Shown: positions 1 to 63,619, counted from the first letter of the whole stretch. The stretch is 63,619 nt of DNA, filler included, from Folioceros fuciformis (GCA_049999805.1; 10 parts of 10 records of this genome joined end to end with filler, not necessarily neighbours in it); one strand, 5' to 3'. Translations and numbers: made by a program. The notes: generated from the letters alone by a model not told the origin.

Positions 1-993
1 GTGAGAGATGGGCTTGATCGGGGCGGCCGTGGCTGGAATGCTGATAGGTGTGCTGGTAGTTGGCGTAGTCCACCGACGGCGGAGTTGCTCGTCGTGGATT
101 TGCTTCTCTGCTATGTTGATGAAAGATCTCCCTTCAGGAGTGGGAGCGCGGTGTATTGAAGTGAAAGTCACGGAGGTGCGTTGCCTTGCCATGTTTTCCT
201 GATTAGGATCTCTGGTCCGCTGGATTCTTCAATTGCTGCTGACCCATCCTTGTGAAGTGTGGAGCGCCAGTGACGGGAAGCAGTGGCGAAGCCATGAGGG
301 GACGAGCCTGGGGCTCTGATATCATGTAGCGGGACAAGAATCCCTTGGAATTGATGATTCGAGCATTAATGATACGATTTAAATACAAAGTGTATTTAGT
401 TATAACGACGATTGATCAATTAGTAACTTGAGTAACCTACTTAACTGTTCGAACCGCTAAGCTGTNNNNNNNNNNNNNNNNNNNNNNNNNNNNNNNNNNN
501 NNNNNNNNNNNNNNNNNNNNNNNNNNNNNNNNNNNNNNNNNNNNNNNNNNNNNNNNNNNNNNNNNATAGAAGACAGCAGGCTCTTGTTTGAGTTATTCTT
601 GCACCTCCGATCTCTTGGTTTCGCATCACTATGTCCAAGGATCAGTACCCAACATCAGTTGCAAAGACTGCAACGCTTTATGGGTTGGGTGAAAGTACTC
701 GTCATGATGGCCTTCGACTAACCTCATGGCAGAACCTACCTTGTGGGCTGTGAAAGGGACCTTTCTACACAACCTGCGCGTGGCCATCTCCAGCCTGGGT
801 GAAAGCTGGGAGGTCAGTGGAAATATGCCATCCCATTCCCGTCTTCAAGATATGGACGGGAATGGCTTGCTACGGTTTCTACGACCCCATGCACNNNNNN
901 NNNNNNNNNNNNNNNNNNNNNNNNNNNNNNNNNNNNNNNNNNNNNNNNNNNNNNNNNNNNNNNNNNNNNNNNNNNNNNNNNNNNNNNNNNNNN

Positions 994-2450
994 NTATATA
1001 CTTCTTCTCCCATGCTTTACGGCCACTTCGTAGGTATTTCCAATAATCTGGAGGAGTTTTTCGCTCTGCTTGGGCCCGGTAAACAGGGTCATCTACACAG
1101 GTCGGTTCAACATTTCTCCCATCATCTACTACATCAATCGGAGGCAACTGTCCCTCAATGACAGGCTGGCTTGCTCTCCATGCTTCATATCTTGCTCGAG
1201 CACTGGGGATGTAGTCAGGAAAGTCGTTAGAACCATCCTCCTCCTCTGTGTCTGTGGACTCTTCCCGATAAATGGGATTGGGATTGTCTCCAAAATTCTT
1301 CCTATGTAGTTCCAGCCACTTAACCATGGGATCACCCATATACTCATCTTCACCAGGCTCCCAATATTGCTTGTCAGCCTCGTCAAAAATTGCATCCCAG
1401 TCAGGGTTCTCATCACCTAAGTCATAATCCTAATCGTAACTGTACTCGTTGACTATAAGATCTGGCTCTTCTCCTTCACGAAGCTTGTCTTCAATTACAA
1501 GTCTCCAACAGCCATTATCATCATGTCGAAGATATCCCTCCCCTGAATACTCTTTACTGGGTTCCCAGTTGTTGAAATCCCCAACAATAGAACAAAAACG
1601 AGAAGCTGCAACCATGATGGCTGAGTCAGGCAGGGTACTGACAAAGCATGCGTCAGAAGCACAAGACATGGAATGGTTTGAATAGCCACTGTTTGGCAAT
1701 GGAGACTTCAAGGCACCTACAGGACTGATTCTACACCAAGATATAGGATACAGCTACTACAAAATGGATGCATGCACTTGTTCACCAGAAGTGAAAACGA
1801 AGAGAACAAATTTTACCTGGAGCCCATTCAATAAGCTCAACAGCATGAAAGGGAGTTCGATGGAGACCCATATCCTCATATCTGCGATGCATACTAGCGG
1901 GTCAATCCCCCCTTCCCAACCCTCACCACTGTGGACCATCAAAGGAGGTACACAAAGCGTCACATACGTTGATGCGAAGGCAAGAAGATTGTCATCCTGC
2001 TCAGCTATCAGCATTCTCAAGTCCTTCAAAGCTTTGTACCTGGACCACAATTGCAGCAGCTTAGGAGAAAATTTTCCCCTTTTCCTATGCTATGTCTGCT
2101 TCAAATTCCAAGTCTGAACCAACCACAGTTTTCACCTCCAGCTACTTTCGTTTCATGTTTACTAAAACAATACGCCATACAGAGCTTGAGAGAGTAGTAC
2201 CTTTCACGCAAATACTGCGGGAAGGCTTTCGAGGTGAGATTCTTCTCCTTAAAAAACCCAACTGGATCCGGGCCCAAGTTACTGGGAGCCGGGACTCTTT
2301 GCTTAGATGCAATCCCTGTCTTCCCCACTGCAAAGCACTTGACACTGCGACGTCCCTTGGTGGGGTAGCAATGAGCTTCAACATGGTGTTTCGGGGAGAC
2401 CGCATGTCTAGCAGTTGGCCTGGCTGGAGGCATCCCGTCCATTTTTCCAT
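994..2450 (-). pseudogene. SBE3: Starch branching enzyme 3 (SBE3/BE1-like), 5' part, with in-frame stop
   Basis: Spliced GT-AG exons read DPVGFFKEKNLTSKAFPQYLRER|YKALKDL...AFAS|YEDMGLHRTPFHAVELIEWAP|ASRFCSIVGDFNNW...HDDNGCWRLVIEDKLREGEEPD...YWEPGED...GRKAWEKKYI, matching the plant SBE3 N-terminus. In-frame TAG at 1430-1432 (YSYD*DYDLGD). Cut by a gap at 994. Confidence 0.85.
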
Positions 2451-2584
2451 GTGACCAGTTAACTCATCAACTCCACGGTTTGGTTTGGATACTGCATCAA
2501 GTCAGTTCCTTCAAATCCTACCATGACGCACCGACGTAAGGGGTAGACCCAAATATCTGAGGGTTACTGGTAAAGCAAATGGCA

Positions 2585-2845
2585 TCAGCCTTACAACATT
2601 GTGCTATTCCCACCATTCCGCAGTGCCCTCCTACCCTCCTCCAGGAATCTAGCCATGGCCTCGAGTGTATGCATTCGCTTGCCCCACGTTCAGGAGTTTT
2701 CCAATGTTGGGATAGCTGTTCAACAAGTGATCACCATTCAACTGTGAAGCTAATTGCACCAACTCTTCTTGGAACTCTGTCAGTTTGGCAAGCTCATTCG
2801 GTGGTGAATGCCTCAGTGACCAAGGTGGTCCTGGTAGAGTAGCTG
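2585..2845 (-). pseudogene. NPC: Non-specific phospholipase C (NPC1/2-like) last exon, frameshifted
   Basis: SLRHSPPNELAKLTEFQEELVQLASQLNGDHLLNSYPNIGK...ANAY, then a frameshift to EAMARFLEEGRRALRNG, matching the NPC C-terminus. Acceptor tgtgcag upstream. Confidence 0.75.
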
Positions 2846-3469
2846 CACAGCACAACCAAAAGCCAGATTAGAACCAGTAACCTCGTTCATCCCACTGGGC
2901 ACAACCAAATACCAGGTGAGTGCCAACTTCGTTCAGACCNNNNNNNNNNNNNNNNNNNNNNNNNNNNNNNNNNNNNNNNNNNNTTAATTAATTAANNNNN
3001 NNNNNNNNNNNNNNNNNNNNNNNNNNNNNNNNNNNNNNNGGGCCCGAGGTGACGGGGCGACGGTAGCCGGCAGGGCAACCGTCGCCGGAGGGACGACTAG
3101 TGGTAGCCCGATGGGAGGTAAGGAGAGAAAGCAGGTAGGGCATAAAAACCCTAGAGAAAGGGGAGCTATGTCCAGCATCTAAAAGTGCGGGGAGCGGGAG
3201 TAACTTGAAGCGTGAAGCGGCTGAAGGAGGAGAAAGCGCCAGGACGACGGGGCAGACAGCGCAAGGCGTGAGGGTTGAGCAGGCACAGGGGAGTGGGAGA
3301 CCTCCAAGGCGCGAGCGGTGGAGAGAGCTGGGCGAATAGAGGAAGAGCCAAAGCACGACCAGGACAGAAGAGTTCCGAGCCCGAGTGTGAGGGAAGGAGG
3401 ACAGGCAGGATGAGGTCGCGGCCTAAACTGATCCCTGGAGCCGCAGCCTCTAGACAGGAGGGGGGACCT

Positions 3470-5979
3470 CCTGTCCCCCGAATCGACCTACTCCTGTGGC
3501 CCAATATGGAGCACTGGAGGGTCAGGGTAGGAAAGTTGGTGGCAGAGCTGGGTCTGAACTTTATGACCCAGAAGTGGAACCATGCAGCACCCCAGCTGGT
3601 CAGGGAGTGCCCTGAGGCAGATAGAGCCTGTACGCGAGGAGGGGATCAGAGGCAGACCCCAGGAATGGAACCTGGAGTTGATCAGGAGGGTCTACGGGCG
3701 CGACCAACAAGAGGAAGGGGGACTGGTGCTGGAGTCCCTGAAGAAGCATGGCGGAACGGGAGCCGCGGAAACGCTGCTCAAGGCAGGCACGAGAAAGGAA
3801 GCGAACGGGTGGCTGGTGCGTGACATGGCAAGTCCCCAGTTGTTGGGATTGGCTAGGTGGTTCCTGAGCTTCTTCCAGGTACGCAAACATGATTATTTGT
3901 CCGACCAGATGCTCCTGTTTGTGCATGAAGTAGTGAAGGGCTCCAGGATCGACTGAGGGAGGATTTTATATGCCCGGATGGATGAGGAGAGGCAGAACCT
4001 CATCCAACCCACCCTTGAACCTTCTATGATTTCCCCGTTTCTAATCCATGTGTACAGTTACGCTAACCTGGTCACTGAGCTAGAAATGCTGGCCTCGCTG
4101 CACCTGTGGAAGCCAGTTCGCGATGTGAAGTGGAAGCCCGCTGAGCCAGCAAGGGCTGCCTCCAGCAGTTGGGAAGCTGACAGTGGGAATAGCTCGCAGG
4201 AGGAAACCCTAGTAAAGCCCAGGAAGAGGATGGCGCCACAAAAGAAGACTCCTGCCAAGAGNNNNNNNNNNNNNNNNNNNNNNNNNNNNNNNNNNNNNNN
4301 NNNNNNNNNNNNNNNNNNNNNNNNNNNNNNNNNNNNNNNNNNNNNNNNNNNNNNNNNNNNNAGAACGAGAACCAGCTGTCCAGGGAATCAAGGACTGAAG
4401 GTTGGAGGAGCAAGGTCAGGGTGAGACAAGACTCGAGGAGCCACAGGATCAGGTGATGGCAGCCGACACAGTTTCCTCCAGACAGGAGGATAAGTTAGGG
4501 CATGTTTCAGCACAGGAGGGTTTCTCAAGGTGGAAGGACATTTTCAGGTGCAGGCCTCAGAGAGATAGGTTGCAGGTAGGGGACCTGGACAAGTTACGAG
4601 AATTCCTGGGCAGACAAATTACGGCGAGAGGAATGGGCACCGGAGGGGTGCAGGAGGTGGACCTTCCCGAGCTGACTGCTATGATGGTGCAAGCCCAAGA
4701 AGACCTCTTGGATCAGGCTGCTAGGGCCCTGACCTGGTTAAGTGTACAAGCGGAGCGAGAGGCCGAGGCTCGGGGAAAGGAGGAGAAGGCTCGTGAGCGA
4801 GAGGCTGAAGCAAGGAGGCAACTGGCGGAGTCGGAGACGTCGCGGCAACTGTTGGAGGAGAAGCAGCGGGTCCTGGACAGGGAGAAGGCTCAAGCCGAGG
4901 AAGAGGTGCGCGAGGCGAGGGCTGAAGTGCAGGCGCTGAAAGAGCAACAGGGGACCCTGCTAGCTCAGGTGAGGGAGGCTGACGAGACTAACCTGGAGAT
5001 GCAACAGGAAATGGCCAGGGCACAGGAGATAGAGATAGCCGCTGTGGAGCAGGCTTAGAAGTTGGCTGACAGATACAAGCGGGAGCGGGATGAGGCTAGA
5101 GAGAGAGTGAAGGGGAAGGGCAAGGCTGGGCGTCCGAGTCAGTCAGCGACCCCGGTAGCAGAAGGGGCTACCGGTAGCCGAACCAGGGGAACGGTAGTCG
5201 AGGGGACTACCGGTAATCCGGTAGTCCACGGGACTACCACTAGTCGGGTAGCCAACGAGGCTACTGGTGGCCCAACAAGGCCCAGGATAGCTAAAGAACC
5301 AACCCTGGAAACGAAGGAGGAAGCAGTAGGGGCGCCTGCCCCTAGGCGCTCCAGGAGGGTGACCCGTACTAGGAGGACAGAGCCGGAGGAGGCAACAGCT
5401 GGGCAGGCAGAGAGCCTTCAGGTACCCCAGCAGGAGGGGGAGCAGGCAACCCGAGGTAGCCCAAGGGAGGACGGGGTAAGCACCTCTATTATGACAGAAG
5501 GTCGGATTGTGCTGCAGTATGAGGAGGAGGCCTCCTATGTGCCAGGCCTGTATGTAGAAGGGGCCAGGGTTCTGAAGCTGTTTCTTTATGTACGTATGGG
5601 CGCAGGAGGGACGCAGGGCTACGGCCTGCAGTTGAGGACGTGCCTGGGACTCTACCACTACAGCTGGTGGGTGATAGGACTGCCCCACTGCTATGCGGAG
5701 GCAGTTCTGGAGTAACTGACGGAAGAGGAGGCCCAGCGCTGGGTAGAACGGGGGCCAGTGGCTGTCCTCAGCAACCAAAGAAGGAGGAGGAGTGGTGGAC
5801 CACAGCGGCGGGACCCACCTGCGCCGCCAGCCAGGTCCAGCAGTAGCAGCAGTGATGTGGAGATCCTCTGGGAGGATCTACCGGACCAACGGAGGGGCAG
5901 AAGAGCAAGAGGAGGGGCAGCAAGGGGTGACACGGGAAGGCCCGGAGGAAGCGGCCAGCGGCGTGGGAAAGGGCGATAG
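3470..5979 (+). mobile_element. Degraded additional ORF of a large LTR retroelement (conserved domain plus coiled coil)
   Basis: Broken reading frame W.LELIRRVYGR...GSRID*GRILY...SPFLIHVY, then an E/R/A-rich coiled coil (4402-5130). Homologous to 48800-50500. Confidence 0.6.
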
Positions 5980-7000
5980 TAAATGCAGGCTAGAATAGGA
6001 TTCTTTTAGCCTGCTTTATTTGGACCTAAGTCGCTCAGAATCTAAGAGCGCAGCTCTTCTGCCTGACAGACTTTATGGCGGAAAAAACCGCCATCACCGT
6101 GTACAAGAGGCCGGTTTGAAGGCCTAAGAAATCAGCAAGAACCAGCCGAACAGTCGACCTTGCAGGGACCTTGCGATGGCCGTTGCTGGACAAGAGGTCC
6201 AGGCAAGCAAGCGCACGTAGCAACCTGGGGTGTGAGTGTAGGTGGTGGGCGCTCCGTGATCAAGCCCGGGGACGAATCGGGAGGAGGAGCCTCGCCGAGT
6301 GGGAGAGAAGCTCCCCAGCTATCCTCGAGGTGGTCACGTGGGGTGGTGCGGGTGTCGGAGCCGAATCCAAGAGTTCGGAGGGGAAGGGACTCCTCTTCCC
6401 TTAGCCCCAGCACCTCCCATTCCTCAACGTTAATAGGAGCCCAGGAGGGGCATCGCTGAGAAAGAAGACTGAAGAACCGGACAAAGGAGAGCGCGAGAGT
6501 GCGCGTGTGTGAGAAGGAGGAGGAGCGAGTGGCCGAGTAGTAGGTAAGAGCGAATGCGAAAAGGAAGCCAGAAGGAGTGGAAGCAGGAAGTGAAGCGGAG
6601 TGGAAGTGATTCGATGTCTGTTAAGACGGGCAGAATGTATACAAAGGATTGGTGAGTGGGGTAAGAGAACAAAGACGGGGAAACCCTGGAGGCGAGGTGA
6701 GTAATGTGTGTGGGGTGCAACGAGACGTGGTGTGTATGTGTGACTGGTCACGATAAGACTGGAGAGGCTGTGAAGAAGCTGAATTGAGACCGCAGGGGGT
6801 GTATCTAAGGTGTGAGATCCCGCGGGTGGAAGGCGTCCAATAGATTGCTGCTGTTCATGTGTGCGTGCACTTGTTCCTGAGGTGAGTGAGGCGGTTTTGT
6901 GGTGAACCAAGGAAGGGAAGCACAAAAGGGGATGCGCGGGCAGGAGGTAATCAGTCGCGTAGGAACGACTCGGAGGGAGAGAGGAAACCCTAGAGAGAGG

Positions 7001-7036
<36 letters not shown>

Positions 7037-7225
7037 GCCCACAAGTGGTAGACCGTCAGGTGNNNNNNNNNNNNNNNNNNNNNNNNNNNNNNNNNNNNNN
7101 NNNNNNNNNNNNNNNNNNNNNNNNNNNNNNNNNNNNNNNNNNNNNNNNNNNNNNNNNNNNNNAGTAGTCCATTGGGGAACGGAGGGTAGCCCGGTGGGCA
7201 ACCAAGAGTAGTCCAGGGGGAGGTA

Positions 7226-7554
7226 TGTAGGGTTATTAAAGCCCAATGTGCTTAGACTAATGCGATTAGACACATTAGTTTAATTAGACTAATGTAATTA
7301 GTCTAAGATTAGTGTCTAATTAAGTACCATTAGTTTAGATTAGCTTAAGCTAATCTTTAAGAAGCTTCCTGCATAGCTTCCTGTGAGCTTCTTGTGAAGC
7401 TTCCTTGGGAGCTTTTCTAGAGGGTATAAATACCCTCTTGAGCTCCCTTTGCAATAGAGCTGTGAGAGAAACTGTGAGACCTCTCTTTCTCCTCTCCTCT
7501 CCTCCTCCCTTCTTCCCTCCTCTCCTTCACCATGCTCCTCTAATGATCCTTTCA
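7226..7554 (+). mobile_element. LTR family A (TGTAGG...TTCA) with TATA box
   Basis: TG...CA ends and TATAAATA at about 7425. Related copies at 31486-31834 and, partial and reversed, at 28300-28438. Confidence 0.8.
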
Positions 7555-7556
7555 AG

Positions 7557-7568
7557 TGGTATCAGAGC
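7557..7568 (+). promoter_or_regulatory. Primer-binding site (tRNA-iMet)
   Basis: TGGTATCAGAGC 2 nt after the LTR CA. Confidence 0.9.
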
Positions 7569-7654
7569 AAAGGTTGTAGAGCAAGATGGTTGTGCCTATT
7601 GTAGGTACAATGAGCGGAGGCACAAGGCAAGAAGATGGAGCTAGGAGGGTTAGG

Positions 7655-7905
7655 GCGCCAGTAGAGCACCACCCGGGCGCCAACTAAGCGCCACCTAGGC
7701 ACCAACGCGGCGCCACCTGGGGCCATTCGGTTGCCAATGCGGCGCCGCCTGGCCGCCACCGGGCACCACTTGGCCGCCATCTGGGCGCCAATGAGGCGCC
7801 ACTTGGCCGCCACTCGGGTGCCAACGAGGCGCCACCCGGGCACCAAGGTGCCACTTGGCCGCAGGCAGGGCGCCAACTGGGCACCAACCAGGCACCAATG
7901 GCAGG
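7655..7905 (+). repeat. GC-rich imperfect repeat (GGCGCCAC/TGGCCGCC) downstream of the PBS
   Basis: Many degenerate units of about 11/22 bp. Confidence 0.7.
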
Positions 7906-8248
7906 GATACCTGGAGATACCTCAGTGGAGTGCTAGCGAGGCAAGGATCTTGCCGAGCACCGAGCGCGCAAGACGGATGCAAGAAAGCGAACAAATTGCG
8001 GTCGTCGAGTGCGAGGGTGTGGGCGCCGAACTGACTCCGACCGTGGAAGTCAAGATCTCGATCGGACGATGGGAGACATTCCAGTTTTGAGCGATCGAAG
8101 CCCAAGTTGTGGACATCCGATTTGGAACAAGTTGTGAGGGTAACTTTGNNNNNNNNNNNNNNNNNNNNNNNNNNNNNNNNNNNNNNNNNNNNTTAATTAA
8201 TTAANNNNNNNNNNNNNNNNNNNNNNNNNNNNNNNNNNNNNNNNNNNN

Positions 8249-8529
8249 AGTGAGTCAGTAGGGTAGCCCAGGGTTGAGGTAGCCGAGTGGGGCCTGGAGC
8301 TGTAGAGTAGGGACTGTGGTAGCTAGGCCAGCTGAGGGGTAGGGGTAGTTGAACTAGTAGGTAGTGGAGTTGGGGCAGTTAAAGTCTGACCTAGGTAGTA
8401 ATTGACTTTTAGAAGAAACCTGTGTTACTTGGCACAAATCATTCCCTTGGGATCGAATCCCAGTGCTATAACGACAAAGAGGGTTTGTGTGGACCTCGCA
8501 GCACCCCGGGTGAAATATTTTCCCCCACA
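8249..8529 (+). mobile_element. LTR 3' end, family D
   Basis: Near-identical to about 47780-48028 (gacttttagaagaaacct...tttccc.caca); ends in CA. Confidence 0.7.
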
Positions 8530-8905
8530 GTTCCCTACCCCTCCTCTCTTAGGTAGGTTCCCCACCATTCCCACCCATTGTCGTAGGTAGGCTGCCTACC
8601 CTATTGCCGTAGGTGGGGTGTCTACTGTATAAGTACCTTCCCTACCTACGTAGGTATCTTCCATTTTCCCCAAGTAGGTTCTCTCTCTACGTATGTAGGT
8701 AGACATTCTACTACGTAGGTATCTTTTTATCCTAACCTACCAGAATAGAACTAAAAACTCCATAAAACCTTCACCAGCCGCTCACTACCTACCATGGGCA
8801 CTTGCCCAGAAACCTACCTTCCACATGCCTCCCTTCGAACTATTCTGAAAAAAAAGAAACCAAGTTAGACTTTCCTAGACTAATCACCAAACTTTTCCGT
8901 TCCAC
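8530..8905 (+). repeat. Dispersed repeat family E (CCTAC/GTAGG-rich, ends TTTCCGTTCCACA), likely an LTR
   Basis: Copies at 27860-28250 and 55255-55642 with the same CA end. Related sequence reversed at 50950-51095. Confidence 0.75.
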
Positions 8906-10789
8906 ATTGCTGCTAAAGAAACTCTCTCCATCAACACACCTTATGCTCCTCCTGGCGACATCGTTGAAGAGACTTCTTTCGGAATCACCTCCTTCTTTGT
9001 CACATGCGTTGCTCAGAAACCTCCTTATGGCAGGAGACCTTCTCTTTCTGCTCCGCGCACTGCTGATGAACCATTCTTTGACAGCGCACCCCTTTCCCCT
9101 ATCTCGTGCACGGTCGGAAGACTACTTCTTGGCAACTCGTTCACCTCCTCAGCCTCCTGAGTTGTTGGGACAACGCTTCTTGGTGGCGAATCTTCCCCTT
9201 TTAGCTCACACGCTATCGGAAAACCTCCCATCAAAGCCTTAGGCCACGCCTTCTTTTCCTTCTCCTGGTCGATCACTACAGCAAGGTTTGTCTCTCTCAA
9301 CTCCTCACCACTCGTCTTTCCTGCCCCCTTAGAACAAATTCCAAATGTGCTACCCGGCAACGCAGGCAACACAGGTGGTCCGCACACACTGGCTACAGCG
9401 TCCCTCAACCTCTCCAACCTACGACTTAAACCACGCCTGAGTCTTTCCCACTCCGACTCCTGTTCTTGAAGTTGTTGCAAGAGCTGAGCCTTCATGACCC
9501 TATGCATNNNNNNNNNNNNNNNNNNNNNNNNNNNNNNNNNNNNNNNNNNNNNNNNNNNNNNNNNNNNNNNNNNNNNNNNNNNNNNNNNNNNNNNNNNNNN
9601 NNNNNNNCTATGCATCGGCGACACCCTGGAACGACCTTTTGCCAGGTTCTTGACTTGTGCCCTAAAAGCTCCTAAACCCCTTGTGAGCTCCTTCCTCTTG
9701 CCCGCCATAGCTGCACCTTCTAGCGCCTTCTCCTCTCTGCAAAGTTCTCCTTGTGCACTATGCTGTCACTCCCCGCTCCATCGCCTTAATTTCTTCTCTA
9801 GTACAACAGCACTACCTCTCTCTCTATTCCTCTTTCAAACAAATGAAATTAAGACTCCACCCATCTTCTGAATTGGTACATTTCAACCTTGATAACTTTT
9901 GTCCTTACACCCGAACCTTCCAAAAACTTCCTCCTCTAGCACTCACCCTCATGCCTCTAATCTACCTAATGCCTTGCTTTGTACTTAAACCCAATTCGCA
10001 AATCGTTTCGACAACCTGCCCACTTTTCCTAAACCTTACTCCGCAAAACATTTCAGTCACAGCAATGCATAATTCTAGCATTCTTTTCCCTACTTACAGG
10101 CTCTTGTCCAAAACCTTGTAGAACCTTAAACCCAACCACTCATTAGCCCTCTCTAACTTACCGCATGATTACCTATTTTGGTCATATGAACTAAATTTGA
10201 GTAACACTCAACAGCAACACCCTTCGCATCTTACTTGGTTACTCCTTCACAAATAAAACACTTAATCTCCAAAACATAAACCATCCAAGCACACATCTAG
10301 TTCATGATCTCCAGCATTCTTTTGATAGTGACAAGTTTCGTGCTGTCAATCCGACTACCCTTAGTATTATGTCATTGCAACCTCCCCTCGTGTAATGAAA
10401 TGTGTGTATGCAAATTCGCAACACAGAAGTTTTGATTCAATTGTTGAGTTTGCTACAAGCTCAATGCTTAAACTGTGCTGCAAAAATGCGCTGATTGTTT
10501 ATTGTCTCTCAGCTTTTAAGTGAACTATCCAAAGAGTGCTCATTCATTCTTTCCAGACCCCTATATACTTGCCACCTCCCGTTACTAAGTTATATGGCTG
10601 AACATCCTCAACCGGTATAAACCGTTTGAGAAAGTTAACTACCAAAGTAACTGCTTATCAGTTTTCCTCTCATGATAACTTTTAGTCTACTAATTGCCTT
10701 ATCAAGAAAAACATACCAACGTTATTCTCTTTACGCACTTGTAATTTCAAGGTCACCAACCTGTATGAAGGGTTCTTAGCAGTCACATG

Positions 10790-12060
10790 ACTGGTCTAAC
10801 AAGGATAAAGAATGCTATTTTTGCGGCAAATTTGGCCATATAATGAAAGATTGCTGTAAGAAACAAGCAAACTCTAAAGGAAAAGAAAGCAACATGGGAA
10901 TTTTGCATCTTCTTGTGGTACTCAAAATGACCAGGAGGATAGGTTGTTCGCTATACAACATCTATCAAAACTTGTACCTAATAAGCAAAATGATGAGAGA
11001 TGTTATATTCATTCAGGAGTGTCTAATCATATAACTCCGCATGGTGAGTGGTTTGACAAAATGAATGCAAGTCCCCACGGTCATGTGTGCACACGAGATG
11101 GTACACAACATGATATAAAGCATAAAGGAATTGTTCCTCTTATGATGCTAAATGCTCAGAAGAAAAGTTTGCAAGATATGTTACATGTTCCAACTATTAC
11201 GAAAAATTTGTTATTTGTTGGACAAATGACTGAACAAAATTTGCAGGTCTGGTTCAATAAAGATGGGTGCTTTATTGAGAAATATGGTAATAAGTGCAAA
11301 TTGATTGTAAGTGGCAAAAGAAATGGACAAATGTTCACTTTGGGATGCATCTACTCCAGACCTAAATGTAGCTATGTTCGCAAATGATGAAGGTGTCATA
11401 CGCAATGTTGAGATATGGCATAAAAGGATTGGACATGTGAACATACTGAAGCTGAAATCTATGCAACAAAAAGGTGTAGTGCTTGTACTACTTAAATTAA
11501 AGTATGTTGATCTTGAACATGTGTGTCCTGCATGTCATTTGGAAAGTAAATACGATTTCCATTTATGCGACATGTACAAAATAGCACAAGACCATTGCAG
11601 CTAATATATTCAGATGTATGGGGTCCATCTTAGAACGCGTCATTTGGTGGAGCGCATTCTTATGTCTCATTTGTGGATGATTTCAATAGGTACACGTGGT
11701 TGTAACATACTCAAGCATAAGAATGAAGTATTTGATGCATTTAGAAGCTTTAAGAAGCATTCTGAAAATGAATTTGGCTACTTTGTTTCTTGTCTTCGAT
11801 CAGATGGATGTGGATGAAGAGTATGTCTTCGATGAATTTGATAGGTATCTTGTGAAATATGGGATACAAAGACAACTGACTTGTTGATATACAGCGTAAG
11901 AGAATGGTGTTACAAAGAGGAAAAATAGGGTGCTAATGGAATTAGCAAGGGCAATGATGAATACAAAATGCTTGCCAAAGACATATTGGGCCAAAGTTGT
12001 TATGACTACAGTATATGTGCTGAATAAAACTCCCACAGTAGGGATTCATGATGCTCTCCA
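10790..12060 (+). mobile_element. Ty1/Copia gag-protease-integrase remnant
   Basis: Zinc knuckle CYFCGKFGHIMKDC, protease YIHSGVSNHIT, VLHVPTITKNLL-like motif, WHKRIGH, LRSDG, ENGVTKRKNR. Stops and frameshifts. Confidence 0.9.
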
Positions 12061-12767
12061 TATGGTTGTATGGATATAAACCTGAATCAAACTCCCACAG
12101 TAGGGATTCATGATGCTGCTCCATATGGTTGTATGGATATAAACCTGAATAAAACTCCCACANNNNNNNNNNCTGCTCCATATGGTTGTATGGATATAAA
12201 CCTGAATAAAACTCCCACACTAGGGATTCATGATGCTGCTCCATATGGTTGTATGGATATAAACCTGAATAAAACTCCCACACTAGGGATTCATGATGCT
12301 GCTCCATATGGTTGTATGGATATAAACCTGAATAAAACTCCCACACTAGGGATTCATGATGCTGCTCCATATGGTTGTATGGATATAAACCTGAATCAAA
12401 CTCCCATAGTAGGGATTCATGATGCTGCTCCATATGGTTGTATGGATATAAACCTGAATAAAACTCCCACAGTAGGGATTCATGATGCTCCTCCATATGG
12501 TTGTATGGATATAAACCTGAATCAAACTCCCATAGTAGGGATTCATGATGCTGCTCCATATGGTTGTATGGGTATAAACCTGAATAAAACTCCCACAGTA
12601 GGGATTCATGATGCTACCCCATATCGTTGTATGGATATAAACCTGAATCAAACTCCCACAATAGGGATTCATGATGTTGCTCCATATGGTTGTATGGATA
12701 TAAACCTGAATAAAACTCCCACATTAGGGATTCATGATGCTACTCCATATGGTTGTATGGATATAAA
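12020..12767 (+). repeat. 63-bp minisatellite, about 12 copies
   Basis: Unit ctgaataaaactcccacactagggattcatgatgctgctccatatggttgtatggatataaac (LNKTPTLGIHDAAPYGCMDIN). Confidence 0.95.
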
Positions 12768-13544
12768 TGTTAAGCATGATTAATGTTGAGATTAATTCGT
12801 GCTAATCCTGCTTATTGAGTTAGCACTAATTAGTGGTAAGAGTGATTAAGGTTATGATTAATATATATAGCTTATTAGACTTTGTTATGTTAGACAAAAA
12901 GGTATTGTAGGGTTTGGGGTCATTTATCCCATATTGGGCACNNNNNNNNNNNNNNNNNNNNNNNNNNNNNNNNNNNNNNNNNNNNTTAATTAATTAANNN
13001 NNNNNNNNNNNNNNNNNNNNNNNNNNNNNNNNNNNNNNNNNACTTTGTTTCTCGTCTTCCAGAAGCGGCGGCGGCTGACATGCTGCCCGGAAGACGGCTA
13101 GCTCGACTTCTCTAGCGGCTTGTGTCTAGCCGTGGTCTATGGCCGGTTGTGTGTATGGCCGCGAAGCTTTTAGAGCTTGGTGCCTTCTCGTTGGAGCAGG
13201 GATCCAGGTTTGTCAAGCAGATCACAGTCAGCACTCGGAGCTTGGATCTGTCGCAACTTGGATCTGTGCTTTCCTCCACTCCTTTCGTTTTGCGCATCAG
13301 GTTTCCAAGGAGCAGGATTGCCTCGAAAATTTGAATACCAACAACTATTTTAAAGCAGCACGAGTCCCATATATAAACTATACCGTGCAGCACCAAGACT
13401 CCATACATATGGAATACCAATCCGTATATTGTATATGGGTATTCTACTATACAAAATTTATTTATTTTTCTTCTTTCATTGCCACCAATGTGGATTGATT
13501 AGGAACAATGAACATTCTTTTCCAGTCCATTGTAGAGTGGGTAG

Positions 13545-14630
13545 AACTTGCAGATTGGCTTAGTGTGTGCGTACGGCTTACATATTGCCTAAGGAACTTG
13601 CATATTGGCTTGCAAAGTGCATACAACTTACATATTGCCTAAGGAACTTGCATATTGACTTGCAAAGTGCATACAACTTACATATTGCTTAAGGAACTTG
13701 CATATTGGTATGCAAAGTGCATACAACTTACATATTTCCTAAGGGACTTGCAAATTGGCTTGCAAAGTGCACACAACTTACATATTGCCTAAGAAACTTG
13801 TAGATTGGCTTGCAGAGAGTGCGTACAACTTGCATCTTGCCTTGTAGAGTGCGTACAACTTGCATCTTACCTTGCAAAGAGTGCATACAACTTGCATCTT
13901 GCCTTGCAGAGTGTGTACAACTTGCATCTTGCCTTGCAGAGTGCGTACAACTTGCATCCTGCCTTGCAGAGTGCGTACAACTTGCATCGTGCCTTGTAGA
14001 GTGCGTACAACTTGCATCGTACAACTTGCATCGTGCCTTGCAGAGTGCGTACAACTTGCATCGTACAGCTTGCATCGTGCNNNNNNNNNNNNNNNNNNNN
14101 NNNNNNNNNNNNNNNNNNNNNNNNNNNNNNNNNNNNNNNNNNNNNNNNNNNNNNNNNNNNNNNNNNNNNNNNNNNNNNNNGTACAACTTGTATGCTGCCT
14201 TGCAGAGAGTGCGTACAACTTGTATGCTGCCTTGCAGAGAGTGCGTACAACTTGTATGCTGCCTTGCAGAGAGTGCGTACAACTTGTATGCTGCCTTGCA
14301 GAGAGTGCGTACAACTTGTATGCTGCCTTGCAGAGAGTGCGTACAACTTGCATCCTCTTACCTTGCAAAGTGCGTACAACTTGCATCCTGCATCCTGCCT
14401 TGTAGAGTGCTTACAACTTTCATCCTGCATCCTGCCTTGTAGAGTGTGTACAACTTGCATATTGCCTTGTAGAGTGTGTACAACTTGCATATTGCCTTGC
14501 AGAGTGCGTACAACTTGCATATTGCCTTGCAAAGTTCGTACAACTTGCATGTTGCCTCGCAAAGTGAGTACAATTTGCATCTTGGCTTGCAGAGAGTGCT
14601 TACAACTTGCATGTTGCCTTGCGAAATGGG
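13545..14630. repeat. Compound minisatellite: 40-bp units grading into 30/32-bp units
   Basis: Cores tacaacttacatattgcctaaggaacttgcatattggcttgcaaagtgca and gcagagtgcgtacaacttgcatcttgcctt. Confidence 0.9.
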
Positions 14631-16679
14631 TTGTAGATTGTCCAAGCATACTACACTGTGGATTGTCCAAGCATACTACACTGGATTGTCCAAGCACACT
14701 ATATTGCATATGGTCCATGCACAATGCCTTACATATGGCCTGTGCGTGGTCCATGCACAGTGCCTTATGTATGGTTCGTGTGGTCCCTGTAGATTGCCTT
14801 GCAACTTGTTGCATACATTGTCCTACACCTTGCCCCATAAATTGCCCTATAGCTTGTTGTGTAGATTGTCAATTGTTGTGGATGTAACTCTCTCACACAC
14901 CCTTGGTTCGTATTCTGTGCTCTCAAAGCCTACATACCATAATGAGATCGTGTTAGGGAAAAAATATGAGATGTGTTGTGCGATGCATGTCAAAGAGGAA
15001 AAAAAAGTCCTTGTCAGGTGATGGCTAGATTGGGATGCCACACACTGCCAATACAGTCATGTCCATAAGGTTAAGACTAAGGCACCATATGCAACACATG
15101 GCATGCCCATTAGGTTAAGACAAAGGCACTGTATACAACATGCGGCTGTCGGTATCGATATTCCATACCCCAAGATTATAAATGATAACATACATATGTG
15201 AATATGTTGACCATTACTTTAAATTATGACTAGTTGTAGAAATAGATATAAAGTATTATAGCTAGGCAAAAGGTTATGTCTATTCATTAGGGTTACAACC
15301 TTAGGTAAATAATTATATCATTTAGGCTTAGTTATACAAATGAAGCCTCTTTTGCATAATTTCATTTATGATTATCTTATAATCAANNNNNNNNNNTTCT
15401 TAATGATTAATTGGTTTGCATAATAGGTTATGTAGACCACTTTATTTGTTAGACCTAGCCAACCTGCAAGTCAAGCTATCTTATGTGGACACTTTGAAGA
15501 ACATCCTTGATCTTCTCACTAAGAGATTTCTCAAGGCTTAACATTAGAACCTTGCTACAACCATGGGCCTACATAACATACCTTGACTGCAAATTCAATT
15601 AAGGGATTTACAAGCTACTCCTCTTGGCCATAACATTAAATAAACAAGGCAGAATAACATATTAATCTTATCTATCACATTAGCATTAAGGGTTGAGGCA
15701 ACTACTTGCAGGAACACACAATAGGGCCCTAGCGCAGAGTTTGCAAAAATGAATAATGCATTGTGTGTCAACAAAGAGGACATAAAAGGGTGGCATGTTC
15801 ATCCTAACCGTGAGTAATTGCATTTTATCTAAATTTTTATTATTATCGACTTATTAATAACTAAGCCTAATAACCATTATGTTATGTACTGTTTAGGTTG
15901 ACCTTAAAAATAGCTATTCCAGTACTCCACCTCAGACCTAGCTGCCATAACTAGCTACGTTATCCAGTTGTGACGGCCCCAGCACTGGAGATTGAAACTC
16001 CTCAGCTCTTTTGCTATGGGCCATCCTCTGTTGCTGATAGTCGCCCATGCGCTAGAGGTCATCTTAGCAGCATTCATCATGGAACAAGTTGTGCGCCAAA
16101 CGATCGTATTCCGCCAAATCGGGCTTTGGGTGATTTTCTACATTATTTTTCGTGGCACCTATCCATGATTCATACTATTTGGTGTAGAAGACCCCCAAAT
16201 ATACGGAACAATGGTCGCGACGAACTTTGTATTCATCATGTTTACCCAGAAACTAGGCAAAATTGCGGGTTGCCAGCAGTAAAATTCCTTGATACTATCC
16301 AGTTCCACGGTTGGTCTGACACTACCGACTGCATCTAGACAAGACGATAATTTTTGAAATCAAAATTAGTAGAAATTAGAAAATGTTAAGGGTTTTTCAA
16401 TATCGACCTTTTACACATAGACGGAAGGAGTGCGCCGGTCTACCCGCGCACTCCTTCAAGAAGTGCGCTGAGTAGCTAGTGAACACCCAGATCGGGTCTG
16501 GGGAAAATGCAACACAACTATTCAAAATGGTTCGACGATAGGCTGGCGCATACATAGGCCGAGTTTGCCGCTCTATATGTGCACCCCCACAAGGGTAGTT
16601 ATGAATAGCCAACCACAGCTCTATGCAAACAGTGTTCATATATATGAAGTGTGGTATACATGAAAGTACTTAACCAGTA

Positions 16680-17490
16680 TAGTCTAAGTTTCTGCAAGTT
16701 GGTCGTCGATTTCATCTAGACGATTTTCTTGATCCCGCTTAAGCACATACAAGTTCTTTCTAATAAGGTTTCGAGTGCGAGCGTGCAGCTGTTTTTGACG
16801 AGTCAACTCAAATCCATACGCTAAAACAAAAGTGTTCGCGATAGATATTGTGTCAATATGCTTCCGAAGTCTTCTGCTTGGCCGTCACTTACGTCCTCGT
16901 CTAGAACCCATAGGAGGTTCTTCATTTGGCAATATCACCTCCTCTTGATATCGTCCTTCAAATGCATTTGAATATTTCGTGACCCACCAATGGACTGTGA
17001 TACTGTGAGTGTCATTTTTCTTCTGTGTGTCCAAAAATTTGGCGATCCAAAAAGGCCTGTTGTCTTCGTCTATCTCGCATGGGACAACAATCATGTGCCC
17101 TGCTTCTATCTCTGATACATCTCCACTGAAGTTGTCAACATCGTCGCGAACGTGTGCGTCTCTTCTATACGAACCCTCATACATATCTCTTCTAGGAACT
17201 TCTCGTATCCGTGGGTTTTCCAAAACCATAGCATCTGGCACGAGTGACAGGGTATTCAACAACTCGGCCTCGTCGAGATTATACCATCGCCATGGCCACA
17301 AAAGGTCTTGCTCCACACCCGAATTTATTATTTGAATGATGGCCTCTTGCTCTGCCCAAAATGAATCCCACCAGATGTCCTCGCCCAGACCTAAGTGCTG
17401 CCATAATTTGCACTCCAATCTTGACCAAATCTGCGACAGATTAAATCCTGGCACATCGTCAATAATAGTCTTCTGTTTCTACTCCTCACC
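16680..17490 (-). pseudogene. C-terminal part of a putative DNA-transposon protein, interrupted by an LTR
   Basis: GHMIVVPCEIDEDNRPFWIAK...VHWW...AFEGRY; reads on past the stop at 16885 as ...IDTISIANTFVLAYGFELTRQKQLHARTRNLI. The 22-bp palindrome lies downstream at about 16430. Family assignment is inference. Confidence 0.5.
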
Positions 17491-17491
17491 T

Positions 17492-18144
17492 TGTGGAGGC
17501 AAAACCTCGGGCACTAATTGCCGACGGGTTCCACCTTTAGTTGCCACACTTATCCAACTGTCGTTGAGACATTGGGTTTCGTTCCCACGAAGGAGGGATG
17601 GGGTTCCTTGCTGCTGTGGATGGAGGGTTGAACTTGATCGACTCGATGATGGATTCGAGGGCTCCCCTCCAACTTTGATCAGGCATAGGACAGGCCTCGC
17701 TGTCCGGCGGTCAGCTGCACCTCTCTCGGTGCCCACAAACTCACTCCAGTCACTACAACGACTCTAACCTCTTAGATCTGCGACTTCCCTCACTCACTTC
17801 ACTCACTCTCTGACTCCAGCACCAACACCAGCAACTACCAACAACTAGCAGCGACACCACTACCTTCTACACTTCCCTACTAACTCCTCCTACCCGGCAA
17901 GAGTCACTAGACTAACCCCAAAGAAAAGAAAGAAGGGAACACACTCCCCTCTTGGATATCTCCTCCCCACAACCTTACCAGACGCCATAAGACATGGCCG
18001 GCCTACAGCACTTGTCCAAGCAAGGAACAAGAGTGGATAGGTCCAGAAAAAGACACATCCTTTACAATCAAGAGCTAGGGGCAAGCCCCTTCACCCTGGT
18101 CATTACACCTCGTGATCCTACCAGACACTATACAACCGGCAACA
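17492..18144 (+). mobile_element. LTR family B segment (starts TGTGGAGGCAAAACC)
   Basis: Highly similar copies at 31836-32459 (reverse) and 52073-52800. Confidence 0.8.
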
Positions 18145-18244
18145 NNNNNNNNNNNNNNNNNNNNNNNNNNNNNNNNNNNNNNNNNNNNTTAATTAATTAA
18201 NNNNNNNNNNNNNNNNNNNNNNNNNNNNNNNNNNNNNNNNNNNN

Positions 18245-19989
18245 AAAGAATCCATCTCATCCAACATGCTTTCAGGATGGCTTTGAAGTGCACAACGTTT
18301 GAGGAAGCTGAAGTGTTGTATCCCAAGCATACGGAAGACGCACATCTACTCAGATTCCAAACCGCATTCGCAAAAGTGGTAAGCTTGCTTTTAGATCCCT
18401 CAGGTGTTTTCAGCATGCTGGTTGGAGTGCGCCGGTCTACCGGCGCACTACAGCCAGACCTCCACTCTTCTGCAATGTACATCGTTTTGCGAACAAAATG
18501 GCTGGAGTGCGCCGGTCTACCAGCACACTCCAGCCATTTTTCCGCAATAGTTACACACTGCGGAAGGGGTGCGCCAGTAGACTGACGCACTCCAGCTTTT
18601 CTCTCCGGATTGGGTCCCCGTTTTCCATCAATTTCTATGAAAGTGGCTAGAGTGCGCCGGTCTACTGACGCAATCCAGCCACGAGAAGAGTTTATCTCTT
18701 TAGGGTTTAGGATCAACGTAGTTCTCGATTTATGATTGTGCTTGTGGTGTGGTTGTTTTGACCAAACTGTTTGTTGGCAGAAACCCACGGACGACAACAA
18801 CCTTGAATCATTGCCGAAGCCTTTCCAAGATTATGTCTATTCAGCGAGAAATTGGAAGTGCATGGAAGAGGAAAAGCAGAAACTCACTGACACATATATG
18901 GATGCAGGATTATCAGAGTTTAGGGTCCCAAGCAGCAACTAGAAGACTAAGTATCAAGTAATCCAGCGAAACGTTTTGGAGATGAACGCATTTTTGGTAA
19001 AACGACCTTATACTCTGTTATTCGTTGATTTGCCTCACAGAATGCAACGCCATGAATTCAATAGGGTGCTAACAAGCGAAGAGCTTGAAGATATGATCAG
19101 AGGGTTTTCAGAATGCACGAGCAGTAATGTTTATAGGATGGTCCTCATACATGGCATGGACCTCATTACACAAGCTAGGGAAGCACTTCGGCCATGGTGT
19201 AAGAAGGGAACCATACAGACATTAGTATGGGAGAAGACCAAAATTCCTCCCAATGCAGGGGCAGTTGAGACTGTGGAATATTTAATTGTTGGAAGTGCAA
19301 TTCACTCTGAAGCTCAGGCCACAAAAGCTGCATTATTCGCGAATTAGGGAGTGGATTTCTTTTGCCGAGAGTTATAAGGCATGGAGCTGTGGTAAAGAAA
19401 CATCTGTTCCACTCAGCAGACTCTATGGTCATCTCGCTGTATCAAAAGCCCCTTGGGTTAATGGGTATGTAGCTCAATATGATTTCGACTGAAGGAGACT
19501 AGGTAGTGGATGCATGCGCAAGATCTGGGTCATTCCTTTAGGCTGCGATTCATTAGGAAGGCATGTTGTCGCAATAGACATTGATATACGATGCACGACT
19601 TATATTATGCAACGAGTGAATGGTGAAGGGTCTTTGCCAGATGCTGATGTGGAGATCAGCATAGAGCACTTCTCGCATGGCCCACGAAGTTTTGGGCCAA
19701 AGAAGTTTGCGCGGACAATAGCGTGGATCGTCGTATGCAAGTATTCAGTTTGCTGGGGGAAAAAGGAGAGATATTTTCTCAATCGGATGATAAACCAATG
19801 GAAGATCTTTACGCGATGATGATATGGGATGAGAATGGCACACTTCCGCCTCAGACTATGGACGACCCATATTTTTCTGTCCTGGACATGGAGGGAGATG
19901 ACTTTGGGGACACAGAGGGCCAGTGCCTAAAAGATGTAGATATAGTTGTCGATTCCGAGGCCAACCAAGACGTTCATGTTTTGGTGTAG
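18245..19989 (+). pseudogene. Beta-class DNA amino-methyltransferase (N6-A/N4-C fold) fusion gene, copy 1, disabled
   Basis: Exon to 18378, GT-AG intron 18379-18780, then YQVIQRNVLEM...LLFVDLPH (motif IV-like, 19027-19038)...LVWEK...VEYLIVG...YQKPLGLM...GD*VVDACARSGS...GRHVVAIDID. Several stops and frameshifts. Confidence 0.75.
18427..18673. repeat. Four copies of palindrome GTGCGCCGGTCTACCGGCGCAC within the intron
   Basis: Copies at 18427, 18507, 18569 and 18652. Further copies at about 16430, 20113 and 56635. Confidence 0.9.
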
Positions 19990-20749
19990 AGGTGATTTGG
20001 AGAGTAGCTGAAGTTCGTGGTACATTATGCGTATATTTAAATTTTTCTGTTAAACTCTTTAAATTCATGGCATGTAGATAGCCAACTTCCTGTCACCCAA
20101 ACATATTGTTGAGTGCGCCAGTAGACCGGCGCACCCGAAGTACAATTCGTTTTTTTCTGGAAATTTTTACAGTTCTAATGACTTATGTACCAGTTGGTTG
20201 TGGGCTGCAAGCAAATTTGTGGAGATGGATGGTGTCCACCACACGTCAAAATAAGTGATTTTTTTTAAAAAGGGCTTAAATGTGGATATGTGACTAGGAT
20301 GGTGTAAATTCAAATGTGCACCAAACGGGCTTCATAGAATACGACCGTTAGGCGCAGAACTTGTTCGGAGGCTTTTTTTCAGTTGGCACCGAATGGAACA
20401 ACCTCCAAAGTTTAGGAACTGGGGATGGAAGGTGTTGGACCGGAAGGGGGGNNNNNNNNNNNNNNNNNNNNNNNNNNNNNNNNNNNNNNNNNNNNNNNNN
20501 NNNNNNNNNNNNNNNNNNNNNNNNNNNNNNNNNNNNNNNNNNNNNNNNNNNGGGGTCGGAATTTTCCGATGACGTGGAAAGGGACAGAGGAGAGGAAACG
20601 CAAGGGCTGTCTCTCGTAGCAAGGCTTCAAATTGTCGGAATCCCCAGCCCCCGGTTTGACAGAATCGGTCGTTTGGTGTCTAGGGCCAATTTGGAGGCCA
20701 GGCACCTCCCCGTAAATGACTCGGCACAAGCTACTTTACAATCAGCACA

Positions 20750-21953
20750 GCTGATTTACATGGAACAACCCGAAGGGTTTATAGATCCTAAAACAAAGGA
20801 CTTAGTTTGTAGACTCTTAAGGTGTATATATGGACTAAAACAATCTCCTTTGAAAGTGGTATGTTGATATTGATGGTACCCTTATCGAGATTGGCTTTGT
20901 TTGTTGTAATTCTGATGAGAATGTATATTTCCTCCGCAAAGATGGAAAGCTGGTTATTGTTGTTGTATATTTGAACGACATCATAATTGCTACTAATAGC
21001 GAGGAGTTATTATCAAAAGTGAAGACCACTCTCAATTCCAAGTACAAGATGAAGCACATTGAAGGATTCTTACCTAGTGTCTTGGAGTTCAAATTGGTAG
21101 GAATAGGGCAGATGGTACTCTTAGTATTTATCAAACCAAATATGTTAAAGAGCTTCTTAATCGTTTCAAGCTTGAGGCAACTCGTCCTGCAGCCACTCCA
21201 CTTGCAGCTGGACAAGTCTTATCTACTCAGGATAGCCCACCCACAGAGGAGGAACACGAGAGGATGCTTCACACACCTTATAGGGAGACAGTAGGATGCT
21301 TACTTTTCCTTAGTGATTGGACTCGTCCTGATATCACTCATGCTGTTGTATCGCAATTTCTTTCTAATCGGGTTTAGCTCATTGGGTTGCTATAAAACGC
21401 ATCTATCGTTATCTGTCTAGGACCCTTCATTTAGGACTTCAATATAAGCGATCAGGAACAGGAAGACTATTACTTGAGGGTTGGTCTAATGCTGATTGGG
21501 CAGCAGATCCAATGACAAGGAAAAGCCTATCTAGCTATTGTTTTACCTTGTGTGGTGCTATAGTTTCATGGACATGCAAGAAGCAACAAAGTGCCTCTTA
21601 GCTCAACAAAGAGTGAGTATGCTTCATTAACACTTGCTGGCAAGGAAGTTGTAGCTGGAAGGTCCTTATTAGCGGAGATGGATCAAGCTCATGACTCACC
21701 TACCTTGTTGCATTGCGACAATATGTTGGCAATAGCTTTAACCAAGGATGCCAAGTACCATGCTCAGACTAAGCATATAGGCGTTTATCATCATTTTATT
21801 AGACAACTAGATTCCGGGCATCATGTAACTATTGAATACATCCCAACAGAGGAGAACCTGGCAGATATATTTACAAAAGGTTTATCCAATGCCAAGCACC
21901 AGTATTTCTCTTTTGCTTTAGGCCTTGAGGACTTATCAAATGGTTCTTCTTAA
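20750..21953 (+). mobile_element. Ty1/Copia RT-RNase H remnant
   Basis: IYMEQPEGF...YGLKQSP, VYLNDII, TRPDI, ADWA, SSTKSEY, TKHIGVYHHFIR, ENLADIFTKGL. Confidence 0.92.
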
Positions 21954-22721
21954 GTGGGAGCTCCTCTGCACATACGCTAACTTCCTATACATTTATGTTT
22001 TTATCAAGAGTGAATTGGACGTGTTAGCTTGCTTCAAACGTGAATAGGAGTGTAGAGGTTATGGCTATTAGAGCCCTAGTTAGGGCACGTTTAAATATTA
22101 TACTTTACTGATTACTTAAGTTACTGTGATATGAATAGGCATCTTAGATTCAGTTTTTATAACTACTTTTATATGCTCTTCAAACATTGTCTTTGTTTAC
22201 TTTTTAATATATACACTTTTGTTCTAAGCTCCAGTGAAATCCATGCGCCTTCACACGTGCTTCAGCAGATACCGCCCCCACGTGAAAGCTATGTGACCCT
22301 CCTAGCTGTCCCTTAGCAAGTAGGTTCCTTGCATGTGTTCATGTCTTGGCCGCTACGGGGCGTTTAGACATGGCCTGGGACCGGAAGCGTAAGATTGCCA
22401 TGTTCCGATCCGCATGAAGAGAGNNNNNNNNNNTGCCATGTTCCGATCCGCATGAAGAGAGCGCCAGGCCGTACCTGATGTAGTCTTCTTCTTATGCGCG
22501 GAAGCCTGGAACAGTGGAGGATGATACAATAGTATAAGCCTGCACAGCAGCTGGGTGTACATACTTGCCGTTGACAAAGTTGACCCGGTAGCACCAATTC
22601 CCAGCCCATCAGCTTTCCCTGGTGCATATATAGGTACGGGCATAGACTGCAGGAGCCACACCGGTGCCCAGAGCCCAGAGCCCAGCAGCACCAACGATCA
22701 GCACCAACGTTCAGCGCAGCC

Positions 22722-23549
22722 GTGATGGCTTCCTCCTCGGCCTGGTCGCTCCAGTGTGTGCTTGTTGCTCTGCTTCTTTGCGTCGTGTCCAGTGAGGCGG
22801 GGGATGGGCACTCTCGGCCTCCAACTGTGAAATTCAGTGTCACCAAGTGGAAGGCCAAGTCGGGCATCACGCTGAGCGAGAGTGCGGCCTTCGCGGGCAA
22901 CGGCTCCTACGTGACCCTGTTGGGCAAGACCTCCAGCCAGAACAGCGCGGGAGGTGTGTTCCGAACCAAGTCCGTCTCCTTCGTCGACCCCCACACCAAG
23001 AAGGCCGCCTCCTTCAGCACCCGCTTCACGTTCGCCATCACTCCGGACAAGCGAAATACCATTGGCGACGGGCTGGCGTTTGTGATCAAGCCCACGCGCG
23101 CTGCCGCCGTGTCCGATCTTGGGGAGTACTTGGGGATCTTCGACCCCAACGCTCACTCCAACGGGGACCCCGCTATCAAGACGGTTGCGGTGGAGATCGA
23201 CACCTTCCAGAACACGGATTTCGACGACCCCCCAGTTCCCCACTTCGGCCTGGATGTCAACAGCATCGTGTCCGTTGCCACGGCTACCGGCGACAGCCTC
23301 GTCGTCGAGACTGACGATCCGCACAAGGTGACCGTGTGGGTGGATTACGACGCCAAGAAGCACGTCTTGACTGTGTCTGCGGCTAAGGCGCCCGCCAAGA
23401 AATCTCATGCAACGCGTCTCATCTCCTACAAGTCTCTCGATTTGGCAAGCATCATCAAGCCGAGGTCGTATGTGGGATTCACGGCTGGCAGTGGGTTCGC
23501 CACGGAAAACAATTTCGTCTACTCGTGGTCATTCAAGACGTTCTTCTGA
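22722..23549 (+). CDS. Secreted legume-type (L-type) lectin, intronless, no kinase domain
   Basis: 275-aa ORF with signal peptide, SFSTRFTFAI, GDGLAFVI, VAVEIDTFQN.DFDDP...HFGLDVNSIVS, VWVDYD, YVGFTAGSG, SWSF. Confidence 0.93.
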   Translation: MMASSSAWSLQCVLVALLLCVVSSEAGDGHSRPPTVKFSVTKWKAKSGITLSESAAFAGNGSYVTLLGKTSSQNSAGGVFRTKSVSFVDPHTKKAASFSTRFTFAITPDKRNTIGDGLAFVIKPTRAAAVSDLGEYLGIFDPNAHSNGDPAIKTVAVEIDTFQNTDFDDPPVPHFGLDVNSIVSVATATGDSLVVETDDPHKVTVWVDYDAKKHVLTVSAAKAPAKKSHATRLISYKSLDLASIIKPRSYVGFTAGSGFATENNFVYSWSFKTFF

Positions 23550-25165
23550 GCGTGACATCCCTTCTTTCCGTCCTGTGTGATGTGATGTGGTGTTGTGTGC
23601 GATGCAAGCCAATGGTAGGCTTGTGTTGTGTGCGATGCAAGCCAATATGTAGTAGGCTTGCCATGTTACAAACGGACAGTCACTGTCCGAAGTACAAAGC
23701 ACGCGCCCAGATTGCGCTCCAGAGAAATAGATTTCCTCGCTGATTATGTACTACCGGAGCAAAGTGTGCAGTTTCCTGGCAAGCAATCCCTGCAAGTCCG
23801 CAATCCCGTCCATTTGTGGGTGGGATTCACTACAATTCCCCGGCCTCGCTCTGATTCCCATCGCTAACAGTGCAGAGCATATTATGCACATATCTGTGCA
23901 CGATCCATTCCATTGTGAGAATTCTGAAGGAGCCAGTGCCCCGTGTGCACGCCACGGAATGCTGCATTTTCAAGAAGTGGGTAGATGAGTGAACGTGATC
24001 ATGAATGTTGTTCACGCATCAGCGCCTCGCCTCGTCGCGTCATGTAAAAAGCTATCAGATGAATCATATTTCTACGACAACATCTCGTGATCATTACAGG
24101 CTAGGCTTGCATCTGTACTGCACGGGCTCGCCACCGCGTCGTCGTCCAAGGGTCGATTTTAAAGCAGGGGAGGCACATCGTCCGCCCTCCGTGGAGGCGA
24201 CCACCAATGTTGTTCACAACTGGAGGAGCCAACAACGGTCTTCAACAACACAACATGATCCTCTAGAGGGCTCATTGCCTGAAACCACGTGCTACCAGCC
24301 AATGGAGGCGCAAGCCCTCCAAGACGAGCATTTCCACACATCCTTTCCGACCGCATGCCATGGGCGAGCCACACAAGCAGCCTACATACATCGAACTCTA
24401 CACTGGAGGCCTGCCGGCCCCACCCCCAGCACTCCTCCCCACCTAGACAACTGAACGTGGCGTGGCCCATAGTCTTGTCGCTTACCAAGCTTCCTTCTGT
24501 CCTGTTCGGCCACGGCGTCGGATGAGCACTTGAGGTTGCACCTGAGGAAGGCGTCTTATCACGTACCTGTAGCCAAACCTGTGGAATGAATGCTCACTGC
24601 CCACAGAGCAAGGCTGCACCCCTTTCTCAAATATTTCACTCATCATGCAGAGTCATCATGCCTACAGGAATCTGGGGATTGGTTGTCGGTGCACTGTGAG
24701 GTGTGGAAGTTTTTCGGCATCCCTCTGTGATCTGGCACCTTCGAGCAAATGTGTCCGGCGTGGGGAAGAACATGAACAACTTTTAAAAGCCAACAAATCA
24801 TATTCATGTGTACATCTCCACAGCCAATTTTGGCATGCAACGTAAGATTCTAGGAAAATTCCCTCGAATCAAGGACTCACAAATAATGAAGGGCCTGGCC
24901 CTTCATTACACCTCTTGTCCAGCACCGGTTGTGATAATCCATACAGCTACCATAATTGTATCGATTTTCTCGGTTGCTCCACCTCAAAATCCAAGTGGCG
25001 ACTAAATCCAAGTGGCGACTAATGGGAACTTCACATCTACCGAGTCAAGTTCCCATCTACCAAGTCTTCAAATATGCTAAAACAAAATGGCAAAAAAATG
25101 CAGATTTGGCAACCTCTCAAATCCCCCTTAGCTCAATCTTTGTTCTCCATAAACGTACTACAAAA

Positions 25166-25318
25166 ATGGCACTAAGATAGACTAATTAGTGCTTTAGCTT
25201 CTCATGAATCTAGCATATGGCACTAAGATAGGCTGATTAGTGCTTTAGCTTCTCATGAATCTAGCATATGGAACTAAGATAGACCAATTAGTGCTTTAGC
25301 TTCTCATGAATCTAGCAT
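25166..25318. repeat. 51-bp tandem repeat x3
   Basis: Unit atggcactaagatagactaattagtgctttagcttctcatgaatctagcat. Confidence 0.9.
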
Positions 25319-26404
25319 AGTAGTTTTTGCCATGACCATAGGAAGAATTTTCAAGAAGGGAGTGCGAAATATAAAGCATCATGAAACAAACTCTAAGCGA
25401 AGTAAGGATACGCTTCATCCTAAGGTTGACGATGCTTGATTTGGATGGTTTGTAATAATAGAAAGAAAGGTTACTATTTATGATGGTATGTTGTATGAAA
25501 TAGGAAAGCACTTTTATGATCGATTACCAATAGCTAAAAGATTAGAAAAACCACCCTCATTTTCTCATGGTTAAGTGACAAAGTTTAAGCATTATCATGG
25601 TATTGATGATTATGTGAAGGATAGAAAAGCTAGAAGTGCTGATACTTCACAAGCAATCTAAGATTGAATGGCAACCATTAAGTGTATCATGTTAGGATAT
25701 GACCCTTAGAATATTTCCAATACGAATAAAACTAGGTTGTTTTATAAGTTGGAACTAAACAAAACATTGGCAACGAAGAGGCTAAGTGGCAAGAAAATAC
25801 TCCAAAGAAAAGACTACTTGTTGCTTTAACAACCAATATAGATGGTTGTTATAAATTCCTATCCTTTGCGATCAACAAATTCTTAAGGCCAAGAGTCTTT
25901 AGTAGTCGAAACATTCGACGATAAGAGAATCTTGGTATTCAATGGTTAATCATCTCAAATGATTGGATGTTGGAACAATTTCTTCTCTTTTTTAATGCTA
26001 ACATAAGAGTTAGGGGCCATACTAATGAATTGCTTCTTTTTTATTATGCTCTGGTTCATAAAATATTATCTAAGACACAAAGTAGGCTTCAAATTACAAT
26101 GGTTGAATTTTTTCTTGTTATGTTACGGCCAGCTACCAATCCCTGGATGCAAGCATTATACATTCTTTCCAGGCTAATTATAAGAAAAGTGTTATTCAAC
26201 ATCAAATCCAAGAGATTCAAAGCAATAGTTGCATTGCTTTGCAAAGAGCATTGGCCAACATGATCTTTAGGACAGCAACAAGCGGAGGTCAAGAGGCTTC
26301 TTCCGCACCAGTGGTAGGTAGACTGCGGGCAAGTGGGTATGGTACCCCTACCAGGCACCCGCTCACATGTATCATGATCACATCAATCTCATGGTCGTTA
26401 TAGG

Positions 26405-27020
26405 CTTCCTCGGAATCGCTCCCCTTTGAGCCTGGTGAGCTACGTATATCGTTCCCCTACAATAGTCAACCCTACCAATCCTGCAACACGTCTAGTCAGT
26501 AAGTAGGCACCATTCCTTCACTTGGAAGGGCCTCAATACCTCCCCTACCGATTTCTACCTCCCTACACTTAGTACCTTTTCCTCACAAGGCTCCTTACAA
26601 CACCTTCCTCACGTCCAGTCAGTAGGTAGGCACCATTCCTTCACTTGGAAGGGCTCCAGTACCTCCCCCTACCAATTTCTACCTCCCTACACTCAATGCC
26701 TTTTCCTCACAAGGCTCCCTACAACACCTTCCTTAACCCACAATCTAGCTACTCGTCTTCCTACACCCAACGACCAAGTTTTCCTCCGAGCTCGCTCCGC
26801 TCCCTCCAACTATGTTTATCGCTCACCTTCGACATTCAACCTTCCCCAACGCATACCTTCAACATGTCCAGTCAGTAGGAAGGCACCATTCCTTTACTTG
26901 GAAGGGCCCCTGTACCTTCCCCTACCGATTTCTAACTACCTACACCCAACACCCCTTCCTCACAAGTCTCCTCACAACACCTTTCACAACGATCCAGATG
27001 CTCATCTCCCTACGTCCAAT
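26405..27020 (+). repeat. Dispersed retroelement repeat with internal GCACCATTCCTTCACTTGGAAGGG units
   Basis: Homologous to 51300-52070 (reverse) and 62750-63140. Confidence 0.8.
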
Positions 27021-28439
27021 GACAAACAAGGTTTTCCTTGGGCTGGTTGTTGCGTGCTTGCGCTTGTTAGCGAGAACTTCCAGGAAGTCTTTCCCTGGAG
27101 TCTACCCTCAAGCCAACAGCCACACAGGTATTGTCACACACCTACAGCAGCAAGACAACCATTCACAAGGGAAGCAACTTGCAGGGGTGCCCATGGAAGA
27201 ATATGAGCCCTCTGCCAAGTACTTCGACCACTGCAAGTCTAGCCATAACTAGGCGCTGTGATGGCATATAGCCGGCAACAAGATTCCTACGCTCTGCTGA
27301 GCATGAGAACTCGCCATGAGAAGAGTGCAGAATGTGGTGGTTCATTTCTTTGTGTAGCTCCTCCTTATAGGAGAGATCGACACATGAACCCTCTCCTACA
27401 TGTAGGTGATGGGCTACCCTTCTCTCAAACTAGGCGCCACCAACTTTAACTGCGCACACCTACCAAGAGACCAAGGCCTACCAATAATTGCCAAGATAGT
27501 GCACGCCGCTGAAGATTAGGACTGTCGGCGCTGCCATAGAAGATTTGTTGACCCTCTCTCCGAAAAAGTATGGCTAGGACTGCTCCTATAGGGAGACAGA
27601 GTCTGAAGGTTGAGCTATTGGGCCCCCCTCCATTATTGGGATTCGTCTTCTTTTGGATCCACGAACTTCCACCGTACCTTCCTCTATGTGGATCTCTTAG
27701 GATATCCCCTCACCACCACCTACAGGTTTGGTAGGAGAGGGATCCCCTTGTTCCTCAACTTGAGGCTTCTTCCCTACGTAGGGTGGGAATGTTCCCTCTG
27801 TAGGTCCCTAGGGTCCTTGTTGCTCCCTTCGTATGTAGGTTCCCTACCATTCCTTCCCCTCCCCTCATAGGTAGGTTGCCTACCCCTCCTCTCGTAGATA
27901 GGTTCCCTACCATTTCCACCCATTGTCGTAGGTAGACAGCCTACCCCATTGCCGTAGGTGGGGTGTCTACCGTATAAAGTACCTTACCTACCTACGTAGG
28001 TATCTTCCATTTTCCCCACGTAGGTACTCTCTCTATGTATGTAGGTAGACATCCTACTATGTAGGTATCTTCTTATTCTAACCTACCAGAATAGAACTAA
28101 AAAACTCCATAAAACACTTCACGCTCACTACCTACCATGAGCACTTGCCCAAAAACCTACCTTCTACATGCTTGCCTTTGGACTATTCTGAATAAAAAGA
28201 AACCAAATTAGACTTTCCTATACCAATTACCAAACTTTTTCCGTTCCACATAGACCTTTTGTTGTTCAACATCAGGACATTTTGGGAGCAGTAGGTGAAG
28301 GATCGCTAGAGGAACCACATGGTGAAGGAGGAGAGGAGAAAGAGGTCACACTCTTACACAGAGTCTCACATTGCAAGAGAGCTCAAGGGGGTATTTATAC
28401 CCTCTAGAAGAGCTCCCAAGGAAGCTTCACAAGAAGCGC

Positions 28440-28830
28440 ATAAGAAGTGCTTCTGTAGCTCTGTCCTCCACTGAGGCTGAGTACAAAGCCCTTACAGATG
28501 CAGTTAAAGAAGCCGAATGGGAGAGGAGTTTCCTGGCCGGTCTTCGGGTGCCATAGCCCTAGCCCACTACAACCTTTTGTGATAACCAGCCCACCATAGC
28601 TCTTGTAGGGAATCCGCATTTTCATGTACACACGAAACACATAGAAATCCAGCATCATTTCGTGCGCCACTCTGTTGAAAGGAAAGTTGTTAGAATTGAG
28701 CATGTATCTACAAACTTGAATGTCGCAAACTTACTCACAAAGACATTGCCTGGTCCTAAGCATACCTTTCATCTAAAACAGATGGGATTGGTAGATCATC
28801 TCAATGTATCTCCTTCCCCTTCCCTTTCAC
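28440..28830 (+). mobile_element. Copia RNase H remnant
   Basis: VALSSTEAEYKAL...FCDNQ...TKHIEIQHHFVR. PPT-like aagggggtg followed by TGTTAGG at about 29150. Confidence 0.85.
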
Positions 28831-29309
28831 GTTAGGGTTCTTCGTGTCTAGAGATGCTTTCTTCAACTCTAACAACAAGTTGCCGCGGATGAAGCTTTAG
28901 CTCGCTATTTGATTGTTGCGCCTGTTGCTCTGGTTTTTATGCTGGCAGCTGGACATGTTTTGCCTCTGCCACTCTGGCCTTTGGTGCTTCATCACTCGCC
29001 TTGCGACAACAACACATCTCCCAGTTCTCTTGCCAACTTGCAGTCCTGTGCTCAGGGTTTCAACTAAGAACTGTAAGCGCTGTGGTACACACAATTACTT
29101 GTGTGTTGCTCTCAATGGCCTAACGAAACAGCTATGACCTTAAGGGGGTGTGTTAGGATAAATAATCTCTGATTATCTATTTACAAAAATAAGTACATAG
29201 CATTTCATTTTTGTTTAGACTTATAGGGTGAAGGGGCACCAACCCCAAGTGACTTATAATATACATTTTTGGAACATATATTTTAATTATTGAAGTTTAT
29301 TCTACTTGT

Positions 29310-30440
29310 TGTCTCGCCTTTCTTTTACTTCTACCATGCTCACAGCATATATGAAGACTCCTATCACCTTTTGTCAACTTCAGAACATGCCTAACATCCT
29401 TTAGTACGAATGAAGATTTGTTGTCAAACTTCAGCTGCACATCACCAACGTCTGCAATCTCGCATGTGTAGTTATTTCCAAGCCGAACACATCCTTTCCT
29501 AGTAGCATCATAGGTGTTAAACCACTCCCTATGCGGAGTGTCAATTATCCAATTAGAGAATAAGTGACTATTCACGGCTGTCAATTGCACAGAATCGAAG
29601 GAGGAGGAGATAAGAATATCTGCATCGTCAACAAAATTCACCTTGTTAGGCTTAATACTCGAGCTTGCCTTGTTGTTGCTCTGTATCTTCTTGAACTTCT
29701 CGCAGTCCCTTCTGATGTGACCCTTTTTGTGACAATGGTAACACTCAACATTGTTACGACTACGAGATTTGCATTTGCTACAGGAAAGACTTCGTTCCTT
29801 GTACTTCCCCTTTAAAGTGGACCTTCCTCTGACCATGAGAGCATTGGAACCTTTCGAAGGTTCCATATTCTTCCTGTTCACCTCCTTTGTTAACAGGCTA
29901 CCTTCTACATTTACAATGGTGAGACCAATGGCAAGAGCGGAATTACTCAGAGCTGTACAAAAGGTGCCCCAACTATCTGGTAATGTGACCAATAGAAACA
30001 TAGCTCTCACGGAATCTGGGAACAAGATACCTTGAAATGAGAGCTGGCTGAAAATAGTATTGAACTCATTCAGATGATCGGACATTCTTGTCCCTTCCTT
30101 CATCTTCAAGTCCACCAGCTATTTCAACCAGTACACCTGAGAAGCCGCACTTTGCTTCTCATACAGGTCACACAACTTCTGCCATAGCTCGAAACTTGTG
30201 GTCTTGTCTTTCACATTGAAGTAAACCGACTTCGACAATGTTAGTATGATGGTAGATCTAGCAAGCTCATCTAGATCCTGCCACTCATCCTGAGTCATGC
30301 TAACAAGTTTCACTCCTAGCAATTTTATGGGCTTGATCTGCTTCTTCTGCACTTGAACATTATACATTAGTTCTTTCCAGAACGGGAAGTTAGTACCATC
30401 TAGCTTCTCGATATTGAACATGACGTTTTACAAGGACGTC
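29310..30440 (-). mobile_element. Copia (Tnt1/Tork-like) gag-protease, disabled
   Basis: FNIEKLDGTNFPFWK, HLNEFN, LLVTLPDSW, CYHCHKKGHIRRDC, LKDVRHV. Stop at 30119. Confidence 0.9.
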
Positions 30441-30639
30441 ATGATTCAAAATCGATGCAAATCAAGCAAAAGGCTAGTTAGAAACTACTGCCGGAATGTA
30501 ATGTAGATTTTGATAGTTACCCTCACGCCTTGTTCCGAANNNNNNNNNNNNNNNNNNNNNNNNNNNNNNNNNNNNNNNNNNNNTTAATTAATTAANNNNN
30601 NNNNNNNNNNNNNNNNNNNNNNNNNNNNNNNNNNNNNNN

Positions 30640-33060
30640 TTGTAACCACTAAGCAGCCTTACCCACTGTATGGGGAAAGGAAGGGTGACGAGGATCCTGA
30701 CGACTTTGTTGAGCATTTTGAGCAGTTGACCATTGCCAATCAGGAGGCAAGGGATGCGCAACGTGTTCCGCTGTTCTATGGAGTCTTGCATGGAGCTGCA
30801 GCCAAGTGGTACAAGCGGGAGTACCTCAAGTCGTCCACACCTCGAACCACCTTCCAAGCATTGAAGAGAACTTTTTGTGAGAGGTTTCGAGGAGTGGATG
30901 TTGAGGGATACGTCCTGTCCAAGCTCGAGAGGTTGCGAAGGAAGCCAAGGGAGACGTTGCAGGCCTATGTGGAGAGATTCCACAGCCTGCGGGACCGTGC
31001 TGGCCCCCATTCAGAGCTCATGGCAATACGCTGGTTTGCTAGGGGCCTAGGCACAATGATGGGGAAGCACGTACGACTCAAAGCTGAGAAGGATCTGGAC
31101 CGAGCAATCAGGGCTGCCCTGAACTACAAAGAGTCCAATGCGGAGGTGTGAACCTCCAAAGTTTGGGGTAGTGGTTTGTTTTGGTTAAAAAAGGGTTAAT
31201 AGNNNNNNNNNNNNNNNNNNNNNNNNNNNNNNNNNNNNNNNNNNNNNNNNNNNNNNNNNNNNNNNNNNNNNNNNNNNNNNNNNNNNNNNNNNNNNNNNNN
31301 NNATAGTGGTATGGTTTGGTTTTCTTTTTCTACTTCTTTTCCCTAATTTTCCTTTATTTTCTGGTCATTTTTCTTATTTTTCTTTGTGCTAATTGGTTAA
31401 TTGATCAGGAAATAGTTGGTTTGGTTATTAGAGTGGGTATAGGTTTGGTCCCAGACCTGGGAAAGTTCAGGTCCGGTACCGGGCCATAGGATTATTAAAG
31501 CCCAATGTAATTAAACTAATGTGATTAGTCTAAGATTATGTCTAATTAAGTATCATTAGTTTAGATTAGCTTAAGCTAATTTTTAGGAAGCTTCCTGCAT
31601 AGCTTCCTGTGAGCTTCTTGTGAAGCTTCCTTGGGAGCTTTTCTAGAGGGTATAAAGGGAGCTCTTGAGCTCCCTTTACAAGAGAGATGAGAGAGAGCTG
31701 TGTGAGAGATACTGTGAGACCTCTCTTTCTCCTCTCCTCCTCTCTTTCTCTCCTCTCCTCTCCTCCTCTCTTCCTCTCCTCTCCTCTCCCCTCCTCTTCT
31801 CCTTCATCATGTGGCTCCCTTTCCGGTCCTTCAAGGATCACAAGGTGTAATGACCAGGGTGAAGGGGCTTGCCCCTAGCTCTTGATTGTAAAGGATGTGT
31901 CTTTCTCTTGACCTGTCCACTCTTGCTCCCCGTTTGGACAAGTGCTATAGGCCGGCCATGTTTCATGGTGTCTGGTAAGGTTGTGGGGAGAAGATATCCG
32001 AGGGGGTGTGGGGGAAGTGTGTGCCCTTCTTTCTCTTCTTTGGGGTTAGTCTAGTGACTCTTGCCGGGTAGGAGGAGTCAATAGGGAAGTGTAGAAGGTA
32101 GTGGTGTCGTTGTTAGTTGTTGGTGTTGGTGTTGGAGTGAGAGAGCGAGTGAAGTGAGTGAGGGAAGTCGCAGATCTGAGAGGTTAGGGTTGTTGTAGTG
32201 ACTGGAGTGAGTTTGTGGGCACCAAGAGAGGTGTAGCTGACTGCTGGACAGCGAGGCCTGTCCTACGCCTGATCGGAGTTGGAGGGAAGCCCTCGAATCC
32301 ATCATCGAGTCGATTGAGTCCGACCCTCCATTCACAGCAGCAAGGAACCCCATCGCTCCTTCGTGGGAATGAAACCGAATGTCTCAACAACAGTGGGATA
32401 AGTGTGGCCACTAAAGGTGGAACCCGTCGCCAATCAGTGCCCGGGGTTTTGCCTCCACAGAAGGAGAGGAAGAAATCAAGGAAGGACGAGAGGAAGGGCC
32501 GGGGAGATAAGAAGAAATCCAAGAAGACCAAGAAGAAGTACTCCTCGTCCTCGGATGATAATTCAACGGAGCAAGAGAGCTCTTCCCAGGACTCCTCTGA
32601 TAGCTCCACGGAGGAAGAAAAAGAAGAAATCAAGAATCGAAGCGGAGTGGAAGCGCCACACCCGAAGGGAGGAGCTGGTGAAGGCAAAACATGATCTTGC
32701 AAGTGCAAGGAAGGATGCTGAACATGTGAGGAGGGACTTAGGCTGGAAGACAGGGATGCTGTGACTTGGCGACAGTAGGTAGTCGAAGCGGCTACTGGTA
32801 GCCGAAGGAACAACGCTGGTTGCCGAAGGGAGACGACGGTTACTGAAACCCCTACCTGCACCAGGAGGCTTGGAATAGCAATAATTGCAGCCAGAGTGAC
32901 AGGAGGCAACCAGCATCCTGGGAGGAGAGAGAGTGCACAGCCAGGATGGGTCAGCCAGCAGCAGGAGTGAGGAAGGATTTGCCCAATTTAGCAGTAAGGA
33001 GGGAGAGCGTGAAGATTTTGTGTGGCACGGGAAGGTGGGCCAGAAGAATAACTAGGAGGA
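30640..33060 (+). mobile_element. Gypsy-type gag ORF split by a nested insertion (about 31147-32459)
   Basis: EDPDDFVEHFE...LHGAAAKWY...FCERF...ETLQAYVERF...WFARGL; continues as the K/S-rich linker at 32460. Confidence 0.75.
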
Positions 33061-33479
33061 GAGAGAGTGGCGTTGAGGTAAGCCAAGAGTGGTTGCATCT
33101 GAAAATAATATTTAGATAAGATTTGGTAAGATGCTATTCTCACCTGGTGCCGCCTACCATTAAGAGCACTTTTTTTTAAAGTTGACTATTTTAGAGCTAG
33201 ACTTTATGACGGGCTGTGGCTCCCGCTCTTGGAAACTCTATACAAAAGGGGCCTGTTGGTGCCTCTCTGATTAGCAAATGGTACACTCGGAAAATAGCGC
33301 TTGACCCAACACCCCAAAATTCAATATCCTTCATATACATCTGCTGTGTCTCCTTTAGTCTCTGCATCGTCCTGAGGAACCAATCCTTCATGTTCCCCCA
33401 TTCAGTCCCATCTGCCTTCCCACCTCAACCAAGGCATCGACCCTGACAACCCCAGATTCGGCCAAAACTTTTGATTTCT

Positions 33480-33625
33480 CCCCCTAAGCATCACTCAACT
33501 TTGCCGTACTTAGCATACATGTTGAGCAGCCCGCTCTCCACCATTTCCACTACATCAGCATGCACCTGCTTGCCAAAGTCTAGGTCATGTGCTGAGGCAC
33601 AGGCCGTTAGGGCTCTTTAACATTC
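33480..33625 (-). pseudogene. PLS-type PPR fragment
   Basis: LTACASAHDLDFGKQVHADVVEMVESGLLNMYAKYGKVE. Confidence 0.6.
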
Positions 33626-34639
33626 GATACCGGAGGCCAGCACTAACTTGGCACTGCCACTGTTAGACCAGAACATCCAATGCACCCACAACCTCGCCCA
33701 GCTCTACCTCCTCGCATTGCCTCTCCGAGGCCTCAACCGTGGGCCCTCTGCTCTCGCATGCCATCACCATGTCGGGGAAGCTTAACACCTAGGGACTTCT
33801 TCATGTTCCAGCTGCACCTCCAGGTTTCCTTAGATTCCCAGGAAGTTGGACCCTCCAACCAAAACCAGGTACAGCTCCCTCCCCTCCGCTCTGAGTCTAG
33901 CCGCTAGCTGCTCCAGATAAGGCTTGTAATCCACATCCAGGCCCAAGGCACCAGGCCGGCTTTATCCGGCGGCAGCCTTTGCCAGCTCATAAACTTCCAA
34001 AGGCCCCCCCTCACCTCACCGAGGAACTTGAAGGCATCCTTTATCCCCAGGGCCTCATCGATCACTCCGCAAAAGCCATAGCCATCCTCTAGGAGGCAGT
34101 TGATCCTCCTGATCCCCTTGGTGAAGTTATACTAACTGTGATTGCTTGCCACTCTTTCCAGCGGCTGCTCGCATTCGTGCCCATTCCGGCTTGCCATCGT
34201 TGTACACTGCTAGCAGCACACTCCCAGGAACCCTGACTCACCTTCACATGCACTGACCTAGGGTTCCACGCACATCTGTACACTCGACCCAAAGACCCAG
34301 CCCCGTTACTTTTGGTTTTTTCCATGGATCGGCTGTTCGCCTTTCACCCACAACCACTACCTAGGTCCCCATCGACCTACCTAGCCTAATTTCCCAACAC
34401 TTCTCCATAGAATTCAACCAAAACTAAAAAAAAAAACAAATACTACCATTTTTCTAGGGGATCCATTCACCATGTGGACTCCACATCTGGTCTCTGCAAA
34501 ATTGGATTGTTGCATAGCCTGTTCTTCACCTCTAGTAATGCCAACTCTTGTTCCTGCCCCCAACACAATTCCTTACAATTCTTCAACAATAGCTTCAATG
34601 GCCTCACAATTGAACTCATGTTAGGTTGTACCTTTGATA

Positions 34640-35135
34640 ATAACTAACAAGTCTAAGAAATGTTCGCAACTTGGAAATGTCCGTTGGCCTCGGCAATTTC
34701 ATAATGGCCTCTACTTTGGCCATGTAAGGTGAAATACCCTTTGGAGTAATCTCATGTCCAAGTACAACACCTTGTTATACACAAACGTACACTTACGAGG
34801 ATGATATTTAAGACCCTATTTCTTCAACCTAGCAAAGACTTTTTCCAGCACCTGAATTTGCTCTTCAAAAGTCTTAGTGAAGATAATGATGCCATCCACA
34901 TAACACCTTGCCTCAGGCACGTCTGCCAATGCACCATCAGCATTTTATTGGAACACCACAACATAATTCTTTAGCCCAAATGGCATCCTTAGCCATTCAT
35001 ATAATGAATCTCTTCCCCAAAATGTCGTCTTGCACCGATCCTCCTGCACGATGTCAATTTGGTTAAAGCCTTGCCTAAGATCCAATGTGGAGAAGTAGTA
35101 AGCACTTCCAATGTCATCAAAGATTTCATTAGGAG
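34640..35135 (-). mobile_element. Ty3/Gypsy reverse transcriptase remnant
   Basis: YFSTLDLRQGFNQI...KTTFW...YEWLRMPFGLKN...CYVDGIIIF. Confidence 0.9.
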
Positions 35136-35302
35136 TAGTTGTTATGTCTTGCTCTACTTAGAATGGTTGCTGTAATAAAGTTTTTATGTTTTGCTCCGCT
35201 TAGAATGGTTGCTGCAATTAAGTTTTTATGTTTTGCTCCGCTTAGAATGGTTGTTGCAACAAAGTTTTTATGTCTTGTTCTGCTTAGAATGGTTGCTGCA
35301 AT
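35136..35302. repeat. About 41-45-bp tandem repeat x4
   Basis: Repeated core cttagaatggttgctgca...aagtttttatgt. Confidence 0.85.
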
Positions 35303-35593
35303 TTGTTGCTATGAGGTAATGCATTTTGTTGTATTCATGTCATGCTCCTCTGAAAATGGTTGTCATTTCGGGAACACAAAGTAGAATAGGATAACAATTG
35401 TCCATAAGAGAATGCAGCTTACATTCTTACGTCTTGCAGGTGGACTTATAGAACAAATCATACTATTTGAAAGGCAAACCGACACACTTATGGATTTTGT
35501 GCAGAGTGGCATTTTACTCATGGTACGTGATATTTATTGTCTTACATTTAAATACCAATTCTTATTATTATTAAAAATTAAATAAATCATTAT

Positions 35594-36548
35594 AGTAACA
35601 ACGCTGGTTTGAGTGCCAAGCAAGTAAGCTCCATGCAGAGGCATGTTTAGCAGAGCAGGTTACTACGAGCATGAGAAGCATGCAACCCTAGGAAAAAGTG
35701 TGTGGTACTGAATAATAACTTAAGGCTTAAGTAAATGCTTAAGTAAGTAGTTGCTAAGTTAGTGACTTGAGCTTGTGTATAAAAGGGGACCTAGCCAAGG
35801 GCTAAGGCAAGTTCAGTACAGTTGAGTTGAGATCAGTATCTCCTCAAAGCCTTGAGAGCACTAGGTGCTTGGGCTACGCCTTGAGAGCACTAGGTGCTTG
35901 GGCTACGCCTTGAGAGCACTAGGTGCTTGGGCTGCACCTTGAGAGCACTAGGTGCTTGGGCTCCGCCTTGAGAGCACTAGGTGCTTGGGCTCCGCCTTGA
36001 GAGCACTAGGTGCTTGGGCTGCACCTTGAGAGCACTAGGTGCTTGGGCTGCACCTTGAGAGCACTAGGTGCTTGGGCTACGCCTTGAGAGCACTAGGTGC
36101 TTGGGCTCCGCCTTGAGAGCACTAGGTGCTTGGGCTACGCCTTGAGAGCACTAGGTGCTTGGGCTACGCCTTGAGAGCACNNNNNNNNNNGCTACGCCTT
36201 GAGAGCACTAGGTGCTTGGGCTACGCCTTGAGAGCACGTGTTGCTTGGACTGTGAGAGCACATGAAAGGTGCTGTGAAGGAGCTGTAGGAGGAGGTCAAG
36301 AGAAGGGAGAGCTAAGCTCCTAGCTTAGGCAAAGATGGGGAGTTCTCTCTAGCCCTTCAACACTGTATATTCTTGTTGACTCGTGATTTGAATAAAGAGT
36401 AGCCAGCACCCTTGTTCTTGTTGACTGGCAGCCAGCACCCTACTGGGCTACTTGGAGGCCTAGTGCTGTGTCCGGTGTTTAATAACTGACCCTTGCCTTT
36501 GCTTCTGACTACGTGGTTACACCCCACCCCGCTCAAGGGGGTGTTACT
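35594..36548 (+). mobile_element. Solo-LTR-like insertion with AGTAACA...TGTTACT ends and 5-bp TSD ATTAT
   Basis: TSD at 35589-35593 and 36549-36553. TATAAAAGGG at about 35778 and AATAAA at 36391. Confidence 0.75.
35850..36238 (+). repeat. 29-bp minisatellite, at least 12 copies
   Basis: Unit cttgagagcactaggtgcttgggctacgc. Confidence 0.95.
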
Positions 36549-38104
36549 ATTATTGTATTTTAAGAAAATGAAACTTAATTCCTTCATAAAAATATTTTGT
36601 GGCAAAGCTGTGTCGAATCATCCCTTTTATCTCCCACAATAGAAAAGGAACGTGGCAAGGAACGTGGCTTACGCCTTCTCGGGTTAAGAGGCACAATGGA
36701 TGTCACCTTAGCGATGACTAACCCGGGACTGACACTTGGCGGCGGCACACCATAACAGAGGTGCCAGATTTGGTCGGACCAATCCGCAAGGGCATCGCAT
36801 GTACACTCCAGCCTCGGAAGCCGGAGGCATGGCGAGGAAGGCAGCGGAAACACACCACCCACATCTTCGAAAGCACGCTTGCCCGGATCGATTCACAGAC
36901 GGCCAGGGAGAAATGGCTCGTCACCCGTGTTTGCAGTTTCTTAGCGGTTAAATGCCTTACAGGTCCTGTCACCCGTCAACACGCACAGCGACCTGGAATG
37001 GTGTCACCGCTCGCGCATTTGACAACCATGCCGCCACCAGAGGCCTAGCACATGCTTGCTTGTGCCTATCGAGCTTTGCTGGCACACCACACCTCTATGA
37101 GCTTCCACCGCAAGCTGGGGGAGGAGGGACGGAGATCGATCCTGATGCAGGTGTCATCCTATCTCTGTGCTGGAGCCCAGCGATCCGCACAGGCTTCTCC
37201 ACTCTGCATCCGTAGCCATACAATTCATATAGCTACACACAGGGCCGATAGAGTTCTTCTTCATCATTTGCACGATAAGTCCATCCGTAGTTGGCCTAAA
37301 GTAGATAAACAGTAATTTGTAAGTCAATATACAATGACATCTCAGCACAAAGTCTCTTCTTGAGGAATGGTGACCTTAAAAGCCTTTGCTCTAGACCTGA
37401 TGTCCGAAAGCTGCAAGCTAGCCTCGACGGAAAGATGAGGGAGATGCATACCACTCATTCCCTAATGCTGCAAGCTAACATGGACTGAACGACATGGACT
37501 GAACGATGAGGGAAATGACTACCACTCATTTCTTAAAGTCCTCCTTAGAAGAGAAGAGTACCTGATGAAGAAGAGAAGGATTCTCTAACAGTGGAAGGGA
37601 TGTAGCAGTGACTAGAGTAATCGTTGGAGCAATTCTAATCTTTTGAGTCTTTGATAAACATGCATACAGATCTTGAACAATGGAGCAACTTACATTAGTT
37701 TTTACCTTTTCTTATTTTATATTTCATCCTACTTTACTGATAGTAATACTATTTATATAATAATATTAAAATAATCTAGAGAGAAAATAAAAACTGTACG
37801 AAGATATTTCATCCGGGACCTTCAGGATGATCTCAAAATGTCTTGTGTGCGTGGTACACGTCAGTCGTCGGGCCGAATGGAAGGAAATGGGTGGAAGAGT
37901 AAATGGTGCAAGACGGAGGATGATGTCCAACATTGCTTTTCTTAGGGTAGAATGGGAGCTTCTGGAGGCTTCTGAGGAAGAGGTTTAGGGCAGGCCGATT
38001 CGATTGTCTCCAGTGTGTGGTTGGTGAGGGCTATGGTACCTAGCTGCTGTCAGGTGTGTAATCTGAGGTTGAAGGAGAGTCGGGTTCTAGACGAAAACGC
38101 TTAG

Positions 38105-40653
38105 ATGATCGCAGCGCGCTCGCTGGCCATGGCGATGGCGACGAAGCTGCTGCCTTCCGCCGCCGGGGTGACGGCTGCAGCGGCCTCCTCCTCCAGGTTC
38201 TGCTGCACATTGGGTGCCACCCGGGTGCACCATGCGGTACGGTGCCGTGTGGGATTCGGGGTTTCGGCGCCCTCGCCCTCTCTAGCGTTCCCCGTCCTAC
38301 GCCGCCGGGGGGTCTCCACTGTTTCCGCGGCCATGGCACAGGAGCAGCAGGAGCAGCAAGAGCATCAGCACGATTGTGAGGGGCTGGTAGACAACAGGAT
38401 GCCGATCACGGTCATCACGGGTTTTCTGGGGTCGGGGAAGGTGAGCAAGGGGGAGCAGGAACTGGAGGGCGCGTGGTTTTTCTTGTGAAGGGATCGGGTC
38501 TGTTGGTCGGTTGGCTTGACTGCCTCGCACCTGAACGAATTGTGGCTTTGGCGGGATTAATTTTGTAGGAACTTCGAGTGACGATGCCGGAAATGCAATT
38601 CCCCTGCTGCTGTGGGTCGGAAGCATGGCCCACTCTTTGGATTTTGAGCGAGTTCTTTCCTTGCTTGTGCCGCGCAGCGGTGTGACGCCTGGGTGGGGTT
38701 TGTGTGTGTCGCAGACCACGCTGCTGAATCACGTGCTTACGGCGCAACATGGAGTGAAGATTGCGGTTATTGAGAACGAGGTACACAGCACTGGCACGTG
38801 GCTGGGGTTGTTTTTTTTCTCTTGACCGGCGTAGTGGAGAGGTTCTGAGGTGGGTCTTGGTTGTCCATCGATTGAAGTTTGGGGAGGTAGGCATCGACGA
38901 TGCACTTGTCGCCACGGCGGAAGCTGCTGCCGAGGACCTTATTTTGCTCAACAATGGCTGTCTGTGCTGCACTGTTCGGGGTGACCTTGTGCGTATGCTG
39001 GGAGACCTCATGCATAGGAGGAGACAAAAGGAGATAAGCTTCGATCATGTCTTGATCGAGACTACAGGTACGCCTCTTCCCGGAATCCTCAGGCGGGTTT
39101 CAGGGTTATTTTTGTATACTGTTGGCGTGAGACTTGCAATGGAACTTCTACGGTGCAGGACTCGCGAATCCTGCGCCGATCATCCAAACCTTCTACGCGG
39201 ACGAGACGATCTCGCCTGTTGTCAGATTGGACGGAGTTGTCACTATGGTTGATGCCAAGCATGCACAACAGCACATTGAGGAAGTGAAACCAGACGGAGT
39301 TGTAAACGAAGCCGTGGAACAGATTGCCTATGCGGACAGGATCATTCTGAATAAGGTGAGTTTCTCGGAGTACATTGGTGTGCATGGCTTTCGAATCGGG
39401 CTGCATTCCTCGTCCTGTCCATGGCATTCGGACTGGGAAACTTCTCGGTGTACTCCTCTTTCTTCAGAATCGATTGCCGATCTCTTGTTGCATTGTGCAG
39501 ATTGATTTGGTGGAAGAGGCAGACAGGAAGATCCTTGAGGAGCGAATAAGGGTATGTATTTGGACAAGTCACGTTTCCGCAAACTGGCTCTTGTTGTTCA
39601 AAACTTCTGCAATTTAGGGGATATTGAATAGACAACGTTGCGCGTCCTGGACAGACGACTCCAGTACATGTCCTGACGTTTGTTGCCCCTGTTTACCCAG
39701 AAAATCAATGGCATGGCGCAAATTGAAAAGACGAACTATGGGAAAGTGGACGTGAAGTATGTGTTGGGAGTTGGAGGGTTTGACCTCGCAAGGTTGGTTG
39801 TTCACCTGGCTTTCTAGTGTGGCGAATCCCATGACTCCTCGTGTGTAATTTTTCTTCTTGGATAACTGTCTTGGGGACTGTCTCTGCAGAGTTGCAGCTG
39901 ATATTGATGTCGAGGGAGCAGCTGCTGCGGTGAAGGGGGGTCATGGTGAATGCAAGGAGGATCACGTACATGATGAACACTGCGGGCACGGTAGATCAGC
40001 GTGTGCTTTCCCGCTTTGTTTGCACTAGCAATCTGGTGCACGGTATCTTATCTCTGCTTAATGATAGGTCATTCGCATGACCATGGTCATGATCACAAGC
40101 ACGAGCACGGTCATGATCATAGCAAGCACGACCATGTTCATGATCCTGGAGTTTCTTCTGTCAGCATTGTTCGTGAAGGGTACCTCGACCTAGCTAAGGT
40201 TTGCTCCTCTTTTTAATGTATTCCTGACTGCGAGTAGGGTTCCCCCGGTCTCGTGTGCACTCGGAACAGGAATTCCATGAGTATCGTAGGTTTGAAGCAG
40301 TGATGCAGATTGACGTTTTTTTTTGGTGTGCAGCTGAATAGGTGGGTTGAGGCCTTGTTGGAGAATGAAAGTGAAAACATCTACCGAATGAAGGGTGTCT
40401 TGAATATTGAAGGCTTCCCAGAGCGCTATGTATTCCAGGTATGTTGGGATTTTCGCTTCTATTCCTATGTCTTTGTAAACTGTGTCTGATCATCGATATT
40501 GCGCAGGGGGTGCATTCCCTGTTCGAAGGTTGTATTGACCGGGATTGGAAATCGGAGGAGGAGCGAATTAGCAAGATGGTCTTTATTGGGAAGAAGTTAG
40601 ACGCAGAAGCCCTGAAATCTGGGTTTGAGAAATGTCTTGTGGAAGCAAAATAA
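38105..40653 (+). CDS. COG0523/CobW-family G3E GTPase metallochaperone (ZNG1/PTAC17-like), probable plastid transit peptide; 10 exons
   Basis: Exons 38105-38440, 38715-38780, 38878-39067, 39159-39355, 39501-39551, 39701-39792, 39890-39990, 40068-40198, 40334-40438, 40507-40653. Motifs GFLGSGKT, GCLCC, ETTGLANP, NKID, His-rich insert, YRMKG, QGVH. Confidence 0.93.
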
Positions 40654-41059
40654 GACATGTTTCGGGCTTGGTTGGGAACAACTGCGAACAGATTCTTGCA
40701 CACGAGATAGTTGCAAATGAGTATGAGAGTAATTTAGTGGCGTGGAGGTAGGGAGAGAATTATGAGAGTATTGACCCGATTGTATATTTCGACAAAATGT
40801 CTCTGTCGGAATATAATTTTGCTTCTAATCGATACTGTCTTTAACTTAACACCCGTAAGAAAATGCATTGACGGCATCAACAATCATACTTGGCAACATC
40901 TTCACAACAATCGTAAAGTACGCGAAATACCCAATTCCCTCAAATTCCAACGCCTCTACATCCGCGAACACTTTGCTACTCCACCTGTAATCACGTCCAT
41001 TGAATACTCTCACAACGCCACTTCCACGACCAACCTCATCAACGAAAATTACCTGCTCT

Positions 41060-41545
41060 TCAGTGGTGGCCCTGCGAAGCAAACTGCTGCTTCAGTTACC
41101 TGTGGAAATAGCAAGACGTTGGCAGCTCAAAGCGACCAAGTGAAATGGTGGCCGGAAATCGCTTACGTGCTCATCGTGACCATGCCCTTGTCCGTGACCA
41201 TCCCAAGGATGACGCCATCCCTACACACGACGCAATGACCAAGGGATGGAACAATCAGTGTACATCTCTTTGAAACAGACAACGACAAGAAGGGAGATAC
41301 GCACCAGAACAACAGGACCGTCCTGCTTTGCTCTGTAGAGAATCCAAAACCTGAAGAGAAGTTGGTCACTAGAATGAGCAGCATTCACAGACTGTTAGCT
41401 GCACGATACAGGATCCGGTGCAAGAGGCGAACCACATCATCGCACACATGCCCTGCCCAAGGCGAGTGTGCCAGCGACGGGGCGGATGCAAAGTTAACCC
41501 AGCGTGAGAGACATCGTGGCCACCGTGCCCGTGATCACCTGCCAT
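41060..41545 (-). CDS. NDUFB2: NADH dehydrogenase complex I subunit NDUFB2/AGGG
   Basis: Exons 41545-41433, 41350-41305, 41220-41167 and probably 41071-41060: MAGDHGHGG...LTLHPPRRWHTRLGQGMCAMMWFWILYRAKQDGPVVLGWRHPWDGHGQGHGHDEHGHH. Missed by the ORF track; the last exon is inferred. Confidence 0.9.
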
Positions 41546-42034
41546 CGCTCCTGCGTTTGCCCTGCAGGACCCTCGGTCACATACACCGAGTTATATGAAA
41601 ATTAATTCGACAGCGGCAAACGATGGATCGGTACACTCCACAAATTAGGGTTTGAGCAGCTTCGCGAACTTTCATTCCGCTTGCGTGGAAGGCTGCACGT
41701 ATAAAGCCGACCTCCTGGCGTTCCACTCGTTCGCTGCCTGGTGGGATTTTGTTCCTGTCTCCTCCACGAGGGCGTCCCAATACAGTGTCGGTCCTGCAGG
41801 GCGTGGAATTGCCCTTGCCATGTTAAATCTGAACACGGGCGGCGGTACGGTGCCCACCTGCAAAGACCTTAGTCACACTTCTTAATTTCATTGCAGCGTT
41901 GTGCGGTGTTCTCGCCGCTGGCAGCCTTGGGCCAATGGTGATTAGGATACGGCGTTGGGTCTCCAGCGGATCCTTGCGGCCGTGTTCTGGGTTTATCGGG
42001 CTCTGAGATTGGCGAGGCTAGAGCAGTCGAGCAG
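41546..42034. promoter_or_regulatory. Putative bidirectional promoter between NDUFB2 and FtsH4
   Basis: Start codons 490 bp apart, head to head. Telo-box-like TTAGGGTTT at about 41645 and site II-like TGGGCC at about 41928. Confidence 0.5.
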
Positions 42035-44962
42035 ATGGCGTTGCGGCAGCTTCTGGAGCAGGTACGGGGCCTGGGCTACGGTCACTCTGCACCTGTAACT
42101 AGTTCCTGGTCCTTGTCACCAGAATGGCCTCCGAACATTTTTCCTCGCTGGCGTGCTCTGCAGGGCGGCCACGCAGCTAAGCAGATGGCGTCGGCCCAGT
42201 ATTTAATGGCGTCGCTTTCAGGAGCCCGCGCTCAAGCGCTAGGGTTTTTCAGAGCTGGTAAGGTGGCATTTTTTTGTCAGCGCTAGAGATTGCTGCAGGG
42301 AATAACGGTCTCGGTGTAGGAGCTGATTCTGTGGGTTGTCGAGCAGCCGGGTGCCATTCCCAACGACGCCGTTTTTCTAGCTACCTGGGGAATTTCAATC
42401 GAAAATTGGAGCAAGTGGAGAGGGAAATCCATGTAGATGATAAGCAGGCGAATGTTTTGAAGGAGTTGAACAAAATTGACCCCGAAAGTGTGATCAGGTG
42501 GTTTGAGAGTAGACCCATCTCTCAGCATAGTCCTGGAGCTCTCGCCGAATACGTGAAGGCTCTTGTGAAGGTGGATAGACTGGATGAGAGTTCGTTGCTG
42601 AGGACTCTTCGTCGGGGTAAGAAGCTGGTGTCGACTTTCACCATTGGCACCTACCTCCTTTTGGGTCGGCCCCAGAGGTCTCATCTTGTGTTGATGTAGG
42701 GGCTGCGACCTCATCCTCGTACCAAGCGGAACCTGCTGTGAACATGGCGGCTGCCTCTCCAATTCTGGGCGCGGTTGGTATGCAAACAAAAGATGGCGTC
42801 CTAGGCACGGCCAATGCCCCGATTCACATGGTAGCAGCAGAGGGCGGACTTAAAGTACAAGCCTGGCGGACGTTCCGCACCCTCGCTTTGGGATTCCTCT
42901 TGCTCTCTGGGGTTGGAGCTCTCATTGAAGATAGAGGCATCGGCAAGGGTAAGCTTTTTACACTCACTTGTTTTTCGCGAGAGGGAGGGTGTACAGCCAT
43001 CGGGGTCTTGCCTGAACGCATCATCCCATGTCCAGCAAATTAATTTTAGCGTGTAAACCCTAAAGGCTGGGTGATTTGTACCTGTGGTCTGAAGATAACA
43101 GACGAACGGGTGGGATTCAGCTCCAGCTTGAAGTACATACATGGATGTTGTATAAATTGTGCTCTGGCATTGCCCACTGTTTAGGATGTGGCAGATGAAG
43201 CCCGGCGCAAGAATGATTTGTAGCTACGGAGATTCAGACGTTGCACTCATTCAAATGGTTTTATTGCAGGGCTGGGCTTGAATGAAGAGGTACAGCCAAG
43301 CATGGAATCCAGCACCAAGTTCAGTGATGTGAAGGGTGTGGATGAGGCAAAGGCTGAGCTCGAGGAAATTGTACATTACCTACGAGACCCAAAGGTTGTC
43401 ACATCTCTGCATGTTCTTCCGCTTTTGCTGCTGACGAGCAGGTCTAACTCACGTGGGATATTTTTGGTTGTACAGCGTTTCACTAGGCTTGGGGGCAAGC
43501 TTCCTAAAGGTGTGCTACTAGTAGGCCCGCCTGGGACAGGGAAAACCATGTTGGCACGAGCGATTGCAGGGGAAGCTGGAGTTCCTTTCTTTTACTGCAG
43601 TGGCAGCGAATTTGAAGAGATGTTTGTGGGTGTGGGAGCTAGGAGGGTGCGGGATTTGTTTGCCGCCGCAAAGAAGAGGTCGCCTTGCATCATATTCATG
43701 GACGAGATTGACGCTATTGGAGGAAGTAGGAACCCTAAAGATCAGCAGTATATGAAGATGACACTGAACCAGTTGCTTGTGGAGTTGGATGGGTTCAAGC
43801 AAAACGAGGGAATTATTGTGATTGCTGCGACCAACTTTCCAGAATCTTTGGATAAAGCCCTCATAAGGCCTGGTCGATTTGACCGCCACGTGGTTGTTCC
43901 CAATCCTGACGTGGAAGGAAGGCGCCAGATCCTGGATGTCCACATGACTAAGGTAAGTACTCTGAAACTCTATCGATTGTGAGTATTACTCGTCTCAGGA
44001 ATTGTGGTCTTCTGATGGTCATTATTGTCGTAATTGTGCAGGTCCCGAAGGCAGACGACGTGGATCTCACCATCATTGCAAGGGGCACTCCTGGGTTCTC
44101 TGGCGCAGATCTTGCAAATCTGGTGAATGTAGCTGCATTGAAGGCTGCGATGGATGACAAAAAGAATGTCTCCCTTTTTGACCTAGAATTTGCAAAGGAT
44201 AAGATAATGATGGGCAGTGAACGGAAGTCTGCTGTGATTTCGGAGGAATCCAGGCGACTCACTGCTTACCATGAAAGTGGCCATGCTCTTGTGGCTCTGC
44301 ACACTGATGGTGCTCTTCCAGTGCACAAGGCCACTATTGTTCCAAGGGGGATGGCTTTGGGGATGGTTTCTCAGTTGCCTGATAAGGATGAAACGAGTCA
44401 TTCGCGAAGGCAAATGTTAGCACGTTTGGATGTGTGCATGGGAGGTCGTGTTGCTGAAGAGCTCATCTTCGGGGAGGGTGAGGTTACATCTGGGGCATCT
44501 TCAGATATTGTATCAGCAACCCGGCTGGCAAGGGAAATGGTTACAAAGTATGGAATGAGCAAGGCTGTGGGAGTAGTTGCTCATAATTACGACGATGATG
44601 GTAAGAGCATGAGCACTGAGACTAGGTCACTTGTGGAGAATGAAGTTAAGGAATTATTGCAAACGGCTTATGAGAATGCCAAGCACATTCTGTGTACGCA
44701 TCAGAGAGAACTCCATGCCCTAGCAAAAGCGCTTCTGGAACATGAGACCATGACGGGGGCAGAAATTAAAGGTCTGCTTGCTGAGGTGAATGCAAAGCAC
44801 GCTGCGAAATCAGCCATCCTGCCAACTCCTGCCGTCGCTCCAGCTGTTGCTCCTTCAGCGGCAGTCTCTGCTGCCGGTGCAGCCGCAGCGGCAGCAGCGG
44901 CGGCGGCGGCGGCGAAGGCCAAGAGTGTTGCTCAGCCTGCTTCCCAGCCTGCTGGCACTTGA
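42035..44962 (+). CDS. FTSH4: Mitochondrial i-AAA zinc metalloprotease FtsH4 (YME1-like); 7 exons
   Basis: Exons 42035-42061, 42164-42257, 42347-42616, 42700-42948, 43270-43394, 43476-43952, 44042-44962. Motifs [26 protein letters not shown]; Ala-rich tail. Confidence 0.95.
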
Positions 44963-45328
44963 TGCTAGTTCCAAGAACCTCCGTGGACTGTTTATTTCCC
45001 ACGTATTTTCAGGAAGGCTAGCGTGGTTGGCCAGGGTGTATTACGTCCTGTGCGTTGTTTCAGCGGAGCTTGAGAGACAATCGCGTGGAATGCGAAGACC
45101 AACTACAACCGAGCCCAGGTGACTGGAGTTCGTCTAATTCATTGTCTCAGGCTCAAGGCATTGTTCACGGAGGTGAATGATGCTGGAGTCTTTCGGTAAA
45201 TGTAGGTCCTCCTACGACTACTGGATTGTTGCCGGCAGATGTACATGGTAGAAGCAACTACTTTCAGTATTTGTCGAGGTCTGGTTACTTAGCTATAGCG
45301 TTAGGCTTGCTGACGACTCTCGTGTTTG

Positions 45329-47110
45329 TCACCGAGGGGAAACTTTTAAGAGGCCAAGTTGTCCGATAGTCGATGTCCTCTTTACGCCATTTGTATCTTC
45401 CCTGTGTTTTGTGTGGCCATGGTTTTTGCCGTGTGGCCCATCCAGCACAAGCGTCTTCAACAAGGCTTTTCTTGAAGATATGACTGCCAACAACCCAGCT
45501 ACACTTTCCAAGTTCATTGCAACAGCAGGTACGCTATACGCTTCAGAGGTGCGGCACGTCGTACTGTACAGGAAGTGGCTTGCATCTCTTAATGTATTAA
45601 GAACCTACTCTTCTAGAGTCACGAAAGCTCTTAATAGATTAAGAGAGCTTACTCGTGTGTCACACGTCATAGGTCGAGATGTGAGCCTGTGGTCTAACTC
45701 CATATGGGTGCTCGTGGAAGGAGGTGAGCAATCCAGGTCTGATGGTGTCGTCGGTTGCTAGCATCATCACCAACTCCTCCATCTCTTTCATGCTTAGCTG
45801 GTTGCTTCCTCCTGCGGAAGCGTAAAAGTGTCAGTGGAGTAGATGAGTAAATCACCAGAACAGGGTGAGGTGAACCTGGTTACCATGTGCAGAGAGATCC
45901 TCTTGAGCGTCAACATCGGTTGGCTGTTCGGTGTCTGTCAAAAACGATGTCTGAGAGAAAACACTGTTGGACATGTCTAGGGGCAGGGTCGGAGTGGTCG
46001 AGGTCGATGAGGTTACTGTAGAATTTGAGTTCCCACTTCCGTCACATGTTGGGGTTGGTGTTCGTGCAAGCAGCCAACCCATAACCTCGTCCATGTCGAC
46101 CTGCCAGTCTCGTCGGACCCAAATCAGTGTCGGCAAAAACTTGTCTTGTCGGATCGAGACAGCGCCAAGGCCGTGTAAAGCGTGCGTGACAAACCACTGA
46201 AACCAAGTAACTCGTGTGTGGATTGCAGGTAGGAGACGCTCACCTCCTGTAGATGCGAGGAGTCGGAAATGTTAATGGTGGCTAGGGGATTTCGAGGTCC
46301 ACCAACATCTGCATCAAACACGAGACATTAATTTGTGATACTTCCACAGACTACATTAAGTTGCAGAGGTTTCATTTGCCAAAATTCCGATAGGAATAAA
46401 CATGCATACATTTGCGAGAGGGATCGCATTCCCCGGGGATTTCGATCGACAAACCAAGCCCGGGTCGTCCGCACGACGTTTTGACTGTGGGCAGATCTGA
46501 GGTGATGGTGTTATTTCTGCAGACCACAATAACAGTATCAGCTATGGCTCCTAGTGGCGTGGTGTGGAAGGTTTGACGGGTTTTGACACCCTGTAAAACT
46601 CAAAAATGTGAAAGTGTTCAAAACTGTGGTGGTTTCTACGCTGTGTCATGATACGCTTTGGGTGGTTGGGTGCCTTGTGAGTTCATCATTTGCTTAACCC
46701 ACCTGTCCTTGCTTCTTGTGAGTTTCCTCGACCTCTTCATGTCTCTTTCGTCTGTTACTTCAAGGGTGGCCATGGCGTTTTCTGTGAAGGACTTGGCCGA
46801 GCGGTGTGAACGCTTTTTGCACAGAGCGTTATACCGATTTTTCACAGCATTATCTGTCCTGCAAATTGTATGTATAGGTTAGCCCTGACTCAAGAAATCG
46901 TGACGACGGAAAACTCGTGTTGCTCTGGACAGGTGCTAACCTGCCTGGAACCATTTTGGCTATTTCAGTCCAACGATTTCCAAATGCATTATGTCCCTGA
47001 ATGAGATGTTTCACTTTAGAACAGCCCAAGGTCACGGAGCCGGGACGGGAATGGGGTAGAACGAGATGCTCTGAACCGTCACCTCAAGCAAGAGATGGTC
47101 TTCCTCAGCA
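45329..47110 (-). CDS. R2R3-MYB, MYB88/FLP-like; 5' end lost at scaffold break
   Basis: EEDHLLLE|GHNAFGNRWTEIAKMVPGR|TDNAVKNRYNALCKKR. Downstream exon boundaries and stop are uncertain. Confidence 0.75.
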
Positions 47111-48794
47111 NNNNNNNNNNNNNNNNNNNNNNNNNNNNNNNNNNNNNNNNNNNNTTAATTAATTAANNNNNNNNNNNNNNNNNNNNNNNNNNNNNNNNNN
47201 NNNNNNNNNNTTCATGGGTGGTAACATGGCTCGCATGTGTTGGTGGTTCGGGGGAGGGGGCGAACAGGTTGCGAATGGTGAGCGACTGGGGAAGCCCGGC
47301 ATGTGCTGTGATTGAGGCCTATGGTTGTTGAAGATGTTGGGAGAAGTGCTTGTATGTGGGACAACTGCAAGTGCCAAATGGGCTACGTGAAGGGTGCCCG
47401 TGAGAAGGGTTGTCCGAAGTCTGGCCGTGAAAGGGTGCTGAACAATTGTTGACGGATCATGACAGTGGTTGCGCGTGAGCCCAATCTTGGAGTCCATCGA
47501 TGTGGCTGGTTTGGGCATGTGTGGGAACGTCGTGAGGCAACTGTGTGGAATGTGACGTCCAGAAGGTCTGTCTGGCTGTGTGTGTTCTTGTGGGGTGTAA
47601 GTAATAACTCTAAATCGCTACTCGAAAATTCTACGTAGAACCCACGGAGAAGTATCTGAACCACGCGTATTAGTTAGAAGTTGAAGGTGGGACCCACCTT
47701 GGCAGTAGAATCGACTACTGGTTGTGGGGCCCCCACCGGTAGTCAAAAGATCGGAAGTTGTAGGTACCCCTACCCCGGTAGAGGAGAGATTCCTGGGGGT
47801 TGTAGGTTGGGCTGAGGTAGTTAAGTCGCCTGGGGGTAGTGGTAGTGGAACCGGTAGGTAGAAGAACTAGAGGTAGATGAAGTCCGACCTAGGTAGAAGC
47901 TGACTTTTAGAAGAAACCTATGTTATTTGGCACAAATCATTCCCTTGGGATTGAATCCCACGGCTACAATAACATAGAGGGTTTGTGTGGACCTCGCGGT
48001 ACCCCCGAGTACAATATTTTCCCTCACACACATTCTGCAATAGCACTTTGTCCATGGCAACAAAGTTGTCCACTTCTTTTAAAGCTTTGTGCTCAAGTCT
48101 TGAATCTTCAACGTCCTCATGGTCTGCTGTCGATTGTGGAATGCAGGTTTTTGGCAAGTACCTGCAGTAGGTTGGGAGCGGCTAATAACATTTTTAGTTT
48201 TGTTTGGTCTTGGTTTGGTAGGTTAGATGAGTGGAAATAATAAGGGGTAGTATTGTAAAGAAGTTACCTTCTTTGGGATGGCTACCTCTAGGGAAGTATG
48301 CCCACGTAGAGAGGATATCTTTGTGGGAGGTAGTACCTAAATAAGAAATATAGCTGTGAAGGGCAAGCTACCTACATAAAAGGGGACACCTATGTAGGGT
48401 ATTTATTAAGGGCAGTTACTACATATAGAAGTATACCTATGACAAGAGGGTATTTAAAGGGGTCTCTACCTAAGGTGTCCCATCAACAAAGGTGCTCACC
48501 TCCACGTAGGGAGCTACATCTACCTACATAGCGGGGAACAAGGAAGTACCTGTGTGACAAGACACCTACACCGGGGACCTACTTGTTGTGACCAAGCGGA
48601 CTCAAAGCGAGAGAAAGGGCTTTGCTATGGTGAGAGCCATAGGGAGGAACGGTGCAGGGGACGTGAAACCAGCTGGATAGAAGCTAAGAGCAGTTGCCTA
48701 CGGAGGTAGGGGTATAAACTTGCGTAAAGGAGGGCAATCGACCTTCCTGGGTTTTGTTCCATCAATTATGGTGCGGACCTCCAACAACACTTAG

Positions 48795-50950
48795 GTGGGT
48801 TCCCGCAATAGGGGACGACCCACAAGAGCAGCCAGCTCTCCCCGAACCAATGTTCCGTCCTTTTCCTTCTTTGGGGGCCAACTGAACTCAAGGGATTTGA
48901 TAGACCTACGGACTTCGGCATGTGACGCAAACATCCAGCTTGACTGGATATATGGCAGACACTGGTCGTATGTTCATGAAGGCTTGGTGAAGGAGTGCTA
49001 TACCAACCTACAGCAATCGAAGGAGAAGTTGGAAGCCCTACTTGAACGAAACGTGAGGACTGACCCTCGGTGTTAGATTGTCCAGAGCATTCGACAGGTG
49101 TACGGTAGGTCGGAAGAGGAGAGCGATGGTATTGGGATCCTGAATAAAACCATAGATGGGCGGAGGTCACCCAGCACCAACTACCATCTGGGGCACTAGA
49201 ATTGCTGTTGGGAGGGGAGCTAGCAAGAACCAAGAACAAGTGAAGGACTGAGAGGATGAAGGAGCTCAAATGGTGGTTGTTCACTAAGGTGGTTCTTGGA
49301 TTGGTGAACTATCAATGCACCTCATATTTCAGCAATGTTTTCCTCCACTTCCTTTGGAGAGTGACTCAAGGAGCAAAGCCAGACTGGGGGTTAATTATGT
49401 ATGAGGCGTATACCTACCACAGAGAGAAGTTGCTCAAGCCGAACGGTAGGGAGGGGGGGAGTGCACGTCCCGGCTACCTCTCGACTTACTTGGTGCACTT
49501 ATGGAAGACAGAAGGGTTGTTAACACAAGAGGAGTTGGAGGAGGCGGAACAACCTTTTGTAGTTTGTCCTGTTGTAGGGGGAGGCTTTTATTTCCGGTGG
49601 AGTGTCGACCCCTCTTACAGATGAGGAGTCCCCACTTGATTCCGAATCAGGCATGACAGCCTATGATGAGTCTGATGAAGATGACACCTCGTTGATACGG
49701 AGACCTAGGGAGCAGCAAAGGGATCGAAGGCTACCATAAGTCACCACCCTTGCAGCCCCAACTGAGATGGAGACAGTGAGGAATCCTGGACCAACCAAGC
49801 CAATAGTTGAAGTAGGGTACCAGGTAGGGGATTTTGCAATGACACCAGTAGTGCAAGCACATAGTGGAGCACCAGATTTGGGGAGAAAGAGCCCAATGAA
49901 TTGGAAGGCAGCCCGGGGAGCACACGCCACAAGCGAAGGTAACGACACTTCGTTGGGAGTGTGGAGCAACATCATTCGGTGTGGCGAACAGCTACATCAA
50001 TTGGGGAGAGGCCCGTGCAATGATTGCAACCCTACTACAGGAGGACATAAGTCGGGATGCAAACCAGGCACGGCTAGAATCTAAAGTGCAGGAATTGGAA
50101 AAGGAGCGAGAACAGTATCTCCTCAAGGATGGTGAGCAAAGGCAAGGACTAGAGAAGTTGACCNNNNNNNNNNNNNNNNNNNNNNNNNNNNNNNNNNNNN
50201 NNNNNNNNNNNNNNNNNNNNNNNNNNNNNNNNNNNNNNNNNNNNNNNNNNNNNNNNNNNNNNNCGAAGGGACCTCGCCCAGTCTGAGGAAACTAGGAAGG
50301 TGGTGGAGGAACAGCTACGGGAACAAGTCTACTTTGCAAATGATTTACAAGGCAAGCTAGATGAGTTGGAGGCACAAAATGCTAAAGCGAACTAGGGACT
50401 CCAGCAACACCTTGAAGCAGGGCAACGAGAGCGAGTGGAGAGGGAACAATTGACCATCTAATTAGAAGACCTTCGGCAGGAGAAAGCACAACGAGAAGTT
50501 GAGCACCAGACTAAGATTCACATGATGCTGGTGGTTCGAGCTCGTAGGTTTTGTGCTAACTATGCCTAGTTGATGGGGTGCATGACCAAGCTTCATGCAA
50601 CTCATCAAGAAAACCTTGACCTACAGTTGAAGGTAGGGGCAATGGAGGCTGAACGGGATATCTACAAGAGTAGATGCGAGGATGGGAATTGGGTTGTTGA
50701 CATGGATACCATAGATCTAACTCAACAGAATTGCAACCTCCACCTACACCAACGTCTACTCGGTCATCACAAGGAACTGGTAGCATTGGCAAGGCAAATG
50801 TATCTTGGGCCACATGATGACGATCGTGAGGCCCTGGAGACAATGCCCCTACCAACATACTTTCAGGAGGACAGCAGTATGGACCTGGAGAACTCGCAAT
50901 GGGAACCTGAGGAGCTGCTATGGGCTAGGAAGAGCAAGCAACAAGGGGTA
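48795..50950 (+). mobile_element. Degraded additional ORF of an LTR retroelement, homologous to 3470-5979
   Basis: IRQVYGRSEEE...GAKPDWGLIMY...YLSTYLVHLW, then a coiled coil. Stops and frameshifts. Confidence 0.6.
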
Positions 50951-52072
50951 CCTACTCCCGTAGGGAACCTACCTACGAGAGGAGGAGTAGGGAACCTACC
51001 TACGTAGGGAAGGAGCCTCAAATTGAGGAACAAGGGGATCCCTCCCCTACGTAGGTAGGTTCCCTACCCCTCCTCTTGTAGGTAGGTTCCCTACGGAAGT
51101 AGGTATGCATAGTTAAAGCTAGCCGCGGCTAGTGGTAGGTAGGAAGCCGTTTGCCATCCTATATAAGTAGAACGAAAAACTTGTAGCCCCCGTTCTTTGA
51201 TTATAAGTGTTTCGTGACGAATAAAGAACCAATTTTCGTAAGCCTGCGTGGACATCCTGGCGGAAGGGGGAGCTGCGAGTGCCCTTTCTATTGCTGATTG
51301 CAAAGGTTCTTGTGATGTCTAGTTGGGAGTCTTGAATGTAGGGAAACGCGAAGTTGGATCGTGTAGAAGGTGTTGTGAGGAGACTTGTGGGGAAAGGTGC
51401 TGGGTATAGGTAGTTGGAAGTTGGTAAGGGGAGGTACTGGGGCCCTTCCAAGTGAACGAATGGAGCCTTCCTACTGACTGGACGTGCTGAAGGTACGCGA
51501 GAAAGGTTGAAGGTCGTAGGCAAATGATAAACAAAGTTAGAGGGAGCGGAGTAGGCTCAGAGGAAAACTTGTTGGTCGCTGGGCGTAGGGAGACAGCAGC
51601 TAGATTGTCGGTAGAGGAAGGTGTTGTAGGGAGCCTTGTGAGGAAAAGGTATTGAGTGTAGGGAGGTAGAAATCGGTAGGGGAGGTACTAGGGCCCTTCC
51701 CTTCCAAGTGAAGGAATGGTGCCTACCTACTGACAGGATGTGTTGCAGGATTGGTAGGAACGTGATTGGAAGGTAGAAATCAGTAGGGGAGGTACTGGGG
51801 CCCTTCCAAGTGAAGGAATGGTGCCTACNNNNNNNNNNNNNNNNNNNNNNNNNNNNNNNNNNNNNNNNNNNNNNNNNNNNNNNNNNNNNNNNNNNNNNNN
51901 NNNNNNNNNNNNNNNNNNNNNNNNNNNNGGCCCTTCCAAGTGAAGGAATGGTGCCTACCTACTGACGGGACGTGTGGTAGGATTGGTAGGTACGTGGTTG
52001 GGAGAGTTGACTATTGTAGGGGAGCGATAGACGTTACTGACCAGGCTTAGAGGGGAGCGATTCCGGGGAAGC

Positions 52073-52800
52073 CCACCTTTAGTGGCCACACTTATCCCAC
52101 TGTCGTTGAGACATTGGGTTTCGTTCCCACGAAGGAGCGATGGGGTTCCTTGCTGCTGTGGATGGAGGGTCGAACTTGATCGACTCGATGATGGATTCGA
52201 GGGCTCCCCTCCAACTCTGATCAGGCGTAGGACAGGCCTCGCTGTCCGGCGGTCGGCTGCACTTCTCTCGGTGCCCACAAACTCACTCCAGTCACTACAA
52301 CGACCCTAACCTCTTAGATCTGCGACTTCCCTCACTCACTTCACTCACTCTCTCACTCTAGCACCAACACCAGCAACTAACAATGACACCACTACCTTCT
52401 ACACATCGCTACTGACTCCTCCTACCCGGCAAGAGTCACTAGACTAACCCCAAAGAAAAGAAAGAAGGGAACACACTCCCTCTTGGGTATCTCCTCCCCA
52501 CAACCTTACCAGACGCCATGAAACATGGCCGGCCTACAGCACTTGTCCAAACAAGGAACAAGAGTGGACAGGTCGAGAGAAAGACACATCCTTTACAATC
52601 AAGAGCTAGGGGCAAGCCCCTACACCCTGGTCATTACACCATGTGATCCTACCAGACACTATACAACCGGCAACACGCTGCCCGCGATCCTACTAGACAC
52701 TGTACAGCCGGCAACACGCTGCCTGCGATCCTACCAGACACTATACAACTGGCAACACGCGGCTTGCGATCCTACCAGACGTTGCACAGCCGGCAACACA
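52073..52800 (+). mobile_element. LTR family B copy with 44-bp tandem repeats (about 52640-52800)
   Basis: Matches 17530-18144. Repeat core gatcctaccagacactatacaaccggcaacacgc. Confidence 0.8.
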
Positions 52801-53879
52801 CTGCAGGTCATAAACCAAGCAAGGACGGACCACAAGAGCTCGTGAAGAGAGGACCTCCAAGAGCTCACAAAGTGACAGACTGACTCCCAAAGTGAATGAC
52901 TCCCTCCTCCTACAGGCTCACCTGATCTTATAGAAGCCTCTCTCTTTCTCTGACTTCACCTCTCTCTAACTTGAGAAATATTATTTTAATAGGACCACTA
53001 GCCTAGCCGGCTATCACCAGCCACTTATTTAGACTTCTAGCACATCCTACCACCAATGAGCTCCTGGCCCTACCACCACAAGGATCTACCACCTCTTAGA
53101 CTATTCTGAGACTTCGGAGGATGTCTGATCTTCAAAGATCTGCGGCCGCCGCCTCTTCCTTGCTGGATGGGCGCTCGCTAATTCTTCCCCTGCAACTGTT
53201 CACCCTTGGTGGCTGAGCCAGCCTCCAGGGGAGGAGCATGAGCAATGGGAAAGAAAGAGAGGAGGTAGGAGGCAATGGGATCAGTAGCCGGAACCAGGCC
53301 TGAAAACGGTAGCTTATTCAGCGGGATCAGCTTCCAGCCGAAATGGTTTCTTGGCCATGGAAGACTAACCCTGGGGTGCTGGGGGAGGCCCCGAACTAGN
53401 NNNNNNNNNNNNNNNNNNNNNNNNNNNNNNNNNNNNNNNNNNNTTAATTAATTAANNNNNNNNNNNNNNNNNNNNNNNNNNNNNNNNNNNNNNNNNNNNG
53501 TGCAAGCCTGCGAGAATTCAACCTCCAATTACACCGCACCCGCCTTGCCAGTGAGGGGACGTCGAAGCCGTCTTCTGGGTACCCCAGCTACAAGGTTCAT
53601 AGATCCTGTTGAAAAGGGCTGAGTTGTGTACAGTGAAGCCCTGGATGTGGCTGCCGATGTTTGTGTCTCTGCCCATTCCTGAAAAGAATCGAAACCCAAC
53701 AGCGCAATGGGTCAGCCATTTCGGCGGCGTCACCTTCAATTATTTTATGGAAAGGGTGAAAAAACATGTCTGTAGTGTGCTCACACTACTGCTCATTAGT
53801 CCAGATGCTGAGCTGGTAAAACGGCTCTGGGGTCAGAGCGGAAAGAACATACCTGGAACAGGAGCATGGGCATGTCACT

Positions 53880-54370
53880 CGCCATGAGTCGGGGGACCGC
53901 CTGCCCCTGCACGAGGAGCAGCGGGGAGAACGCCGAGACCCTGGTACAGTCCCAGCAACCTCATTCGGTACCTGTGGTGGAGTTCCATACAGCCGGGCAC
54001 GCCAGGGAGGCTCCAGTCGTGGGCGGTGGGATCCAAAGCCAACACAACGGCATCTTGGAGAACACGAGACTCGGCGTGTTTCGCAGACTCCAAGATCCTC
54101 AGGGCGGGTTCCTGTCACAAAATTCCCAGCAGAAACTGTTCACAGATAGCTAGTGCCGCAGGGAGTTCGTAGTTGTAAGATGCCTTGAGCATGTGGATGC
54201 CGTGGGTGTTGAGCAAGGCGGGGGGTCTATTCTCCCTTTGTGCGCGTGGTCGAGTCAACGTAAACACATCGGGTGCTCCTCAACAAGCGTCCTCACCTCG
54301 AGGATGGAGCTGGAGAGCAAGGTGGTCCTGTCGATTTCAGGGTCCTTTGCCGCCGAGACATGGCCAGGAG
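53880..54370 (-). pseudogene. BTB/POZ domain gene fragment
   Basis: LDHAHKGRIDP / LLNTHGIHMLKASYNYELPAALAICEQFLLGIL*QEPALRILESAKH...LQDAVV, with a frameshift and stops. Confidence 0.5.
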
Positions 54371-55642
54371 TAGTCAGGTTACATTAAAAACGCAGTATCA
54401 GAAGAAGTAAGACTGTGAAAGGAGCGAACACAGGACTGGGGATGACACAGAACTCTGGGAAGATGGAGGAACATATGTGGTGGTACAACACGCGTAAGAG
54501 CCTACGGGACAATGCAAATTTTGAATGGAGAACTATCGATAACACGTCAGAAAACGCAGGACTGAAATGTGACTGGGAGGATGGAGTCACCACTTACAAC
54601 GAGGTCTCGCTGGTCATGAGAGAAGGAGCCGTTTCCTCAGCCGACGGGAATGTGCGGAGTCGGTGCCAAAACCGTCTCTCTCACCACGGCCGCATAGTGC
54701 CGCTGCAAAAGTGCCAGTCGATCGGTTTCGGTACCTACATTCCTCACTCTAGCATCCAGAATTGGAATATATCCGGCCAGATTGAGTCCACCAACAGACA
54801 CCTAGAAGTAGTTCATGGCCTAGAGCGGCTGCGATCGTTCCAGTAGTTCCGCATGGGGATGAGCATGGGAATCAGCTGGCACTCACGTGGAGCGGGCCCG
54901 TCGGCCTGGGAGGCGAGAGTGTGCAAGGCATGGGAAGAGGAGTGGGTCGGGGATCCGACATGGGACTAGGTCTCGCAGCAGATCCATCCGGATCTGAAGC
55001 ATCCTGATGTGGAGGCTTTGTGGACGAGGAAAAGTATAAGGGAAAGGGATTGGTTCCTTGATCATCATCTAGAGAAGGACTCATCCTGCATTGGCTAAGA
55101 TGTAATCATTTATGAGCACGATCACAGGTAACCTTCATGCCAATACAATAATGGATATCCCCTAAATCAGCCATCTTAAACTTGGACTTGAGCATAAGGA
55201 TGGTATGGTTTTGGCAAGGAGACCGGCCTTGTCGAGGTGGGCCATAAGGTGGTAGGTAGGTTGCCTACCCCTCCTCTCGTAGGTAGGTTCCCTACCATTC
55301 CCACCCATTGTCGTAGGTAGACAGCCTACCCCATTGCCGTAGATGGGGTGTCTACCGTATAAGTACCTTCCCTACCTACATAGGTATCTTCCATTTTCCC
55401 CACGTAGGTACTCTCTCTACGTATGTAGGTAGACATCCTACTACGTAAGTATGTATCTTCTTATCCTAACCTACCAGAATAGAACTAAAAAAACTCCATG
55501 AAAACCTTTACCAGCCGCTCACTACCTACCATGGGCACTTGCCCAGAAACCTACCTTCCACATGCCTCCCTTCGAACTGTTCTGAACAAAAAGAAACCAA
55601 GTTAGACTTTCCTAGATCGATTACCAAACTTTTCCGTTGCAC

Positions 55643-56419
55643 ACCGTTCCTCCAGTTGTAGAAGAAGAGAGAGTGCAACCAGCTCCGGTCGAGGCGCCTG
55701 TGCTTCAGAGGTCAGGAAGGATTTCACGTCCTCCTGACAGGTATGCTGCATCTCTTGATTATGTCATGTTGACGGATTGTGGGGAGCCCTCTTGTTATCA
55801 AGAGGCCATGTTAGTGACTGATAAGAACAAGTGGGAGAAGGCAATGCAGTCGCAGACAAATTCGCTCCATAAGAACCACACTTGGGAGTTGGTTCAGTTG
55901 CCTAAGGGTAAGAAGGCATTGCCATGCAAATGGGTGTATAAGATGAAGGACATACCCCATTATAGCAAACCCAAGTACAAGGCACGATTGGTTGCTAAGG
56001 GTTTTAAGCAACAGCAAGGTATTGACTTTGATAAGATTTTCTCACCAGTTGTCAAAATGACCACTTTGCGATCTATTCTTGCTCTGGTTGCAAGGAATGA
56101 CATAGAACTTGTCCAGATGGATGTGAAGTCGGCATTTCTGCATGGTGATCTTGAGGAAGAGGTATACATGCAGCAACCAGAGGGTTTCATTGAGAAGGGC
56201 AAAGAGAATCTGGTCTGCAAATTAAAGAAGAGCCTTTATGGTTGAAGTAGACACCCAGGGAGTGGTATTACAAGTTCCACTCATTTATGCTTTCTCAAGG
56301 CTACAAACATAGCGAGGAGGATCACTGCCTCTATACAAAGCAAGCGAAGGATGGAAGCTTGCTCATTTTGGTCCTCTATGTGGATAATATGCTAATTGCT
56401 GGGAATATCAAGGTCTAAC
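55643..56419 (+). mobile_element. Copia RT remnant, truncated at 56420
   Basis: [52 protein letters not shown]. Confidence 0.92.
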
Positions 56420-56869
56420 CTAGATGGGCGGATTTCACAAAGCCCATTTTGTCCATTTGAAATTTGTCTTGATCCGAGCTCCTTATCTACCTTTGATTTA
56501 TTTTCACAAACAATGACGCCACCGACATGTATGAGTATATTATTTTTTCTCCAAATGTCAATAAAACCAAAATAAATGAAGTAAACATATTGAGTCTTCT
56601 ACACGAAACTTGATATTTCGCAACTAAAACATATGGTACACCGGTCAACTGGTGCACAAACTATTCAAAGTACTTCACGTTCAAGTTTAGAACGAGTTCA
56701 AGTTAAGTCAAGTTTATTGTTCAAACAAAAACTAGGTCATCTTGGTTGGCTTCGGAATCCACAGCTACANNNNNNNNNNNNNNNNNNNNNNNNNNNNNNN
56801 NNNNNNNNNNNNNNNNNNNNNNNNNNNNNNNNNNNNNNNNNNNNNNNNNNNNNNNNNNNNNNNNNNNNN

Positions 56870-58945
56870 GGCTTCGGAATCCACAACTACATCTAAATCT
56901 CTCAGCCGTTGTGCATTCGTATCGCCAAAGTCATCACCACCAACTCGTAGCACCGAGAAGTTGGGGTCCTCTGTAGTTTGGGGCGGCAAAGTACAATTCT
57001 CATCCCAGACGGTGATGGCGTAAAGGTCCTCCGTAGGCGTATCATCAATCTGGGACATGACCTCTCCTTTCTTGCCCAACATACTAAACACCATCATTTT
57101 GCGATCTACGCTCTCATCACCACACACTTCCTTTGCCCAAAACTTTGATGAGCCTCATGTAAACGGCTCTATTGTAATCTCCTCATCTGTGTCAAACAAA
57201 GACCCTAGCCCGATAATCCGCTGCATAATATATGAAGTGCACCTCACATCCACATCGATAGCCACCACATGCCTTCCATGCTGAGCTGCACTTTGGAGAA
57301 GAGATCTCGAACCTACGCATGCATCAACCACCCAGTCCCTTTCACAAGAAAACATATTAATAAGCATATTCATCAACCCTAATGGTTTTTGGTAAGGGGA
57401 GACAACATGCGCATCTGCTGAATGAAAAAGGTGCTTCTTCACCACCGCTCCATGCCTTATAACCTGTGGTAAGAGAAATCCCTAATTCGCAAAAAGTGGA
57501 GCCTTCGATTCTTGAGCCTCTGTTTGCACTGCACTTCCAACAGTCACATATTCAACTGTTTTCACTACTCCTGCGTTTGGGGGTAAGTTAGTCTTCTCCC
57601 ATACCAATGTCTGAATGCTCCCCTTCTTGCACCATGGTCGTTGGGCAATGACTCCAAGTCCACTATATCTCGAGGTTTCTGCAACCAGAATAGTACACGT
57701 TAGTTTGGCTACCGATTTGGCTACTTTACCCTAAGCAGACATGAGTGTACCGGTAGACCGGTGCACTGGGGTCCCAACCGGGAGAAGTGCACCAGTCTTC
57801 TGGCGCCCTTGAACCCTAGCCGGCTACACTAGTGCGGCAGTCTGCCGGCGCACCGGAGCGCGAAACGTCGGGAGTGCACTGTTCTACCGGCTCACTAGAG
57901 CCCGAGCAAGGGGAAGTGCGCCGGTCTACCGGCGCATTGTATCCCGCGCTAGGTGCCCAAGTGCGCCGGTCTACCGGCGCATTATATCTCGCGCAGGGTG
58001 CCCAAGTGCACCGGTCAACCGGCGCACTGTTGCCCGAGCCGCTACCCATTGGAGCTCGAGCCGGCATCAGTGCGCCGGTAGACCGGCGCACTGGAGCCCG
58101 AGCAGGCATCAGTACACCGGTAGACTGGCGCACTAGAGCCCGAGTCGGTAGCAGTGCGCCGATAGACCGACGCACTCGAGCTTCAGCCGGCAGTAGTGCA
58201 TTGGTAGACCGGCGCACTGATGCCCGAGCCTGCAGCAATGCGTCGGTAGACCAGCGCACAAGAGCCTCAGCCGGCAACAGTGCGCCAGTAGACCGGCGCA
58301 CTCTAGTCCGAGCCTGCCCACTCGTTTAGACTGGCGCACTGGAGCCCGAGCAGGACTAGAGTGTGCCGGTCTACCGGCGCACTCTAGTCCAATCCAATGC
58401 ATTATGGGGGAAGGAAAACAACAGCAAACAGAAAAAACTTACCACTTTGGCGAAGGCTATCTAGAACTGTAAAAGATGGCCATCTTTAGTATGCTTCGGG
58501 TACATCTCCTCTGCTTCTTCAAAGGTGTCACACTTCATCACGATTTGGAAGGCATGTTGTATCAAGTGAATCTTCTTCAAACTTCCTGGCTTTAGTGTCC
58601 ATGTCTCTCAATTGAAGCTTGCCCTGAATAACCTTTTGTGTCACCGCAATCAACATCTCCTCTCCCTTCACACCTATTGGGACACCTTGAAAGGCTCTCC
58701 ATGGCCTGCCCTGCATCACTCCTGGCCTCCTGCTGCTATCTTCCGTCACTTGGGTAACAGAACTTTGTAGGGCAGAATCTCTTGTCTTCCGTTCCGCCTT
58801 TGCCCTCTTTGTGGTCCCTACTGTTACCGTGCTCTTCTGCTCTAGCAACTCACACTGTTCCCACATTCTGAATATCCTGTCCACATTGTCCCAAAGAACC
58901 CCAAAACATATGGCTACTCGATATGGCAAAGTCTGCCTATCCAGC
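56870..58945 (-). pseudogene. Beta-class DNA amino-methyltransferase fusion gene, copy 2, with internal deletion
   Basis: Exon 58945-58443, intron 58442-57679, then KPRDIVDLESLP jumps to RPWCKKG...YQKPLGLMNMLINMFSCERDWVVDACVGSRS...GRHVVAIDVD. Colinear with copy 1. Confidence 0.75.
57745..58390. repeat. Array of about 15 palindromic 22-bp repeats, 42-45-bp period, intronic
   Basis: Starts at 57745, 57787, 57832, 57874, 57916, 57961, 58006, 58070, 58112, 58154, 58196, 58238, 58280, about 58318 (partial) and 58361. Confidence 0.92.
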
Positions 58946-59155
58946 TGTGGAGTGGTTTCTTGCATCCAAGAACCACCAAAGGACCACACTTTCCCTTATT
59001 GTCGTTGCAGCCTTATGATTCGCTCCCAAGGGAGTGAACTAGCATCAAGGAACACCTACGACTGTCTACTCACACTTCTACCTATCAACCGGTCCCTAGG
59101 CCTGACCACACACACCAGCAAAAAGGCAAGAATCCTAGCCTATCTTCAGATCACC
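58946..59155 (+). mobile_element. LTR family C start (TGTGGAGTG), inserted in the MTase gene
   Basis: Also at 63141-63619 and reversed at about 61700-62165. Confidence 0.75.
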
Positions 59156-59326
59156 TGTTGGGTATAAAACCCTAACATAGCTTATGGCTTAGGTTAACTA
59201 AAGGTTATTTAATTAACTCAAGAGACACACACAATTTTGTATTTAAAGAGACATCTCTCTCCATTTGTTTAATCAATGTTTTTTGTTATAAGCACGCTAC
59301 TGCATTTATTAGCATGGTATCAGAGC
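59156..59326 (+). mobile_element. Short 159-bp LTR (TGTTGG...AGCA) plus tRNA-iMet PBS
   Basis: PBS TGGTATCAGAGC at 59315-59326. The LTR end recurs at about 59708-59754. Confidence 0.8.
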
Positions 59327-61039
59327 ACCAGCTATATATTCTATCTATCCTGATTCTAGAATGTGCTAGTATAGATAATTTAGCTATTCACATAATACAT
59401 AAATTTCTCTTTTAGAAAATGTGTGATTGTGTGACTAGTAATTCATCTCTGCCTGCACTCTAGATAGTGGTAGTATAATCTAAACTAAATGGGATTGTAA
59501 ATGAGTCTGTTGATTCTGCATAATGACGCGGAGACGTGGGCGATGTCCTGATGAGGTTCTCTCACAGTTTGTGAGTAGACAGGACAGGAATCGTCCACAG
59601 CAAGTTGAGCATCAAGGCAGTCGACGATGGGCGCTTCCACAAGGCCAACATCACAGCTGGATATCTCCTCTTCAAGAGAGAAGATCCCATCAACTCANNN
59701 NNNNNNNTTTAATCAATGTTTTTTGTTATAAGCACGCTACCGCATTTATTAGCAAGAAGATGTAAGACGTGTGTGATACAGCACATCACCTGCTAGAAGT
59801 AGCGAGACTATTTGATTAACGTAACTAAACTATGCGAGGACGTTTCGTGAAATCGTTGCACTTGCCCAAAATTTAGACCAGTCCCAACTTGACCTATGTG
59901 AAAAGGAACTAGCCCAGATGAAGTGGGTGCAGTGTGAATAGCACCCACCGCACAATGAGCAGCTCTAGCAGTGTAAAACGGGTTGCGAAATAGCCCTAGC
60001 CCATTCTCAACTCCTAAACAAATCCTCCTAAGGGTTCTTGCAAACATGTGGATAGTACTAAGTGACAGATCATCATGTCCTATCCGCAATACATTTGCGT
60101 TGTTGTTTGGGCATAATTTTTGTCTCAATTGGATGTCTTGGTGCATATGGTTCGAGACAATAATTCCTTGGAATCACTCTGCACAACATTTACATGAATT
60201 TGGGTACCAAATTACAAGTGTACAATTTCTTAGTTTGCAAGTACTTGCTACTGCTTGGAGTTTTCCCAATTTCGAGCTGCCTCTTCAACTTGACTTTNNN
60301 NNNNNNNNNNNNNNNNNNNNNNNNNNNNNNNNNNNNNNNNNTTAATTAATTAANNNNNNNNNNNNNNNNNNNNNNNNNNNNNNNNNNNNNNNNNNNNCAA
60401 GTTGGCGAAGTGGGACCTGTGGAGGAAAGGTTGCTTGTCTCGGGCACCGAAGATATTTCGGATCTGTTGGTCGGAACCAAGTAGGGAGCAGGAGGCGAGG
60501 TCCGGGAAGCGCTCGGGAAGTTGATACCCTGTTGCTTGGGGTAGTGGGTGGAGTCGCAGAAGGTAGCCCCCGTAGAGGGACTAGCCAAAGGAAGTCCAGG
60601 AGGCTACGGGAAGCTTGATGGTGATGGAGCGGATTATCAGGATCGTAGCTTGTTGTCAAGGGGGAAACAATGGGGAATATTCTGAGGACACTCCAGGGAT
60701 GACAGGCCGTCCTAACAATCTGAGGGGATGGAGCATTCCTACTCATGAGCTACCCTTAGTTTATAAGGCTCGTGGGAGGCAAGGTCGTGAGGAACCACCT
60801 NNNNNNNNNNCCTTAGTTTATAAGGCTCGTGGGAGGCAAGGTCGTGAGGAACCACCTGGGGATCAAACGCCTTGGAGAGAAGGGGTGGTCCATTTTTGAG
60901 GATGTGATCACAGGGCTTAAAGTGGTGGAGATGCATTTGAGGGAGGAAAGGGAATTTTTGAGATGCCCTATTGATTTTGGTTTATCCGTAGGGGGTGACC
61001 AAGGGTGGCGGCCAACCCCTCTTAGGTCAAAGTTAGGAT

Positions 61040-61275
61040 TAGGCTTAGGTTGGGGTTAGGATTAGGTCAGACCTAGGTTAGGTTTAGGTCATACCTAGGT
61101 TAGGTTTAGGTCAGACCTAGGTTAGGTTTAGGTCAGACCTAGGTTAGGTTTAGGTCATACCTAGGTTAGGTTTAGGTCATACCTAGGTTAGGTTTAGGTC
61201 AGATCCAGGTTAGGACAGACCTAGATTAGGTCAGGATAGGTCATACTTAGGTTAGGTTTAGGTCAGAACTGGATG
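61040..61275. repeat. 22-bp tandem repeat with telomere-like core
   Basis: Unit taggttaggtttaggtcagacc, about 10 copies. Confidence 0.9.
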
Positions 61276-61734
61276 TAGGATGGTTTAGGTCAAAGAGAGA
61301 GATGGTTAGGTGGTTGACTCAGGTTAACCCTAGTAGACAGAGATGAGGGCTAGGCAGTATAAGAGGGAAGACCTGCCATTGAGAGGGGGGGTCTACGGTG
61401 TGATGTCCCTGGACCTTGTGTGCAGAACTCTTGGCTTAGGGCGCTGAGCCGGTTGAGACTGAACCGAGATCCTGATTTCCCTTGCCACTAGGGGAACGTG
61501 GAGATCCCAAGACCGTCAAGATCCATGTGGCCGGATCCGCAAGGGCTGAATGATTCGCACACTAGCTGGAGTGAAGGGACATGATCGTGAGCCTGGAGGG
61601 CTATCCAGTCCTAGTATCCACACTATGCTTAAAGGCTGCAAGGAGTGAAGCCATTGTGTTCCAATTTCCAGGGAATAGCTGAGGCAAGGAGAGGAAGAGT
61701 TGGAGTGAAATGCATAGAAGTGAAGAGTGAAGGG

Positions 61735-61920
61735 TGAAGGGCTGAAGTGAAGAGGAAAGGACTGAAGTGGGAATCATGAAGGGTTGAAGTGAAGAGGAAA
61801 GGACTGAAGTGGGAATCATGAAGGGNNNNNNNNNNAAGGGTTGAAGTGAAGAGGAAAGGACTGAAGTGGGAATCATGAAGGGCTGAAGTGAAGAGGAAAG
61901 GACTGAAGTGGGAATCATGA
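61735..61920. repeat. 42-bp tandem repeat within LTR C
   Basis: Unit gaagggctgaagtgaagaggaaaggactgaagtgggaatcat. Confidence 0.9.
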
Positions 61921-62165
61921 GGAGCTGAAGGACTAAAGATTTGGAGTGTGAGTTGTTGTGAGCTGATTTGAGGATAGGCTAGGCTTTTGGCCTCCTTGTT
62001 GTGTGTGTATGGTCAGGCCTATAGACCGGCTGATAGGTAGAAGTGTGATAGGTAGTGTCCCTTGGCACTAGTTCACTCCCTTGGGAGCGAATCATAAGTC
62101 TGCAACGACAATAAGGGGATGTGTGGCCCCTTTGGTGGTTCTTGGGTGCAAGAAATCACTCCACA

Positions 62166-62437
62166 GTCCCCCTCTTGACCAGGTATCCCATCAGCATGCA
62201 AAGAGCTGTTCGACATTGCTGATAATTTTTTGCCATGTGGATGTCCACAGCATAGATGCCACAGCATAGCTGTCTCACCAGGTGTGAGATTCGCAGGAAT
62301 ACCAACAACATTCAGCATCGGCAAGCTACTACCTTCAAGGCTCAGTTGGTATATATCATTCACTGGAAACCCTTCTGCAAGTACGACATCTGAATCCACA
62401 CTGTCAACAATTATGCACTTGTCTCCCTTAAATAGCA
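62166..62437 (-). mobile_element. Copia GAG-pre-integrase remnant
   Basis: LAEGFPVNDIYQL...LWHLCCGHPHGKKLSAM. Confidence 0.65.
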
Positions 62438-63619
62438 NNNNNNNNNNNNNNNNNNNNNNNNNNNNNNNNNNNNNNNNNNNNTTAATTAATTAANNNNNNN
62501 NNNNNNNNNNNNNNNNNNNNNNNNNNNNNNNNNNNNNGAAAACCAATCAGAGAGTAGGCTAGGGAGTAGTCCACTTGTTGTTATGAAGCAATAAGACAAT
62601 TAATTAAACTTATGTACAAAAACATCTTTAATACCCACTGGCACACCGTTTCGACCACCTACCCAACGGCCTTATGACTAATGCGTCGCTTCGTATTTAT
62701 GTTTATTTATATGCCTATATACGGCTGTATACGGGAATATACGCGAACAACCTGCCCTACCAATTTCTACCTCCCTACACTCAACGACCAAGTTTTCCTC
62801 TGAGCGTGCTCCGCTCCCTCCAATTGTGTTTATCGCTCACCTTCGACATTCAACCTTCCCTGGTGCATACCTTCAACACGTCCAGTCGATAGTAAGGCAC
62901 CATTCCTTCACGTGGAAGGGCCCAAGTACCTCCCCCTACCAACTTCCGACTACCTACACCTAACACCTTTCCCCACAAGTCTCCTCACAACACCTTCCAC
63001 AACGATCCAACTGCTCGTCTCCCTATGTTCAACACTCTCAACCAGACAACACAAGAACCTTTGCGATCAGCAACAAAAAGGGCACTCGCAGCTCCCCCTT
63101 TCGCCAGGATGTCCACGCAGGCTTACGAAAGTTGGTTCACTGTGGAGTGAAACTTGCACCCAAGAACCACCAAGGGGCCACACTTCCCCTTATTATTGTT
63201 GTAGTCTTATGATTCGCTCCCAAGGGAGTGAACTAATGTCAAGGTTACCTACATCTCCCTAATCTCACCCTATCTATCAGCATATACCAAGTGCTACAGC
63301 AATAGGTCAGAAGTCTCGGTCCTGTCTTCGGCTCCTACCACAACACCAACCCCAGCCTCAACAAAATGAGAACTCCAGCATTGTCTTCAGCCCTCATTTC
63401 GAGCTCCAAGTATCAATCACTTCAGTGCTAAGAGGAGGCTCCAGCCCCAAGTTTGGCCTCTAACTCTCAGCACCTAGTGCTAGCTACCTCCGCAGCTGAA
63501 CGAGAACCTCAACTTCAGCTAGCTCCTCACTCCAGCTCCAACACTTCATTCCACCACTTCAGCACTTCAGTCCTTCACTTCACCCTCCAGCCCCTCACTT
63601 CAGCTCAACTCCTCACTTC

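What the first reader, a model, noticed from the sequence alone, without database searches (positions are those of the whole stretch)
57745..58390. Hairpin-repeat array (GTGCGCCGGT-CT-ACCGGCGCAC) inside the MTase intron in both copies
Seen: about 15 palindromes at a 42-45-bp period in copy 2 and 4 at a 62-83-bp period in copy 1. The intron is at the same codon (AFAKV|KP), but the sequence between the repeats differs. Loop orientation flips from CT to AG mid-array, so the two halves could fold back on each other. Inference: keeping the motif while spacers turn over suggests protein-binding sites (transposase or MTase) or an RNA/ssDNA structure. It is CG-dense (GCGC, CCGG) despite C-to-T decay nearby.
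Basis: partly seen in the sequence, partly recalled or inferred. Interest (0 to 1): 0.75.

Follow-up and report, generated by a model that had tools for sequence, protein, structure and literature searches.

The report
Transposon palindrome array inside an intron
A 24-base GC-rich palindrome is repeated about 15 times in one intron of a decayed transposon-borne methyltransferase-like gene in a plant-like genome, and it most likely marks docking sites for a transposon protein, an arrangement already known from other plant transposons.

Summary
The motif AGTGCGCCGGT-NN-ACCGGCGCACT occurs 21 times in the window (0-1 in shuffles). Fourteen full units and one truncated unit fill 640 of 764 nt of the copy-2 intron at periods of 42 or 45 bp. 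Four lie in the copy-1 intron. Both introns split the same codon pair (AFAKV|KP).

The motif is not confined to the intron. One unit lies 3' of the stop codon in each copy. Another lies in a neighbouring assembly piece, near a 30-nt block that is the inverted repeat of a block at the copy-1 3' end. These look like transposon ends with a subterminal palindrome.

The core is the same in both copies (22/22 consensus positions), although the exons are only about 70% identical. Within one array the core has fewer mismatches than the spacer (13/144 against 24/108, p=0.004). CpG o/e is 0.98 in the array and 0.36-0.62 beside it.

Best reading (about 0.5): reiterated binding sites for an element-encoded protein, expanded by tandem duplication. 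This resembles CACTA subterminal palindromes and VANDAL21 intron arrays. Replication template switching would explain the flipped loops and extended arms.

No Rfam family and no literature match was found. A genome-wide scan of the source plant was not possible.

The parts
57744..58383 (.). Copy-2 array: 14 palindromic units of AGTGCGCCGGT-NN-ACCGGCGCACT plus one unit lacking its left arm (58327-58351). Periods are 42 and 45 bp.
57679..58442 (-). Intron of MTase-like pseudogene copy 2 (phase 0, GTAAG...CAG, between AFAKV and KP). The array fills 640 of its 764 nt.
   Evidence: Sequence read; frames; exon homology stops 7-8 nt inside the donor end of the intron.
18379..18780 (+). Intron of MTase-like pseudogene copy 1, at the same codon position.
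18415..18681 (.). Four palindromes in the copy-1 intron with longer arms (18-22 nt). The unit at 18506 sits at the centre of an imperfect palindrome of about 106 bp.
20112..20135 (.). Palindrome 122 nt after the copy-1 stop codon (loop AG).
56635..56658 (.). Degenerate palindrome (6 mismatches, 4 of CpG-decay type) 62 nt after the copy-2 stop codon, beyond an N gap.
   Evidence: (E 2e-4)
16429..16452 (.). Palindrome in the neighbouring assembly piece (loop CT). It is the mirror image of the unit at 20112 and lies 432 nt downstream of a 197-aa ORF on the - strand.
   Evidence: I10
16082..16111 (+). Left inverted block (candidate element end). It contains GTGCGCC, the heptamer of the palindrome arm.
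   Evidence: (I6: 30 nt, 90% complementary)
20337..20366 (-). Right inverted block (candidate element end). Similarity to the left end stops sharply at its outer base.
18247..19989 (+). MTase-like pseudogene copy 1. It starts at an assembly gap and carries in-frame stops and frameshifts.
56721..58995 (-). MTase-like pseudogene copy 2. It matches PF01555 at 57155-57481, has a stop in exon 1 and a deletion of about 340 bp in exon 2, and is interrupted by an N gap at 56770-56869.
16888..17478 (-). 197-aa ORF of unknown family pointing toward the left block. It may be a second element gene. It is cut at 17476 by an unrelated repeat.

Best explanation
The palindrome is a reiterated cis-acting motif of a DNA-transposon-like element that carries an N6/N4-type methyltransferase-like gene. 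It is most likely the docking site of a dimeric element-encoded protein, either the transposase or an accessory protein.

One unit sits a few hundred bases inside each putative element end. Further units accumulated in the gene's first intron and were multiplied there by tandem duplication (slippage or unequal exchange): to 4 in one lineage and about 15 in the other.

Selection on active copies keeps the 11-bp half-sites, while spacers are free to change. Replication template switching at the hairpin explains three features: the flipped central dinucleotide, the perfect arms, and the outward growth of some palindromes.

Shown: motif anatomy, distribution, relative conservation and the inverted end blocks. 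Inferred: that a protein binds the motif, which protein it is, and the template-switch history.
For: 1. Specificity. All 21 sites and all 27 half-site matches lie in the three element pieces. None lies in the other ~55 kb of the window.

2. Half-sites occur only as tail-to-tail pairs 2 bp apart.

3. Conservation. The core consensus is identical in the two copies at 22 of 22 positions. Exon 2 is 69.7% identical, with transitions:transversions of 124:109. The intron flanks align only with many gaps. In the six-unit 42-bp array, core mismatches are 13/144 against 24/108 for the spacer (Fisher p=0.004). At non-CpG sites they are 7/96 against 17/84 (p=0.015).

4. Position. A unit follows the stop codon in both copies. 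A mirror-image unit at 16429 lies 347 nt inside a 30-nt block that is 90% complementary to a block 232 nt beyond the unit at 20112. The two ends align as inverted repeats with score 161, against 101.5 +/- 10 and a maximum of 123 in 50 shuffles. Similarity stops sharply at both outer edges.

5. The left block contains GTGCGCC, the heptamer of the palindrome arm; the right block has CTGCGCC (read).

6. Precedents, from passages read. In VANDAL21, VANC-binding motifs form tandem repeats in introns and terminal non-coding regions, with copy number differing between related copies (PMC5735166). Soybean CACTA Tgmt* has 24 subterminal repeats forming 12 palindromes in 732 bp, and in Spm/En TNPA binds the subterminal repeats (PMC2613891). 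Template switching creates and repairs stems and inverts loops (PMC8794818).

7. The outer arms differ between units yet stay complementary. Cells changed on both sides number 42, against 27.7 +/- 4 in shuffles (0/500). The covariation score is 0.196, against 0.075-0.127 for slid controls.
Against: 1. No transposase domain was found. None of the 98 ORFs of >=110 aa scanned, out of 106 listed, matched one. The 8 left out lie in the MTase pieces or the array; 4 of these, each to within 3 nt of the listed coordinates, were scanned.

2. No target-site duplication flanks the two blocks.

3. The two 'ends' lie on different assembly pieces, whose order and orientation are not guaranteed.

4. Both gene copies are dead, so current function cannot be assumed.

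5. Core-versus-spacer conservation could also come from self-templated repair of a palindrome.

6. The units are related by duplication, so the shuffle controls overstate significance, as the tool itself warns.

7. Some apparent compensatory changes are paired CpG decays.

8. Only one window was examined. No genome of the source organism could be searched.
Confidence: 0.5

Rival explanations
1. A functionless GC-rich minisatellite whose unit happens to be a palindrome. Tandem duplication made the arrays. Hairpin-templated repair or template switching and gene conversion among units keep the arms alike and CpG-rich. No protein or RNA role is needed.
For: The array units are old and diverged: TRF gives 70% matches for the 42-bp array and the 126-nt copies are 63-77% identical. 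Most mismatches are of CpG-decay type, so the units are decaying. The loop flips and the ~106-bp nested palindrome are what template switching produces (PMC8794818). The genes are pseudogenes.
Against: Concerted evolution acts within a locus. It does not explain an identical core in two copies whose exons differ by 30%. It also does not explain single units at matching positions after the stop codon and near both inverted end blocks. Core and spacer of a unit share one duplication history, yet they differ in mismatch rate.
Confidence: 0.2
2. The motif works at the RNA level. Hairpins in the intron and 3' UTR of the transcript, or a long foldback of the array, feed small-RNA production or modulate splicing and 3'-end formation.
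For: Predicted folding is strong: z -18.8 for the copy-2 intron and -7.5 for the copy-1 intron. Single units fold at -9 to -19 kcal/mol as DNA. All units near genes lie in transcribed non-coding parts (intron, 3' of the stop). The outer arms co-vary.
Against: Both arms are conserved in sequence, not only in pairing (the 11 core pairs hardly vary). Stems of 11-22 bp are short for plant Dicer substrates (general knowledge). No Rfam family comes near its gathering score; the best is 37.7 bits against 100. Local hairpins alone (-332.9 kcal/mol) fold little better than whole shuffled sequences (-317). The unit at 16429 and the end blocks point to a DNA-level role.
Confidence: 0.12
3. Each palindrome is a tiny mobile or self-inserting unit (a MITE-like or REP-like micro-element) that invaded the intron and flanks independently in either orientation.
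For: The loops occur in both orientations. Spacing in copy 1 is irregular with unrelated spacers. Short GC-rich palindromic mobile repeats exist in bacteria and fungal mitochondria (recalled, not checked here).
Against: No direct repeats flank the units (flanks read). There are no units anywhere else in ~55 kb of transposon-rich sequence. Positions are conserved between diverged copies (same intron, same 3' region). Copy-2 units are in strict 42/45-bp register, which is tandem duplication and not insertion. A scan of 185,579 prokaryotic genomes found only 21 single sites in unrelated taxa and no arrays.
Confidence: 0.06
4. The palindromes are the recognition sites of the element's own methyltransferase-like protein. 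That protein methylates or simply occupies them, and so shields the array from host 5-methylcytosine silencing and decay.
For: The gene is a PF01555 relative (atlas). Enzymes of this class act on short palindromes, often as dimers (general knowledge). The array keeps CpG o/e at 0.98 while the flanks are at 0.36-0.62. The motif holds CCGG and GCGC.
Against: At the catalytic motif position the copies read DLPH, and the unnamed relatives read DLPRG, instead of (D/N/S)PP(Y/F/W). Only the cofactor-binding half matches Pfam or solved structures. A 24-bp site is far longer than usual methylase sites. Units do show CpG decay.
Confidence: 0.07

Closest known systems
Subterminal repeat arrays of CACTA (En/Spm, Tgm) transposons
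   Same: A short motif is reiterated in direct and inverted orientation so that it forms a row of palindromes or stem-loops. Soybean Tgmt* has 24 repeats forming 12 palindromes in 732 bp. In Spm/En these repeats are bound by the element's TNPA protein and are needed in cis for transposition (PMC2613891, passages read). Motif sequence differs between subfamilies.
   Different: Here the main array is in an intron, not at the ends. The motif is GC-rich with an 11-bp half-site. No CACTA terminal repeat was seen: 28 matches at <=3 mismatches against 21 +/- 4.5 by chance, and none at the blocks. No TNP2 or TNP1 domain was seen in the window.
VANC-binding motif arrays of Arabidopsis VANDAL21 (Mutator superfamily)
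   Same: Binding motifs of an element-encoded protein accumulate as tandem repeats in introns, intergenic and terminal non-coding regions of the element. Repeat number differs between related copies (PMC5735166, passages read).
   Different: The VANC motif is 9 bp (YAGTATTAY), not palindromic, and arrayed in one orientation. No MULE transposase or VANC-like domain appeared in the Pfam scans of this window. A methylation effect is unknown here.
Hairpins made and maintained by replication template switching
   Same: Arms are perfect, the central loop is inverted without inversion of the flanks, and palindromes extend outward. All are listed outcomes of template-switch mutations (PMC8794818, passages read).
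   Different: That work concerns RNA genes. It explains how such palindromes change, not why the same 22 bases persist in diverged element copies.
Bacterial-type N6/N4 DNA methyltransferases in eukaryotes (bdelloid N4CMT)
   Same: The host gene of the intron belongs to PF01555. This family was reported as exceptional in eukaryotes: the bdelloid enzyme 'has no eukaryotic homologs' (PMC8885841, passage read).
   Different: The gene here has introns, lies in a repeated element and is decayed. It lacks the canonical catalytic tetrapeptide. Its relatives are a handful of unnamed proteins at about 30% identity.

Membership tests
CACTA (En/Spm) subterminal repeats | Element ends with CACTA-type terminal inverted repeats and a 3-bp target duplication | tested here: not met
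   The pattern search gave no excess and no hit at the candidate ends (the pattern was recalled from memory). The candidate ends start GAACAAGTT. The flanks do not repeat.
CACTA (En/Spm) subterminal repeats | Element encodes a TNP2-type transposase | tested here: not met
   No such Pfam domain in the 98 ORFs scanned or in the 10 fragments. The element pieces are incomplete, so absence is weak evidence.
CACTA (En/Spm) subterminal repeats | Short motif reiterated in direct and inverted orientation within a few hundred bases of each end | tested here: inconclusive
   There is one palindrome 232-347 nt inside each candidate end. The large arrays are internal, in the intron.
VANDAL/VANC-type anti-silencing target arrays | Motif arrays in introns and terminal non-coding regions, with copy number varying between related copies | tested here: met
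   4 against about 15 units in the same intron of two copies, plus units near the ends.
VANDAL/VANC-type anti-silencing target arrays | Mutator-type transposase and a VANC protein in the element | tested here: not met
   No MULE or other transposase domain. The 197-aa ORF has no family and its model is unusable (pLDDT 36).
VANDAL/VANC-type anti-silencing target arrays | Protein binding to the motif and loss of DNA methylation | not testable with these tools
   Needs ChIP or EMSA and methylome data.
Helitron 3' hairpin | A single GC-rich hairpin about 10-12 nt before a CTRR 3' end, and a Rep/helicase gene | tested here: not met
   There are arrays of 4-15 units, inverted end blocks and no Rep or helicase domain. 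The definition is recalled.
MITE-like insertion | Each unit flanked by a target-site duplication, with copies scattered independently of a parent element | tested here: not met
   No flanking direct repeats. No unit outside the element pieces in this window. A genome-wide test was not possible.
Known RNA families (Rfam 15) | Score at or above the family gathering threshold | tested here: not met
   The best hit is 37.7 bits against a threshold of 100 (mir-1269 model). All 14 listed hits are far below threshold.
PF01555 N6_N4_Mtase (host gene of the intron) | Pfam gathering score | tested here: met
   57155-57481(-) scores 32.4 bits against a cut-off of 26.7, covering the C-terminal part of the profile only. 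5 of 6 unnamed relatives also pass.
PF01555 N6_N4_Mtase (host gene of the intron) | Catalytic motif IV, (D/N/S)PP(Y/F/W) | tested here: not met
   Copy 1 reads DLPH. Relatives read DLPRG in 4 of 5 and DIPYG in 1 of 5. The motif definition is recalled.

The most novel reading that the evidence does not exclude
A plant transposon carries its own bacterial-type amino-methyltransferase-like protein together with a CpG-rich array of that protein's palindromic landing sites. The protein marks or occupies the array, in the intron and at both ends. This keeps host 5mC silencing and C-to-T decay away, as a self-contained epigenetic shield analogous to VANC but built from a restriction-modification-type fold.
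Probability: 0.07. Interest if true: 0.85.

Novelty: new variant of a known kind. Interest (0 to 1): 0.42.

Why it matters
If the reading is right, this is another case where a transposon concentrates its protein-docking motif in an intron and near its ends. Here the motif is unusually long, GC-rich and palindromic, and the element carries a methyltransferase-like gene of a type thought nearly absent from eukaryotes.

It gives a clean sequence handle for three tasks:

- finding the whole family in the source genome (a 24-nt motif plus a 30-nt end block);
- testing which element protein binds the motif;
- asking whether the array escapes or attracts DNA methylation.

The in-place loop flips and nested palindromes are also a compact natural example of template-switch mutation in a plant genome.

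Tried and rejected
Homologue and naming searches
- Searches with the MTase fragment (longer proteins) and with the 197-aa ORF found nothing.
- The exhaustive search with a copy-1 fragment gave 8 weak hits at about 30% identity. One of them (P0001) is a low-complexity repeat protein and was ignored.
A word search with P0005 returned 3 unnamed proteins from one source.

The 197-aa ORF
- The atlas gave only a weak lead (recognition 2050, below 2300; a cluster with DUF7869 on 20% of its members).
- 'DUF7869' is in no paper of the library.
- The single-sequence structure model was unusable (pLDDT 36), so no fold search was run.

Literature
- Searches for the motif strings returned only unrelated primers, and the two 12-mers had 0 occurrences in all 20 of the 82 matching papers that were listed.
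- PF01555 + transposable element + plant gave nothing on such an element in the 6 listed of 7 matching papers, judged from titles and abstract openings.

Other checks
- A prokaryote-wide scan found 21 singleton sites and no arrays.
- A CACTA terminal repeat search showed no excess.
- The extra copy of the end block at 8125 has 3 mismatches and is within chance.
- ORFs of about 169 aa cross the array on both strands. They are side effects of 42/45-bp periods (multiples of 3) in stop-poor sequence. They are not in frame with exon 1.

Not checked
- Any eukaryotic genome collection: none is on hand.
- The metagenome and viral collections, which are closed.
- bioRxiv supplements.

Full report
**Setting**

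The window is a draft patchwork. It has 36 runs of N: 100-N gaps, 10-N gaps and N44-TTAATTAATTAA-N44 linkers. Order and orientation across gaps are therefore uncertain.

Pfam hits on 98 of the 106 ORFs of >=110 aa show copia and gypsy retrotransposon proteins, a legume-lectin domain, an FtsH protease and cobW. This is a transposon-rich nuclear region of a plant-like genome. No transposase domain was found.

**The host gene**

Two diverged pseudogene copies of one gene carry the arrays.

- Copy 2 (- strand, 56721-58995) matches PF01555 N6_N4_Mtase above the gathering score: 32.4 bits against 26.7, cofactor-binding half only. The atlas agrees.
- Copy 1 (+ strand, 18247-19989) starts at a gap.
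- Both copies have stops and frameshifts.
- Exon 2 is 69.7% identical between the copies (536 of 769 columns; 124 transitions, 109 transversions). Exon 1 is 71% identical. Protein pieces are 65-75% identical. The copies are therefore old relatives, not recent duplicates.
- At the catalytic-motif position the copies and most relatives read DLPH or DLPRG rather than the canonical tetrapeptide.

**The observation**

The 24-nt palindrome AGTGCGCCGGT-NN-ACCGGCGCACT occurs 21 times at <=6 mismatches, against 0-1 in shuffles.

Copy 2 holds 14 full units and one that has lost its left arm, in 57744-58383. Spacings are 42 (8 times), 45 (3 times), 64 and 81. Copy 1 holds four units at spacings of 80, 62 and 83.

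Both introns are phase 0 with GTAAG...CAG borders, between AFAKV and KP. Copy 1 is 18379-18780 and copy 2 is 57679-58442. Copy 2 then lacks about 340 bp of exon 2.

Loops in copy 2 (+ strand) read AG, CT x5, CA, AG x6, CT.

**What the unit is**

In copy 1 the repeated entity is a palindrome of 38-46 nt (TGGCTGGAGTGCGCCGGT..ACCGGCGCACTCCAGCCA), with arms up to 22 nt.

In copy 2 the 42-bp period is a 24-nt core plus flanks of the form GGCnnn...nnnGCC and a 6-nt linker. The copy-2 array is thus the same unit packed head to tail.

Half-sites never occur alone. All 27 matches at <=1 mismatch lie in palindromes or in the truncated unit.

**Beyond the intron**

A unit follows the stop codon in both copies: at 20112, and a decayed one at 56635. 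The 3' regions of the two copies are homologous for about 450 bp.

A further unit at 16429, in the neighbouring piece, is the mirror image of the unit at 20112 (I10). It lies 347 nt inside a 30-nt block (16082-16111). That block is 90% complementary to a block at 20337-20366.

The two end regions align as inverted repeats: score 161, against 101.5 +/- 10 in shuffles. Similarity stops sharply at both outer bases.

This looks like the two ends of a unit of about 4.3 kb that was interrupted by an unrelated repeat (17476-18144). A 197-aa ORF points to the left end and the MTase-like gene points to the right end. No target duplication is seen, and the pieces may come from different copies.

The left block contains GTGCGCC, the heptamer of the palindrome arm.

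**Conservation**

- The core consensus is identical between copies at 22 of 22 positions, with ties at two positions in copy 1.
- At the exon divergence, chance identity over 22 positions would be about 4e-4. This comparison is rough, because a consensus removes recent decay.
- The intron flanks align only with many gaps.
- Inside the six-unit 42-bp array, mismatches to the consensus are 13/144 in cores and 24/108 in spacers (p=0.004). At non-CpG sites they are 7/96 against 17/84 (p=0.015).
- CpG o/e is 0.98 in the array, 1.14 in cores, 0.77 in spacers, 0.36-0.62 in the flanks and 0.59 in the window.
- Most core mismatches are nevertheless of CpG-decay type. The units do decay.

**Structure**

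- Single units fold as DNA hairpins of -9 to -19 kcal/mol, with z from -2.5 to -9.2.
- The introns fold far better than shuffles: z -18.8 and -7.5.
- With pairs limited to 50 nt the copy-2 intron reaches -332.9 of the unrestricted -419.5 kcal/mol. A large foldback is therefore optional.
- The core pairs hardly vary. The outer arms vary yet stay complementary: 42 cells are changed on both sides, against 27.7 +/- 4 in shuffles (0/500), and the covariation score is 0.196 against 0.075-0.127 for slid controls. Relatedness of the units inflates these figures.
- The unit at 18506 is the centre of an imperfect palindrome of about 106 bp (44 of 63 columns).
- Spacers after the CT-loop units at 57831 and 57873 run in the same direction as those of the AG-loop units. 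The loop flipped in place.

**Interpretation**

Five features point to a cis-acting site for a dimeric element protein, multiplied by tandem duplication:

- the half-sites are conserved in sequence;
- they occur strictly as pairs;
- the centre is free to change;
- one unit lies near each putative end;
- unit numbers in an intron are variable.

Plant transposons offer direct precedents. VANDAL21 has VANC-motif arrays in introns and terminal regions (PMC5735166, passages). CACTA elements have subterminal repeats that form rows of palindromes and, in Spm/En, bind TNPA (PMC2613891, passages).

Template-switch mutation accounts for the loop inversion, the perfect stems and the arm extension (PMC8794818, passages).

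The rivals are:

- a neutral palindromic minisatellite;
- an RNA-level hairpin function;
- independently inserting micro-palindromes;
- target sites of the MTase-like protein.

None is excluded. Each fits fewer of the facts.

**Known families**

No Rfam family approaches its threshold. There is no relevant literature hit for the motif. Only 21 singleton sites were found in prokaryotic genomes. Membership in CACTA, VANDAL or Helitron families is not met, for lack of their defining ends and proteins. The resemblance is functional, not familial.

**Limits**

The key test, genome-wide co-localisation, therefore remains undone. All inference rests on three element pieces in one draft window.

Noticed in passing
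16082-16111 and 20337-20366: A 30-nt inverted pair (90% complementary) with weaker inverted similarity extending several hundred bases inward, ending sharply at GAACAAGTT. These are candidate termini of the MTase-bearing element. No target-site duplication was seen.
   Followed up: partly
18247-19989 (+) and 56721-58995 (-): The intron's host gene is a PF01555 (bacterial-type N6/N4) methyltransferase-like gene with a spliceosomal-type intron. It is present as two decayed copies about 70% identical. The catalytic-motif position reads DLPH/DLPRG. Only a handful of unnamed relatives exist. A paper on bdelloid N4CMT states that its PF01555 enzyme has no eukaryotic homologs.
   Followed up: partly
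56750-56769 and 56870-56886: The same coding stretch (..VDSEA..) appears on both sides of the 100-N gap. The two pieces probably overlap and the gap is artificial.
   Followed up: no
whole window; e.g. 18145-18244: There are 36 N runs, including 100-base spacers built as N44-TTAATTAATTAA-N44 (a six-frame stop linker). The window is a chain of contigs, so adjacency is not evidence.
   Followed up: yes
16888-17478 (-): A 197-aa ORF with no Pfam family and no homologue found. Its 3' region carries the palindrome. The atlas lead to eukaryotic hypothetical proteins (one cluster with DUF7869 on 20% of members) is weak. It is cut at 17476 by a repeat also present at 52073-52675 (94%) and 31834-32475 (89%).
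   Followed up: partly
57816-58329, both strands: ORFs of 169 aa on both strands run through the array, because the 42- and 45-bp periods are multiples of three and the unit is poor in stop codons. They are not in frame with exon 1, so they are probably meaningless.
   Followed up: partly
18462-18573: The palindrome at 18506 is nested in an imperfect palindrome of about 106 bp. The unit at 20112 also shows weak extended symmetry. This suggests stepwise outward growth of palindromes.
   Followed up: partly
12020-12767; 13544-14622; 35849-36248; 61054-61267: Other sizeable tandem arrays in the window: 63 bp x12, 30-50 bp units over about 1 kb, 29 bp x13.8 and 22 bp x9.8. They are unrelated in sequence to the palindrome.
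   Followed up: no
22584-23546; 38758-39502; 43224-44959: Apparent host genes among the transposons: a legume-lectin domain ORF, cobW-domain ORFs, and an FtsH-type AAA protease (AAA + Peptidase_M41).
   Followed up: no
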